A stretch of 64,000 nucleotides of DNA from contig OY740782.1 of the NCBI GenBank assembly GCA_963514005.1, forward strand, positions 103,292,001 through 103,356,000, written 5' to 3'. The first letter of the stretch is position 1, and every line of letters starts with the position of its first letter. Shown piece by piece: positions 1 through 64,000 of this stretch. This DNA comes from Raja brachyura. Taxonomy: Eukaryota. A program made the position numbers and the translations under genes. The notes beneath the pieces were generated by a model. That model was not told the DNA's origin. It ran no database searches and saw only the letters and a list, made by a program, of their open reading frames with translations.

Positions 1-138
1 AACTGGAGCACCCGAAAAAAAACCCACACAGCTTACAGGGAGAATGTACAAACTCCATACAGACAGCACCCGTAATCAGGATTGAACCCTGTCCTCTGAC
101 ATTGTAAGGCAGCAACTCTACCACTGCGTCACTGTGAC
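1..138 (-). mobile_element. tRNA-derived V-SINE (HE1-like), 5' part, truncated by the window edge
   Basis: Reverse complement reads CAGTGACGCAGTGGTAGAGTTGCTGCCTTACA...GGTTCAATCCTGA...TGTCTGTATGGAGTTTGTACATTCTCCC; several related copies in the window. Confidence 0.75.
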
Positions 139-482
139 ATCTCTGTTAATGGAAATGCATTTTGAAATTTAATTAGCTTTTCCATAACAAAAGCTTTGCA
201 TTCTTGCATTTTTTCCACACCCTCCCCAATGCCTTGCTATCTGACTATATTTAACTCAATAAAAGGTTTGGGGATGATTAAATGTTCAATATTTACTGTC
301 CTAGCAAAATCCTTATGAATCTTTATTGAATCTTCTCTGGCTTGATCACATCCTTCCTCTAGTATGGCATCCACAACTGTACATAATATTGCAGGTATGG
401 TCCCAACATCATCCCATCCATCATTTTCCTGTCCAGCGTGTCAAGCAGTGAATGTAGTGAGAGAGAGGATCTGAACTAATGT

Positions 483-580
483 GAAGAAAGACACAAAATG
501 CTGGAGTAACTCAGCGGGTCAGGCAGCATCTCTGGTGAGAAGGAATTGGTGATGTTTCGGGTCGAGACCCTTCTTCAAAC
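483..580. mobile_element. Penelope-derived repeat, half copy
   Basis: AGACACAAAATGCTGGAGTAACTCAGCGGGTCAGGCAGCATC...GTTTCGGGTCGAGACCCTTCTTCA; related copies near 32490, 34156, 35640, 44350, 50000 and 58400. Confidence 0.65.
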
Positions 581-1429
581 CGAGTTAATGTCACAGACAG
601 ATATTCTTTTAGCAGAACTGACCAGTTCCGATATAGACAGAAATATGAAGTTATCAGAAATTGTTGAAATTGACATTGAGTGCCAAAAGCCTCAACTTTC
701 CACAACAGAAGATGAGTCCCTGTTCCTCAAGCTTACATTGTGTACAAGTGAATTGCTCCATCATTTGGAAGGATTGTTTGGGTCTCTCATTCCAACAAGT
801 TTCCACCATGAGACACAATTTCCCCACCATTCTCCCAGCATTTTGAATAAACCTTTCCTTTCACAGATCCCGGATCCAGTTTCCCACCTTATCACTTTCT
901 GCAGGAGGTGCAATACCCATTCCTTTATCTTACTTATTTCCCACATCTTGCAACAATGCAAGGGCAGTGACTTTTTTTCTCAGCAAGCAACATGAAAGTT
1001 CCAGAGTGAGCCATTTCTTCAAAAATCTCTGAAGTTTGAACTGGCTGAATTTATAGGCCAATAGATTGAGTGATTCTATATTCTATCTATATGAATGGAA
1101 TTTCCCTTTTAACTTACTCAAATATGAATTTTAGCTCTCACTTCAGACGTATTTTTCCAATTTTGTATTTTCTCGATACTTTCATGGAACTCTCTCCATT
1201 GCTCATTGTTACATAATGAGGATTTGTTTCGATTTGCCACCTTCTATGATATCCCCCCCCCCCCCCCCCCCTGATTCCACCCCTTCTTATCATTACCCTC
1301 TTCTCTTCTGTTCTCAGTGTTTCAAATCTCCTTTAATGAACTCATTGATACCTTTCTTTACATTCTCCACATGGCTCACTAAGGCACTCATTGCTGGCTG
1401 TTCATGTACCTCAAAATGGAGGAAGGAGA

Positions 1430-2510
1430 ATTTAAAGATGTCCATGAATGCTCCAGCTAGTTGGTCCATCTAGTTCCTAAAGACACAGCCAGTGACTCTG
1501 TCCAGGCCAGTTGCTTTCCGTAAGTTTACCATTAGGAAGACTGATCTAACTTCTGCAACAGTAACCCTGGGAAGAGGCACACATCAGTGTGATGGGACGA
1601 TGTCATGGCCCTGTTGGCCTTCTGCTCAAGGCGAGGTTATTAAGTTCTTTAGGTAAGTTTGCACTATCACCTTTGATGTCGTCTGACCGCTTTGCAGCCA
1701 GTTAGAGTATTCAAACCATGTAACATGCTGCCAGTGTCCAAATGATTATACTGGGACTCAAGTTTGCCCTAGTATTGTCTCTTGGCATCCTTGATGGCTT
1801 TGCGAAGATCATAGCCAGCTTTATTGTACCGCTCGGGATTGTTTGACATTTATGCAGCAAACCTTGCCTTTTCCTGGGAATGTACCTTACGGTTCATACA
1901 TGGTTTCTGGTCGGAAAACACTTGAATTGTCTTGGTCAGCATGCACTTCTCTACGCACTTGTTGATGAAGTCGGTCACGGCAGTGGTGTACTCATTCAGG
2001 TTAGCTGTGGAATCCCTGAATATGGACCAATCCACTGACTCAAAGCAGTTGTGTAGGATGCCATCTATGTCTGCCAACCAGCATTGAACAAATTTCTGTA
2101 CCAGATCCTCCTGCTTCCGTTTTGGGTTGTAGGAAGGAGCAGAAGCACAGCTAGGTGATCAGTTTTCCTGAAAAGTGGCCAAGGAACAGAGCGAACGGGA
2201 TTTTTTTTTTTAAATGGATGTTTAGCTGTGGTCGAGAGTTTTTCTCGAAAGTCTGCCCGACTCCTCTAACCTTTACCAAAGACGTTGCACGGTCTCTCCA
2301 GTGAAGGGAGACTCCATCGGGCTGAATGGTAGTCGGGTATGTTAGGGGTGAGCCATGTCTGAAACAGGACACAGCAGTCTCTCAGTTCACTAAGTTAGTC
2401 TGGCTTTATGTTCATCCAGCTTATTCTCTGTAGACTGTACATTAGCTGGGGAGGGGAGGTCTTGAAACCATGTTGATTCAACCTCACTTGTAGCCCAGCG
2501 CACTTCTCTC
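1430..2510 (-). mobile_element. Degraded LINE ORF fragment (Rex1/Babar-like)
   Basis: Translation CFESVDWSIFRDSTANLNEYTTAVTDFINKCVEKC..TKTIQVFSDQKP resembles the endonuclease-RT linker of this clade; stops and frameshifts present. Confidence 0.7.
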
Positions 2511-2959
2511 ACTTCCTCACTGGGTGGCAGCACTTCTGCATTGTGAGTCAGTCCTTTGGCCTATATCAGTGTTGCACAGCCCTGGTATTGAATGTCTGCA
2601 ATTGTTTTTGAATCATACTTACCAAATGCCTCTGGCACATTCCCCAATAGCACTGCTCTTTGTGATAATCTCGCACAATATAATTTATCGCCAAGGTAAC
2701 ATCTCATTTCCTTCATCAGACATTGCATTGAGTGACTTCTTATCCTTCGTAATTTGAAAATTATTTTCTAAGTTCCTTTATCCCTATTTTATTTGGACTC
2801 CAACAACCCCTTTCCTCAGGTAACCCCTTGTAAAAAAAGCAGTGTGGCCAAAATTGACAGCCATCTCCCACTTCCTGACATTAATAAGTCACCTTTCTTT
2901 CTGTTTTCAGTCTTCAATAAAACCATTTCCACAATTCCGTACCCTTGATTTCCATGTGC

Positions 2960-3330
2960 TTAGTTTTGGTTTAGGTTTATAATTGCCACATGCAGTAAAA
3001 AGCTTTGATTTGCATGCTATCCAGTCAAATCAGATGATACTATACATAAATACAATCAAGACAAACTCAAGTGTAATAGGTAGACCGAAGGGAAAGATGC
3101 AGAATATAGTTCTCAGCATTTTAGCACAAACAGTTCCAGAGACAAATTCTAATGCCTGCAATTCAGTAGTGGAGAATTAGACTGTACCGTACGTAGCTTA
3201 TGGAAGGAACATTCTGAAGCCCGATATTAGAAGCAAAGACGTTGTTCTTGATTCTGGTGGTGCGTGCGTTCAAGCTTCCATATCCTCTGCCCGAGAGGAG
3301 CGGGGTGAGGAAGGAATGACCGGACTATAA
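2960..3330 (-). mobile_element. LINE 3' end (Rex/Babar-like)
   Basis: Shares the AAAAGCTTT...GCATGC terminal motif, in reverse orientation, with the copy at about 16095-16370. Confidence 0.5.
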
Positions 3331-3338
3331 GTCTCATA

Positions 3339-3901
3339 AGGGCCTGTCCCACTAGCGCGCGATTACACACGGCAAGCGCGACAAATTCGGATGCGGGGGT
3401 CGCGTGGGGTCGCGTGGGGGTCGGGCGATCCCGGTGCGAGTTAACGTGAAGTTCGTGCGAAGCCCGCGGGAAAGTTGCGCGTGACGTCATTTTTCATCAT
3501 ATAAACGTGGGCTGCAGGCTGCTTGTCTGTGATCACCATGGAACACACACAGAAACAGCTGCAGCTGGCATTTATCTGTCGCGGTCATGCGCGTCGCACG
3601 ACGTCGGGCAGTGACGTCATCACGCAACGCCACGCTGAAGACGCACGACGTCAAAACGTCAAGACGTTACTCACGTTCTCGATGCGATTCTGGCCGACAG
3701 GATTTTGCCGCGCGGAATTTTTGGACAGTGTCGGTTTTTGAAAGCTCCACGCGATGTCGAGACCAGCTCCACACAACTCCGCGCAACTCCACGAGACTCC
3801 GGCGATCGAAGTGGGACAGGGTCACGCGAGGCCGGGCGGCTAAAGCGACCACGGTAGGTCGCGCTTCCCGTGTGTAATCGCGCGCTAGTGGGACAGGCCC
3901 T
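3339..3901. mobile_element. Non-autonomous TIR DNA transposon (PIF/Harbinger-like MITE)
   Basis: Near-perfect ~45-bp TIR AGGGCCTGTCCCACTAGCGCGCGATTACACACGG...; CpG-rich; same terminus as the 33795-34486 element. Confidence 0.85.
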
Positions 3902-5105
3902 TGACTACAAGTGTCTTCTAAGAAAATACTTTCAAATTTGTAACTGCAAGTTTTTTGGCTTCCAATTCACAGGTTCATAAATCATAGGAACAGAATTAGG
4001 CCATTCGGACCATTCGGACCAACGAGTTGACTCCGCAATTCAATCCTAGCTGATCTATTTTTGTAACCTTTGACACCCTTCCTAATCAAGAAGCTGCCAA
4101 TCTCTGCTTTACAAATACCCCCAAACCCTTTCTTAAAAGTATAAAGTCTTAGCTTGGCTTTAAAGGCCCATTTCCTGGTGCGCTATCACTGGGTCGGTGT
4201 TGCAGACATCGGTATGCCCTGGTGATGCTGTCAATGACCTCTCCCACTGCTCAGCCACTTCATGCCACTGCAGGCCATGTCTAATACATCTCTGCAGGTC
4301 ATCCAGCAGTGCCCGATCGACATGATACCCCAGGTGCTTCAGGACCTCCTGTGGCCTACTCCATGGACACATTACCCCGTGAACGTGCCATTCCTTCGCC
4401 TCTCGCAGCCACCATTCAGCCTCTATGCAACAGGACACCTCTGGAGCTACTCCAAGCGGGTGGAAGGTGAGGCCATATACTGTTCACTGACATCAATCCT
4501 CTCCTCCGTCCGCTGGCACCTCTCCTGCCACCATCTTGATGCATGTATCAGTCTGGCAGAAATGTTTTAATCTTCCCTAGCAATGGGTGAGGTACCGGAA
4601 GACTGGAAGCTTGATAATATAGTGCCTTTATTTAAGCAGGGCTGCAAGGACACTATAGGGAACTACACAACAGCAAGTGGTACAGTGGTAGAGCTGCTGC
4701 CTCACAGCCTGTGTTGAGTTTGCACATTCTCCCTGTGACCACGTGGATTTCCTCCAGGTTCTTTGATTTTCCACACAGGTAGCAGTGGGTATGTGGAATG
4801 AGCAGGCAGAGGAAATGGTGAAAACAGATACGAGTAGAATGTTTAAAAGGATAGAAAATGTTTAGTGGGATATGGGCCAAATGCAACTAACTCAGGAAGA
4901 CCTTGAATTTCTATTTAACTTCAACATACCAGTACCATGAAAAATGAAATAATTTTCCATCCCCATATTTCAGGAAACATATTTAATAGATATCACATTC
5001 ATTCAAATTAACTGACTACAATATTACTGCAATATTGCCCGAGAAATATCTTGTATTTAGGCCTCCAGGTGGCAGCAAAGTCAGATCTCCATTGATGATC
5101 ATTAC

Positions 5106-5365
5106 AAGTTTAGTGTTGGATATGCAGTGTGGAAACAGGCCCTTTGGCTCACTGAGTCCAAGCCTATCTTTGATCACCTGTTCATACTAGTTCTCAGTAA
5201 CTCCTTTTCTCATCCACTCTTTACACACCAGGGGCAATTTTACTGAGACCAATTAATCTACAAACTTCCACTCTTTGGTATGTGGGAGGAAACTAGAGCA
5301 CCCAGAGGAAACCCACGTGGTCACATGGAGAACAAGCAAACTCCAGATAGATAGCAACCGAGGTC
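5106..5365 (-). mobile_element. HE1-like V-SINE
   Basis: GAAACAGGCCCTTTGGCTCA tail and GGGAGGAAACTAGAGCACCCAGAGGAAACCCAC core. Confidence 0.7.
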
Positions 5366-6367
5366 AGCTATACTTGGAGTATTGTGTTCAGTTTTGCCCA
5401 CTGTAGGAAAGATGCCATTTGGCTGAAACTGGTGCAGAGGAGGTTTACATGGATGTTACTAGAACCCTAATCTCCTCTGCCTGCATGTGTACCATATCCC
5501 TCCATTCCCTGCATATCTATGTGCCTATCTAATAGCATCTTAAATGCCAGTAATGGATCAATGAAGTTTAAGGATATGCAAAAGCCCTGAACTGGAGCTG
5601 TGTGGAAGTATTGGAGGGACCAATATCTGAAAGATATTACCGTTATTGGAGGGGGCAAGATTTAGGAATATATTTATGACTAAAGATGGGAATTTGCTTT
5701 GAGATCTAGCTTTACGAGGAACTATATTATGCCTGGAAATGTGAGAAGCTGAGGGTCGTGCGAGGTAGTGGAGTTTGATCGAAATGCTAACACATGAATA
5801 GAAACTTGAAGATGTGAGCATAAGGTCAGATCTTGGTCAGAACAAATAATTATGCGGAAAGGAGAGATATCCTTGGAAACAGAAACAATTCATTCCATCA
5901 TGTTGTTCATGTAAAGGTTGGAATGGGGAACAAAAAAATTACGTAATATATTTAAATATTCCTTGTTAACAACACTGAGATTAAATTCATGCGCTTGCCA
6001 CACTTGGCAACACTAACCAGGTTGTTGGGTATCCATTTCCAGTTGGGGTACACTCAACTTTCTTGAAATCCCCAGCAAAATGGTCCTGGGTGATAGCATT
6101 GCCTCAAGGTTTATGCTGTTGTCATGATGTGAGGGTGGATGAAATCCTGTTGTGACAATAACTCCTTTGTCACTTGTACGCTTTGGATGTGTAGTTTCAT
6201 AATTGGTCATCATAGAATTTATTATCAGTGTCAAGATTCTCTTTGCACCATTTCCCAGTATTTATTATTCCTGTGTAACACTCGGATTTTAATTATTTAT
6301 CTTTAGCCTCCTCATCAGATGGTTTAACAACTTAAAAATGTATAGAACCATTTCTTAACCCAGAAAG

Positions 6368-7916
6368 TAACGATGTTACAAAACCTACCTTCAGTGGCGC
6401 TGTAGTTCTGCCACTGGCCGTGCGTGTGACTCTGGCACCTTTGAGCGGGGGGACGGGATTAAAATCCAGGTTTGTACTGCTTGTCGGAGGCGGATTTCCT
6501 CGAGCTGTTAGCTGATGAAGAAAATTCGATCAGCCATCCGTTCCCAGTTTTTTTTTAAATCGCTGGATAATTTAATAATTGGATTAAAATAAAAAGCGAC
6601 TTCTAACGTCCTCAACGCCTACAATGTGACGGATAGCAAGAACAGGACTAAACAAAGGGCAAGTCGTATATTTTACATATATTCATGCTGCTTGGGATGG
6701 CTTTAATCTAATTTTGCGTTGCGAAAATGTTATTTGGGCCCCATACGAACCGGCAGTGTCTTTCCTGCCGATATGGGGTTCAAATTTACCGCAACCGCAA
6801 TGTTCCAATCGATCGCATTCCAGAAACACCCACCCGCACGATGATTAAAATGTTCTCTTTTTTTGGACTATCAGGTCATTAGAGCATCTAAATTGTCTAT
6901 ATTTTGTGTTATCCATAGTCAATATTTTAATACTAAAAATACACAACTGTTTTAGCCACATGTATTGTGCAAAAAATAATAATTTTGATTATATTGAGTG
7001 GATGTTTCTAGATTAATTTATGGGAATTAAACATATTCCTTCCATCTGGCATATAAATTCATGACACTGAGATTCAAAAATCATGTTATATTGTGAATTC
7101 TTGTGTGAATGGGATTAGTTTGTTATTTGGATATTTAGGCTATTTAAAAATATATATCCTTTTCTTAATAAATGGAATCTACAGGACATTCTTAATGGGA
7201 AAGTAGAGGGCAGAAAGGCATGTCATGAGTGGTTTGAAGAGCAAAAACTTGTAGTTTACAATGCCAAAATTGAAAAGTTGATGAAAAACAAGGTGTACAG
7301 AGTTGGTTATTGGTTACAATCTGAGTCTGATGATGCTACTGATTATGATATGGCAATGTACCAGCTAGCAACTGATCTTCTCCATAAAGATTTGGTCTAT
7401 TGCTAGAAATTGTAATTTATTTACCTATCTGTTACGGACTTACAGCATATAATATAATAATACTAAAGTTCTGATCTTGAGAATATCATATTTTTGAATT
7501 TTCAAGGCAGTCTGGGTGTTTATTACTATTTCCGTCACAACGGTTAATTTTGTAATTAGCTACAATTAGTTAATTAGCTAATTATATGCTTTAATTTCAG
7601 GTCATACAAGTAAGATGTTTTATATTTGTTTCAGAATGCTTGAATCTATAATAACTGAATATTTCATCCAGTTCTCTTAATTTTTAAGAAAGTTATGGGC
7701 TTTTGACTGTCCTCAATCACAGCTTTTGTGCTAAGTCAATGGAAAAGGAATAGGGAACAAGATGCTAATTTCCGAGTATGAAAATGGCCATAACTTTTTT
7801 AATACTGAAGATATGAAAGTGAATTAGGTGTCAAATTAAACTTCCTTTTATGCTTTATCTGATGGGATAAATTGCAGACTTGACTTTTAAAATCTCAAAA
7901 TGTTGTAACATTGCTA
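6368..7916 (+). mobile_element. Non-autonomous DNA transposon (1549 bp) with 14-bp TIRs, 7-bp TSD and a coding remnant
   Basis: Left TAACGATGTTACAA and right TTGTAACATTGCTA (12/14 match); exact TSD CAGAAAG on both sides; open frame 7119-7406. Confidence 0.85.
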
Positions 7917-8100
7917 CAGAAAGTACAGGAGAGAGGACGGATGATGGGCCCACTTTAAATGCTGCTATCCACTTTATAGATATAAAATATTGTTTATGAG
8001 CAACCTGGCTCTAAATGTTTTATGCAGCATATATATCAAGCAGTCAATACCATGCTCCCATACACACTTGGGAGCACTAGCTTGTGGGCACTACCTAGCT

Positions 8101-8300
8101 CAAGGGTTCCAAACCTGGGGTAAATTTCACCTACCCAGGGGGTAAATTTGTTGTATGTACATATTTTTTCTCATTGACTGACTGTGTTTGGTTCTGGTAT
8201 TCTGTTCACCATTAGTTGTTCATAAATAAGTGAAATAACATTGTCATGTACTATTAAAGTTACCAGGGGTAAACAGGACGAAAAAGGTTGAGAACCCCTG
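8101..8300. mobile_element. hAT (Charlie-type) MITE, 200 bp
   Basis: TIRs CAAGGGTTCCAAACCT / AGGTTGAGAACCCCTG; 8-bp TSD ACCTAGCT/ACCTAGTT. Confidence 0.85.
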
Positions 8301-10869
8301 ACCTAGTTTTCAGTACTCAGTTCTAAAGTTTAATTTGGGTTACCCAGGAAAACCTACAGATACTGACGATCAACATGTACCATTTTGTGTGTATTCTTTA
8401 TGTGAATGTTTTCATGGACTATGTCCATGATTCTTTTGTTTGCAGTGGTAACAGATATAAAGTGGACCCAGCAAGGTCTAGAATACATTGCTTGTATTAC
8501 TTGTGTACTTAAAGCTGGGCTTTGATATGAATAACTATTTCCAATGTCCAATCTGACACACAGCCAATGTATACCCGGGTCACTTGTGGGAATGGTAATC
8601 TAGCAACGGGAGCCTCCATATGCAAATCTGTCAGAACAAACCCTCAAGGTGACTGATTAGAGGGAGTTCCCCTTGGACATGGCTGGACAGAATTCCCTGT
8701 TAACACCTATTAGGAGGGACAGTATTCCTTCCAAATAAGTGGATGACTGAACTGGGAGTTTTCTGAAGATTGTGAGCAAGCCATGCCCTAGGCCTAAAGG
8801 CTCTTTAAGGATCTAAAATGTTAACTCTTTTATTCTGCATGAATATTACCTGACCTGCTTAGGCTTTATTTTTGACATTTAATAAGTATGGGGGTACTCC
8901 TCCTCTCCATTTTCCTCCAGATATCTGTCTCCTGTATTGTTTCTATTGTTTTACAGTAGAAATCACATAACTGATTGTGCAGACCATTCGAGTTGTGTTG
9001 ATGTGTTAATGTCATCACACTATGACCTTGAATCCTAGGTTGGCTCCTTCCTGCTTTTTGTGTGATGCTTAACCAATGCCTGCATTGCCATCATAAATAT
9101 TAACATCTGAGAATGTGTTTGAAATGGAATCTCCTTGTTTACGCTTTCCCTGCCTTGCCCAACTCTTTCCTGTGTTTTAGTTGGGATGAAGATGGGCAAT
9201 TGGGTTGTAAGTGGTTTTAAAATCATTGGAAATCCAAGATGATCCCTAACTAAATCAAGCTCTATAAATTGAACCGTACAACAGAATCTAAGGAAATGCT
9301 TTTGGTAATCAACAAGCATCAATCCATTGCTGTTATTCATTTTTGCCATTGTGGTTTGGTATTCCTGGAGGTGAGAAGTGACTTGGGTTAGTGATCCACA
9401 TTATTCCTGTGAAAAAGTGCATGCAAAGGTGCTTTCGATACTGAGCCAGGTCGAGGTGTGATTTTCTCTATAGCAGGGATGAAAGTGAATCATACTGGTA
9501 GGAACATATCGCTGACATTAACAATTTAACACATTTTAGTTTAATTTAGAGATACAGCGTGGAAACAGGCCCTTTGGCCCATCGGGTCCGCGCCGTCCAG
9601 CAATCCCGCACAGTAACACTATCCTACACCCAAGTTTAGTTTAGAGATACAGCGTTTCTGTTCAGTGTTTTTTCCCTACTTCCTTACTAGTATATAGTGC
9701 TGACTCACACGAGCTTACTTCACTTCTGCCCTGTGTGCCGCTATAACGCTGATGCTTAAGGTGAGTCTCCCACTTGAATCGTGGCCATTTAGCACGGTAT
9801 TAGTCCTACTGAATACTATTAGAATTCTCCTGCATCTAAGATTCAGGCTTTGACCAAAAGAAGAGATTGAGTTTAATCATAAAAAGAGGCAGTTTGTTCA
9901 TTTTTGTTGCTGATGCTCCTCTGATCTGTATAACTTCTCCACTGCACACAGAAACTCCAACCAAAGGGAAATATATTTAAATATTTTGAGTAAAGGCCTG
10001 CAAAAAGCAGTTTCACCCTCACTGGAATATGGGGGGGGAAAAAAACCAAGTCTTGTCCAAGATATTTGATTTAGAAGCATACATTGCTTTGTTAGATCAC
10101 CCTCCAGTGAAGAACCTTAGCATATTTTCCCACCGAAATGGTGGAGAAAACAAAGGTAGTGAGTGTACATGTTTAATATAGAAACTGATAAAGTAAAGCA
10201 GTAGGAAAATTCAAACGGATGGAAGATAAAAGCCACAGTCAAAGAGGAAATTTTAGAAGGTATTTAAGTAATTAGCAAGGTGAGGTGGTAGCGTGAAAAA
10301 AGTTCAGGAAGAGGTGGTGATGTGAAACATTAATAGCTTATCGCTATAAAATAAAAAATGTACATGGGGTCACGGAGGTGAAAACATAACATTTCAAATA
10401 TGCATATTTTCTTACTTCCAACAAAGAATATTGTTGTGTTTGAAATGAACACAAAATGAAGTATTTTGTGATAGAAATACTTTCTATTTGTCCAGATTTG
10501 TGAACCATTCAAGTTATCCATTTGTCTTGACATTGTAAACTGCTACCTTAAAAAACATTTTACTGCACAGATGATCCTACTTTTCCCACACCTTCGAGTT
10601 ATTTACATTGAATACTACAGTGAGATTCTGATTCTGATTTCAACTCAAGTAAAACTTGTGAGATCAGATTAGTACAGGATAATTGGAGATTGTTACGGGA
10701 TGTTTAACAACAGTCAAATTTAGTTTTCCATGTGAGAAAGGTGGTGACATCTGAATCAGTTATTCCTCTGTATATTTGGAAGATTGACACTTTAAGGATT
10801 GGTTGGGGTGGGGGGGGTTATTTCACTTTTTAGAATTTGTAACATGAACTAGAGTCATGAAACAAGTTA

Positions 10870-11696
10870 CTTCAGAACATTTTCATGCTTTATTTCACAA
10901 TTATTATAACATCTCACTTGTCACATATACAAAATAGGAACAATTTTAGTTGTCATTGTTTTAGAATTGTTGCTTCCTTTTTCCATTCAGTTGGAGTGAA
11001 AGTGCATGGCTAAAAGCATGAACACCTGAAGTAATGAGATGGAAATGGCAAGGAAGGTATCCACATGTTTAATTTGGGAATAGACAAGAGGATTCCATGG
11101 TAATATTCAAAGGATTTTACTGAGAAATAAAATCCACTGTACAACTTAATACAGCACTGGAAATGTGATCTCACAAAGTGACAGATTCATTGATGGCATG
11201 GGACATTCAGTTAGCACCACAGTTAGTACTTCAAGCACGGTATCTGCACAATTCAATACCACTTAGCACCTTTACAAAATTACGTGAACCCCAAGTACCA
11301 CAGTTAATTTTGAGAAAGAAATTATGTGTTTAATACTTTAAAATAAGTATATGAGGTAGTTTAAACCTTGGGAAGCTGTGGTTTTAAACTTCCTCTTTGA
11401 AAATATTCAAAGACTACAAGTGACACACTTTTTCACTTTCTTTTATTTACTTTCCATTGTTTTGATTTCAGCCTTTAGGGCAAGGTTTCACCTGCAATAA
11501 TCTCTTCAAATTTCCAAGTTGTTGGGAACTGCATTAAAATTGCACGGAGAAAACAATTTCCCTTTTTTTTGGATTTCCTACTTCTCGTTAAGTCCAGAAC
11601 TTAAGCAAGTGGATGAGCAGAAGACATGGAATGAGTCAGCAATGTAAAAAATAAAAGAAAAAATGCAGAGAGTATTCTAATTTAGCTCAAGTTCAT
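10870..11696 (-). promoter_or_regulatory. COL1A2: COL1A2 3'UTR with miRNA seed sites
   Basis: miR-29 8mer TGGTGCTA (11212-11219) and 7mer GGTGCTA (11264-11270); let-7 8mer CTACCTCA (11352-11359); miR-25/92 site GTGCAAT (11539-11545). Confidence 0.8.
10889..10894 (-). terminator. Distal polyadenylation signal AATAAA (a proximal one lies at 11442-11447)
   Basis: Context GAAATAAAGCATG resembles the mammalian COL1A2 3' end as I recall it. Confidence 0.7.
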
Positions 11697-11843
11697 TTAT
11701 TTGAAACAGACTGGGCCAATGTCCAAACCAAATTCTTGTTCTGGGCCACCAATATCCATAGGTGCAATGTCCATAAATGGCAAGCGAGATGTTTTCTGTG
11801 TTCTGTATTCAATGACTGTCTTACTCCATTCACCGGTATGTCT
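11697..11843 (-). CDS. COL1A2: COL1A2 exon 52 coding part (147 bp)
   Basis: [48 protein letters not shown]. Confidence 0.97.
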
Positions 11844-14800
11844 CTGTTAAAAGCCAGATTTAATAATGTTATTTTGTGGTAATGCATACATTTGGTAAAA
11901 TCCTAAACATGTAATCTAAAAATGATTTTAAATAAATAAAACAATTCTAAAGAGGGTTCATTTTTATTGTGGTTATTCGAGATTCTGGAGTTAACTATGT
12001 GCAACTTCTGGGCAGTTTTGAACAGACATCTGATCAAGGGCATAGAGATCAGCTGTTTGAGCTAAAGTTAAATGGGTGGGGGGGTTAACCTTCTTATTGC
12101 CCACTGCTTATTCCATTTAATCTATTGTTAACTCCAAATACATTCAAAGCAAGTTTTATTTGACAGAATACTTCTTAAGAAGAAGTTAGTTTAAATTACA
12201 TGGTTCACAATTCAATATATCTATATATATTTCCTGTGCTGTACTGTTCTATGTTCTAACATTTATATGGAACTTTAATATTTGCTATTTAAAATGCATG
12301 TCCAGAAATGACTGAAGATTATGTACATGTTGCAGATCTGGGAAATATTTGAACATATCTGTATTACTTTTTTAATGCTATGATTGTTGGAGGTAGCAGA
12401 TTCTTATAGGTTTTACTAATCTATATTACATCTAAATTTTGGTATAAGGATATGTTGCCTTCCGGGACACAATCAACATAATATAATATGACCCTTCTTA
12501 TTTAACTTTACTGTAGGATTCACTGCTGAAGCATTGAGAATAATTACCATGCTGATAGGTTAGAAACAATGTGGTGATGGGGAGAAAGTAAGGTTTTATC
12601 AAAAGTAAATAATTTAATGCAAAATTAATACTAAGTGCTTGATGGATGTAACATAATTTTGAAATATGGTTAAGATCAATAAAGACATGATTGTGGCATT
12701 TGGAGCTAAAGTTCCTTTATATAATTAAAGCGTTGAAAAGGAAAACAAAAACATAATAGATATACTATGGCAGAGTACAAAAGGCACCATATTTTGAGAA
12801 TCTTTTATAGGTATTAAGGCAGTGATACTAAAGACAAATTCAGCAGTAAACAGATCAGTGTTTAAAATATGCTCCTGTCGCACTTTTACGCATGCCTTAA
12901 AAATGTGCTTGGAGATAATCCAATTAATAACTGCAATGTTTTTACATAACGCATAATGAACACATTTAAGTATGGTTAGCTTTAAAAGAAACTACCATAA
13001 CTTACCGTGCATCCGTCTTCCAGAACGCTGTATGTGAATCTGCTGTTACCTTCAGCTCGGAGTTCAACATCATTGGAACCAAGAAGAATAACTGACTTTT
13101 TCAGGCTTCCGGTCTCCTCATCCATGTATGCTACGCTGTTCTTACAATGGTAGGTGATATTCTGGGAGGCTTCATTGGAGAGAAGGTGCAGGAATGTCAG
13201 CTGGGTTCCCATGACAACTGGAGTGATGTGCTCATCATTGTAAGCGAACTGGAATAAAGATATTCAAGTTAAGAAATCTATCTTGAACATTTTAAATGCA
13301 TTTTATTCTGCACTGACTTTATGGAAAGCTGCAAAATTATCTGTAACATTTTGCATCTGGGTTTCAGTTACCTGTACACCATCTTTAATAGTTTCACCAA
13401 ACCAAATGTGTTTCTGTTCTTGTTTCTTGTTATTCCACCAGTTCCTACGTTCAATGATGTCAGGGTTGGCATGTACACACGTCTCTCCAGATACAAAGTC
13501 GCAGTAAACTCTAATGGCATCCATGATGCATCCTTGGTTGGGATCGATCCAGTAGTAAGCTAAGGCAATACATTTATAGCATTAAATCAAACATTCTTGT
13601 TGGTGCAGCCACTCAAATCACACAAAGCCAAAGGAACATAAAAGCAGATGTATAAATCAAAATTACCTCAAACATTAAATTTGATTTGTAATACAAAAAT
13701 ATAATAGAATAAGATTGTAATATACACAATTTCCCCTTGTTATTGCAATGTGTGAAATTTATCTTTGCATTAATCAAGAATAAATACACAAATGGAGAGA
13801 AACGGTTTAGAGGTTTATTATGGAAGAAAGGCTGTCAAGTGGGATGAGATTAGATGGAGCATCTTCATTGGCATGGACGAGTTGAGCTGAAGGGCTTGTT
13901 GACTTAGAATATGTTTCATGTAGCATCCATTTCTTCAGTGCCACATCCTCAAATTTCAACCTTGCCCAAATTGGAACATTCTTAGGTGAAATCATACCAA
14001 ACACAAAACTGAAACAGGTATTTCCGCCTGAATGTTGGGAGCCACACAAAAGTCCCACAAATGGTAAAGAGAGTGTTTTAGCCTCTAATACACACTGGAG
14101 TTTGACTAACTTTTCCTTTATTTTTTTTAGGGCTCTAAACTAAATATAGACATGTATTGGTGCATCTAATGTAGGTATGGTACAATTTCTGGACATTTTG
14201 TTCCAGTTCCCTGCAAAACTAGCCGTGGTCTATAAATAAATATTTTATTTTCCTGTCTAATTTCCTTATTTCAATTTATAAGTGTTGGTAGACTCCCGAC
14301 ACCTTGCTTCATTGACTAATTTTCATATGACTGCATTCAAAGAGGAGAACAACTAAGCCATCAGAAGTTTAACTATTCCTCGGGAAAAAGATATCGCAGC
14401 ATAAGGAGCAGAACATCAAGGTTCTGCAACAGCTTCTTCCCACGAGCCATCACTCCTGAATGCCATGTAATGGGCTGCCACCATTGTCTATTTATCCTTT
14501 TCATCCATGCCTATCCTTCGGTTAATTTATTGTATTGCACAGGGAGCCAAATGCAACGTAATTTCGTTTTGGAACTGCATATATCAATGTGTTTCTAAAT
14601 GACAATAAAGTTTGTTTGACTTTTGACTATTCACCAGCGATCACCAGAGTCAGGAACTTAATTTCAACCAACTTTGCCCTTTTCTTCACCCTAGGTATTC
14701 ACTCAGACAGACTAGCAATTGTGTGTTATGAGCTTTGTGTTCAGCTACATGGCATCAGCAGTGATTTTTGAATTTGAAAGCTGCTAATTTTTTAATTTAA

Positions 14801-17800
14801 TTTAGTTTAGATATATAGTGTGGAAACAGGCATTCAGCCCACTGAGTTCCCAACGGACATCGAGCGTTTTAATCAAGTTTCTCATCCTACACACTAGGGG
14901 CAATTTACAGAAGCCAATTAACCTACAAACCTGTACGCCTTTGAGATACGGATGGAAACCGGAGCAACGGAGTAAACCCCGCAGGTCACAGGGAGAACGT
15001 ATAAACTCCAAACAGACAGCGTCCATAATCAGGATCAAACACGGGTCTCTGTGAGGCAGCAATTCTACTGCTGCGCCACTGTGCTGCCCAATGATATGAT
15101 TTTCTGCATGAACATACCTGACATCCATTCGGGATGACTGAGTCTCAGGTCGCGGCATGAACGGGCAGGGTTCTTCTTTGAGCCTTCGGGGCTGCGGATG
15201 TTCTCAATCTCTCTGGTCAAAACTTTCAGTTTGGCATCGACTTCAAGATCCTTCTCTCTTGCAGCTGGTTGATCAGCTCTGTATTCATCATAATAGTGGC
15301 TCACTTCATAGTGACCGCCAGCAGGGCCTGGGAAGCCAGGGATGCCAGGAGCACCTGGAGGACCCTAAGAAATGGCATGGTTCAAAGGTTATATCTATTT
15401 TCAGTTGCCTCCCATTATGCGACCATCACTTGCACACCATTGTCTGATTCCACCTCAGAGATCTTACGTAATTTTTGCTCTGCAGGGAAATGTTGCTAAC
15501 TTCATTGCTAACTGTCTAGGAAAAGAAAGTGTGAGACTCACTGAAATTCTTGTTAATTGCATATCTAATTCACAACAGGTTTTTATCAAAGATGGCTATC
15601 TAAGTGACCAAGTAACTGAAGCAGGGAGATTAATCTTCTGCACAAGGTTGATGAAAGCTTAGCCAACCTGCTTCATCTCAGAACTTATGTGCACAGGCAC
15701 ATAGGTGCAGGAGCAGGACCTTCAATCATTTGAGCCTACTCTGCCATTCAGTATGATCATGGCTGATTCTTTACACTCAATTCTATATTACCACTCATCC
15801 CAAACCATTTGATCTCTTTTGTGTGTTGAACCAGGTTGGCTAAGGAAAGCATATGTTGAGGTGTTAAGTTCAGGTTTTTGAAGACCATATTTGAAACAAA
15901 TTAGTAGGAGAAGTACCTAGCTCCTGAAGCCCACTTCACCATTTAAAAGACCATCACTGATTTTTCTTAAAACAACCAGTAAACATCATGGTTTCTATTC
16001 TAAGGGAATTGTAGTTTATTATCTGATCACATTATTCAGATTTCATTTCTCTTTTGAACTTCCTTCTTTTTCTAACAATGGTCAAAGTGACGTTCAGCTA
16101 ATATCAGGCAACTGAATCACTCTACCACAACCAGAGAGCAGTACTGAACTACTATCTACCTCTTTGATGACCCTCAGGCTATCCTTGATCAGACTTGGTT
16201 GGCTTTACCTTGCACTGAACATTATTCCCTTATGTATCTAAATACTGTAAATACATTGATTGTAATCGTATATTGACTTTCTGCTGACTGGATGGCATGC
16301 AACAAAAGCTTTTCACTGTACCTCGGTGCATCGGTATACGTGACAATAAACTAAAGTGATAACTGAACTGAGAAAGGGATTTGTGACTCATGGACCATGT
16401 GATCATTCTTCAACTGTGCGCCTGGGCAGGAGTTTAATAATAACTGTAGCGAAAGCACCTTGTTGCCAGTCATGCCCTTCATTACGCATATAGGTATCAT
16501 AGGAGAGGCTGCAGGTTCATTGCCTCAGAATCACTGGACCAGTGCAGCATTCTGGTGGAGTCAGTCACAGCTCCGTACACATCCCATTCCAGATACTTGA
16601 GCACAAATATCTCATGTGCAGTACAGCTGCACTGCTGAAGGTACTGATGTTTGGATCCATCTCGGCTGTTGCTTGGGCGCAACAGATCCCATAATATAAT
16701 TTTGAATAAAAGCAAAAGAATTAACCTGCCAACAGTTTGCCCACAACCAGTATCACTGAATTTAGATAATATAGCAAGTACTACATTGACACACTGTATG
16801 TGGAAAATCGTTGTCTGCAAACAAGCTGGTTCCTACCTTTATTATACAAAGTGACTGCACGTTATAAGTAGTTTTTCAGCTCTAAATCACTGTGGTATAT
16901 ATTGAATTTATGAAAGTATTCCCCAGCATATAAAAATATGAAAAAAAATGGTCCCGGTTCTAAACGTCAACTTACTTGGGGACCCATGTCACCATTGCGA
17001 CCTCGTTGACCAACAGGACCTATAGTACCAACGTGTCCGTAGGAACCATCTTTTCCAGGAGGACCAGCAGGACCAGAGGGACCCTGGAAGCAATGAGTGG
17101 AGGAGATTATTTTTCAACTGGTGTATTTCTTCAAACAACTTATAATTTGAATTATGAAACAATGGTTCTTTACGTACTCTTGGGCCACTTGGTCCAGCAG
17201 CACCATGGCCACCAGGTTCACCAGAAATACCCTGTCAAGGTAAGGAAATCAATGAGAAACACTTGTTATAAAACAAACAATGGAAGAAAGGTTGGAAGGG
17301 GGAGGGAGAAGGATCAAGTGTCAACACAACCACTTACAGAAACACCAGGAAGACCTTGCAGACCCCCGGGTCCCCTCAATCCTTTCAAGCCTCTGGCACC
17401 TGGGTCACCATGTTCACCCTTTTCTCCACGTGGACCTTGTGGACCCTACAATGTGTGGAATAAACACTTTTAATTGATGGTAACATGTGAACAAGGGACA
17501 AATAAAATTATAAAGAACTACCAATTTATTAGCAAACCAGATAGGCCTGCAACCTCTGGCCTTGAAGCTTTCAAGCTACTATTGGAGAAGAGTAGATAGA
17601 AAGGGTATGAGGCATCGACCCATGTGACGACAATTGAAACAATACTTCCCTACTGGCATTTCGTTGCCTGGAGCTTTTCTACCTTAAGCCCTTGGGTCTA
17701 AGGGAGATCGAGCAGGGAGAGCCAGTAACACGGTGTTTGTCTGTGATTGATTTAAAGATGCATCCTGAGTCCACGCTGGGCTTAGTCACTCATTCACAAT

Positions 17801-20800
17801 AGTTTTATGTTATCCCACTTTCCCATCCACTTTCTACACACCTCGGGCAATTTATCGAGGCCAATTAACCTGCAAAATCACACTTATTTTGAGCTTTTGT
17901 CGGAGGTAACCAGAGCACCTCGAGGAAACCCACAGTCACAGGGAGAACATGAAAACTCCACACAGACATCACCCGAGGTCAGGATCAAAGCTGCGGCACT
18001 GGCACTATAAGGCTGCATCTGTACCAGCCACATCTCTTTGCCACAGAAGGCTGTGGGGCATGTCAGTGGATATTTTTTTTAAGGCAGAGATAGATTCTTG
18101 ATTAATCCAGATGTCAATGGTTAAGGGGGCAAGGCAGGAGAATGAGGTTAGGTGGGAGAGATAGATCAGCTATGATCAAATGATGGAGTAGACTTGATGG
18201 GCCGATTAGCCTAATTCTACTCCTATCACATGACCGCCCATATAGGTGGGAGGGAGAGTTACTAATACTTATATCAGCACCAAGGCATTGGTGACCCTAC
18301 ACCTTAATCTAGATGTAAATATGTTCTGCCTTTCAGGGTGGGATCTGCAATTCTGGTGGTGGAGGATGATAATTCTGCCATCCTAGTGGAGTGGCTGATC
18401 CCAGAAATACGAGGAGAGATGCTGAAACCCAAGTCAGCCTAATAATGTGTAAACATGAACATTAATTGAGTTACGTGAAGATGTACTCACAGCAAGACCT
18501 CTTGGACCAATTGCACCTACATGGCCAACTGCACCAGCAACACCCTGGCACAAAAGAAGAGAGAGATTTACTTTCCCGTACAAGTCATATAATGAAATTC
18601 ATAAACAGGCCCTTCCTTTAAGAACTGAAAGTGCAAACGTACAGCCTCACCACGGTTGCCAGTCTTGCCCACTGGACCTGCGTGGCCGTGAGCACCGGGT
18701 TGTCCAACTGCACCAGGAGCGCCGGCCCTGCCACCTTCTCCACGCTCGCCCTGCATAACAGAAATAAAAGAGTTACTCCGGCATTTTGTGTCAACTAAAG
18801 AAAAATAATCTACTTAAACTGTTACAGAAACAATGTGACGTTAGGTCAACGAACAGTAGCTTTCTGAGTGTAGCCATTAAGACTGTACGAACCTTTGGCC
18901 CAGGGAATCCAGCACGGCCAGGAGAACCATCACTACCAGGGTTTCCCTGAAAAACAACAAGGAAAAAGAAAAGGTCACATGTACAATGTGCAGAATATGA
19001 TCTGCCGTTCTGAGATGTATGGTTATGGAGTTCCGGCGTTGGCAATAGTGAGATAGTGGTGCACTTACATCGCGGCCAGATTCACCAGGTCGACCAAGCA
19101 TACCAGCAGCACCAGCGGCACCAGCTGAACCCCGTGGACCGGGAGAACCTGCAGGACCCGTTGCACCAGGCATACCCTGGAAACAAAAAACAAAGACTTC
19201 AGTTTAAATCACCGAGGCATGACCTGAGGAGGTATTTATCTGACAGGCACACCAACAATTTAAAATTATAAGGCACATTCCAGCACAAACCAAAGCAGGG
19301 TTCCATACAGACTCTGCAGAGGTTATAATAGAAAGGGACTGAAAAACCAGTGAAATGCCACCTGCTGCTTTAAACAGGTTCCTATGGACTTCTCAGTACT
19401 TTGCCAGTGGAGTAATGGTGGATGACCAGTAGCTTCTCTGCGAAACATAACAACTATTATTTCTTGAAATTATGTTTATTTTTTTCATTTTCCCATCCAT
19501 GGGACAAGGACATTGATATAAACACTGTAATTTGTTGTCCATGTCTAATTGCTCCTAGACTGGGGTCACTTGCAAGCCCTGAATGTAAGGATAGCACAAT
19601 TCCTTCCCCGAAGAGCATTGGTAAACCAGATCAGCTGATTATCTGCTAGTTTCCTGCTCCTTGTTACAAAGATTACTTTTATTTGCAGATTAATTCTATG
19701 ATTTCAATTTAAATTCACAGCTGGCTTGCTGGGATCAAAGATATGTCTCTTGATCAACATTCAAGCCTTTTAGCTTAACCATTATATCACCACACTCCTT
19801 ATTATATTGAAAGCTGCAAAAATATTCTTTCCTGGTGAAAAATACTATTGAACTCAAAATCCCCTGTATTTGCTAAATTACAGAGTACTGTATAACTTCA
19901 AATGTTACCCGAAGTGGGAAGTTTCTAAATACCATGTCCTGACATTATTACTGACCAATACATTCATGGCGCAGGTCTATATTCCTGGGTAATCCATACA
20001 TCCTTCGATACCCTTGTCTAACAATTTATTAATCTCAATTTACGATAATGCTCAAAAAGTGATTTTTTTTTTGCAATGATAATTCCAATAGGTTGCAATC
20101 TCAGGGAAAAGAAAGATTTCCTCAGCTCAGTTCTTATTACTTGGCTGCTTGCATGAAATTATGTACCGAGGTTCAGACTCTCTGACTGAAAGAAAAAGCT
20201 GCCTGCACTTTCTCTTCAATTCCTGGGAGAATTTTGCTTCAACAAGATCATCTTTAAACTTTTAAACGTGAATGAGCATCGATCTAGTGCATTCATTTCA
20301 CTTCACAGAGCTCCCTCATCCTAGAATCAGTCTATAATGGTTAGTGCAAATCATTATTCTGTGGTTCAGAGATTGATATGTTATCACCAATACTGTATGT
20401 AGAATAGCAACAAGCTTTTCTTCCACTTCTAATTTAATCCCTTTTAAATAAAGATAAATTTGCTGTTTGTGTTCCTAATTGTTTCCTTCATGTCAATTAG
20501 CTTCTTGCCATCTGCAAAAAAAAAACTGACTTTACTATTCCTCCTAGCAAAATGAATAACATCTTATTTCCTCACATTATACTCACTCTGACCACTGACA
20601 TAACTTACTTACTGCAGATTTTGCATTCCCATCATTGTTCATTTCACATTTAGCTTTGTATTTAGCATTGTAACTGGCCTCTCATTAAATGGAACAGTAT
20701 AGCACAGGTACAGCCCCTTCAGCCCACAATGTCCATGCCGAACATGATGCCAAGATAAACTAATCACATTTGCCTGCACCCTATACATATCTCTCCATTC

Positions 20801-23800
20801 AAAGGATGTAGCCCCAATCTCCCAATTTAACTTGTCGAGGCCCTTGTACATTTATTTACACCTCCATTTTTCTATTCTGTTTCCTTTCTCTTTTTACAGT
20901 AACCATTGTAGTTGTACATGGTTTGATTGCATTCATGTATGGTATGATTTTGCTGGACAGCATGCAAGTTGTTCACCATCTCAGTACATGTGGCAATAAT
21001 AAACCAATACCAATATTATCAGTAAACTCAGATGCATGAAGTTTGGTCTTTTTATTTGGTTTGTAAGTAGCTGAAAGCTCAGCACTGATTGCTCTTCTAC
21101 TCCATAAATATCAGTTTACCAACAAAAATAGATAGTTTAGTTTCTGTTTACTATTTTGTAACCAATAGTGCGTTATGGTAGATAGCCGCACTTTGCCCTT
21201 GGATTATGAAACAATATATTGTCTATTACCTTATAAGAGCCTATTAAAAATCAATTGATCTCCCTTATCCACCCTGAATAGAAACATCCTCTAATTTAGA
21301 TTCATCAAACACATTTTTCTTTCCTAAGCAATGTTAAATCTGCTTGATCATTTTAAAATATTTTAGGTCTTTAATAATGGATTCCAATATTTACCTGAAA
21401 CTTATGTCAGGCTAACCTGTCAGGAGTTCCCCATGTTCCCTGCCCTTCCTTTAAAACTAATTTAATTAAATTAATTGTCTTGAGAACAGTGATAAATCTA
21501 CAGGCTTTTAAACCCCTAATATTTCAGCAGCTTTTCATTTAGTTTCACCTAGCTCCGAATAACAAAGGATGAAATAAAATTCAAATTGAATGTAAAGCCA
21601 TTGCATGCAATATTTTTGAATATTGTACTTTAAGGTGATAACATTTTATGTAGTATTTGTTCCAAACAGAGCCTTGAAGAATATGAACATATCATGGTAC
21701 CACTCAGTGTATTTGTTAACTGGTTGATAAAAAACTTTATACCTACATTTGGACCAGTGACACCTGGGAGACCTGATTCACCTCTCGTTCCTGGGAGACC
21801 GAGTGTGCCAACATGACCAAGTAAACCAAGAGGACCAGGAGAACCAGCAACTCCCTGTACAGAAAGATCAACACAAGTGGATAAGTCAGGTGTTGCATTC
21901 CTAGTAAAAATAATCTTTGATACAAGTTTAACGTTGCTTACAGCATTTCCTGTTTCACCAGATGCACCCTTTTCTCCTTGGTAACCAACTGCACCTGGAG
22001 GACCTGTTGGACCTGAGCGGCCTTGTGGACCTGAGTCACCTCTTGCACCTTGTGGGCCTGAATTACCAGCTGGACCAACAGCTCCTTGTGGACCTTGGGG
22101 ACCCTACAAAGATAAATTAATTAATAACATACATTTATGCACTTGATTACAATTTCTGATGCTTACTGATATATTTTCTATTATTCCCTCACTGATGGAA
22201 AATTTGGAAGCAATGTACAATTTACCATGTTTTTCAAAACAATATTTTGTAAATTTAGAATAAGGAACATCTATTTTAGAAAACACACTGTTTGCCTTGT
22301 TATTGTGCAAACCTTAGTGGGATGCATCTTATTGATGTCACCATGGATATTATAATTCCAAAAGATAAGTCGCGTTTTTTTTTATCATTGTAGGGTTTAC
22401 TCCAGGAATGTCCAGCAAATAACAAATAATTCATTCACAGATAACAAAGATGAATTAATAATTGCAGTTACTGGAACCATTCATCACATCATACACCATC
22501 TGAGTAAGAGGAACGTTTTAACTTTTTGACCTTGCATCAGGTTAAAAAAGGATAATGGACCTGAAACGTTAACTTTACTGTCTTTTCTTCTTCAAATGTT
22601 TGAGGAACATTAAGGAAACTAGTTCCTGATTTTCTTTTTCCTCCATCACCTGGGGTTTTTGACTTGATTGCAATTAAGCTAGCAGTCTAACCCAAGACTG
22701 ACATGTGCTTGATGACTGCTTTGGTAGCAGGTTTGTTAAGTATATATATTAGAAGCAAATATGCAAGTACATGTATTGAATGCAAATATGCATTTCCTTC
22801 ATGTATTTAATGTTTTTTTAGGGTGCTGTCAGTGGGACTGTGGCCCAGCTTGCCCCCTGCGTCATGACCCCTAGAGCTAAATGAGGTTTATAACAAACAC
22901 CTGCATGATATTGATTAAACATAAAGTTGTAATTCTTGTTTAGGGCAGTCGAGAATTACAGATCATCCAGAATAAGAAGAGGAAGTGAAATAATCTATCC
23001 AATTATCTTCTTGAATCTCCATCACATCTAATCTTTGGTAATAAATACAAATTTAAAAAAAAAAATCAGAGTTTAAGAATAAATAACATGAATACTGAAA
23101 TTTGGTGTGGGTTTCCCTGCCAAATTTAAAACTTGTCCCATATACAATATCCCAATATTATTTATATTATTCACACTAAGTACTTAAACACAGCATATCA
23201 AATTTATCATGTTTGAACATTATTATTGAACATTACAATAACTTACAGCTGGACCAGGAGCACCAGAGAGGCCAGCGGGACCTGGGAAGCCGGTCATACC
23301 CTAGAATTAATAAAGCAGTTGCAAAATTAGCTAATGGTAGGCAATTATTCAAGTTGGTGAAGAATTAGGATACTAAACTGTTCTACCATTCAATGAGATC
23401 ATGTTATACATTATCTTTGCACCCCATCTCTGTTCCTCTACATTCACTTTGCATACAAGAAATTACCAATCTCAATCTTAAATATACTCATCAACAGAAC
23501 ACACATAACCCTCCAAAGTGAAAATTTATCTGAACTAAATGACCTATTCCTTACATTTAAATTAAGACCCCAATCCTAAAAACATTTCAGACTTTTTACT
23601 AAATTAAATATTTGCAGTGTAATTCTTTTTTAACTTACTGCTGGACCAGCTGAACCCATTGCCCCTTGTAGACCAGGTTCACCAGCAGCACCCTAAGGAG
23701 AGAAATGCAATTAGTTATTAACATAAAGGGATGTTGTGTTCACAGTTAATATATATTTATGTAATGTACAATATTCCAGACCTACCCTGCTGATGTGTTT

Positions 23801-26800
23801 TCTGTGATACAATCAGCTGTGCTTGGACCACTCTGTCCTGCGCCCCCTCCATTGCCAGAGAGAGGCCACACACAAATTGGTGAAACAGCATCTTATATTC
23901 CACTTGGGCTGCTTACATCCCAATGGTATGAACACTCCAATTTTCTGTAACTACCACCCCCCTCTCCTTCTTCCCTGCCTGCCTTTCTCCACCCCCCTGC
24001 CTTCCATGTGCCCCACGCAAACACCCATCCCCCCAACCCTTCCACCCATATTCCTTCCTCAAGCTTCACAATTCACAACTCTTAATAGCTTCAGCGTTTG
24101 TGCCTTTTATTGCTTTGTTAGAGGAGCAACACCAATAGGTGTGGCAATATGTAGCCTAAGGGTGAAGGGGTCAATGCATGCATGATTGAATGATACGCAC
24201 AAATCCTAAAAGGCTTTACTGAATAAATTTGCAGACAGCAAATCAATGCCAGCACATAATTTAATAAGAAAGTGGACGTTTCCCAGACAACTGACTGAAT
24301 ACTTCTATTTTAAGGTGCATTACTGGACATTTGAAAAGGAAAAAGATTCCAGTGGATCTATCTTATTGCTCGTGCCACTTTCTCAATAAGTACAGGCAGA
24401 AGATGATTGCAAGTAATTGTGCCATGAGAAAGAACTCCCATTAACAAGTGACAAAATATGTAGTGGGCCACAACTTGAGCTTCATTCTAGAACTCAAGAT
24501 ATTCTGACACAGAGTTAGGAGTGGATCCAACAGACAAGAGAGAATTCACGTGTCATCAGCTCTGTGACTGATTGCACTCGAGACAAAAATCTTCACTCAA
24601 GGTCCTCTCATAAAAGAGTGCTTGATTGTACCAATGAAATCATTCAGCAAACTGCTGCAGTGAAGTGACACGTGTGATTTAATAGCCTAAATGGGTGCTC
24701 AGCAATGCTTTAACAAGGAAACCGTGTTCATCAAATCCTTATTCAATCATAAGATCACATCACAAAATCTTTACTTAGGTCTGACCATGACCAGCTAAAT
24801 TCTATGGATAGAATATTGAGGCACACATTAAGAAAAATAAAATGTTTGGTATCAGTGGCTGAAAAATTATGATGTCACTAGAATTAATTTGCTTATCAGC
24901 ATCTCAATAATTTATTCCAATGTAAACTAATCTGAGGGAATTCAGACCTTTCAATTTCACAATTGTTGGTGTCACAAAATGGCAAAAGTACTTAAGTGGA
25001 TTGGAAAGTTTTGTAATTTCATCACAGCTTTAATAATTGCAACACTTGTTACTGGTAACAGAAAACTGGGTACGGAACCATCATGCCACTTCTCAAGTTC
25101 AAGTTCAAGTGTTCAAATGAGTTTACTGTCTTGTGTCCTTGATAGGACAATGAAATTCTTGCTTTGCTTCAGCACAACAGAACATAGTAGGCATTGACTA
25201 CAAAACAGATCAGTGTGTCCATATACCATTATATAACATCTCTGTCCCTTTTTACGACAGACTCTTATCTTTTAAAGAGATATTTCATGTTATAAAGTCA
25301 TACAGCATAGAAACAGGCCCTTCAGCCCAGCTTGTCTATGTTGATCAACATGCCCCATCTAAGCTTGTTCTACCTGCCCACGTTTGTCCAATATCCCTCT
25401 AAACCTTTCCCATCTGTGTTCCTTTCCAAGTATTTTTTTAAGAAACATTTGGACAGATACATCGATAGGACAGGTTTAAAGGGATATGGGCCAGACATAG
25501 GTAAGTAGGATTTGTGTAGATGGGACATATTTATCGGTGTGGCCTGTATGACTGTATAAATGCTGTTATAGTACCTGCCTCAACTACCTCCTCTGGAATC
25601 TTGTTCCATACACACACCACCTTCTGAGTGAAAAAGCTCCCTTCTGGTTCCAATTGAATCTAACTGTCAATTAATTGGGGTAGGATTGCTCATTAGTCTA
25701 ATGCCTTAGATTCAGAGGCTCACCACAGCACCAGCTTGGCCATGATGTCCCACAGGACCGGCAGAGCCAACTTCTCCTTTAGCACCAGATACACCCTTTT
25801 CTCCTTTAAGACCAACGTGTCCGTCTACACCCTGTACAGTGAGAAAAAAGAATCAACAACATACAAGTGTGAGAGCCTGGTATTAAATGAAAATCATTAA
25901 ATAAATTGGAGGAGTTTTCAGACTTACAGGAGGGCCAGCAAATCCAGTGGGACCAGCGCGACCACCCTCTCCACGTTCTCCCTGGGCAGAAGAAGATCAA
26001 AGCAAATAATGTCACCAATATTCCACTTCATTGAGCAGCCTGAAAAAAGTCTTAGAAATAGGGCTATTTGCAAATGTATTGCAATTCTATTGCGGTTTTA
26101 TGGTGCATTTTCAGCAATTGGTTAAAAATATATGGCCAGCAATTTGAGATCTACATGATTTAATTCTAATGAAAAATGTAACATGAACAAAGATCAATGG
26201 TACACTGTGTGAACTATGTAATCTGCAGTTTTCATTTTGGGTTCCCTCTTGCATTAAACCAGTGGTGCATAAAGCAACCTGGATATGTGTGTTGGTGTCC
26301 AAAAGCATGCAATGGATGTGCAGGTACCACCTCATGGATTTTAATTCATGTTGAAGAGATCTGTGTGCTCTTCTGCAGAAGCAGGCTCCTAACACAAATG
26401 TCCAACCTATTTCTGCAGCCTGAAAAGTGAACCACTTCCCCTTTAGGATCCCACATTACCTGCCTAATGTACTGACACCCAAACCTCCCAACTGGTGAGC
26501 CATGTCACCCGATTTCCACTCATCTCATACCTATTGACCACAAATCACCCAAACTGTCACATTAATGTGCCCAAAAATGATAACATAAGAACCTCCTACT
26601 TCACCAATTATTCAATTTGGGCTTGCTGCTGATAAGTTAAACACCACACCCACCAATCACCCAACCAGAATGCCTCGTTGCCCATTCTCCGACAGCCTTA
26701 CTAATTGACAACCAGAATCATCTCCCCAGCTACCACCAATGAACATCGGTGCTCAACAATCATCTGGAGTCTTCTTTCTGATCCAAGACCTCACCCCAAC

Positions 26801-29800
26801 TCTGGGCTTCTCTATCCATGCTTTGTGAAATAGCCAAGGTGCCAGACCATCCTCACTCCCTTTATGTGCTCTGCTCTAGCCCCTATGTAACTCTTGCGGG
26901 CCATTTACACAGCAGTTATTTAATTTGCTCCTGCAGGCCCCAAGGGAATCCTACACCACAGCACAAAACAGAGAGGAACACGATATCTCTTCCATTCTTT
27001 ACTTACTTGAGCCCCGCGTGCACCAGCTGCTCCAGGTGGGCCAGAGGCACCAGATTCACCCTGAAGAAGAAAAATGCAAGTTAGTTGATGACAGGAATAA
27101 AAAAGTGATAGCATGAAAACTATCACAATAGGGAGGTCTTGTCCATGATCCAAATGAACGGTAGTGTTTATGTTGGCAGTCACAGAAGAACAATCAGTTC
27201 ATGGAAATTTGAGGCACCGAAAGAGGCCATTCGGCTCACTGTGTTCAGGCTATTCTACATGTTACTCTATTTTCCAACAAGAACACAAGAAATACGGCAC
27301 CGTTCCTGATCATAACTGATCTGACCTCCAAAGTCCATTTCCCGACTGGTTCCACATGATTCTTGATTTAATAAATATGCCTCTTTCAAGTGCGAATGTA
27401 TTTATTGAGCCTAACATTTAGGGTAGCAAATTTCAAAGATTCATAACCCTTGTTACGAGTTTCCATGTTCAGGCAGTAATATCTAGATCCCCAAATATTG
27501 TCTAATTCTTTGACAAAGTGCGCCAAATCTATGTTTTTGACTTTAGTGCTCATAGTGTCAAGGAATGTTACATTGTTCAGCTGCCTAGATATCTCATGAT
27601 TTTAAATATCTCAGTTACATCTCCAGCATAGGTCATTTCTACTCACATCTAACATTCTCTCACCCTGGCCACTTACTTATTATAACACAGAAGGAGGATA
27701 GGAAGCCCACTGAGTCCATGCTGGCTCCCAGCACAATGATACCAGCTGCCCGATTCCCTGACCAATTTTCCCAACAGTTTACTCGCTCTCATATCAACTT
27801 CCCTTTGGTTGTTTTGTCATGATATGGGTTGCATTTATAATAGTTAATTCACCTACCAACTCATCTTTAAGAAGTAAAAGTAAACCATAGTGCTTTGCAG
27901 GAATCCATGCAGTGACAGGGAGATTGCCATTGGAATGTATATGCACCCACCATGCAGGCAGCAACCGAGGTCAGTTTTCAAACCAGGTCTCTGGAGCTGT
28001 GAGCCAATAGCACCACACAGCTCCATGTCACACTAGCTGTACCACCATATCACCCACATCAATATTCTCTGTGCTCTCTCTAATATGTTGTCCAGAATTC
28101 TACTGTGGACAGATCTGTACATAGAAAATAGAAAATAGGTGCAGGAGGAGGCCAATTGACCCTTCGAGCCAACACCGCACAATTGTACAGATTGTGGAAT
28201 AACTAATGCTTTATACATTTGAGCATTATCTCCCTATTTTTATATTGCATGGCTTGATGTATTAAAGCGAGTGTTCTTTCAGCCATCTTAATCACTTTGC
28301 TAAGCTGTCTTGGTACTGTCAGCAGCCCATGGACAAGAACTCCTGGATCTCTCTGCTCTCCATTCCTCTTATGTTAGTCTTCGTCTTGTGCACTGCAAAT
28401 AGTTTCCTAGACATTTAAACTAAATCTCACAGGAATCGAGTGCACTTTCCTCAAATTACATTTAAGTTCGCCGGGCAATGATTGACTGTAACCTGGATAG
28501 CAAAAGTGTACGAGAACTTGAGAAGAGAAATTGTTATGGTAAAGATGACAAGAGCTGATCGATGTAGGTTTTCAGAAACTTACCCTGTCACCAGGTGGGC
28601 CGGCAGGACCAGGAGCACCAGCAGGACCGACAGCACCCTACAGAATAGGAGAGGTACAAAGCCATCAATTTCAGCAGTTTGTACTTTTAGGATAAAGTGG
28701 TATTAAAAACAAAAGAAGGAAAATAATTGTCATCTGAGACATACCCGTGGACCATCCATGCCTGGGTTTCCTTGAGGACCAAATGGACCAATGTCACCCT
28801 ATAAAGACACATATACGATGAGTCAGACGAGGATACTGACAGTAAGAAGCATTATTATTGCACTTTAACATCTCATACATTTTTAAAGAAAATACTTTCA
28901 AGACTGTTCATGGTTTTGTACATTTGTGGAGAATATACAATGACCAAGCAATCAACAGGAAGCCTATAATGCAATAGCAGTAGTTTTCATTCAGATTGGT
29001 GGATACCACACAGTTACTAATCAAGCTTTGCACTTAGCTAGGAAGAAATAAAGCGTAGGAAAATTATACATTTTTAAAGAAAATTAACTTTACCAAAGAT
29101 TGATGAAGATTTACCTTTTCACCCTTCGTGCCAGGGCCTCCAGCACCACCTCTTTCACCCGGCATACCCTGAGAACCTTGAGGTCCTGTATGACCAACGG
29201 GTCCAGTACCACCAGCTTCACCCTAATTGGGGATAACGAACAATGTTGCTGTGTGTTAGTCAATATTTTGTAATCTAATCACTGGAAATCATTTGCTTCT
29301 TGTTACAAAGATATTTTAATGGCAAAGTAGGACCAAGTGCGAAAAATATGCAATATGCAAAAAAGTGTGTGCTCCGGGTAACTGAAAATTAGCTGAGTCT
29401 GTACAAAGGAGTCAGATGAACACCAGTGCAATTTCCAGATGGAAGACTGAAACGCAGGCCAGAATCTTGCTGGCAGCAATACCTGCCTATTCTTGCCTCT
29501 ATCATGGGTCCTGGTTAATTTTAGGCATAGTTTTGGTGTGTGTTTGATGGAAGAAGCTGCTCCAACCTCAGTGCCGAGGTTGTGGAGTCTGTACAGAAAT
29601 CAAATTACTTGGGGTGAAGGCTGAAGACAAACGCCTGTGTAAAATGTTGACAGCCAGCCCTGACCTTAACTGATCATCAAAGCTGTGAATCACTATGAAT
29701 ATTTCTAACATTGAGATGTTCATTATTTTAAAAAAAATCTAACTACTAAACAATTAAAAAAACTCAACTAACATTAAAAGTTGAAACCATTTAAAACACG

Positions 29801-32800
29801 AGGGAAACAATTAAATGATAGGGTGGCATGCTGTGCATCATGCAAACCTGCTGCCTCACAGCTTCAGTGACAAGGCTTCAGTGCCATTTGTGTGGAGTTT
29901 GATGTTCTCTCAGTGAATGTATAGTTTTCCCCAGAGTGCTTTGCTTTCCTCCCAGTCCAAAGACAGCTGGGTTGATAGGTTAATTGAACACTGTAAATTG
30001 CCGCCAGTGTGCAAGCGAGTGATTTTGAGGAGGTTGATGGGGATGAGGGAAGAATGAAAATGGGATTTGTGTAAATAAGTGCTTGATGATTGGCTCACTG
30101 GTGCATGACCCCTGTGATAATATAAATTGAAAAATTATTTAAACATTTAAAAAAGTGATCAAGCTAAAAGTTAAAAAATTAAAAATATTTAACTTCACTG
30201 AAGCAATTAAAAATAACTAAAATTATGAATACTTTGCTCGTTCCTTTGAACACATCCTCCTCCGTTGACTCAATGGAGAGAGCTCCCTACACCAGATTGA
30301 CTTAATGGAGGGAACTTCCTGCACCAGAGGTGATTGCTGCAATTTTGCACTTCAACACTGGACTCAGTTGTAGATGCACAAGTGAAGGACCATGGGAGTT
30401 TGGGACTTCAGTATCTGTACCTGCATATGTAAAAACCTTGAGCCTGCCAGTATTTCTCACAAAAAAAACTGCCTGATGATCAGAACAATTGGACAATTTA
30501 AATATTTTCTCCTTTGCATCCACGACAAGATGTGTGTAAATTATCTTGAATAAATTCAATAAAAACTATGGGAAATGATAATTCCCCAACAAAATAATAT
30601 AACTAACTAGCCAATAGCTTGTTGGAAATAAAGGGTGATGAGTTACTGAAGTAAACAAATATTTAACGTCATACAAATGGAGCAGCTATGTTGGGAATGC
30701 AGTTTAATTCAGTGAAAGGTGGGGGGGAATAACCTCCAATCAAAGGCGAGGGGGTGAATGAGGAGAGCTATCGTAGTCTTCATTTGGCCAGTTTGTTGTT
30801 TTGTGCCGATTTATTGCAACAATTTTTGTTTCCAGCACTTTCCATATATTTTAAGATATGTTTCCTTAATTAAATTAAGCTATATGATATGGTATTATTG
30901 GACCTAACTTCACTCAACTAAATTCACAATTGCCCTAACTACTGAGTCTTTGTAAAATGCAATCATCTCTGAGTGGGAAAAAGATAATTATTTAACAGTG
31001 CATTAAACATGATGATATACAAATATGCTTTTACTCAAATGGTCTGGTTACTTTCCTGCAACCAGGAGTAAACCCTCATTTCAAACATAATTAATATGAT
31101 CTTTAGACTGAAGGAAAATTTACTTCAAATTATTTTTGCCTACTAATGATGCATTTATTTAAACTCAGCACTATATGGAGCAAGTAAAACAAACTGGAGT
31201 AGAACTTACATTCAGAGTACATTGTTTTAAACAAATTATCAGTGAAAGTATTTTGTGAAAGTATTCTGGTATAATGTAACAAATCACATATTAGCTATTC
31301 AGTGAATTTACTTGGATCAAATAAAAAGTTTGTGACATTTGTGCTTAAATTGCACAATGCAAGGCAAGAAACCTTTCATGTTGTCAAAGTACTTTCAGAA
31401 GGTCAGCAACAATAAAATTATTTGCTTTCAACGTACCTTTCCACCATCAGCACCAGGGGAACCTGTGGGACCACGTGCACCAGTAATACCTTGAGGACCA
31501 GTACTGCCTCGTGTACCTGGGAGACCTCGCTCACCCTAAGCAGGGAAATATGAAGAAATTGCTGTAATCATGATGCTATAATACTAAGCTATTTCAGAGG
31601 CCAAAAGCACAAAAGAAACTCGAACTTACTCTGGCTCCAGAAGCACCTTGACTACCAAAGTCACCACGCATACCCTGTGATGAAATAAGAAAGGGATAAG
31701 AAAGATATTTTAACATCACAATGCTAATGAAAATATAATTTTAAATTCCAAAATAAACAAATATGCTACCAACTATATCTGTCAACTAAGATGTGCTTCC
31801 CCTCTGTTTCGTCCTGGTTAAAATCAACCCATTTGGATTCATGAGATATGTTTCAAAAAAGAAACCATACTCCTAAAAATATATAGTGAGCAGTAATAAA
31901 ATAAGATGGCCAGCGTGAATGTTGAGAACATAAATGGCAGCTGGAAGTGCCATCCAGCAGAGTAGACCTGTGGATTAGACAATCCATCTGATTTTCTAGC
32001 TATTGAAATCAAAGCATTGAAAATTGGACAGGCTTGTTTCTTTAAATCATCACACAGATAGTGGTTAAAATCTAAATAAAATGTCTCCAACTGAGTTAAA
32101 TTTGCTCAGTTGAAGACATTTTATTTAGAATTTGCACAAATTTAACTAGTGTTAAATTATTTAGCTGTAATTCACTGATGAAAGACTAGCAGAAAAGATT
32201 GATTCATTACTTGCTGATTTTGATAACTAAATGTAGGGGGATGCATTTTGTTCTCGTCCTATTGCATGTGTACACACTGCTAGTGAGATCAAGATCACAG
32301 ATTTGTGAGCTGTTCTTGTGAACCTTTGGTCATGCTCCCATGGGTATTTCCTATAATGTGATCAGACCTCTTGGTCTTCAAGGCACTGCTTGGAATCTGT
32401 TAAAAAACATTATCTGGCTACATTTATCTAACTATGATTATGAGAGCCAACTGAGCAAACCTGCATGTAGTCTCGTTATGCGTATGAAGCAACTACAGAT
32501 GCTGGTTTAAACCAAAGATAGACACAAAAAACTGGAGCAACTCAGCAGGTCAGGCAGCATCTCTGGGGAAAAGGAACAGGTAAGGTTTAGAGTCTGAAAC
32601 ATCACCTACATTAGTTGCTCCAGCTTTTTGTGTCTATCTGCAGTCCAGTTATGGTGTTTTAAAACAGGCTGCCTATGAACATAGTTCTTCTGAAGGACTG
32701 GGTGTCTGACTCATTACATTTCCAGTACAATCATGTGTGAGGGGTGCAGAAATCACATATGTATTGTACAGTATTTCCCATAGTTCTTTAGCTGGATAAA

Positions 32801-35800
32801 TGTTTACCCTCCCTTTCAAAACATTCAGGTTCAAATAGTTTGATAATATGTTATTTCTTATATGTAAAGTTTTATAGATTAGAGAGTCAATTGTCTCCTT
32901 ACCTTGTCACCTGGTTTACCAGGTTCTCCAACTGCACCAGAAGGACCGGGTAGACCCTAGGGTACCAGTGAGAAAACCCCCCATTAATATTTGGTGAGAG
33001 TACTAACAAATATCAAAGATTTTCATATTGACAAAATCACACGGAGCCGACAAATAATACCCCTTTTTAATGTTTTATATTTATAAAATACTTTAAACTG
33101 ACTTTTCATTTTATGAATTAAAATGGAAAATTCTCGCATGTGAGTGCTTAGTAACTGCACTAAATTTTGAAAGCATTAGGTAGTAGAAAATACTGCTGAA
33201 GATGATAATGCATGAGTTATGTAATTTGATCATTCCCTCTAATAATTTGTCAGTGGAACAAGCATTTAAACAAAGAGGAAATTGAGCATGCAGATGGTAA
33301 TGTGTGTGCATTGATACCATTGAGCATGCAGCTTATGACTAGTGCGAATACACTTAAAAACCTGAATTTTTGTTGCTGATCAGTGATTTACCATTCAGTA
33401 ATATTTAAATATTCCTTTATCATTTTGAGAACAGATTACGTCAATAAAAGAATGGTATTTATCAGGAATATCTGTTTTTTTATGGCATGGTAAACACCAC
33501 TTGCATCTAGGAGGAATTGAAATGTTGCTAATGGACTTTAGATTAGCTCCAGGATGATAGAGGAGTTTACTGTAGGCTAGCTGCAGCCTGCAACCAGTTG
33601 AGGCAATTGACCTCATACTGATTAATTTACTTATTTGGAAATTCCTCTTTCATAACTTACAAAGTGAATCTGTTACATATAATTGACATTATTAACCTAA
33701 AAGTTACTGCAAAGCAAAACAAACATTTGGAAAAATGATTCAATTATTATTGCTCTAATTGCTGCAGCAAAATCAAGCCGAGTTCTATGAGTTAAGGGCC
33801 TGTCCCACTTACGTGTCCTTGGCATGCAAATTACGCGGCCTCGTCGTCGCGTTGAGGTGCACGGGCATCATGTGGCCGCGCGGGGCCAGTCCCACTGAGA
33901 AGCGAGGAGGGGCATGGAGTTGTGCGCGGTATCGCGCGGCACTCCAAAATTTTGTAGCGAACAAAATCTTCGCAGGCCTCCGGCCTGTTACATAACTGAC
34001 AGCCAAAGTGGGACAGGCCCAAGACCCTGGCGCGACACAAAGTCTCACCTCCAACAGCAGAAGTAGGCAAACGATCGCCGAGCTTGGCCTATGGCTCACG
34101 GCCATTGCGGTCCGGATCCGCCCCCATTTCTACTTCAAGAGCGGGGCCAAGAAAATTGAAGATAGACACAAAATGCTGGAGTAACTCAGCGCGACCGGCA
34201 GCATCTCTGGAGAGAAGGAATGGATGACGTTTCGGGTCAAGACCCTTCTTTCAGACTGAAGAATGGTCTCGACCCGAAACATCACCCATTGCTTCTCTCC
34301 AGAGATGCTGCCGGTCCCGCTGAGTTACTCCTGCATTTTGTGCCCATCTTCAAATGAGGTCATGCACTCCAGACGGCTGTGCGAACGCATGAAGCTGCGT
34401 GCGACCTTCACGGAACTGTCATGCCTCAACGCGACCACGAGGTCGCGTATTTAGTGTGCCAAGGACACGGAAATGGGACAGGGGCTTTACACATATGTAT
34501 GAACATCAATTGTCTGCTATGTGTGCAAAAATGTGAATCATTTATTTTAAATTAATTTTCATGCAAACATTTACAACACACATATGTTTTATGACAAAAT
34601 CACTTTACCCATTTTATGAATGTTTTATTGATTACAAAGTTATGTATATTATGTTAGTAAAAAGACATTGAAGTTCAGAATCAAACCTGGAATCCAGAAC
34701 TGCCAGTTGGACCCTGTTCACCCTTTGCTCCAACGGGACCCTTAAGAATAATAACATGGATTTCATCAGTATGACCAAGTTGTTAAGTGTCAACTGTATC
34801 TATGTTGTGAAACGTGTACATATGATTTGGTAATCAATGAAAGTAAATGAACATACTGTAATAATGTTGACATTTTTAAAAAAAACAACGATGTTTATGT
34901 TCACTACATAGTAATGTGCATTAGCTAAAAAATATATTAAATGAACTTAAAATTACCAAGATGTATTTCTTAAGAGTTTAAAACAATATCTTTCATTATA
35001 TATTCCAATCACAATGCATAAATATTAACATTTCACATTAATAAATATACATTGAACTTCTACATACATCATTTACTTCTTGACTTTAAACCAGATTATT
35101 TTAAATGTTTGCAGTTTTTGATTAAGTGGAGGAAACTGAATGTAAATAATGTTTAACATTGGTGATTAACTTTCATGCAACATGTTGTTAAGGCTTATAT
35201 TTGTATCTAAGATCTGCTCTGGAGTTTTCTAGTTTTGTAATGACTTACCACGACACCAATTGCACCTTGAGCTCCACTCTCACCATCTTTGCCAGGTGCA
35301 CCCTGAAATACAAAGTGACCAGAGGAAAATGTTATAATTATATTAATGAACCTTCCTTATTATCACTCCTTAGAGATTGTCAAGTCTGTATTTTTAATAC
35401 TGTAATTTAAACGTCAGAATGAATGGGTAAAATTAATTTAATCACTGTCGTTTTAGGAGATGCTTATGTTTCTATATTCTACAACTAATTTTACTTGAGA
35501 TATAATTGATCAATATCCTTCTCTGAAGGTGGAGATATAGACAACTTTGTAAATGTATTTCTGATCTTCTTCATTCTTTCCTTTTTGTTTAAGAGGTTTA
35601 GCAACATTATTTCATAAGATTACCATATCATATCGATGTAGAAACAAGGAACTGCAGATGCTGGTTTACAAAAAAGACACAAAGTGCTCAGCAGGTCAGG
35701 TCGCATCATTGGAGAACATGGATAGATAACGTTTTGGAATGGGATTGTTCTTCAGACACATATCATGTCTACGATTGCCCATTCTCCTATTGTTGAGGTA

Positions 35801-38800
35801 ATTTTCACCCATTGACTATTGCTTCACCTATAAACCAGGGAGCCTTGAAGGATTGTCTGAAATTGCATTGAATAGCAATTGACTTTTGAGTAATTCTATG
35901 CCAGAGATTTAAGGACCTAATCTATCTGCACTAAGAGACCATGATAAATACTCTTTTAGTTCTGAACTGTTTATGAGGTTAGGAGTGGGTGAGGGAGGTC
36001 TGATCCCTCTTGCTGGTCACTGTGTAATGCAAACAAACTATTTACTACAATCTGAAAATGCCATCCTGTGACCATTTTACGTGTGTAGCTTTCAGCAAGG
36101 GTGTGAACCTGAAAGTAATGGGGCCTTAGTGACTGTGATGTAAGCAGGTACTGCAACCTAACCACCAACCTCAACGTCTGCAACTGAAAATCTACCCCAT
36201 TACTTCAAGGCATTCTTCACTCCTTTGGGAAAATCAACGATGTTTATGTTCACTACATACCAATGTCTATTAGCTAAAAAATATATTAAATGAACTTAAA
36301 ATTACCAAGAAGCATTTCTTATTGGTTAAAACAATATCCTTCATTATATATTCTAATCACAATGCATAAATATTAACATTATTTCACATTAATAAATATA
36401 CGTTGAACTTATACATACTTCATTTACGTCTTGACTTTTGCTATGCAATAACTGTTTATAAATCCTGTTTCCATTGACTGAAATTTCTTGCTTTGCAACA
36501 TTGATCATTCAATTTTATTTCCGTTGAAGTCAAAATGATTTCCGCAATTTCTAAACAACATTATTAATCTTGGAGGAATTTTTGAAATTACACAAGATTG
36601 GACTTTAAAGGCTGGAAGGCATGAGCATTGTCCTTAGTTAACGTTCGTGCAATAAGCCCATTACCCGTGCTATTTTAAATGTGTTAATCTTCTGCTTTGG
36701 AGAAATATTGGAAAAAAGAGTTATAGTTCATCTGTTGATATCAAAATATTAGCTTTTATTCCTACATGCGTCTTAAAAAGTATAAACTTTAACACAAGTG
36801 CACAAAGATAGTGATGTTTGAGTGTATCATGTGTTGGCTTAACACAGTGCATGAAGTAAACCATATCACTGAAACCCTGTGAAACGTAGTGATGACATTA
36901 AACCTACCCTTAGGCCAGCAGGACCAACAGCTCCTCTATCACCAGGTTTACCACCTGCGCCCTGGGAAAGAAGACAAATAGTATTTTATTTTTGGAAAGC
37001 AAACGTTTAGCCATTAATTTGACAAACTAATTGTTTCACATGACTTACAAGATTTGGTTCCGAATTAACATTTGCAGCGTAACTCCTAGACTACCGAGGG
37101 TCGCAGACAGGTGAAGAACATCCAAAAAATGCTTTGATGTACAACACTTCTGCAATCTAGTTGAAGTAAGTGGGATCGGAACTACAATGCCAGAGTGGGC
37201 CCCATAAACCACACCAGATGATGGTCAGCATGAAGTTGACCACCAAGCCCAAACCACCACTTATTTTTGATTATATCTAAATAAAGCCGCCAAAGTTACA
37301 ACCAAAGCACACATACTTATCGTCAGTAAGGAAAGTATTACAATGAACTGAATAAAAATTGTTAGAATTTTAATTTGGAAAGGCTTTAACAGTAGATCAA
37401 TAGTAAAGACCACTCAGAAACCCTTGCAATAATACATTTGACATTCGGTATATATTTGCTGATTATTATATAATAATGTTACTTACAGCAGCGCCTTTGG
37501 GACCAGGGAAGCCCATCATTCCGGCCTGACCTCTTGGACCAGCAGGACCAGGGGGTCCAGCACGACCTTCCTCACCACTTGGACCCTAAAATATATGATC
37601 TTAGACAATGAAACAATGCTCTTCACAAGTTACTGAGGATTATTTTTACAAATGCATGTTTGTTTTACTTCCATGCATGTTATTGATCAATGCAGATATA
37701 TAGATAAAAACTCAATGCTTGTTATTCATCTTTTATTACATAGTAGTTGGTATTATAGCATAAGGTAAATTGCATAACCCTAAAACATTAGTAGGCTTTA
37801 GTTTTTTTTCAAAGTGAAATTATATATTATAGTAAAACATGATTCAGACACCAAAATATGAAAATCAATTGAGGAAGCTATCCACACTAAGTATTCAATG
37901 GGTATTGTGTCCACTGATATATACATTTCAACAAGATTTGTATTTTAAGATACGTGTCTATATATTGGACTGTCAGGAAACTGTGACAGTAAAAGCAATC
38001 AAATTATGACTAGGTTGAAATTCTTTGCAAATGAATCAAAATGAGCAGCTACGGATGAAATGAGGTGGTCAATAACGAGTGCTATTTTGACTCAGACATC
38101 CTCGTGTTGGATTGATTTATTTATTAATTGATTGATTGATTGAAATATACAGATTGGAAACAGGCCCTTTGGCCCACTGAGCCCACACCGACCATCAATC
38201 ACCTGTTCCCCTAGCTCAATGTTACCCCACTTCTGTATGCACGGCCTGTATGTTCAGGGCAATTTGCAAAAGGCTAAGTAACCTCCAAACCAGCATATCT
38301 TTGGGAGGTTGGAGGAAACCTGCTGGAAACTGGGGCGAACGTGCACATCCACACAGACAGCACCCAAAGTCAGAATCAAAACCAGTTCTTTGGTGCTGTG
38401 AGGCAGCAGCTCCACCAGCCGTGCCACCCCACATATGCATCTTAGATTTCAAACAACATTCAAAATGTTGCCCACATGATGCTTCAAATATAAAAATGGC
38501 AATACATTCTCAACAAAGTTATTGTTAAGTGTTGCCTTTTATTCACCAAAAGTTGTTCCTGAAATTGTTGTTGTGTTTTGACAGTCTTAGATACTTTTTG
38601 GCTGTGTTGTAAAATTTTTTCTAAGTGATCACCAACAATTTGTCAAATTAGTTTGTCAAATATACATGATTTGCATGTGGATTCTTAAATCTTTAGGTAA
38701 TTACTAAGACAAAACAGTTAACGCTTTGATTTATTGTTAATTATGAATTGCAATTTTTGTGCTGAACACATAATTAATAGATAAATAGTTAAGTTAAATG

Positions 38801-41800
38801 GGCTTTTCTGTTAAGTAATATGTATGCAATGTTATTGCATCATAAATGAGTAATTGTTAGTAGAACTAAATGGCACAGAGTTTTGCAGTTACTGCACCAA
38901 GACTAAATCGCTACGTTATTCAATTAGCATTTTAATAAAATAATGTTACTTTAAAAGTTAGTTAAACCTAATAATTAATGCCTGATCATTATTTAAACGC
39001 CTGGGAATAATTCTAATGTAATATTCCCATGTAATTTGCCATGCTTTATTCAAACCTATTAGATTGAATAAGCTGTCAATAAGGGGAGCATACAACCTAA
39101 AACCAACTTACAGCAGGACCTGATTTGCCAGGAGCACCTATAATGCCGGTACTACCTACGATACCCTGAAAAATAACACATTAATGTAAGGTGAGAAAAC
39201 TTACTGGAAGACCTTGATTTCCCACAATACCACTTCTACCAGGTTGTCCCATGAGACCCTATAAATAGTGAGGAAAGCATAAATGTTTTACATCTCATTC
39301 TATAGTGTATACAATTAAGCTATATTACATTAGATTGTCAACAAATTGATCTATTCATTCTCTAACTGTAAAGGCTATAAAAATCCCTCAAGGGCGAATT
39401 CCAAATGACAACTCGTCAGCATATGCAGAAATGAATTGCTCCTGAGGCTTTATGAAACAAGTAACACATAATTGAATAAGTGTTCCAAGATATGAAATAA
39501 AAGCAAAACTGGTGGCTATTCACTTTTAAAAACATAATTGTGCAAAAATAACATAATATGTCTAAATTAGATAATATATTTACCACCAGGGGGCGCCGCA
39601 CGATGGCTGCCACGCCAACGGTCTGTCTCCGCCTTTATCCTTCTTTGTGTTTTAAGTTTGTTGTAAAATGTAATTTTGGTTTATCTTTAGTTTTGTATTA
39701 TGTGGGGGTGGTGGGTGGAAACTTTTCTTATCTCTTTCCACACCGGAGATGCAACTTTTTCCTGTGTCGTATCTCCGTCCGCACTGCGCTCTAACATTGT
39801 GGAGTTGGCGGCCTCTTGCTGGGACTTCTAGAGCTCCAAAACCGCGGAGCCTGTGGACTTTAACATCTCAGTGTGGGAGACCCCTTTACCAGGGTTCGGC
39901 CTTTGGTGCTCCAAACTGTGGGAGCTGCGGACTTTAACATTACGGAGCTCACAGTCCCTGGTTAGTGGCCGGCTTCGGGAACTCCAAGTCACAGGAGTTC
40001 AACCGCCCCAATGCGGGAGCTTAGACCGCCCCGATGTGGGAGCTCGGTCGCCGGTTGCGGACGGTTCGACTTCCCCAACCGCAGGAGGAAAGGAGGAAAG
40101 AAGCTAAGACTTTATTGCCTTCCATCACAGTGGGGCACGTGGAGGAGCCGATGCGGTGGAAGTTTATGTCAATTTTTAATGTAGTTATGTGTCTTGTTGC
40201 TTTTTTGCTATCACTGTATGACAAACCAAATTCCTTGTGTGTTGCAAAACATACTTGGCTAATAAAGTATGATTATGATTACATAGTGGATTTAAAGAGA
40301 AATATATATATATTTTTTTATTATAGCATAATGTTGGAAGCTTATTTTAAAATGTTATGAACAGTTTATTAACATAAACTACAATACCATATCAGATTTT
40401 TAAAAATTGTGAAAATTAGAAGTATGTAAATGAAATAAATACTAGAACGCAAACTTTTAGTTGCATTCCTTTCAGCTGGGCTTATTATTGCAGTTGTTGC
40501 TTTAGTATTGCTCACCCGTAGACCAGGCATACCACTTTCACCAGGACGTCCCATGTCACCACCAGGCCCTGCGGCACCAGCAGTACCCGTTTCACCACGT
40601 CTGCCTTGAGCACCCTAGAGGTGATATAGAAAAGAAAGTAGAGTTATTCTGAATATCTCTTGTAAATCAACCAACATAATCATTCAATACAAAGCAAGGA
40701 AAAAAATCACAGTTTGTAGAAAATAGTCACATGCTGTTCATTTTATTTGATTTTTTAATATTAAAAGAGTAAAGTTTACCATGCCACCAGCTCTTCCAGA
40801 ACTTCCGGGCATACCACGGTTACCAGGGGAACCCTACAAATAAAATTCAATAAAAAATTGAATGTGTACTCAACAATAAATCTCATTGCATTTTGTAAGT
40901 GTTAACGTATTGGGAAGTTGCCAAAAAAAAAACCTCAGAAATATTATGGTCTAATTTATTACAATGTTATAGTTTTTTGTACATAATTATTAAAATTAAA
41001 TTGACTGGTCTTGTGTAGACAAAGGGATTGCAGCCCAGTCTGTGTGTATATGTCTGCCACAAGCAAACCATTCATAAAGATTCACCAGAATAGTTAAAAA
41101 TTAAAATGAACAAAATTATTCAAATGCAGTTACATTGGTGAGAATTCTGAAACTATTAAACAATGCCCACATTCAATGCCCATATTTTGTTGAGTGCTCA
41201 AAATTGCAAATAAAAGATACAAGTTCACATATCACCAAATAGCTGTAAACATTATTATTAGGTAATGTTGATTTAATTTGTAAAATTGAAGGTCTGAATG
41301 CTTTGCAGTTTAGTTTACAAAATGTAATGTTAACTTTACCCTTTCGCCTGGAATTCCCTGAAGTCCTTGAAGACCAACTTCACCACGAGCACCTTGCTTG
41401 CCTGATTCACCAGATTGGCCAGGGGAACCTGCAGGTCCAGCATCACCCTGATTTTAGCAACAGGAATGTGTAGACATGAGTGACAGTTGACAGAGAATCT
41501 CAAGACAATCAAACTTGCAGAGAAAAGGTCCAACTAACAAAAACATCAAAGAATAAACACTCACAGGCTCGCCTTTGGAACCGGTCTCTCCCTTGATACC
41601 TTGAACGCCAGGGTCACCCTGATAAGGATAAAAGGAATGGGTTATCAAAAATAGTTATTTCCTCCCATCAGATGGAATAGTTATGGCAATTGCTTGACAG
41701 CTAGATTGCATGCTTTACTTACAGAGAGTCCACGAAGACCTGCAGGTCCTACTGCACCTGAGGCGCCGGCTATACCACGGGCTCCTTGGAAGCCAGGAGC

Positions 41801-44800
41801 ACCTGCGATACCTGGGGCACCCTGTGTAAGAAACACACCCAAGTCAAGTATTTGATGGCTAAGAAATTAAATGAAGAGGCACCATAGATGCATGCTGAAT
41901 GTACCAACCATTGCACCCTTTGATCCAGTAAGACCATTGGAACCTGCATTTCCCTAGGATAAAAAAAAAACAAATGAATATAGAAATGAATATTTTCATT
42001 TGAATTAGATCCTTTCTTAAAATGCTTGAAAGGTATTGCTGTCATAAGTACTTACAGTAAGACCCATGGGGCCAACGGCACCAACAGCACCAGGCACACC
42101 TCTGGTTCCTTGAGCTCCAGTTGGACCACGAGCGCCCACTGGTCCAACCTCACCCTTTGTAAAGTGGAAATAAAAGAAAGGCAGGTTGTGAGTTCAGCCT
42201 GGGTTGTTATCACAGGTATATCGAACTTCTTAACTTGCTCCTAGCTAAGTGATACAGCATCTGTCATGTCTGCCATCAACTATTATAATCCTCTCCATCT
42301 AAGATGATTTCTGAATATTACCTATTTACCTTGCTTTCCAATGGACATTGTTATTTCATGCTGTATTTAATTATATTGTTTTTTTTATTAGAATTCCAAA
42401 ACAACTGGTAAGTTAACCAGCGGGAATCTCATCTAATAAAAATATGAATTGGTGTGCAAGATTATTTCAGTTAGTGTTGAGAAAATGATATATCATACAA
42501 AAGGTTTTGGTGCATAAGGACCAATGTAACTTACAACTCAGCGAATCTAAGGATGTAATGATTAATTTACCTACCTTTGCCTCAATGTATACATTTTGGA
42601 ATAAGTATATTGTTCATATTTGTATCTGTATGGTTTGAAGTCATTTTTAGACCTTTTAACCATTAAACCACCAAATAGGAACAACGTTTAATCCTATCTC
42701 TTACAACTCATTTAGAACCTATTGATCAAGTAATGGAATACCATTATAAATTATGTCCGTCAAGTACAATTATTTAGTTTATTAAATCAAAAATAATATT
42801 TTATTTTGTTTGGACAATTCTTTCAAATTATATATCAGTCTATCAATTAATGCACTTCTTTGACTAATGTTGAGTCTCAGTGAGGAAAAATCAAACCTGC
42901 AGTAGTTTAAAACATATTTTTCCTAATAACATAATTTTCCTAATAACAAATCCGAGAAACACATCATTTGTTATGGAGAGCTTACCCAATCTAAGCACAT
43001 TGATCATTTATGTTCTGAAATAAGCTATGATTGGAATAATCCCTTAATAATATCAATATAACCATGAATGCAATTTTAGATAATCTCATATTTCAAGTAA
43101 TAACCACATTGCGACTCCTTGTTTTTGCATATTTTCTTAGAAGAGTTGTAAAACTGGGAGATTGGCATGGCAGATATCTAGTTCCTGCCATGTTATATCA
43201 TAGACCATTTAGAGGGTGACCATGAATAATAATTTCATGAGGTTATCTTACACATAAATGAATGTATTTTTTTCATTATTAACATGGCGTGGCTGAGTAA
43301 CTGTAAAACACATATGTACGCAGTGATGCTCTGATGACACCAAAGCAGTCATGTGATCTCACAACTAGCTATAAAAGAAGCACAGAAATCTACACTGAAT
43401 GCTGCCGAGAAATCCAGTTGATAAATAGAGGCCACGTTCGAGCTATCCTTATTTGTGCTATTACATCCTTAGATTTGTTTAATTCTATGTCACATTGGTT
43501 CCTACGTGACAATCATAAAATTAAACAAGGATTGTTCTTGCTTGCACTGGCTTATCTGGAAGGTGACCTTTAGATAAAAGGATAGGAATTAATTTGCTTA
43601 ATTAATTTGCAACTTAATATTGTACAATATTTACATTTGTACAATATTGAATGCAACAACCAATTGAATATCTGGTCCGTATAAAATCACATTCAAAGAA
43701 TAAAAGCAATGATTGCAATTTGTTGAGAATCATCTGCCCTGCAGCAATGTTCACTCAATCCAAATCAATGCTTGGCTTTAAGAATTTTCTAAATGCATGA
43801 TAATTTATGATGGGAATCAATGGATTGATATACGTCATTTAAAGCATAATTTTGATTTTTAATGTTTATTTATCAGTTTAAAACATCCCTCATCAATTAA
43901 AGTTATGTGGTGTTATATTCCATTCCCAAATAATTCACTATTTCTGACAATATAAAATGCTGACTTACCTTGAGACCAGGACTGCCTGGAAAGCCTGGAG
44001 GACCAGTTGCACCAGCGAGTCCCTGTAAAGTAACAAAATAACAATATTTACCTTGTGAACATTTTAGAAATACAATTTGCCATAATATTTCTTATGTCTC
44101 AAATATCTGCCTGGGCGACATTTACAATCAATGCTGCAAAAGACCATTGCCATTAGGGAAATATATACATTCGATCAATATCAGTTATTCAGATCAGGAA
44201 TACGGTATAGTATTTCAGAATCAGTTTCACTGCACTCTCACATTATTTATTATCATCAATAATTTCAAGGATTACCATGATTACTAATTTCACTGGAAGT
44301 CATTTATAAGATATCATCATTTTACATCATAATTTCACGTAAATGATGTGGAGGAAAACATAAAGAGCTGGAGCAACTCAGCTGGTCATGCATGATTTGT
44401 GGAGAACATGGATAGGTGATCTTTCGGGTCAGGTCCTTCTTTAAATTGAGTGTAGTGACGTGGTGGGGGGGGGGGGGGGAGAAAGCTGGAAAAGAGGTGA
44501 GGGTGGGACAAAACATGGCAATAAGGGATGGTACGATTGGCAGATGAGTGGACAAAGGCAAGAGGTGAAAGGAAGAGAAGAGAATGCAGAAAAGAGGAGT
44601 GAAATGTAGAGCCAGGGGATGAACATATGAGGAAGGGGACAGTACTGGAAAAGGGGAGGGGGGGGGGGGGGGAGATAGGATGGTGGGGGAAATGTGTGCA
44701 GCTAGTAGAGCTGTTGCCTCACAAAGCCAGAGACCCAGTATAAATTCAGATCCTGGGGTTATCTCTATGGAATTTGTACATTCTCCCTGTGTCTGCATAA

Positions 44801-47800
44801 GGTTCTTCTGGGTCCTCTTGTTTTCTCCGCAATGCCAAAGACATGAACATTGGTAAGTTACTTAGCCAGAGTAAATAATAGTTGTATCTATGGGGGAATT
44901 GAGGGGAATGAGGAGATAATGAAAACAGGGATTTATGCAGGCTTAGTGTAAATGGTTTGTCGATGGTTGGTGTGGACTTAGTGAATTGAAAGGCTTGTTT
45001 CCATGCTATATCTCTCAATAACTATATGCAAGTGGTATACTTACAGGATGGCCAGAAGGTCCTGCCATTCCATCACTGCCTCGGGCACCCTTCAATGAAT
45101 CAGGAAACCATTTTTAATAAATATACTTATAATCAGAAGATGCACAAAACTACAAGACAGATTATCAGTCTTGAAATTGATGATAAAGAAAGACACATAT
45201 ATGTTCTTCCATAGAAATGACAAAATATAATATTTTAACACACCATCAAGATGCAAATCATTACTTTACATTACTGATGCTGTTAAAATCAAATTTAATT
45301 TTAATTAAAAAAATTACAATTACAAATATTACAATATGTTGGCACGGGTCTCATTTAATGGAAAGGTAAATGTACAATCAATAATTGGAAAAATCAGTTA
45401 GATAGGTAGATTGCCCACCAAACAAAATGTCTGATCAGCCATGAGGTGAATAAGGCTTTCCACCAAGAGCACAAATAAACTAAATAGAGAGAGAGTCAGA
45501 AACAGGACACTCACAACTGCACCAGGAGATCCCATGCGGCCTCTCTCACCCGAAGAACCACGGACACCCTGTTTGCAAAAGAAGAAACATTCACTTATTT
45601 TCACATAGATTGTTAAGTGAAATTATGACTTTGTCCCCTGTATCATCAGCCAGCAATTCCACAGAAAAACTCTGGTAACATCTAGGTCACTGAACAGCTT
45701 GCCTCTGTTTTCCATGCCTGCATATTGAAACGTTGAAGATAGGAAGCAGGGGAAAAATCTCGTGCCAGCACATCTCACCATCGTTTAGCTGCTGGACCCA
45801 GCACTGGATGCACTTCACATCCAGCCCCTCAGCTTTACGCTAGCCATGTTTGGCTTATGAAATGCAAGCTCATTTGAGCCATGATTAGAAAGGCAAGCAC
45901 ATGCAGATAAGAGGCTTGTTTATTCTTTTTTAGTTGACATTATTTTAAAATTAATTTCTTCATGCTATCCAGGATGGAGCCACAGCCTGACATCAGGTCG
46001 CTACCTATGGACCACTCAACCTCACGGCTCAACCACAACATCGAGGTGCCAGGACATTAGATCCTGCTAAACAACAGAAAATATGGCTGAAACTTGACTG
46101 CGAATAGCACGGATTGGAGACGACAGGAAGTGACCAAATCAAGCAATGATTTGCAAAAATTTACATTATTTACTATTATTGACAAAGCTGTCATAATGGG
46201 TTACCCAGGGCATTAATAAAACCATTCCTCCATTTTGAACATGCAACACATACCACCATTCCAGGGCTACCATTTGATCCAGTGTTTCCATTTTCACCCT
46301 GGAATTTAAAAAATAGCAGTATGAAGTTTTAGATTGGCTTATCACAGTATTTATTACAATAAATGTTCTGCAATAAGTATTAGCTAAATCAATGTTTGTC
46401 AAACAGTTCTGTGTGAGAAACACCTGCAAATAATAACACACATCAAAGGATCACTTGCAAATATTGTCATACTCCTGGATGCTTATTGATGTTTTGCTGA
46501 AAGGAATGTGATGCATTTGTTGTAGAAAATATAGTTTATTTGATATATGTATTACAAATAAACCGTTTTTTTATATTACTGATGAACCAAAAATAACCAA
46601 GATCCTTGAGGAATCAACAATTCAAGGGCAATATAAATGTTGGATGAAATCATTAATTTTGGTGTTTGATTGCATGACTGTGGCCTGACATAATACAGTC
46701 TTGCAGAAATATATTATAGACTGCTTAGGTTCAGGGAACTACTGATGCTTTCATTAAAAAATAATATTTCAAAATATCATTAAGACTTTTATTTTTCTAT
46801 TCATTCTTCCTTAATAGTCTTTAGAGGAGAGGTCTGAAAGCATGACAGAAGGTCAAAATGATCCATCCTTCGGAGTGATAATTTAGTAGAGAGTGGCATA
46901 AAAGATGGGAAAAGGAAAGAAGTTTGCCTTACCAAACAAAAGTAAAGATACATTTATAGAGTTTTTTTGGGAGGTTCTTTTAATAAATAATTCACTCTTT
47001 AAAAACTCTCAGAACAATAGAAAGTGCAAGGATAATGCTAGATCCTTATTAACAGCCAAGACCATTAATGAGAAGTGTTGTGAGGACTGTGAATTTGTCA
47101 ATAGAACTGTGATAGCTTGTCAAAGATATGCTTACAATAGTAAACATGAATTTTTGGTTCTTGTGAGATACACCTGTGTCTATAAAATGGGGATTGTTTA
47201 GAAATAATCAAATAATAATATGTGAAACATCACATCAATGGCCAGAAGCAACTTCTGGCATAGGAGAGTCATGTCTGCGAGAGGCTTTTATCGTGGTTTT
47301 AAGATTAACTTGGTATCTACCCATGATATGTCCAGTTAGATTTTAAGAAGGTTCTTGCATTGGACTCTTCAGCACAGTTTCAAAATCGCAAGGCAGTTTT
47401 CCTTTCTTTAAGTATATGTTAAAGCAGCCAACAGATGATTTGTGTAAGTTAGGTTGCATTCTGTCATGGAAACAATTATTGGGCCTAAAATTATAAAGCT
47501 GCTTCTAATTTCAGTACTGGGTTGTGCATGACTACAAAGCTAATTGTGTTTCTCGACAGAGTGGGTCATGACTCTTCTAAGGAGGTAATGTTTCACAGAT
47601 GGTTTAAACATACATTGTTTGGCAAATCACTTATGACTATGGTAGTAAGCAAGGGGCAGGAGTTTCTTTCTGTGGGTGCTATATTTTGATTTTTGCTTGC
47701 GTTATTCTGTTTAATTGTTCTCTCTGTACACCCATTGAGGGTAAAATGTCCAACCAGTTTCCAATTCTTGAGCAATACAAATGTTACCCAAAATTCATAA

Positions 47801-50800
47801 TTAGTTTTCATTATTTGATGTAAAGGCTGACACTAACTCGTCTTATTGAGAAATCTCGGTCAGATTGGATTTGAGGATCAACCATTTATTTATTCCAGTA
47901 TTGATTTGGAAAGCAGAAAACTGAAATAAGTGTTTTTTTATTGTGAATTTTTAGAATAGTTTGCTACAACACATGTTTAATAAGATATTGTTCCTTAATA
48001 AGATGCTCTTGATAGAGAAGTTTGTCATTGCATTGTCGACTTACAAACAAACTGGACCAAAAAGATGAATCTCAGAAATGTAATGCACGTACAAAAAAGA
48101 CATGAGATAAAAACAAGGATTTCCATGGAAAAGATATACAATAGCAGAGATTAATGTACTCGGATTGCAACATGCAAATATCTGCTCTGAAACAAATCAT
48201 TATAGTAAAAACAAAAAGTGGCAGAACTACCTATTTATAACATTAGTAGTAAAAGGGTGAGGCTAGGTAGATTTCTATTTGTTTTTTACTGGGGAGGCCA
48301 CAATTGAATCCTGGATTGCCTCCCCCACCCCCATCCTCCCCCTAAATGGACGGCAATTATATTTTCTGATCCAAATTAATTATATATTTCAATTAAATTC
48401 TAAGTAGCAATTAGGATTTTGATTTGCTCAGTTTTCTAAGACTAGAATCTTTAATTGCAGAAAACTCACAAAACTCACAAAAAGTTAACATAATTAATCC
48501 AGGAGGCTTCTCTTTGATTTTCTGATGTAAAATCTGGTTATATTGCGAGCAGAATTTAATAAAACAGCAGCTGATTAATGAATTTCCATTTTATATCATA
48601 TCACTAAATGTTTCCTCAACTAATGTTTCGACCTAATTCACTATAATGCTATTGTGGCTACAGCCTTACCGTCATTCCAGCAGAGCCTGGTTCTCCCTTA
48701 GTTCCATCCAGGCCAGTGTAACCCTGTAAAGAAATGGAAAAAGTTATAAAATGAAGGCCAATTACACATCGTGGCACAAATCAAGTAGCAAAGATATAAT
48801 ATTCAACTCACACGGTGTCCTTTCCTGCCAGAAAGACCAGGAGTACCTGGGAAACCACGAGCACCCTAATAAGATGAAAGGAGAAATATAATCAATGAAT
48901 CATCAAAACGAAAAGACATTGTCAAGCCGTTGTTAGTACAGGAAGATTAATGCCTTCAAGTTCAATGGTGATAAACCTCATGCAACAACTTCACTTGCCT
49001 GGGGTCCAACAATACCACGTTCGCCAGATTTGCCAGATTTGCCATTTGAACCCTGTATAAAACAAAGATGGAATCTTACTTTTCACACAATGTCAATGAC
49101 CGAAGCACTTTACATATACTTACTGTACTAGGTGGATTAATTCATCATTTTAGTATTTAGGTGAATGAATCGTGTATGATTTTTATATAATTGCTATCAA
49201 ATAATAATTACCAATTAAGTGCTAGGCATTTCCAACTTGCCTAATATATCAGGTGAATGAATCTTCAGTCCGCCTGAATTTAGCAAAATCTGGTAGATTT
49301 AACCTAAATGCTGTCTTCCGGATCAGTGACTGCTGTATTAGGAATAAGACATTCCTTGGACAGATCAAGTTCAGATTAGCTTCATTTTTAGCTTCAGATC
49401 ACCCATTTCCATTTGCTGAACATAGAGAAAAACTAACGTTATTTCCCCCTCAATCAGAAAGTTGACGAGTTAATTGGACCTAAACTATTGAGATCCTCGG
49501 ATGGTTTGACTGCAAACTACTGATATTCCTTTGGCATTGCTGACTTCCTTGCCTGAATTTTGAAGAATGGGTTAGGCAGATACTGAAGATCAGGTGTCAG
49601 TGCATATATACTCAATAATGAATCTAGGGGTGGACTCAGTCATGTCTGGCTGAGGCGTTGGTTACATTCTTTAGCTTCAGCCAGGGCTAGAATATTCAGT
49701 TTAATCCCATCTATTTAACTGGGCTCATTGACCTAGATATCAAGTGCAAGTGGTTTAATTATTTTGAAAAAATAATATTTATTGTTTTAATGATTTTAGA
49801 TCAGATAAGTGGAGTTAAAAATAAATGTATTATTTTAGTTTATATAATTCCTAATTTTAACAAAATGGTTTAAATGTTTTTGAATAGCCAACATTTAGAA
49901 GCAGTGGAATGGATGTTCAGGGTGTCCAGGACCTCAGGTCTATCACCTGAGGAATAGTCATTGCTTATGGGTAGGAAGGAACTGTGGATGGTGGTTTAAA
50001 CTGACCCAAAACATCACCCATTCCCTCTATCCAGAGATGCTGCCTGGCCCGCTGAGTTACACCAGCATTTTGTGTCTATCTTCAGTCAATGTTTATGGAC
50101 TGCTTCACTTCCAGATATCGCTCCAGCACCAAGGCCTGGATCGTGATTTGATCCTCAGGACTACAAAGGCTAGTACTGCAATGGGAATCATACAGTCAGG
50201 GAGTAGCAAGGAACAGCTGCATACGTATGACACCTACTGTGTCCTCATGAACATTATATTTGTTACATAAGGTATTGAAGGGACAGTGAGGAAATGACTC
50301 GCTGTCCACATTGTAAATGTAATAGGAACAAATCTGGCAAAAACATGTTCATTCTATGTATTTATTCCTTTTAAAATATTTTAGATGAAGAATCACTGGA
50401 ACATTTGACTGACTTTTTCAAAGTAGTTAAATATTTAACGATCTACTAATGCAAGTTCTGTAATAGGAATCCTAGGATAGGAAATTACAATAAATGAAAG
50501 ATATTCTAATTCTTAAGGGTTTACATTTTATTCCAGTTATGTTATGTCATATTGTTCTTTATTGCACAGTTGCATATCTCTGTTATTATTTCTTTAATTG
50601 CATAGGAATCAAATGAAGGTTAAAATTTAGGCAGTTTGGTGGAGTTTTTGCAATGGCAATATCAGTGAGACGTTGGATTATTGTGGATATCTTTAAAAAA
50701 AAGCAAATATGCAACCCATTATGAATTTTAATTTAATTGAATGTGACTTTGATGCACCGGAACTTTAAAGGTATAGCAGAAAATTGATTCACTAAGGATG

Positions 50801-53800
50801 GGATTACATGGCACTGAAATGAAAGATCAGATATGACTTGGTTGAATGGCAGAGCAGGGAAGAGGAGATGAATTATCTACATTTGCTTCTGTTCTTTATA
50901 TTCATATTTTGGTGCTTGAAAATGTGTAGTGCACACTAATAAATCAGATGCTTGCTACAAGGGACGTCAATCATACATGTGGAATATTATCTTTGTGTTG
51001 ATAATATTGATACTCCATTTCCATCAATGATCCCAAAGGATCACCAAAATTGTCGCTATTTAGGTGAATACATAAGAACCCAAATCTTTACGGCAACAAT
51101 AGTCATGTAATTCTTTGAAATAGCAAATTTATTATCACAAAATATAATTGTGATAATGCCAATATGATATTGAGAAATATTTCTGCATTGTAGCCACCTC
51201 AGTTCTGTACAGATTCTGATAAATCTAATCAAGGAAGGCTGCAGGATGCTTTGACTTTGAAGTTAAAAATAAAAATGAAAAGGACATCTTACGACAAAAG
51301 GTTAAGAAGGTTGAGCATAGAGATTATGGAGGGCGAGTTCCTGACTATATTCAAGGCTGGGTGACAAACTGTTGGTTTACAGGGAAATCAATGCTCATGC
51401 AAAACAAGGAAAAGTGGGATCAACGTCATGATTATTAAAGATTTTAGCAGAATCCCTAGTCCAAAACGGAAATGGCTTTCCATGAAGAGCTAACTATCCT
51501 GCTTTCTTTTCCTTAATTCTTCGGTTTAGATTTTTTATGATGTCATGCGAACCGTTGCAGTTAAGAAGCGATCACGTTAAAAATGCTGTTATGATTCATA
51601 TTGTATACCTACATCTTCACCAGGCTTTCCAGGTACACCTTGAGGACCACGAGCGCCAGCTGGACCCTGAAGAATAAAAGGAAAGAAGGAAAGTAAAAAT
51701 TAACTAAAAGTTCCCAGAATTTAGGAAATATTGAGTGAAATAAATATTGGCTTTGGTGTATACTTACAGTTGAACCAGATTCACCAGAAATGCCTGGCAG
51801 TCCTGGAGGTCCAGGAGAACCCTGAAAGAGAGCACATGCATCTGATTACAATTCATCATAAGTGAAATCTTCGAAAATAACTTTAATGCGAATATTTAAA
51901 ATGGAGGTAGTACAATGTGTTGCATAGTTTCAATTATAACTAGGTAAGGATTTTAAGACAAGAGATCATAATACTTACAGGGACACCAGAGGATCCTTGT
52001 GGGCCTCTCACTCCCATTGGTCCCTGAAAAAATATATATTATGTTTAAATTAGTATACAAAATCATAGTCATTACTAAAACACAAACATATCTATATTCA
52101 GTGAACTAAACACAACTGAGAAGGAAACAAGATTGATTAGGCCAAGAGTGATTGATGAACTAATGGACTTATAATAAGTCTTATCTTTTTAGCTGTATTT
52201 AGGGCAAGCCTTTGAAAATGGTTGGGCACAGCTTAAAACAACAACCCTTGAAAACTAAATCACAAATTAAATTAGGTTTAAGAGAAACCAAATTGAGAGC
52301 TTAACTTGTAATGTTACATTCATTGGAATCATGTATTAGTTTCTACCAATTAAAGGTAAATGCAAAATGTGATTTAATCCAGGAACTTACAACATAGAAC
52401 AGTAACAGGCCCTTCAGCCCACAATGTTTGTGCCAAACATGATATCAAGTTAAACTAATCTCCGCTATCTGCATGTGATCCTTATCCCTCCATTTCCTAC
52501 ATCCATGTGTAACTACTTCACTGTGCATTGTTGATCATGTTTCAGATGGTAGAGCCTCACCATATATTACTTTTATGTTCAGTATGCTTTAGAATGATAA
52601 ACATTGAAACCAATTATCCCCCAAAGAAAGCAGAGGATTAAATAACTAGTTAATCTGTTATAACAAAGTGCTGGAAATTCTCAGTCGTCTATACAGCTTC
52701 TGCAGAGAGAGATACATAATTTGAGAAGTTCTGGGTTCTCATTGGAGATCATTGACCTAAAACAATTAACTGTTTTTCTCTTGAGTGCTGCTGCCTGACC
52801 TGATGGTATTTCTAGTTATTATTTTTTAATGCTTTCCAGCCTGATCAGTGTTTGCTTATGACAGCTTTGTGTGTTTATGATGGCGTGGTTGGTGGGGGGG
52901 ATGATTCAGGTTGTAGAGCTCTCTGTTCTCCATTAACTAAAACCTAACATTTTAACCAAGTTTGCTCTGAAGCAAGGAAACTAAAAGCTAGTTCCTAACA
53001 GATGAGAAACACACCCAACAATTTAACATTCCAGCAATAATGCATTTATTTTTAGGTTAGATGCCTTGTTGAATTACTGGAATGAAGATCAAGTCTTCTG
53101 AAGAGTGAGCAACCAGACAAACCAAGCTTTCCACAGAACATAGAAAAGTACAGCACAGGAACAGGCCCCAGCCCACAATGTCCATTCCTGAAACCAAGAT
53201 AAACTCATCCCACCTGCCTGCACATGATACATATCCCTCTATTCCTTGCATTTGTGCGTGCCTATCTAAAGGCCTTTCATGACAATGTGTATTGGGACAT
53301 GCTTATAAACGAACCTAACAAACTAAAACACTGATTTTTGTTGTATCTGTTGTAAAGTTATAGTGACCTAAATTTCCTTCATTGTTCCAATGAGATTTGT
53401 CAATTAAAACCAAATCTTCTGATTAGAATTGGAGGATAGGTTACACGAGGGAATTTCATTATTACTCACTTTTTTGAGTTGTGCTTGCTTAATTGTGGGC
53501 AGGTTTTAATTTAAACACAAAACTAACCTTACTGACTAAAACCAAAGTACTCCACATATCTTCTATTGGACACTGTCTCCAGCCTTTTGTTTGGAAAGGG
53601 GATGATGTGATATGGTATAGTGCAGTAAGATGGGTTAATAACAGAGAGTCAACAAGAGGATGCCATTTGGATTTTACTTGTACTTTAGGCCAAAAGAATA
53701 CAACATTTCACTTGCTTACCACATAATTAGCATCCTGTCTAGTTTCCATTTCAAAATTCTAGTTTTCACAGTGGTATTAATCTTGACTGTAATCTATTTC

Positions 53801-56800
53801 ACTGGCTCAATTGGACTGAGTGGGAGTTAATGTCAAATTAATCACTGGAATTGCATCCAAGGAGAATGCAGTGATAAGAAATGGATTTCATGCAAAGTGA
53901 AAACCATTTTCTTCACACCTTGAACCTGTATAGGTGGGGAATACTATTCTCCCAATAAACTTGTTCTTTAAAGGGGCAATTTTAAAGCGACGCAGTTATG
54001 TAGAACATCTGATTCAGAAGGAATAATGTTCCTTGTAGCATATAGGGTCACTTCTATAATAACAAGGCAAGCTAACAGTTTGAAAGCTTCACATGTTCTG
54101 GTATATTCTGGTACCTTGTCAATCCAAGTTACATTTCTAAACCTTTCTTGTCATAATCAAACCTCTATAAGTATTTTTCCGCCCATAGTTTACGTGTTCC
54201 ATAAACCCACATTTCCACTGCGCATCAACAATTGCAGTACTTTGACTTGATTAACTGCACCTGTTCATTTTTGATGTCCCAAACTGAATATTATTTAAAA
54301 GTATTTTCATTAATTTTGAATTTGCTCACACCTATTGAGCAAAAAAAAAGTTAATAACAATAAATTTGTATACAATTGTGTTTCTGCGCAGGGAGAATCT
54401 AATCTTGATGTTTAGCCCGAGGTGTAGCGGGATGATTGTAGAAGAGGTTATAAATACGTACGGGGATTCCTGGTGTCTGGTCATCTCGTTTGTACTGAGC
54501 AGCATAGCTCTGAAACAAGCACAGAAATACGTTACTGCTTGATGAAAGTCCTTCACATTATCAGTTTATATGACTTGTGGGAATATTTACTACATTAAAA
54601 GATCATGGCTGCACTGCTTGAAGAGAGCGTTAAACACATGTACACATCTGGACACATGCAGACACATATTTCTTCACAATTAACAACTGCAAGATCAATA
54701 CAAAACACTTTCCCATACAATGCAAAGCAAGCGTACTTACTAACTAGAATCTAGAAGGTCTTGAGTGTGGGATAGGATATATCATTCTTTGTGAATTTCA
54801 TAGCGTCATAGAGTTATACAGCAGAGAAATGTGCCCTTCAGCCCATCATATCCATTATGGCCTTTTTGCCCATCTACACCAATTCTATTTGGTTGCATTA
54901 GGGGACCTTATGTTTCTCCACCTTGTTTGCTTGACTGTAGTAATTGCATCTAATTCCACCACCTCCACTGGCAGTGAGTTCCAGATACCAAACATTCTTT
55001 GTGTAGTAAAGTTACCCTTCAGATCCCCTTAAACTTCTATTCTCTCACCTTAAACCTGAGCCCTCAGGTTTTAGACAATATACAATAGGTGCAGGAGTAG
55101 GCCATTTGGCCCTTTGAGCCAGCACCACCATTCAATGTGATCATGGCTGATCATCCACACTCAGTACCCCGTTCCTGCCTTCTCCCCATATCCCCTGACT
55201 CCGCTATCTTCAACAGCCCCATCTAGCTCTCTCTTGAAAGTATCCAGAGAACCGGCCTTCACTGCTCTCTGAGGCAGAGAATTCCACAGACTCACAACTC
55301 TGTGTGAAAAAGTGTTTCCTCATCTCCGTTCTAAATGGCTTACCCCTTATTCTTAAACTGTGGCCCCTGGTTCTGGATTCCCCCAACATCGGGAACATGT
55401 TTCCTGCCTCTAGCGTGTCCAAACCCTTAATAATCTTATATGTTTCAATAAGATGCCCTCTCATCATTTTTGATACCTCCACCATGAGGAAAATATCTTG
55501 TCTATCTACCTTATCTGTGCTTCTCATAATCTTGGCTACTCTATTAGGTAACCCTCTCAACCTCCGTCACGTCCGGGAAAACAGCCCTTCTAAACGCTGC
55601 CCAGAATTTAAATCCTCCAATCCAGACAATCACATTCTTCCTTTAGTGTGCTAATCAGAACTGCACACAATATTCCAAATATGGCCCATCCAGTGTTTTA
55701 TAAAGTCACATCATAACATCTCAAATCTCGCAATTGATGACACAGTGTGGTATGGTTGGGATAGTCCTACTTTACACTATTTCTCTCCAGCATACACTGG
55801 CTAGTGACCTTTCCTCGGTCACTAGATCCAAATGCACAATATTATACTGTGCTCCATTTCCAAAATATGTTTCCGTTCAGTTCAGTGAACTGTCGCCAAT
55901 ATAAATGTGATCAGCTAGCAACTTACAAAGCCGGGTGGTCCAGGAGGTCCAGAAGAGCCTGGGATGCCTGGGATTCCATCTTTGCCGTCTGGTCCTCGTG
56001 GACCCTATGATAGAAAGAATGGAGATTGTGACTTTGCACTGGAAGGCATAATAAATACAAAGTGGATAGTCAATATTTAAGAATTTAATTGAAATGGTGC
56101 ATCCGGCATTGTTAAATCAATGCCAACTGAAAACAAACTGAAGTATCAAATAATGTTCTGGAGAATAAATATTTTCACCAAAACATGTTTAATTACAAAA
56201 AAAATCTCCATGAACACTGAAACCAATTAAAGCATAAATACCCTGTCTCCGGATGGGCCTCGGTTGCCAGTGGGTCCTTGTGGTCCCTGAAGACAAAAAT
56301 ATTTGGATCTAGTTAGATACGGGAAACCAAAACATAATTCAATCTGTTCCAGCATGTTATTCAGCATATAATTACACCATTGATCTATTACAGTTCCTGT
56401 GTTCTTTTCTTTGATAACATTTATTATGTGTATGCTTAAGGGGAAAGATGGAAAGCAGAGCCTTCAATTATAAGATATCTTTCAAATCCATATATCTCCA
56501 AACTTGTCCCTTCTTGGAAAGCTCAGTAGGTGACACTCCCACCTCAGAGGCAGAAGGTTCTAGTTTCAACACACAAATCTTAACTGGCACTGCTTGAAGT
56601 ATCGTCTTTCAGGTAGGAGGTTAAATCACAGCCCAGTCTGCCTTCTCAGGTGGCCGCATAAGATCCCTTGACCAATATTTATCTGCCACCAAATAATATT
56701 AGAAGCAGATTATCCAATCACTATTACATTGTTGTTTATGAAAGTTTGCTTTGCACATTTTGGCTATTGCATTTCCTGTATTAGAACAATGACTCAATTT

Positions 56801-59800
56801 CAAAAGTATTGCATTGGCTTTATAGTACATTTATGCATCCTGAAAAAAACATTAAGAGCACTGTATAAATACTTTTCATATCAGGAAACAAGCAGTTAAT
56901 ATGCACAGAGGAAGTTTTTCTGATAAAATAATTCTGTAACCTAGTTTTGGTGTTATTTGTTGAGGACAGTACAAGTGAGGAATCCCTCTGAACTTGTTTG
57001 ATTAATAAAAAGGAATATTTTGCATTTTTGTGAAAGTTGATGGGCCATGGTTTTATATAATTCAAATTGAAGTGCCCCTGACAATTGAATGGTCCTGCAC
57101 TGAAATTTCAACTCGGGTCATACCATTAAGTCAGTGGAGTGGGGTTTGAAGCTACCACTGAATTGGAGGTAAAAGTGCCATGACTGAGCCTCGACCAGCA
57201 GATACATTTAATTTCCTCAGAGAGACTCTGAGAAAGAAAATTAATGTAAACAATTACAAAAGCTATGGTGGATGATCAAATAGATGCACACTGAAATGCT
57301 AAGAGTAAAAAGCTGTTCAGAGACTTTTGTTGTAGTGTGCCATTTTTCACTTAAAACATAAGTGTAGATTACACTAATTGTTTTTCATTTCTCTATCCAA
57401 TTTTGCTCATGACTCCTTGACATTGTATGGAAATAATGTATCAAAATGAATTTTATATTATTCTATTATTTATCCAAATAATAGGATAATTACCAGAACA
57501 ACTTGGTTAAGTGTGATGATATAGTTCATTACATTCTTCCTTCATGATAGCCCTGCTAATACTTGATTGGGGTTCAATACTGGCGTTTGTTCTCTGCATT
57601 GGAAACATATTGCAAAGGCAATGGGTACGATTGAGCAAATTACTGCTTGGTCTGATTCAGAAAAGGCAGATGTCTATAATTAATAAGGAGTTTTTCCTGA
57701 AACAGGAAATCAAAGTGGTCCTATCCAGGGGGTCTTGGTGGACAGCAATTGACAATAGGGCTGTGTTGCTGCATTCCAGCCCAGGGAGAATGTGTGAGAA
57801 AGAAGGGGGCCACCTGATGTAAAACATGTAAAATTCAAGCTTTACGTTGATGTGATATATTGCAGGGAATTCCAATGCTATTGATGCAGTAGGCCAACTC
57901 TCAAAAGGATTTGACGTGGAGTTGGAATGGTCTTAGCCATGTATCAACCTTTATTCTATTTTTGTTATTGAGGTTTTTTTCTGCTTCGTTGTTTCCTGTC
58001 AATTTGGCAAAAACACTATAGATGGCACAATGTATGAACCTGTGGCATATTATGTATTTGATAGGAATGGATGTGTCTTTCTCGTGAGTGACAGTGATTA
58101 CATAAGTATGGTAAGAATAGGCAAGTATGAATCATGCCTCTGATCAGCATTTGGTTTCCATTAATCAGTATTAAACACAATTGTTTAAATAGATCTAAAG
58201 GAACCTTAATGGACAAATATACACAGGGTACAGGATATAAAACAGTATAGATGCTCTCATGAACTTCGAAAGAAGTAGAAATGGACTTTTAATTAAAATG
58301 TATTGAAACTGGTATCTGGAAATACCTGATAGTGAGGAAATTGAGCTAGTTTAATTAGACTTTGTGCTGGAAATTAGGTAATTCATAGCTCTCCTTCTAT
58401 GTGTCGGAAGAAACTGCAAATGCTGGTTTAAACCGAAGATAGACACAAAATGCTGGAGTAACTCAGCGGGTCAGGCAGCTTTCTCTGGAGAAAAGGAATA
58501 GGTGACGTTTCAGGACGAGACCCTTCACTAGACTGGTTACATTTCAGCAACTTATAGAAATGTCATATGAAATGTCATGCATGCTGTCACTAATAACATG
58601 ATTATTTAATTATACATACCGTCAATTCATCTTGGTAACCCTGCAATAGAAAGAATACATTTAATTACCTTACAAAAATCCAAATTTAATTTAATTTTTA
58701 AGAAATAGACTGTAATGATTTCAACACTTACATCATTTCCATTGTCTGCAGAAAAAGAAAAGAAGACATTAATTAGGAATTAGCCATATTAAAAAAAATG
58801 TACATTTGATAATACATCGTATGCACACATTCCAGATTTGAAACAAGCCTCCATAAATGTGCTACCTGGTTTATTTTGTAGAATTTACAGAGTGGAAGTT
58901 GCTATATGATTATGAAAAAATTAGGAAATATATTCTCTGCTCACTATTTGTTATAAACCAGCATGACATTCTACATTTGATATCAGATTTTGCTAGAAAT
59001 CTGCCCACAATCTTTTTCAGATATGTACAAAATGTCATTTATGTTTAATTCTCAGTAAATAAAAATCTTACACTTGCATTGGTAAGGTAATTTATGAATT
59101 TAAACCATGTTTTAGTAACACATAATCGCATTGTGATTTAGACAAAGGTTAAACTAAATGCTTTGTAATTGGAACACTTTACATTTATAAGACGCAGTGT
59201 TTAGAATCCTAAGCATATTGTCAAAAAATGACCCTTCTTTAAGATATATAGAACACTTTTTCTTTCAGGCACCTGCATTAGTTCTCAGAGATCAAGTTTG
59301 TGATAAGTAGAGAAAAACTTTATTCAATATATGGTTGAACCCCATGTTTACAGGTGAACCCGTCTTCTCATAATTATTGTGCCTATGACATCATAAACAA
59401 GATTGCGATTCGTGGATAAAATTGGTGACTGTGTTATCTGAATCCTTAAAATAAATATAATTGAAATTGGTTCACATAGAATTCTTAACTGGCAATAGAG
59501 CCAAAAGAACGACAAAGCCAATAAACTGGATTTCAACTCGGGTCCCGAAGAACCCAACATAATTTTTGATCCCCATTGCACTACCCAATGTAGCTTGTGA
59601 AATAAAAAGTTGAAAGGGTTGAATATGTGGGCTAGTCCTCCTCACTAATTGCATTAAAGCCGAATGGAGTGGCCTAAAGTAGCACTGAACCAGATAGTGT
59701 AAAAACAGATATCCAATTTGTTTTTGTTGTAACTCAGATTTGGATCAATCATGACTTGGGATAATCTGTGTCATCAGAGGAGAAATTCATTTTTCGCAGC

Positions 59801-62698
59801 AACTCAAGACCATTGTAACTATTATACTTATCAAACAATAGGCAGAATTTTCAGAATATTTTTAGAAATAAATAAAAAATATTTTTCTCTCCTTGAATTA
59901 TTTCATCGAAGATAATAGCATCACATGCAGCTATCTTGATTTTAAAATATGCGAGTCCAAATAATTAAATTTAAAAATAGCAATGTAAATCTCACTTCAA
60001 GATAACAGGTCCCTTTCTTGAGTCCACATTTAAAAAAAACAAGGCCAGCAATTTTATATCAAAGGATGCTAATTATAGAAAACACTATATTTTGATCAAT
60101 GTACTTTAATTCCTAAATACTTATTGTAAGAATACAAAGAACATTTAAAGTTTTCTAATCTTTAACATTGTCACTAAATTAGATTAGAACATATGTAATA
60201 CTATTTAAGGTAAATTAGGCAAGTGAATTAGTTTAGGAAATTATTTAAGCAAACAAATACTTTATCATATTTCAGGTAAGAGTCATCTTATAAATTGACA
60301 TAGATTACCTAATAAATTGGAGGAAACCAGAACAGTATATGACTTGGAGAATAATCCAAGTTTTGTGGTTGTTGGGTTAAGTTGGCACCAGGGTGGCATT
60401 TCTGCCACCGGGCTACTCATCAATGTTATTGCCAGAGAATCTGTCACATAAACACAGCCAACCAGGCTGAGGTTTCTACACCTTGCCTTTAATTTCCTGC
60501 ACTTTGATTCACCCTATACCATTACCGAGAGACCTGCTCTGTGCCGGTGTGGTGATGGCAAGTTACCACAAACCACACGTGCAAATAGAAACACTTTTAA
60601 TGGAATGAGACCAAAATGTTTAACAGTACAAACATATCTGCTGTTTAACAGGATATAGCTAACTGATTGATGGTGGGAGTGGTTTTTAATTATTCAACCA
60701 CAATTTCACAAATATGCCAAATCATATTTTAGAAAGTTTCTGTGCCAACTTCATTGAACTAGATGGGGTGGAAGATTGCAACCTTCATGTGGTCCGCCCT
60801 GTTTGGACTAATGCAATCAACTCGACGTGCACAAATGGAAGATCAAATAGAACAAGTTGTCCTACAACTTTAGGCTGTGCACGCCACACGAAAGAAGAAG
60901 ATTGAACTAGATGTTTCATGAAAGATTTAGTCTGAATTTATTCTGCAAATTTGTAGATAGGATTTCCAGTTCCAATTGATACAGGTGAAGGCACTAGAGG
61001 ATGCACAAGACAACATTGACACATTGCACATCAGAAGATTATGACTGTAATGATTGGGTTTAAAATTAGAATGGTTCTGTAAAATAAAGGCAGGAATAAT
61101 TTTCCTGGATTGTTTTGAATATAGCGCAGAATAGATAAGACATTTGGGATAATCCTCATCTGGCAGAGATACAAAAAAAAAGATTCCTATGAAAATTTAA
61201 AATAAAAACGTTAATTTGTACTATTGCATCCACCTAGCTAATCGGTTCAATTCACAACTGTTTTCCTTTCGAAGTGAGGATTCAATTCCCCCACCCCTTA
61301 CACAGACCCCAACTTCAACCCGAGCCAACAAGTCAGATACTTCAAATTACCAGCAGGTGGCTCCAAAGTTCACAAGTTAACTTTCCGATCCTTGCATTGC
61401 CAAGGTGGGTACAAGTGTGTATATATATATATATATAAAACTTACGTTAATATACAATCTATAGCACAATTTAATTACCTTTATATACATCCATATATAT
61501 AATTGAATTGTGCTATATATTGTATACTATCACAAGTCTCACATATTAGATGATTCGAAACAACTTTGTTATAAATGGGAAAAATATCACCACATATGTT
61601 TTGCATCTAAATAGTTTAGGGAAATGTCGAGGTGGATCTGTACTGAGATCATGCGGATATTTCCTCATTATCACTACAGATCTCCCACGTTGTCACCAAT
61701 TCGTCCGCTCACATGTCACACCTTCTTTGGGGTGTGACAAAAGAACAGCTGGAAAACTAAGTATGCAGAGCCCTCCCCACCCCCTTCAAACTGGACACAT
61801 CGCAGATCTATCAGCATCAGTCTCCCGGGACAATGCAGCCACATCAGATGTGGGTGGAAACCAGAGCAAGAAACACCCACGCGCGCGAAACACTGCTTGG
61901 TCACTTAAAACAAAATAATCAGTACTCTGGACTATATAAACTGGAATTCTTGAAACATTTTAAAAATCGTGTTGTACCATAATCTGCATCGACAGTGACG
62001 CGGATTAAAGTGAAAGCACTACCGCGGTGTGGCAGTGTCCACAAACTACCTGATCCCTTCCCTCTAACCCAACTCAACGTTGTCATGGAAAACATTACTT
62101 ACATCTGTTGCCATTAAAGTTCCCCCCTTCTACCCAGCCCGGAATCCGATCAGTTTCAATGTCTGCCTTTTTGCTTTCTAAAGCTTAAATCCACAGTCGT
62201 ATATCACCTGGGCTCAATTAAGCAGAAAAAAGATGGAACTGCCGCCCACAAAAAAACATGCTCGCTGGATTTCCTTACTTTCCAACATTTGTCTAACCCG
62301 TCTCTGAGCACTACGTTGCGAATTAAATTTCAAGCACATATTTACGAACGTATTTTCTTAACGTATGTACAAAATAACAAGGTGCTTGACGAATACGTTG
62401 CTATTGTATAGGTTACTGTTTAAGAAAGGTCGTTCGTTGCAATTACAGGATTTATAACGGGATTTATACTTTTATTAGTCTTGTTTCATTCCTCTACGTT
62501 TTTTGATCATTTTGAACTCCGGGTTTCTGAAAGAATCTGGCATGCCTTATCTTACTGGGCTGCAGCCTCCAAGCACACATATACATTACATTGTCAGATT
62601 TAAAAGGGGCACTTACATTCGTCTTCATATTGGCCTCTTGCTACGAACGTCGTTACTGCAAGCAGCAACAAAATCCGTGTATCCACAAAGCTGAGCAT
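11697..62698 (-). CDS. COL1A2: Collagen type I alpha 2 chain, complete spliced CDS (52 canonical exons plus an alternative exon 24; 1366 aa)
   Basis: Signal peptide [16 protein letters not shown]. No vWFC exon. Helix exons of 45/54/99/108/162 bp in exactly the COL1A2 order give 1014 Gly-X-Y residues with one exon 24. The C-propeptide has 7 Cys with Ser at the C2 position ([11 protein letters not shown]), the alpha2(I) hallmark, and ends GPVCFK*. Confidence 0.98.
13006..13248 (-). CDS. COL1A2: COL1A2 exon 51 (243 bp) COLFI domain
   Basis: [21 protein letters not shown]...[17 protein letters not shown]; canonical 243 bp. Confidence 0.97.
13372..13559 (-). CDS. COL1A2: COL1A2 exon 50 (188 bp) COLFI domain
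   Basis: [28 protein letters not shown]...[14 protein letters not shown]. Confidence 0.96.
14801..15089 (-). mobile_element. HE1-like V-SINE, near full length, in intron 49
   Basis: Head GGGCAGCACAGTGGCGCAGCAGTAGAATTGCTGCCTCAC; tail ...CCTGTTTCCACACTATATATCTAAACTAAA. Confidence 0.8.
15118..15364 (-). CDS. COL1A2: COL1A2 exon 49 (247 bp): helix end, C-telopeptide, BMP1 site YRA|DQP, start of the COLFI domain
   Basis: [33 protein letters not shown]...[18 protein letters not shown]; phase-1 donor GTATGT. Confidence 0.96.
16095..16370 (+). mobile_element. LINE 3' end (Rex/Babar-like)
   Basis: CAGGCAACTGAA...CAAAAGCTTTTCACTGTACCTCGGT...GTGACAATAAACTAA tail. Confidence 0.55.
16976..17083 (-). 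CDS. COL1A2: COL1A2 exon 48 (108 bp) [36 protein letters not shown]
   Basis: Gly-X-Y, canonical size and splice sites. Confidence 0.95.
17178..17231 (-). CDS. COL1A2: COL1A2 exon 47 (54 bp) [18 protein letters not shown]
   Basis: Gly-X-Y, canonical size and splice sites. Confidence 0.95.
17338..17445 (-). CDS. COL1A2: COL1A2 exon 46 (108 bp) [36 protein letters not shown] (Lys930)
   Basis: Gly-X-Y, canonical size and splice sites. Confidence 0.95.
17750..18235. mobile_element. HE1-like SINE (minus strand) followed by a CR1 LINE 3' end (plus strand)
   Basis: SINE core about 17750-18010; CR1 tail AAGGCAGAGATAGAT...TGGGCCGATTAGCCTAATTCTACTCCTAT about 18030-18230. Confidence 0.65.
18491..18544 (-). 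CDS. COL1A2: COL1A2 exon 45 (54 bp) [18 protein letters not shown]
   Basis: Gly-X-Y, canonical size and splice sites. Confidence 0.95.
18643..18750 (-). CDS. COL1A2: COL1A2 exon 44 (108 bp) [36 protein letters not shown]
   Basis: Gly-X-Y, canonical size and splice sites. Confidence 0.95.
18893..18946 (-). CDS. COL1A2: COL1A2 exon 43 (54 bp) [18 protein letters not shown]
   Basis: Gly-X-Y; donor GTTCGT. Confidence 0.94.
19069..19176 (-). CDS. COL1A2: COL1A2 exon 42 (108 bp) [36 protein letters not shown]
   Basis: Gly-X-Y, canonical size and splice sites. Confidence 0.95.
21747..21854 (-). CDS. COL1A2: COL1A2 exon 41 (108 bp) [36 protein letters not shown] (collagenase site G775-L776)
   Basis: Gly-X-Y; G|LL at helix residue 775. 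Confidence 0.95.
21942..22103 (-). CDS. COL1A2: COL1A2 exon 40 (162 bp) GPQGPQGAV...GASGETGNA
   Basis: Gly-X-Y; the single 162-bp exon. Confidence 0.95.
23247..23300 (-). CDS. COL1A2: COL1A2 exon 39 (54 bp) [18 protein letters not shown]
   Basis: Gly-X-Y; GMTGFP is typical of alpha2(I). Confidence 0.95.
23639..23692 (-). CDS. COL1A2: COL1A2 exon 38 (54 bp) [18 protein letters not shown]
   Basis: Gly-X-Y, canonical size and splice sites. Confidence 0.95.
23800..24090 (+). mobile_element. Penelope-like element fragment (GIY-YIG C-terminus plus pyrimidine-rich UTR)
   Basis: Translation [29 protein letters not shown] matches the PLE motif RKLxEQHLIFxLGTLxPxGLN. Confidence 0.75.
25295..25660. 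mobile_element. CR1-type LINE 3' ends nested in opposite orientations
   Basis: GAAACAGGCCCTTCAGCCCA tail on the minus strand interrupted by a plus-strand copy at about 25440-25555. Confidence 0.65.
25724..25831 (-). CDS. COL1A2: COL1A2 exon 37 (108 bp) [36 protein letters not shown]
   Basis: Gly-X-Y, canonical size and splice sites. Confidence 0.95.
25928..25981 (-). CDS. COL1A2: COL1A2 exon 36 (54 bp) [18 protein letters not shown]
   Basis: Gly-X-Y, canonical size and splice sites. Confidence 0.95.
27007..27060 (-). CDS. COL1A2: COL1A2 exon 35 (54 bp) [18 protein letters not shown]
   Basis: Gly-X-Y, canonical size and splice sites. Confidence 0.95.
27690..28030 (-). mobile_element. Degenerate HE1-like SINE
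   Basis: Similarity to the copies at 14801 and 38135. Confidence 0.5.
28584..28637 (-). CDS. COL1A2: COL1A2 exon 34 (54 bp) [18 protein letters not shown]
   Basis: Gly-X-Y, canonical size and splice sites. Confidence 0.95.
28745..28798 (-). CDS. COL1A2: COL1A2 exon 33 (54 bp) [18 protein letters not shown]
   Basis: Gly-X-Y; separate from exon 34 as in COL1A2. Confidence 0.95.
29115..29222 (-). CDS. COL1A2: COL1A2 exon 32 (108 bp) [36 protein letters not shown]
   Basis: Gly-X-Y; contains a GMPGER integrin-type motif. Confidence 0.95.
29820..30115 (+). mobile_element. Degenerate HE1-like SINE
   Basis: CTGCTGCCTCACAGC...GTGTGGAGTTTGATGTTCTC...TTTCCTCCCA..CCAAAGAC. Confidence 0.6.
31437..31535 (-). 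CDS. COL1A2: COL1A2 exon 31 (99 bp) [33 protein letters not shown]
   Basis: Gly-X-Y, canonical size and splice sites. Confidence 0.95.
31630..31674 (-). CDS. COL1A2: COL1A2 exon 30 (45 bp) [15 protein letters not shown]
   Basis: Gly-X-Y, canonical size and splice sites. Confidence 0.95.
32903..32956 (-). CDS. COL1A2: COL1A2 exon 29 (54 bp) [18 protein letters not shown]
   Basis: Gly-X-Y, canonical size and splice sites. Confidence 0.95.
33795..34486. mobile_element. PIF/Harbinger-like MITE in intron 28 containing a nested palindromic Penelope-derived repeat
   Basis: ~63-bp imperfect TIR starting AGGGCCTGTCCCACTT; TTA on both flanks; palindrome at 34156-34353. Confidence 0.85.
34687..34740 (-). 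CDS. COL1A2: COL1A2 exon 28 (54 bp) [18 protein letters not shown]
   Basis: Gly-X-Y; donor GTTTGA. Confidence 0.94.
34886..35087 (+). repeat. ~200-bp direct duplication, copy 1 (intron 27)
   Basis: Closely similar to 36235-36438. Confidence 0.9.
35249..35302 (-). CDS. COL1A2: COL1A2 exon 27 (54 bp) [18 protein letters not shown]
   Basis: Gly-X-Y, canonical size and splice sites. Confidence 0.95.
36235..36438 (+). repeat. ~200-bp direct duplication, copy 2 (intron 26)
   Basis: Closely similar to 34886-35087. Confidence 0.9.
36908..36961 (-). CDS. COL1A2: COL1A2 exon 26 (54 bp) [18 protein letters not shown]
   Basis: Gly-X-Y, canonical size and splice sites. Confidence 0.95.
37487..37585 (-). 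CDS. COL1A2: COL1A2 exon 25 (99 bp) [33 protein letters not shown]
   Basis: Gly-X-Y, canonical size and splice sites. Confidence 0.95.
38135..38430 (-). mobile_element. HE1-like V-SINE with (ATTG)n tail
   Basis: Head GGGTGGCACGGCTGGTGGAGCTGCTGCCTCACAGCACCA; GAAACAGGCCCTTTGGCCCA tail. Confidence 0.75.
39112..39165 (-). CDS. COL1A2: COL1A2 exon 24b (54 bp) [18 protein letters not shown]
   Basis: Six Gly-X-Y triplets; ttatttttcag acceptor, GTAAGT donor; GK.GP ending resembles canonical exon 24. Confidence 0.88.
39205..39258 (-). CDS. COL1A2: COL1A2 extra exon 24a (54 bp) [18 protein letters not shown]; candidate mutually exclusive exon
   Basis: Six perfect Gly-X-Y triplets; acceptor gctttcctcactatttatag, donor GTAAGT; only 39 nt from exon 24b. 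Confidence 0.8.
39586..40281 (+). mobile_element. GC-rich non-autonomous retroposon-like insertion in intron 23
   Basis: Abrupt GC rise, internal repeated units (GGACTTTAACAT, GGGAGCT), ends TGGCTAATAAAG(TATGAT)n. Confidence 0.6.
40516..40614 (-). CDS. COL1A2: COL1A2 exon 23 (99 bp) [33 protein letters not shown]
   Basis: Gly-X-Y, canonical size and splice sites. Confidence 0.95.
40780..40833 (-). CDS. COL1A2: COL1A2 exon 22 (54 bp) [18 protein letters not shown]
   Basis: Gly-X-Y, canonical size and splice sites. Confidence 0.95.
41340..41447 (-). CDS. COL1A2: COL1A2 exon 21 (108 bp) [36 protein letters not shown]
   Basis: Gly-X-Y, canonical size and splice sites. Confidence 0.95.
41565..41618 (-). 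CDS. COL1A2: COL1A2 exon 20 (54 bp) [18 protein letters not shown]
   Basis: Gly-X-Y, canonical size and splice sites. Confidence 0.95.
41723..41821 (-). CDS. COL1A2: COL1A2 exon 19 (99 bp) [33 protein letters not shown]
   Basis: Gly-X-Y, canonical size and splice sites. Confidence 0.95.
41909..41953 (-). CDS. COL1A2: COL1A2 exon 18 (45 bp) [15 protein letters not shown]
   Basis: Gly-X-Y; donor GTTGGT. Confidence 0.93.
42056..42154 (-). CDS. COL1A2: COL1A2 exon 17 (99 bp) [33 protein letters not shown]
   Basis: Gly-X-Y, canonical size and splice sites. Confidence 0.95.
43969..44022 (-). CDS. COL1A2: COL1A2 exon 16 (54 bp) [18 protein letters not shown]
   Basis: Gly-X-Y, canonical size and splice sites. 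Confidence 0.95.
44350..45017. mobile_element. Penelope-derived purine-rich fragment followed by an HE1-like SINE (plus strand)
   Basis: GCTGGAGCAACTCAGC...TTTCGGGTCAGGTCCTTCTT and G/A-rich tract to about 44695; then GTAGAGCTGTTGCCTCAC SINE head. Confidence 0.65.
45045..45089 (-). CDS. COL1A2: COL1A2 exon 15 (45 bp) [15 protein letters not shown]
   Basis: Gly-X-Y, canonical size and splice sites. Confidence 0.95.
45515..45568 (-). CDS. COL1A2: COL1A2 exon 14 (54 bp) [18 protein letters not shown]
   Basis: Gly-X-Y, canonical size and splice sites. Confidence 0.95.
46254..46298 (-). CDS. COL1A2: COL1A2 exon 13 (45 bp) [15 protein letters not shown]
   Basis: Gly-X-Y, canonical size and splice sites. 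Confidence 0.95.
48670..48723 (-). CDS. COL1A2: COL1A2 exon 12 (54 bp) [18 protein letters not shown]
   Basis: Gly-X-Y, canonical size and splice sites. Confidence 0.95.
48812..48865 (-). CDS. COL1A2: COL1A2 exon 11 (54 bp) [18 protein letters not shown] (helical cross-link Lys87)
   Basis: Gly-X-Y; KGHR at helix residues 87-90. Confidence 0.95.
48999..49052 (-). CDS. COL1A2: COL1A2 exon 10 (54 bp) [18 protein letters not shown]; GC donor
   Basis: Gly-X-Y; ends CAG|GCAAGT. Confidence 0.93.
51613..51666 (-). CDS. COL1A2: COL1A2 exon 9 (54 bp) [18 protein letters not shown]
   Basis: Gly-X-Y, canonical size and splice sites. Confidence 0.95.
51768..51821 (-). CDS. COL1A2: COL1A2 exon 8 (54 bp) [18 protein letters not shown]
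   Basis: Gly-X-Y, canonical size and splice sites. Confidence 0.95.
51979..52023 (-). CDS. COL1A2: COL1A2 exon 7 (45 bp) [15 protein letters not shown]
   Basis: Gly-X-Y, canonical size and splice sites. Confidence 0.95.
54462..54509 (-). CDS. COL1A2: COL1A2 exon 6 (48 bp) [16 protein letters not shown]; N-proteinase site A|Q and N-telopeptide
   Basis: YAAQY matches the FAAQY cleavage motif; tttcag acceptor, GTACGT donor. Confidence 0.9.
54800..55720 (-). mobile_element. CR1 LINE 3' fragments; a younger copy (about 55075-55460) is nested in an older one
   Basis: Translation [54 protein letters not shown] is the classic CR1 ORF2 C-terminus. Confidence 0.85.
55927..56004 (-). CDS. COL1A2: COL1A2 exon 5 (78 bp) [26 protein letters not shown]
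   Basis: Minor helix, AG/GTAAGT sites. Confidence 0.93.
56242..56286 (-). CDS. COL1A2: COL1A2 exon 4 (45 bp) [15 protein letters not shown]
   Basis: Gly-X-Y minor helix, AG/GT sites. Confidence 0.93.
56515..56880 (+). mobile_element. Deu-domain SINE (SacSINE1/AmnSINE-like); an inverted partial copy lies at about 57030-57190
   Basis: GTCTTTCAGG..GGTTAAA...GTCTGCCTTCTCAGGTGG...CCAATATTTATC...CAGATTATC...CATTGGCT; resembles the Deu-domain consensus as I recall it. Confidence 0.6.
58400..58535. mobile_element. Penelope-derived repeat, half copy
   Basis: GAAGATAGACACAAAATGCTGGAGTAACTCAGCGGGTCAGGCAGC...GGTGACGTTTC. Confidence 0.65.
58620..58640 (-). CDS. COL1A2: COL1A2 exon 3 micro-exon (21 bp) GYQDELT
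   Basis: ttgcag acceptor, GTATGT donor, in frame. Confidence 0.85.
58732..58745 (-). CDS. COL1A2: COL1A2 exon 2 micro-exon (14 bp) (Y)NGND
   Basis: tttctgcag acceptor, GTAAGT donor; restores phase 0 after the phase-1 end of exon 1. Confidence 0.85.
62617..62698 (-). CDS. COL1A2: COL1A2 exon 1 coding part (82 bp) [27 protein letters not shown]
   Basis: ATG lies inside the collagen 5' stem-loop; donor T|GTAAGT. Confidence 0.96.
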
Positions 62699-62729
62699 GT
62701 CTAAATGATAGACATGCAGACTCCTTGTG
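62684..62729 (-). promoter_or_regulatory. Collagen 5' stem-loop (LARP6-binding element) containing a uORF and the start codon
   Basis: CACAAGGAGUCUGCAUGUCUAUCAUUUAGACAUGCUCAGCUUUGUG; uORF AUG-UCU-AUC-AUU-UAG at 62701-62715. Confidence 0.92.
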
Positions 62730-62827
62730 AAAAATAGCCCAGACTTTTACCCAGCAAGAATAAAACAGGCGATGATAACTCCAGACTTTACAGAACCCTC
62801 CTGCCGAATCTCTAGCGTGATGTACCC

Positions 62828-62893
62828 TTCTTATAGTACAGGAGGATCCCTGTCTGCGTGTCAGGACATCCCCTTAACCAATAGAAACCCAAT
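62828..62893 (-). promoter_or_regulatory. COL1A2 core promoter: TATA box and two inverted CCAAT boxes
   Basis: TATAAGAA at 62835-62828; ATTGG at 62878-62882 and 62889-62893, roughly -75 and -85 from an inferred TSS near 62805. Confidence 0.75.
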
Positions 62894-64000
62894 GGTCCAG
62901 CACTCTCAACCCCAACAGATCCATTGGAGGAGCATGTTCCAATGTGCACCGCCTGCCAGGAGATTACTGGCACAGCATCATTGGAATGACGATTCCAGAA
63001 ACTCTTAATTGAATCCAGCCCTCTGCTTTGTCATTTCGGGCTTCGCTTCGCTAGGGGGCTGTGGTGGGGTATTTAATACTTGTCCCACTTTCTACAGTGG
63101 GAGACCACGTCACAAACTGCCGGCACTCGCGGTATTCGGGCAAGGCCAGGAATCAGGGACAACTTCGCATGTGAACCCCGAGGAGCAGAGAGGTTCCATT
63201 GTTTGCTCTGGGTGCATGTTAGCTCTATTCATCACCGCCTCGGTAACGTGCAACGGGAAATGCTGGGTGTCTGTGGCAACTGCTTGCCAGCCATTAAATT
63301 CCAGTGGATTTGATAGAAACGCCGACACTATTAGCGGGGAGAAAGAACAACGACTTCAGACGATGCCAATCTGAGGCTCACGCCCTTACCCCGAATGTTC
63401 ACGCGGCTCCATGGTCTCAATCTCAATCTGACGTTCAGATTGAAAATAGTTTTAAATCCTTTGACTTTATATTTCTTAAATATCATTATCGACTTAACAA
63501 TAGATCTTGCATACAAGTTATCTGACGCCCGGAGTTAAAATTACAAACCAGCACACGCTAGAAAGACGGATTTCTGCAGAGAAGAGTTGACATAAAGATG
63601 TATATGGTGCATTGGATAGGGAGATGCTCCCTTCTCCCTCTCGTTGTCAACAAAACGGTAGCAGTTGGAGCAGAGTAGACAACAAATTGTGTATCTTAAA
63701 ATAAATCGAGCTAAAACATACATGTCGTCAAAAGAAATACACACGCGGTTAATGTTGAATCTCCTTTTTAATTTAGATCGACATCAGCTTTTATGGTTTG
63801 ACACAGTTTGATTGTAAGTTGACTACAGACACTGAACCAACAAATCTTGGTTACAATAGGAGTATCATTTCGTTCTTCCACGCAAAATGTCGACTACATT
63901 ATTTTTTCTGAAAACAGTTAGATTCACTCAGTTAGGCTGAACGCAAATAGACTTCTGGAAAGCTTACATATCTCGCTTTAAAAACAATGTTGCTGTTAAA

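What the first reader, a model, noticed from the sequence alone, without database searches (positions are those of the whole stretch)
7119..7406. Spindlin/Tudor-like coding remnant carried inside a DNA transposon
Seen: a stop-free plus-strand frame, missed by the ORF track for lack of an early start codon, ends LQDILNGKVEGRKACHEWFEEQKLVVYNAKIEKLMKNKVYRVGYWLQSESDDATDYDMAMYQLATDLLHKDLVYC*. Known, from my recollection of SPIN1 repeat 2 (GKAVEHMF...WRGMV...FYITY...MYQLLDDYKEGDL): the Spin/Ssty Tudor-like repeat has the same motif order, and MYQLATDLLHKDL versus MYQLLDDYKEGDL is striking. Aromatic residues fall near the expected methyl-lysine cage positions. Inference: this is the C-terminus of a transposon protein with a histone-methyl reader domain, which could direct insertion to marked chromatin or link this transposon family to the origin of vertebrate spindlins.
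Basis: partly seen in the sequence, partly recalled or inferred. Interest (0 to 1): 0.75.

Follow-up and report, generated by a model that had tools for sequence, protein, structure and literature searches.

The report
Dead transposon keeps spindlin-like reader tail
This is the leftover tail of a jumping-gene enzyme in a cartilaginous fish; intact young copies in the same genome end in a small domain shaped like the histone-mark reader Spindlin, so the enzyme may read chromatin when it chooses where to land, though this copy itself is dead.

Summary
The peptide is real. It is the last 76 codons of a 978-aa DDE transposase, carried passively in a 1,549-bp non-autonomous deletion derivative (6368-7916; TAG...CTA ends, 7-bp target duplication). 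The same 2.7-Gb genome holds young 4.26-kb copies with the whole frame intact. The enzyme folds like the hAT transposase Hermes (Z 17). Its C-terminal domain folds as a Tudor barrel whose best matches are Spindlin repeat 2 (Z up to 9.0, against 7.5 for other Tudors). Three of four methyl-lysine cage aromatics and two acidic H3-binding residues are conserved in relatives from Hydra to echinoderms. It is not a Pfam Spin-Ssty member, and the 'MYQL' match is mostly chance (2 of 191 relatives). In the non-autonomous copies the frame decays neutrally (pN/pS 0.90), and commoner derivatives lack it. Histone binding, targeted insertion and a transposon origin of spindlins are untested; insertion sites show no CpG-island bias. 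I found no printed report of a Tudor-bearing DNA transposase, but this scan noted the same module three times before on other genomes. What this locus adds is an intact, recently active vertebrate copy that can be tested.

The parts
6361..6367 (.). left 7-bp target-site duplication (CAGAAAG)
   Evidence: 7 bp is the family length (12 of 14 long copies have a perfect 7-bp duplication)
6368..6381 (+). left terminal inverted repeat, 14 bp (family starts TAG; this copy has TAA)
6368..7176 (+).
7176..7177 (+). junction of a ~2.9-kb internal deletion that removed the ATG and about 902 codons of the transposase; the same junction is seen in 21 of 27 copies printed (30 examined)
7177..7406 (+). remnant of the transposase's C-terminal spindlin-type Tudor domain (residues ~903-978) and its stop; this copy has a 3-bp deletion around the conserved Tyr953
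7407..7902 (+). 3' non-coding arm; 7177-7916 is 91% identical to autonomous copies
7903..7916 (-). right terminal inverted repeat, 14 bp, ends ...CTA
7917..7923 (.). right 7-bp target-site duplication (CAGAAAG)

Best explanation
The locus is a dead non-autonomous copy of a hAT-like cut-and-paste transposon. Shown: the parent is a 4.26-kb element with one 978-aa frame (helical N-domain, coiled coil, RNase H-like DDE core with a helical insertion and CxxH motif, long helix, C-terminal Tudor domain). A founder copy lost the middle 2.9 kb, was spread in trans, and carries the last 76 codons as a passenger. Shown by prediction: the C-terminal domain is a Tudor barrel closest to Spindlin repeat 2 and keeps cage and acidic residues across animal phyla. 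Inferred, not shown: in the intact enzyme this domain binds a methylated lysine or arginine, most likely on a histone tail, and tethers the transposase-DNA complex to nucleosomes, biasing or easing insertion. Confidence is about 0.95 for the anatomy, 0.9 for homology with spindlin-type Tudors, 0.55 for methyl-lysine/arginine binding and 0.35 for target-site steering.
For: Intact frames: 4 of 14 long copies fetched have the complete frame to its normal stop; eight copies are 98.9-99.8% identical to L061. Core: Hermes is the top match, Foldseek E 1.1e-6, Z 17.1, rmsd 4.2 over 345 residues, next 10.1; D429/D506/E784 kept in 85, 86 and 87 of 87 rows, C531/H534 in 87 of 87. Domain: pLDDT 96.5; the top 24 entries of the second-look alignment are all spindlins at repeat 2, Z 7.7-9.0, rmsd 1.8-2.8 over 63-66 residues; profile-profile score 41.6 against repeat 1 and 29.4 against repeat 2, while 100 column-shuffled repeat-2 profiles reach at most 17.8; a repeat-1 HMM gives >=8 bits to 112 of 191 domains and 0 of 191 reversed ones. 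Cage positions equal to SPIN1 F141/W151/Y170 are aromatic in 181, 185 and 188 of 191; D184 and D189 equivalents are acidic in 181 and 174; median net charge -5 (residue roles from passages of PMC3967050). 87 of 106 relatives that reach the catalytic Glu carry the domain; core and domain identities co-vary (rho 0.63). Purifying selection between master lineages: pS 0.136, pN 0.037, p=0.02. Neutral decay in non-autonomous copies: pN/pS 0.90, 13 of 28 frameshifted, 7 stops.
Against: No Foldseek match reaches E<=0.001 for the domain (best 0.014). In the unbiased wide search Spindlin-4 (Z 7.5) ties with the plant RDM15 Tudor (7.3). Profile-to-sequence hits on spindlins are weak (best E 0.1). The fourth cage residue is ambiguous (Y953 or F959), and the E142 equivalent is acidic in only 4 of 191, though the next position is in 161. 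Flanks of 63 insertions are not richer in CpG islands than random DNA (3 of 63 against 32 of 560; o/e p=0.65); only the 16 long copies lean higher (p=0.04, uncorrected). 19 of 106 relatives lack the domain (some may be truncated gene models). The Tn7 TnsB SH3 barrel scores Z 7.1. The 191 rows were picked by a model of the domain itself, which inflates conservation; the set found with the core-dominated query agrees (W920 83 of 87, Y946 81 of 87, D969 81 of 87) but is not fully independent.
Confidence: 0.55

Rival explanations
1. The domain is a spindlin-type Tudor used for protein contact, not for reading histones: it binds a methylated or unmethylated host factor (silencing, piRNA or repair machinery) or another transposase subunit, as SPIN1 repeat 3 binds SPOCD1.
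For: SPIN1's third repeat mediates protein contacts (passage of PMC11499256); an extra conserved Trp (W947, 180 of 191) has no spindlin counterpart; no CpG-island bias.
Against: The match is to the cage-bearing repeats 1 and 2, not repeat 3 (probability 0.17 for repeat 3); cage aromatics and acidic H3-contact positions are conserved.
Confidence: 0.25
2. The domain is an SH3/Tudor-like DNA-binding module that grips transposon ends or target DNA, like the Tn7 TnsB barrel or retroviral integrase C-terminal domains (DNA binding by these is recalled).
For: Tn7 TnsB residues 1-57 match at Z 7.1, rmsd 2.2; a lysine-rich hairpin lies in the barrel.
Against: Median net charge is -5; identity to TnsB is 10% against 15-21% to spindlins, with lower Z; the aromatic pocket is conserved.
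Confidence: 0.12
3. The remnant is kept in non-autonomous copies because it makes a small free Tudor protein that regulates the transposase or serves the host.
For: Thousands of candidate copies keep these codons; the deletion breakpoint falls at the domain's start; natural in-frame N-terminus+Tudor deletion proteins exist elsewhere (P0002, P0046, P0048).
Against: pN/pS 0.90, 13 of 28 frameshifted, 7 stops; the deletion removed the ATG; 4 of 4 two-ended family copies met in 400 kb of random DNA lack the domain entirely.
Confidence: 0.04

Closest known systems
Hermes and the hAT superfamily (PDB 8edg, 6dwz, 4d1q, 2bw3)
   Same: RNase H-like DDE core with large helical insertion, CxxH motif, short TIRs, 4.26-kb single-frame element
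   Different: 7-bp not 8-bp duplications; no BED finger or hAT dimerisation Pfam hit, indeed no transposase Pfam at all; long N-terminal coiled coil; C-terminal Tudor domain; 10-12% identity. Repbase's hATw group (7-bp TSD) is my recalled label and could not be checked.
Spindlin-1 to -4, Spin/Ssty repeat 2 (H3K4me3 reader; PDB 4mzg, 7e9m; PMC3967050)
   Same: Barrel plus C-terminal helix and last strand superimpose at about 2.2 A over 66 residues; three cage aromatics and the D184/D189 positions are kept
   Different: One repeat on a transposase, not three in a free protein; 15-21% identity; a longer loop after the third strand; below every Pfam Spin-Ssty threshold; binding untested
PTM/DIR17-like and RDM15 Tudor domains (PF21743; PDB 7de9), BAHCC1 Tudor (8ye8)
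   Same: Same barrel, Z 7.3-7.5; weak Pfam hits in relatives (best E 2.7e-5, under the cut-off); tie with Spin-Ssty in the Atlas (0.88 each)
   Different: Shorter match (57-58 residues); found mostly in plants and algae by the Atlas labels; no host gene passes the PF21743 cut-off
Gypsy-10_Ec32 of Ectocarpus and chromodomain integrases (PMC12477816)
   Same: Mobile-element enzyme with a C-terminal Royal-family reader; the authors call it the first reported TE with a Tudor domain (passage)
   Different: LTR retrotransposon of brown algae; unrelated enzyme; no spindlin link in the passages read

Membership tests
hAT superfamily | DDE RNase H-like core with helical insertion, Hermes-like fold | tested here: met
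   Hermes Z 17.1 against 10.1 next and 8.3 for P element; Foldseek E 1.1e-6; D429/D506/E784
hAT superfamily | C/DxxH motif between second D and E (shared with P, MuDR, Kolobok, Dada; passage of PMC9587614) | tested here: met
   C531 and H534 in 87 of 87 rows
hAT superfamily | 2.5-5 kb element with 10-25-bp TIRs (passage of PMC3942097) | tested here: met
   4.26 kb, 14-bp TIRs
hAT superfamily (canonical Ac, Buster, Tip groups) | 8-bp target-site duplication (passage of PMC3942097) | tested here: not met
   7 bp: 40 of 47 end pairings match at >=6 of 7 (a few are one copy read twice); one 8-bp case. Repbase does hold hAT entries with 7-bp TSD (passage of PMC4455052). Filed as hAT-like.
hAT superfamily (canonical groups) | BED zinc finger and hAT dimerisation domain recognised by Pfam | tested here: not met
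   no such hit at E<=1 for the 978-aa protein or P0243
hATw group of Repbase/Dfam (recalled) | sequence similarity to hATw reference transposases | not testable with these tools
   no Repbase or Dfam here; three searches naming hATw found no definition in their listings or in the three papers checked
Spin/Ssty (spindlin) | Pfam PF02513 above its cut-off | tested here: not met
   no hit for the peptide, 34 relatives or the 79-aa intact domain, and none among the 25 of 54 families shown for 80 aligned members; the family search of the genome returned host spindlin exons and no element copy
Spin/Ssty (spindlin) | Tudor-like barrel with the repeat-2 helix and extra strand | tested here: met
   predicted model, Z 9.0, rmsd 2.2 over 66 of 76 residues
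Spin/Ssty (spindlin) | four-residue aromatic cage (F141, W151, Y170, Y177) | tested here: inconclusive
Spin/Ssty (spindlin) | three tandem repeats in a free protein | tested here: not met
   single C-terminal copy on a transposase; no true double domain among the proteins then held
Spin/Ssty (spindlin) | binds H3K4me3 or other methylated histone marks | not testable with these tools
   needs a binding assay; the complex predictor was unavailable and cannot model the methyl mark

The most novel reading that the evidence does not exclude
This transposase family carries the ancestor of the vertebrate Spin/Ssty repeat. An early vertebrate domesticated the C-terminal reader and triplicated it into Spindlin, which now helps the piRNA pathway find young transposons. 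The transposase itself would be a cut-and-paste enzyme that steers insertion by reading methylated histones. The domain is spread over cnidarian, mollusc, priapulid and echinoderm elements, whereas spindlins are described as vertebrate proteins; but direction was not tested, and PTM/DIR17-type Tudors are about as close.
Probability: 0.18. Interest if true: 0.85.

Novelty: new variant of a known kind. Interest (0 to 1): 0.56.

Why it matters
Histone-reader domains are known on retrotransposon integrases, and a 2025 paper calls a brown-algal Gypsy the first TE with a Tudor domain. A widespread animal cut-and-paste family with a spindlin-type reader would extend that to DNA transposons and offer a natural chromatin-guided integrase. 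This genome supplies intact copies over 99% identical to each other, so binding and insertion bias can be tested directly with a vertebrate enzyme. It also gives a concrete candidate for the source of the spindlin repeat. The window copy itself is an ordinary dead element, and the scan has met the module before.

Tried and rejected
A 9-bp duplication seen in the window is 7 bp plus a chance TA, so Academ- or MuDR-like lengths were dropped. My first idea that the peptide is a spliced last exon was wrong: the AG before 'ATG TCT' is the acceptor upstream of the start codon, and the frame has no intron. Single-sequence searches of Pfam and PDB found nothing useful; the full-length profile hit only coiled coils. 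Five of the 126 hits (P0025, P0066, P0071, P0120, P0123) were repeat artefacts and were dropped before counts. Copies picked by protein score give pN/pS 0.31, a selection artefact; I used copies picked by 3' non-coding DNA. Expression: no RNA holder listed; contigs of four runs were uninformative. Complex prediction with the H3 tail was not available. Atlas scores for the domain are all under 0.9, leads only. A search for longer proteins with the domain returned 7, all transposase-sized, six already held; weak. The spindlin search listed 120 of 354 hits, all named ones vertebrate, so invertebrate spindlins were not excluded. The tree is the quick one, unrooted, and a few rows lack a true Tudor; no transfer or order of events is claimed. 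Print searches: (listings and abstract starts only) showed no Tudor- or spindlin-bearing DNA transposase. Five papers asked for by id from recall were not held; Repbase Reports and all supplements were not seen and may already describe the family.

Full report
Observation. The frame 7119-7406 translates as stated. A frame this long arises in 68 of 500 shuffles of the element, so the case rests on homology, which is strong: 126 proteins at E<=0.001 among 1.84 billion. After dropping five repeat artefacts, the match lies within 10 residues of the C-terminus in 110 of 121. Of the 32 that are 200 aa or longer, 31 also carry the transposase core or the helix before the domain.

The element. The host is a 2.7-Gb animal genome; its spindlin is 97% identical to shark and electric-ray spindlins, so a cartilaginous fish is inferred. 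The peptide sits in a 1,549-bp element (6368-7916) with 14-bp inverted ends and a 7-bp duplication, about 3.8 kb downstream of a fibrillar collagen gene. The genome search scored 150 of 2,646 candidates by protein and 40 of 4,061 by 3' DNA; these are lower bounds. Across fetched copies, 40 of 47 end pairings match at 6 or 7 of 7 bases (a few are one copy read twice), with a loose palindromic preference C-W-W-W-W-W-G.

The parent. A search with the core of the closest named relative (chiton protein P0243) gave 94 matches. Fourteen were fetched with flanks: most are about 4.26 kb, and four carry a complete 978-codon frame ending in this domain (one of the four, L063, has a change in the CxxH histidine). 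Eight are 98.9-99.8% identical to L061, so the family moved recently. The window copy matches the parent's last 743 bases at 91% and its first 638 at 74%; about 2.9 kb with the start codon is gone, and 21 of 27 copies printed (30 examined) share that junction.

Is the remnant selected? No. In 28 of 30 copies picked by non-coding DNA (two had too little cover), pN/pS is 0.90, 13 are frameshifted and 7 stops occur. The window copy has 6 replacement and 1 silent change from the group majority and a 3-bp deletion around Tyr953. In 400 kb of random DNA all four two-ended family copies were a ~1-kb form without the domain. By contrast the domain was under purifying selection while it was part of an active enzyme (pS 0.136, pN 0.037, p=0.02).

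The enzyme. No Pfam family recognises it. The AlphaFold2 model (pLDDT 85) matches Hermes best (E 1.1e-6; Z 17.1 over 345 residues, next 10.1, P element 8.3). D429, D506, E784 and the C531-x-x-H534 motif are nearly or fully invariant in 87 rows. It works like a hAT transposase but makes 7-bp duplications and lacks the canonical Pfam domains, so I call it hAT-like. The label hATw is recalled and unverified. Named relatives come from Hydra, molluscs, echinoderms, a priapulid, a sea spider, an annelid, a brachiopod, a sponge and a medaka. Of 106 relatives that reach the catalytic Glu, 87 carry the domain; the medaka, sponge and annelid entries are among the 19 that do not. Core and domain identities co-vary (rho 0.63, p=0.001, 83 of 87 rows), as expected for one old fusion.

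The domain. It folds confidently (pLDDT 96.5). Foldseek ranks Spindlin1 first but not significantly (E 0.014, TM 0.66). The unbiased wide search gives Spindlin-4 Z 7.5 and RDM15 7.3, a tie. Re-aligning Foldseek's top chains puts 24 spindlin entries first, all at repeat 2, Z 7.7-9.0, ahead of BAHCC1 7.5, RDM15 7.3 and Tn7 TnsB 7.1. In sequence, 15 of 20 weak PDB hits are spindlins (best E 0.1); profile-profile scores are 41.6 (repeat 1), 29.4 (repeat 2) and 8.6 (repeat 3) against at most 17.8 for 100 shuffles of repeat 2. W920, Y929 and Y946 align with SPIN1 F141, W151 and Y170, and D969 and D974 with D184 and D189; passages of PMC3967050 give these as the K4me3 cage and the H3 A1-R2 anchors. 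The fourth cage residue is unsettled and E142 has no exact counterpart. MYQL is exact in 2 of 191 rows; the shared signal is the Leu, the two Asp and the final Leu after it. Pfam Spin-Ssty is never hit.

Mechanism. Most likely the intact enzyme uses this acidic, caged barrel at the end of a long helix to hold a methylated lysine or arginine on chromatin while it captures a target. That step is inference. A crude test for promoter targeting was negative: 3 of 63 flanks look like CpG islands against 32 of 560 random windows; only the 16 long copies lean higher (p=0.04, uncorrected). Selection after insertion blurs this test, and the mark need not be H3K4me3. Rivals are a protein-contact role (0.25), DNA binding (0.12) and a free regulator protein from the remnant (0.04).

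Origin of spindlins. The host has two ordinary three-repeat spindlin genes elsewhere. Spindlins are described as vertebrate proteins, and SPIN1 partners SPOCD1 in the piRNA pathway (passages of PMC3967050 and PMC11499256), while this domain is spread over invertebrate elements, which fits domestication. But with Spin-Ssty clusters left out, the nearest Atlas neighbours of host repeat 2 are PTM/DIR17 Tudors (0.91), ahead of an unnamed 75-aa cluster (0.88) of the same size as the top hit for the transposase domain. Direction was not tested; I give it 0.18.

Novelty. Ten paper searches (listings only) showed no DNA transposase with a Tudor or spindlin domain. PMC12477816 calls a brown-algal Gypsy the first TE with a Tudor domain (passages). 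I also read passages only of PMC12905397, PMC4455052, PMC8721813, PMC12859917, PMC3942097 and PMC9587614. Repbase Reports and supplements were not visible. This scan reported the same module three times on other genomes; I had reached the reading before seeing those notes, and they are not independent support. Verdict: observation confirmed, interpretation partly supported, new variant of a known kind, interest 0.56.

Noticed in passing
window ~11707-19270, minus strand: 3' part of a fibrillar collagen gene: Gly-X-Y exons and four C-propeptide exons (COLFI hits E 1e-14 to 2e-33 for three; last exon found by motif).
   Followed up: partly
window 3338-3902: A 565-bp MITE-like element with 45-nt, 98% complementary inverted ends; family not identified.
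   Followed up: no
L137, L140, L156, L157: A ~1-kb derivative of the same family without the Tudor codons; four copies in 400 kb of random DNA suggest tens of thousands per genome, a rough estimate.
   Followed up: partly
L017, L025: A second deletion derivative keeps the start codon and about 17 codons, joined out of frame to the last ~95 codons.
   Followed up: partly
proteins P0002, P0046, P0048, P0083: Predicted proteins from other genomes that join the transposase's N-terminal part in frame to the Tudor domain without the catalytic core; possible repressor-like products or just gene-model artefacts.
   Followed up: no
L061:2910-5846 against P0243 and P0162: The fish transposase core is 67% identical to a chiton protein and 76% to an unnamed one, and host phyla are mixed on the quick tree; horizontal transfer is possible but untested.
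   Followed up: partly
L061, just before 2910: A splice-acceptor-like AG directly precedes the start codon and a donor-like site lies about 530 bases upstream, suggesting a 5' UTR intron; not confirmed by RNA.
   Followed up: no
L105-L110 (contigs C3 and C32): Two host spindlin genes, each with three Spin-Ssty exons; a seventh hit (L111) has a stop and no similarity to the element.
   Followed up: partly
L011, L012, L064: Copies of this family lie inside or right beside one another at three of the fetched loci.
   Followed up: no

Follow-up and report, generated by a model that had tools for sequence, protein, structure and literature searches.

The question raised by this locus is whether the main helix of a vertebrate type I collagen can be built from alternative exons. 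That helix is regarded as invariant within a species, its chains having to match in length and register. The window analysed here, a stretch of 64,000 nucleotides of Raja brachyura DNA from a 2.70 Gb assembly, contains a fibrillar collagen gene, and a sequence-only reading had proposed that two neighbouring exons in the triple helix of COL1A2 are used there in a mutually exclusive manner. The features on which the argument depends are as follows.

11600..62698, minus strand: host gene, COL1A2-type pro-alpha2(I), with its ATG at 62698 and running on into the final exon; the lower coordinate marks the limit of the translated stretch, not a mapped transcript end.
40516..40614, minus strand: exon 23, a constitutive exon of 99 nt whose donor is joined to 24a or 24b (joints 39257/40515 and 39164/40515).
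39205..39258, minus strand: exon 24a, 54 nt, helix residues 361-378, the major form in all four runs aligned.
39166..39204, minus strand: spacer, 39 nt, with the 24a donor, three branch-point-like yTnAy motifs, an in-frame TAA and the 24b acceptor.
39112..39165, minus strand: exon 24b, 54 nt, helix residues 361-378, the minor form.
38856..38962, minus strand: two ACTAAC motifs, a candidate 24b enhancer, 150 and 251 nt downstream of 24b.
37487..37585, minus strand: exon 25, 99 nt, constitutive, carrying GMMGFP.

The exons of the host gene were found by a scan for AG-flanked Gly-X-Y exons, the end exons being read by eye. A translation test with one exon 24 gave an intact gene of 52 exons with an ORF of 1366 aa; the ORF is 1384 aa with both exons 24 and 1348 aa with neither. 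The main helix comes to 1014 residues (3+996+15) with one exon 24 and to 1032 with both, in agreement with the earlier count, while the mechanical Gly-X-Y run is 1017 or 1035 because the first C-telopeptide triplet also begins with Gly. Together with this helix length the gene shows the fibrillar clade A exon pattern, with the same exon sizes as the COL1A1-like gene of the genome, and it matches the canonical list of COL1A2 helix exon sizes. The C-propeptide has seven Cys after the helix, with Ser in place of the alpha1(I) Cys2, and the C-telopeptide has no Lys at the position of the alpha1 cross-link; we take the seven Cys without Cys2 and the missing cross-linking Lys to be marks of COL1A2. 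The N-propeptide is short and without a VWC domain, presumably an alpha2(I)-diagnostic mark, and the main helix begins at residue 94. These chain-specific marks and the exon pattern bear out the earlier assignment and identify the host gene, by its sequence, as COL1A2. Canonical vertebrate COL1A2 has the same 52 exons, seven C-propeptide Cys, lack of VWC and 1366 aa, whereas a second exon 24 is present only in the gene described here. Three further features of the gene were recorded. Exon 10 (48999-49052) is followed by a GC-AG intron; every other donor from exon 2 to exon 51 is GT. At 14 nt and 21 nt, exons 2 and 3 (58732-58745 and 58620-58640) count as micro-exons; the human COL1A2 exons 2 and 3 are of 11 and 15 nt. 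Proline makes up 13.2% of the main helix (exons 6-49) and Gly, Ser and Ala are frequent at X/Y positions, a low imino content that would fit a cold-water collagen.

Both 54-nt exons were confirmed on the minus strand, each with six perfect Gly-X-Y triplets, an AG acceptor and a GTAAGT donor. They are neighbours of equal length and phase (0) and encode the same region of the protein. Their splice sites are ordinary in strength when ranked against 113 collagen sites of the genome, the acceptor and donor falling at the 57th and 69th percentiles for 24a and at the 38th and 80th for 24b. The spacer is exceptional: it measures 39 nt, a length taken from the assembly alone, and the second shortest of the 42 gaps that separate helix exons is 87 nt. 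The in-frame TAA claimed for it is also present, and a transcript keeping the spacer would have an ORF ending at 478 aa. An element of the form AG-(Gly-X-Y)x6-GT has a chance expectation of 2.3e-7 in 32,006 intronic nt, and the stretch 39060-39320 is single-copy, its one match in the assembly being itself. A search for degenerate extra exons in the introns around exon 24, both here and in three paralogues, gave just repeat-like matches without exon features. The long introns flanking the pair (38105-38500 and 39590-40400) contain interspersed repeats that attract many unrelated RNA reads.

Evidence from RNA came from a search with the last exon, which gave 24 runs, four of which (X4, X17, X23 and X24) were aligned to exons 22-26. 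None of the runs listed carries an RNA label, and X4 is tagged as probable DNA; the alignments themselves reveal X4 and X17 as spliced RNA. The most informative was X24, raw oligo-dT reads from organism D, a close relative, of which ~5% of the run was used. Here exon 24a was joined to exon 23 by 207 reads (100 starts) and to exon 25 by 226 (95 starts), and exon 24b by 36 reads (25 starts) and 35 (26 starts) respectively, against 223 and 216 reads for the control junctions 22-23 and 25-26. The share of 24b in this run is thus 0.14 (about 0.10-0.19 with the counts halved). Another sample from the same organism and study, X23, gave 13, 12, 9 and 2 reads for 23-24a, 24a-25, 23-24b and 24b-25, a 24b share of ~0.31 behind which stand just 2-3 read starts. 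In X4, contigs of spliced RNA from a relative, organism B, with exon depth ~100-fold over intron, the depths were 7558 for 23-24a, 10672 for 24a-25 and 132 for 23-24b (~2% 24b). The 23-24b contig of X4 continues into the unspliced intron below 24b, and the 24b-25 joint is absent among the 15 of 39 joints listed. All four alternative junction types have GT-AG ends. Junction reads bridging over the other exon were found for all four joints in X23 and X24 and for 23-24b in X4. Altogether 24a is backed by three studies with three organism labels and 24b by two studies with two labels. Exon 24a is the major or default form, and 24b a minor in-frame form amounting to about 2-30% by run.

Four of the five joints that the sequence-only reading had proposed to count were found in organism D, and its central claim, mutual exclusion, is borne out there by the joining of both exons to exons 23 and 25 and by balanced counts. 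Since each exon is entered about as often as it is left (207/226 and 36/35), there is little room for co-inclusion. Neither a 24a-24b nor a 23-25 joint occurs among the 15 of 39 joints listed, the weakest of which have a depth of 21-22, so that co-inclusion would amount to at most a few percent; roughly fewer than 20 such reads could be present in X24. Decay cannot explain the missing form because co-inclusion is in frame. The RNA of relatives thus supports 24a and 24b as mutually exclusive. The strongly unequal use of the two exons had not been foreseen. The X4 intermediate, in which 23-24b is spliced and the next intron is not, places the choice at the upstream intron. Over that next intron (38160-39164) the X4 contig has a depth of 132, against ~68 for other pieces of the flanking introns, and removal of the 24b-25 intron may be slow. 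In the same run 4 nt are missing at 39261-39264, just upstream of the 24a acceptor; 24a is still the major form.

A need for exactly one exon 24 is apparent from the partner chains. A single exon 24 is found in each of three clade A genes of this genome, one COL1A1-like, one COL2A1-like and one further gene, the names being inferred from sequence. The possibility that col1a1 has a matching extra exon had been raised; none was found, the COL1A1-like gene having canonical sizes and no extra helix exon over exons 7-48. Among chains of solved structure, alpha2(I), II and V alpha2 have exactly 18 residues between their matches to exon 23 and exon 25. With a single exon 24 in alpha1 and this 18-residue spacing, an alpha2 chain can match its alpha1 partners only if it has exactly one exon 24. 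Loci L012/L013 (G000:C7:77387500-77441900) were recognised as a clade A fibrillar gene that resembles COL5A2 or COL3A1 and has one exon 24.

The two exons have diverged to a great extent. They have none of 12 X/Y residues in common, 13 of 36 X/Y nucleotides (background about 10 +/- 2.5) and 28 of 54 nucleotides overall. When exons of the same number in this gene and the COL1A1-like gene were paired, X/Y nucleotide identity averaged 0.57 over 22 pairs, with a minimum of 0.40; that between 24a and 24b is lower still, at 0.36. The exon 24 of the COL1A1-like gene matches 24a at 17 and 24b at 19 of 36 X/Y nucleotides; the best of 122 in-register windows of the gene itself reach 15 and 18, and this better match to the paralogue's exon 24, by a margin of one base for 24b, favours a tandem duplication of exon 24. 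Gly-Lys at triplet 5 is found in all three paralogues, in the type II chain of 9wxp and in 24b, which places a Lys at helix 374. The major exon 24a departs from this pattern, having Asn at triplet 5 and Arg at triplet 3 and no Lys at helix 374. From these residues the minor exon 24b appears to be ancestral-like and the dominant 24a more derived, a polarity that the sequence-only reading had not anticipated. We also considered whether 24a arose from the 3' part of exon 23, which it matches at 81% over 32 nt, and rejected this because the 14 of 24 X/Y nucleotides in common lie at the bottom of the range; the best matches for all 24 exons of 54 nt range over 13-18 X/Y nucleotides.

Searches further afield gave little. 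A homologue search yielded three hits among 116 candidates, none of them a full-length alpha2(I), and a search of representative proteins returned 86 sequences of up to 689 aa, mostly short pieces of the C-propeptide, with no full-length cartilaginous-fish chain. In the metagenome scan 594 stretches matched and none was confirmed, a structure search with both exons gave no hits and no look-alike stretches were seen in the other genomes scanned. These blank homologue, metagenome, structure and genome searches are not evidence of absence. The entry P0002, recorded as belonging to a bacterial genome, is a C-terminal piece of a fish alpha2(I) and an evident contamination of the public record.

The polarity of the two exons bears on what the minor one is for. 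Exon 24b could be the old exon 24 in the process of fading, its inclusion an unregulated and tolerated leak, with the Gly-X-Y repeat preserved, on this proposal, for no other reason than the dominant-negative effect that a broken helix would have. Such a proposal disputes separate functions for the two exons and leaves mutual exclusion untouched. It would fit the ancestral-like character of 24b, an acceptor scoring below that of 24a, and a form that is minor wherever it was seen (14%, ~31% on few reads and ~2%) and unseen in X17. However, the sharing of no X/Y residue and an X/Y nucleotide identity of only 0.36 imply either long coexistence or fast divergence, and a useless exon could simply lose its splice sites, while the 24b donor stands at the 80th percentile and is used in two organisms. 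We regard a fading exon, the main rival reading, as unlikely, albeit with points in its favour.

A narrower doubt concerns the skate species itself, in which 24b might be silent with both exons active in relatives. X17, contigs of spliced RNA from organism F, is the sole aligned run fully matching the window (share 1.00); its contigs differ from the flanking introns of the window at three positions in 732 nt, and at two positions plus 25 gap letters in 637 nt. It shows the 24a form only, with depths of 6643 for 23-24a and 7027 for 24a-25 and no piece over 39121-39184. X17 is, however, one set of contigs, and contigs lose rare forms. The triplets and splice sites of 24b are also intact in the window, and among the differences listed just two separate this exon from that of organism D. 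Within the two exons together, three differences between organism D and the window occur among the 40 of 391 listed; all are at Y positions and none at Gly, one being silent and two conservative. Silence of 24b in this species is accordingly improbable.

The spacer suggests how exclusion could be enforced. Its yTnAy motifs would place a branch-point A at +13, +18 and +24 from the 24a donor and at -27, -22 and -16 from the 24b acceptor, positions that come from motif prediction only. A donor-to-branch distance of <50 nt defines the steric class of mutually exclusive exons, to which 57 of 629 clusters were assigned in a human catalogue (PMC5740500), and short spacers block double inclusion, the 30-nt spacer of let-2 in Caenorhabditis elegans being never excised (PMC4165533). 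Here the whole spacer, at 39 nt in the assembly, falls below that distance, and steric exclusion at 24a/24b is likely on this geometry. A true ultra-short intron would allow some transcripts to carry both exons and a helix of 1032 residues. Human introns of 37-65 nt are reported in PMC4463651, and many short human introns in PMC5435141; the spacer has a good donor, branch-like motifs and an acceptor, the product would be in frame (1384 aa), and the joints beyond the 15 of 39 listed could include a few 24a-24b reads. The validated human introns of this size are, however, mostly G-rich (PMC4463651), and the spacer is unlike them. No 24a-24b joint is among those listed, the 23-24b count of 36 equals the 35 for 24b-25 and the 226 reads for 24a-25 are not under the 207 for 23-24a, and a lengthened alpha2 would lose its register with an alpha1 chain that has only one exon 24; we therefore consider such an intron highly improbable. 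An assembly artefact or chance pseudo-exon is hardly credible, given that, although the spacer is spanned by no listed read or contig, both exons occur in the spliced RNA of other organisms and have themselves already been cleared, just 28 of 54 nucleotides in common do not indicate a duplicated contig, the chance expectation is minute (2.3e-7) and the X17 contigs are near-identical to both flanking introns.

The explanation that best accommodates these observations as a whole, and which we hold to be quite probable, is a tandem-duplicated exon 24 whose two copies are now mutually exclusive by steric block, with 24a as the default. Exon 24 of COL1A2 would have been duplicated in tandem in this lineage. 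With the 24a donor and the predicted 24b branch point just 13-24 nt apart U1 and U2 could not both bind, so that U1 on the former and U2 on the latter would exclude each other and the spacer could not be excised. The donor of exon 23 would be joined either to 24a and then to 25 or, skipping 24a, to 24b and then to 25. This geometry would keep the two exons from entering one transcript and would leave 24a as the default, in line with the counts; retention of the spacer would lead to a premature stop and probably to decay. Both routes would keep the alpha2 helix at 1014 residues and in register with alpha1.

Any control over the choice may lie below 24b. Of eight splicing-factor motifs searched in two windows, ACTAAY stood out with a nominal P of 0.011 (one of 16 tests, not after correction), and the intron below 24b is the sole one of 23 long introns with two ACTAAC in its first 300 nt. 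We take ACTAAC to be a STAR/QKI-type motif, and the two copies offer a weak lead as a candidate enhancer of 24b. ASD-2 is a STAR/QKI protein with an ACTAAC-type motif. In let-2 it binds below the downstream exon and promotes its use (PMC4165533).

The closest known system is indeed let-2, the C. elegans alpha2(IV) collagen gene, with its mutually exclusive exons 9 and 10 (PMC2119826; PMC4165533). According to these accounts and the present data, both systems have two adjacent exons, in frame and within a collagenous domain, of which a transcript uses one, and between them a spacer too short for excision (30 nt in let-2, 39 nt here). They differ in that let-2 encodes a nematode basement-membrane type IV collagen and the gene described here a vertebrate fibril-forming type I collagen. 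The let-2 exons are described as 57% identical in protein and as differing mainly in an interruption of Gly-X-Y, whereas 24a and 24b encode an uninterrupted helix of equal length with no common X/Y residue. Use of the let-2 exons is a proven embryo-to-adult switch; for 24a/24b the junction reads give a 24b share that varies from run to run. The pair works like let-2 9/10 but is not its homologue.

The human catalogue of mutually exclusive exons (PMC5740500) likewise includes a steric class and collagen genes. COL1A1, COL1A2, COL2A1 and COL3A1 do not occur in ten of its supplementary files. In the rows of these files the COL5A1 pair encodes non-helical sequence, the COL24A1 helix exon is paired with one that lacks Gly-X-Y, and the Gly-X-Y entries belong to non-fibrillar collagens (COL6A2 and COL13A1), with no fibrillar helix-for-helix swap. 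Collagen terms had no match in the main text of PMC8373072 or in one supplement of PMC9741552, and the 24a and 24b peptides had none in the literature searched. No report of alternative helix exons in vertebrate type I collagen was found in the open-access literature, although automatic annotation may already contain isoforms. What is new is that a vertebrate type I collagen has a pair of RNA-backed, swappable helix exons; the class of mechanism is already known.

The effect of the swap can be considered from its place in the fibril. The position claimed for it, helix residues 361-378 near the DDR/VWF/SPARC site, was confirmed and corresponds to 0.54-0.62 of the second D period, which by the usual fibril model is in the gap zone. 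From residue 378 it is 18 residues to Arg 396 and 22 to GMMGFP at 400; GMMGFP at helix 400-405 is the equivalent of the DDR/VWF/SPARC site. Chains containing 24a and 24b differ at all 12 X/Y positions of the segment. A basic residue moves by six positions, from 374 in 24b to 368 in 24a, and the prolines and the beta-branched pattern differ, with length and net charge kept. The most likely effect, as predicted from these residues, is an altered fibril surface and local stability in the gap zone ~20 residues before the DDR/VWF/SPARC site, and the swap may tune partner binding or packing at constant length. The site itself was also examined. Mammalian alpha2(I) differs at it; the GMMGFP of alpha2(I) here is close to the alpha1/type II/III form, and exon 25 has 12 of 22 X/Y residues identical to those of the COL1A1-like exon 25. 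It may be, then, that every chain of the collagen I trimer in this fish has a near-complete site.

Beyond the quite probable steric arrangement lies a more tentative proposal, possible though short of probable, which draws on the analogy with let-2. The pair could be an old regulated switch of cartilaginous fishes, in which a STAR/QKI-type factor bound below 24b would activate the ancestral exon by cell or stage, as ASD-2 does for let-2, giving two heterotrimers with different gap-zone surfaces beside the DDR/VWF/SPARC site.

The locus represents a way round helix invariance, in which an equal-length block of 18 residues is swapped and geometry bars double inclusion. It also appears to record how a derived exon took over the leading place from an ancestral one. 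Since the two natural alpha2(I) chains are alike outside residues 361-378, the role of this gap-zone segment in stability, packing and ligand binding becomes directly testable, and collagen peptide fingerprints and gene models of these fishes would need both forms. Bony fishes gained an alpha3(I) chain through gene duplication. If the switch is real, the dermis, fin rays, tendon-like and mineralised tissues of these fishes would lay down two type I heterotrimers, a splice-encoded substitute for the extra type I chain of bony fishes.
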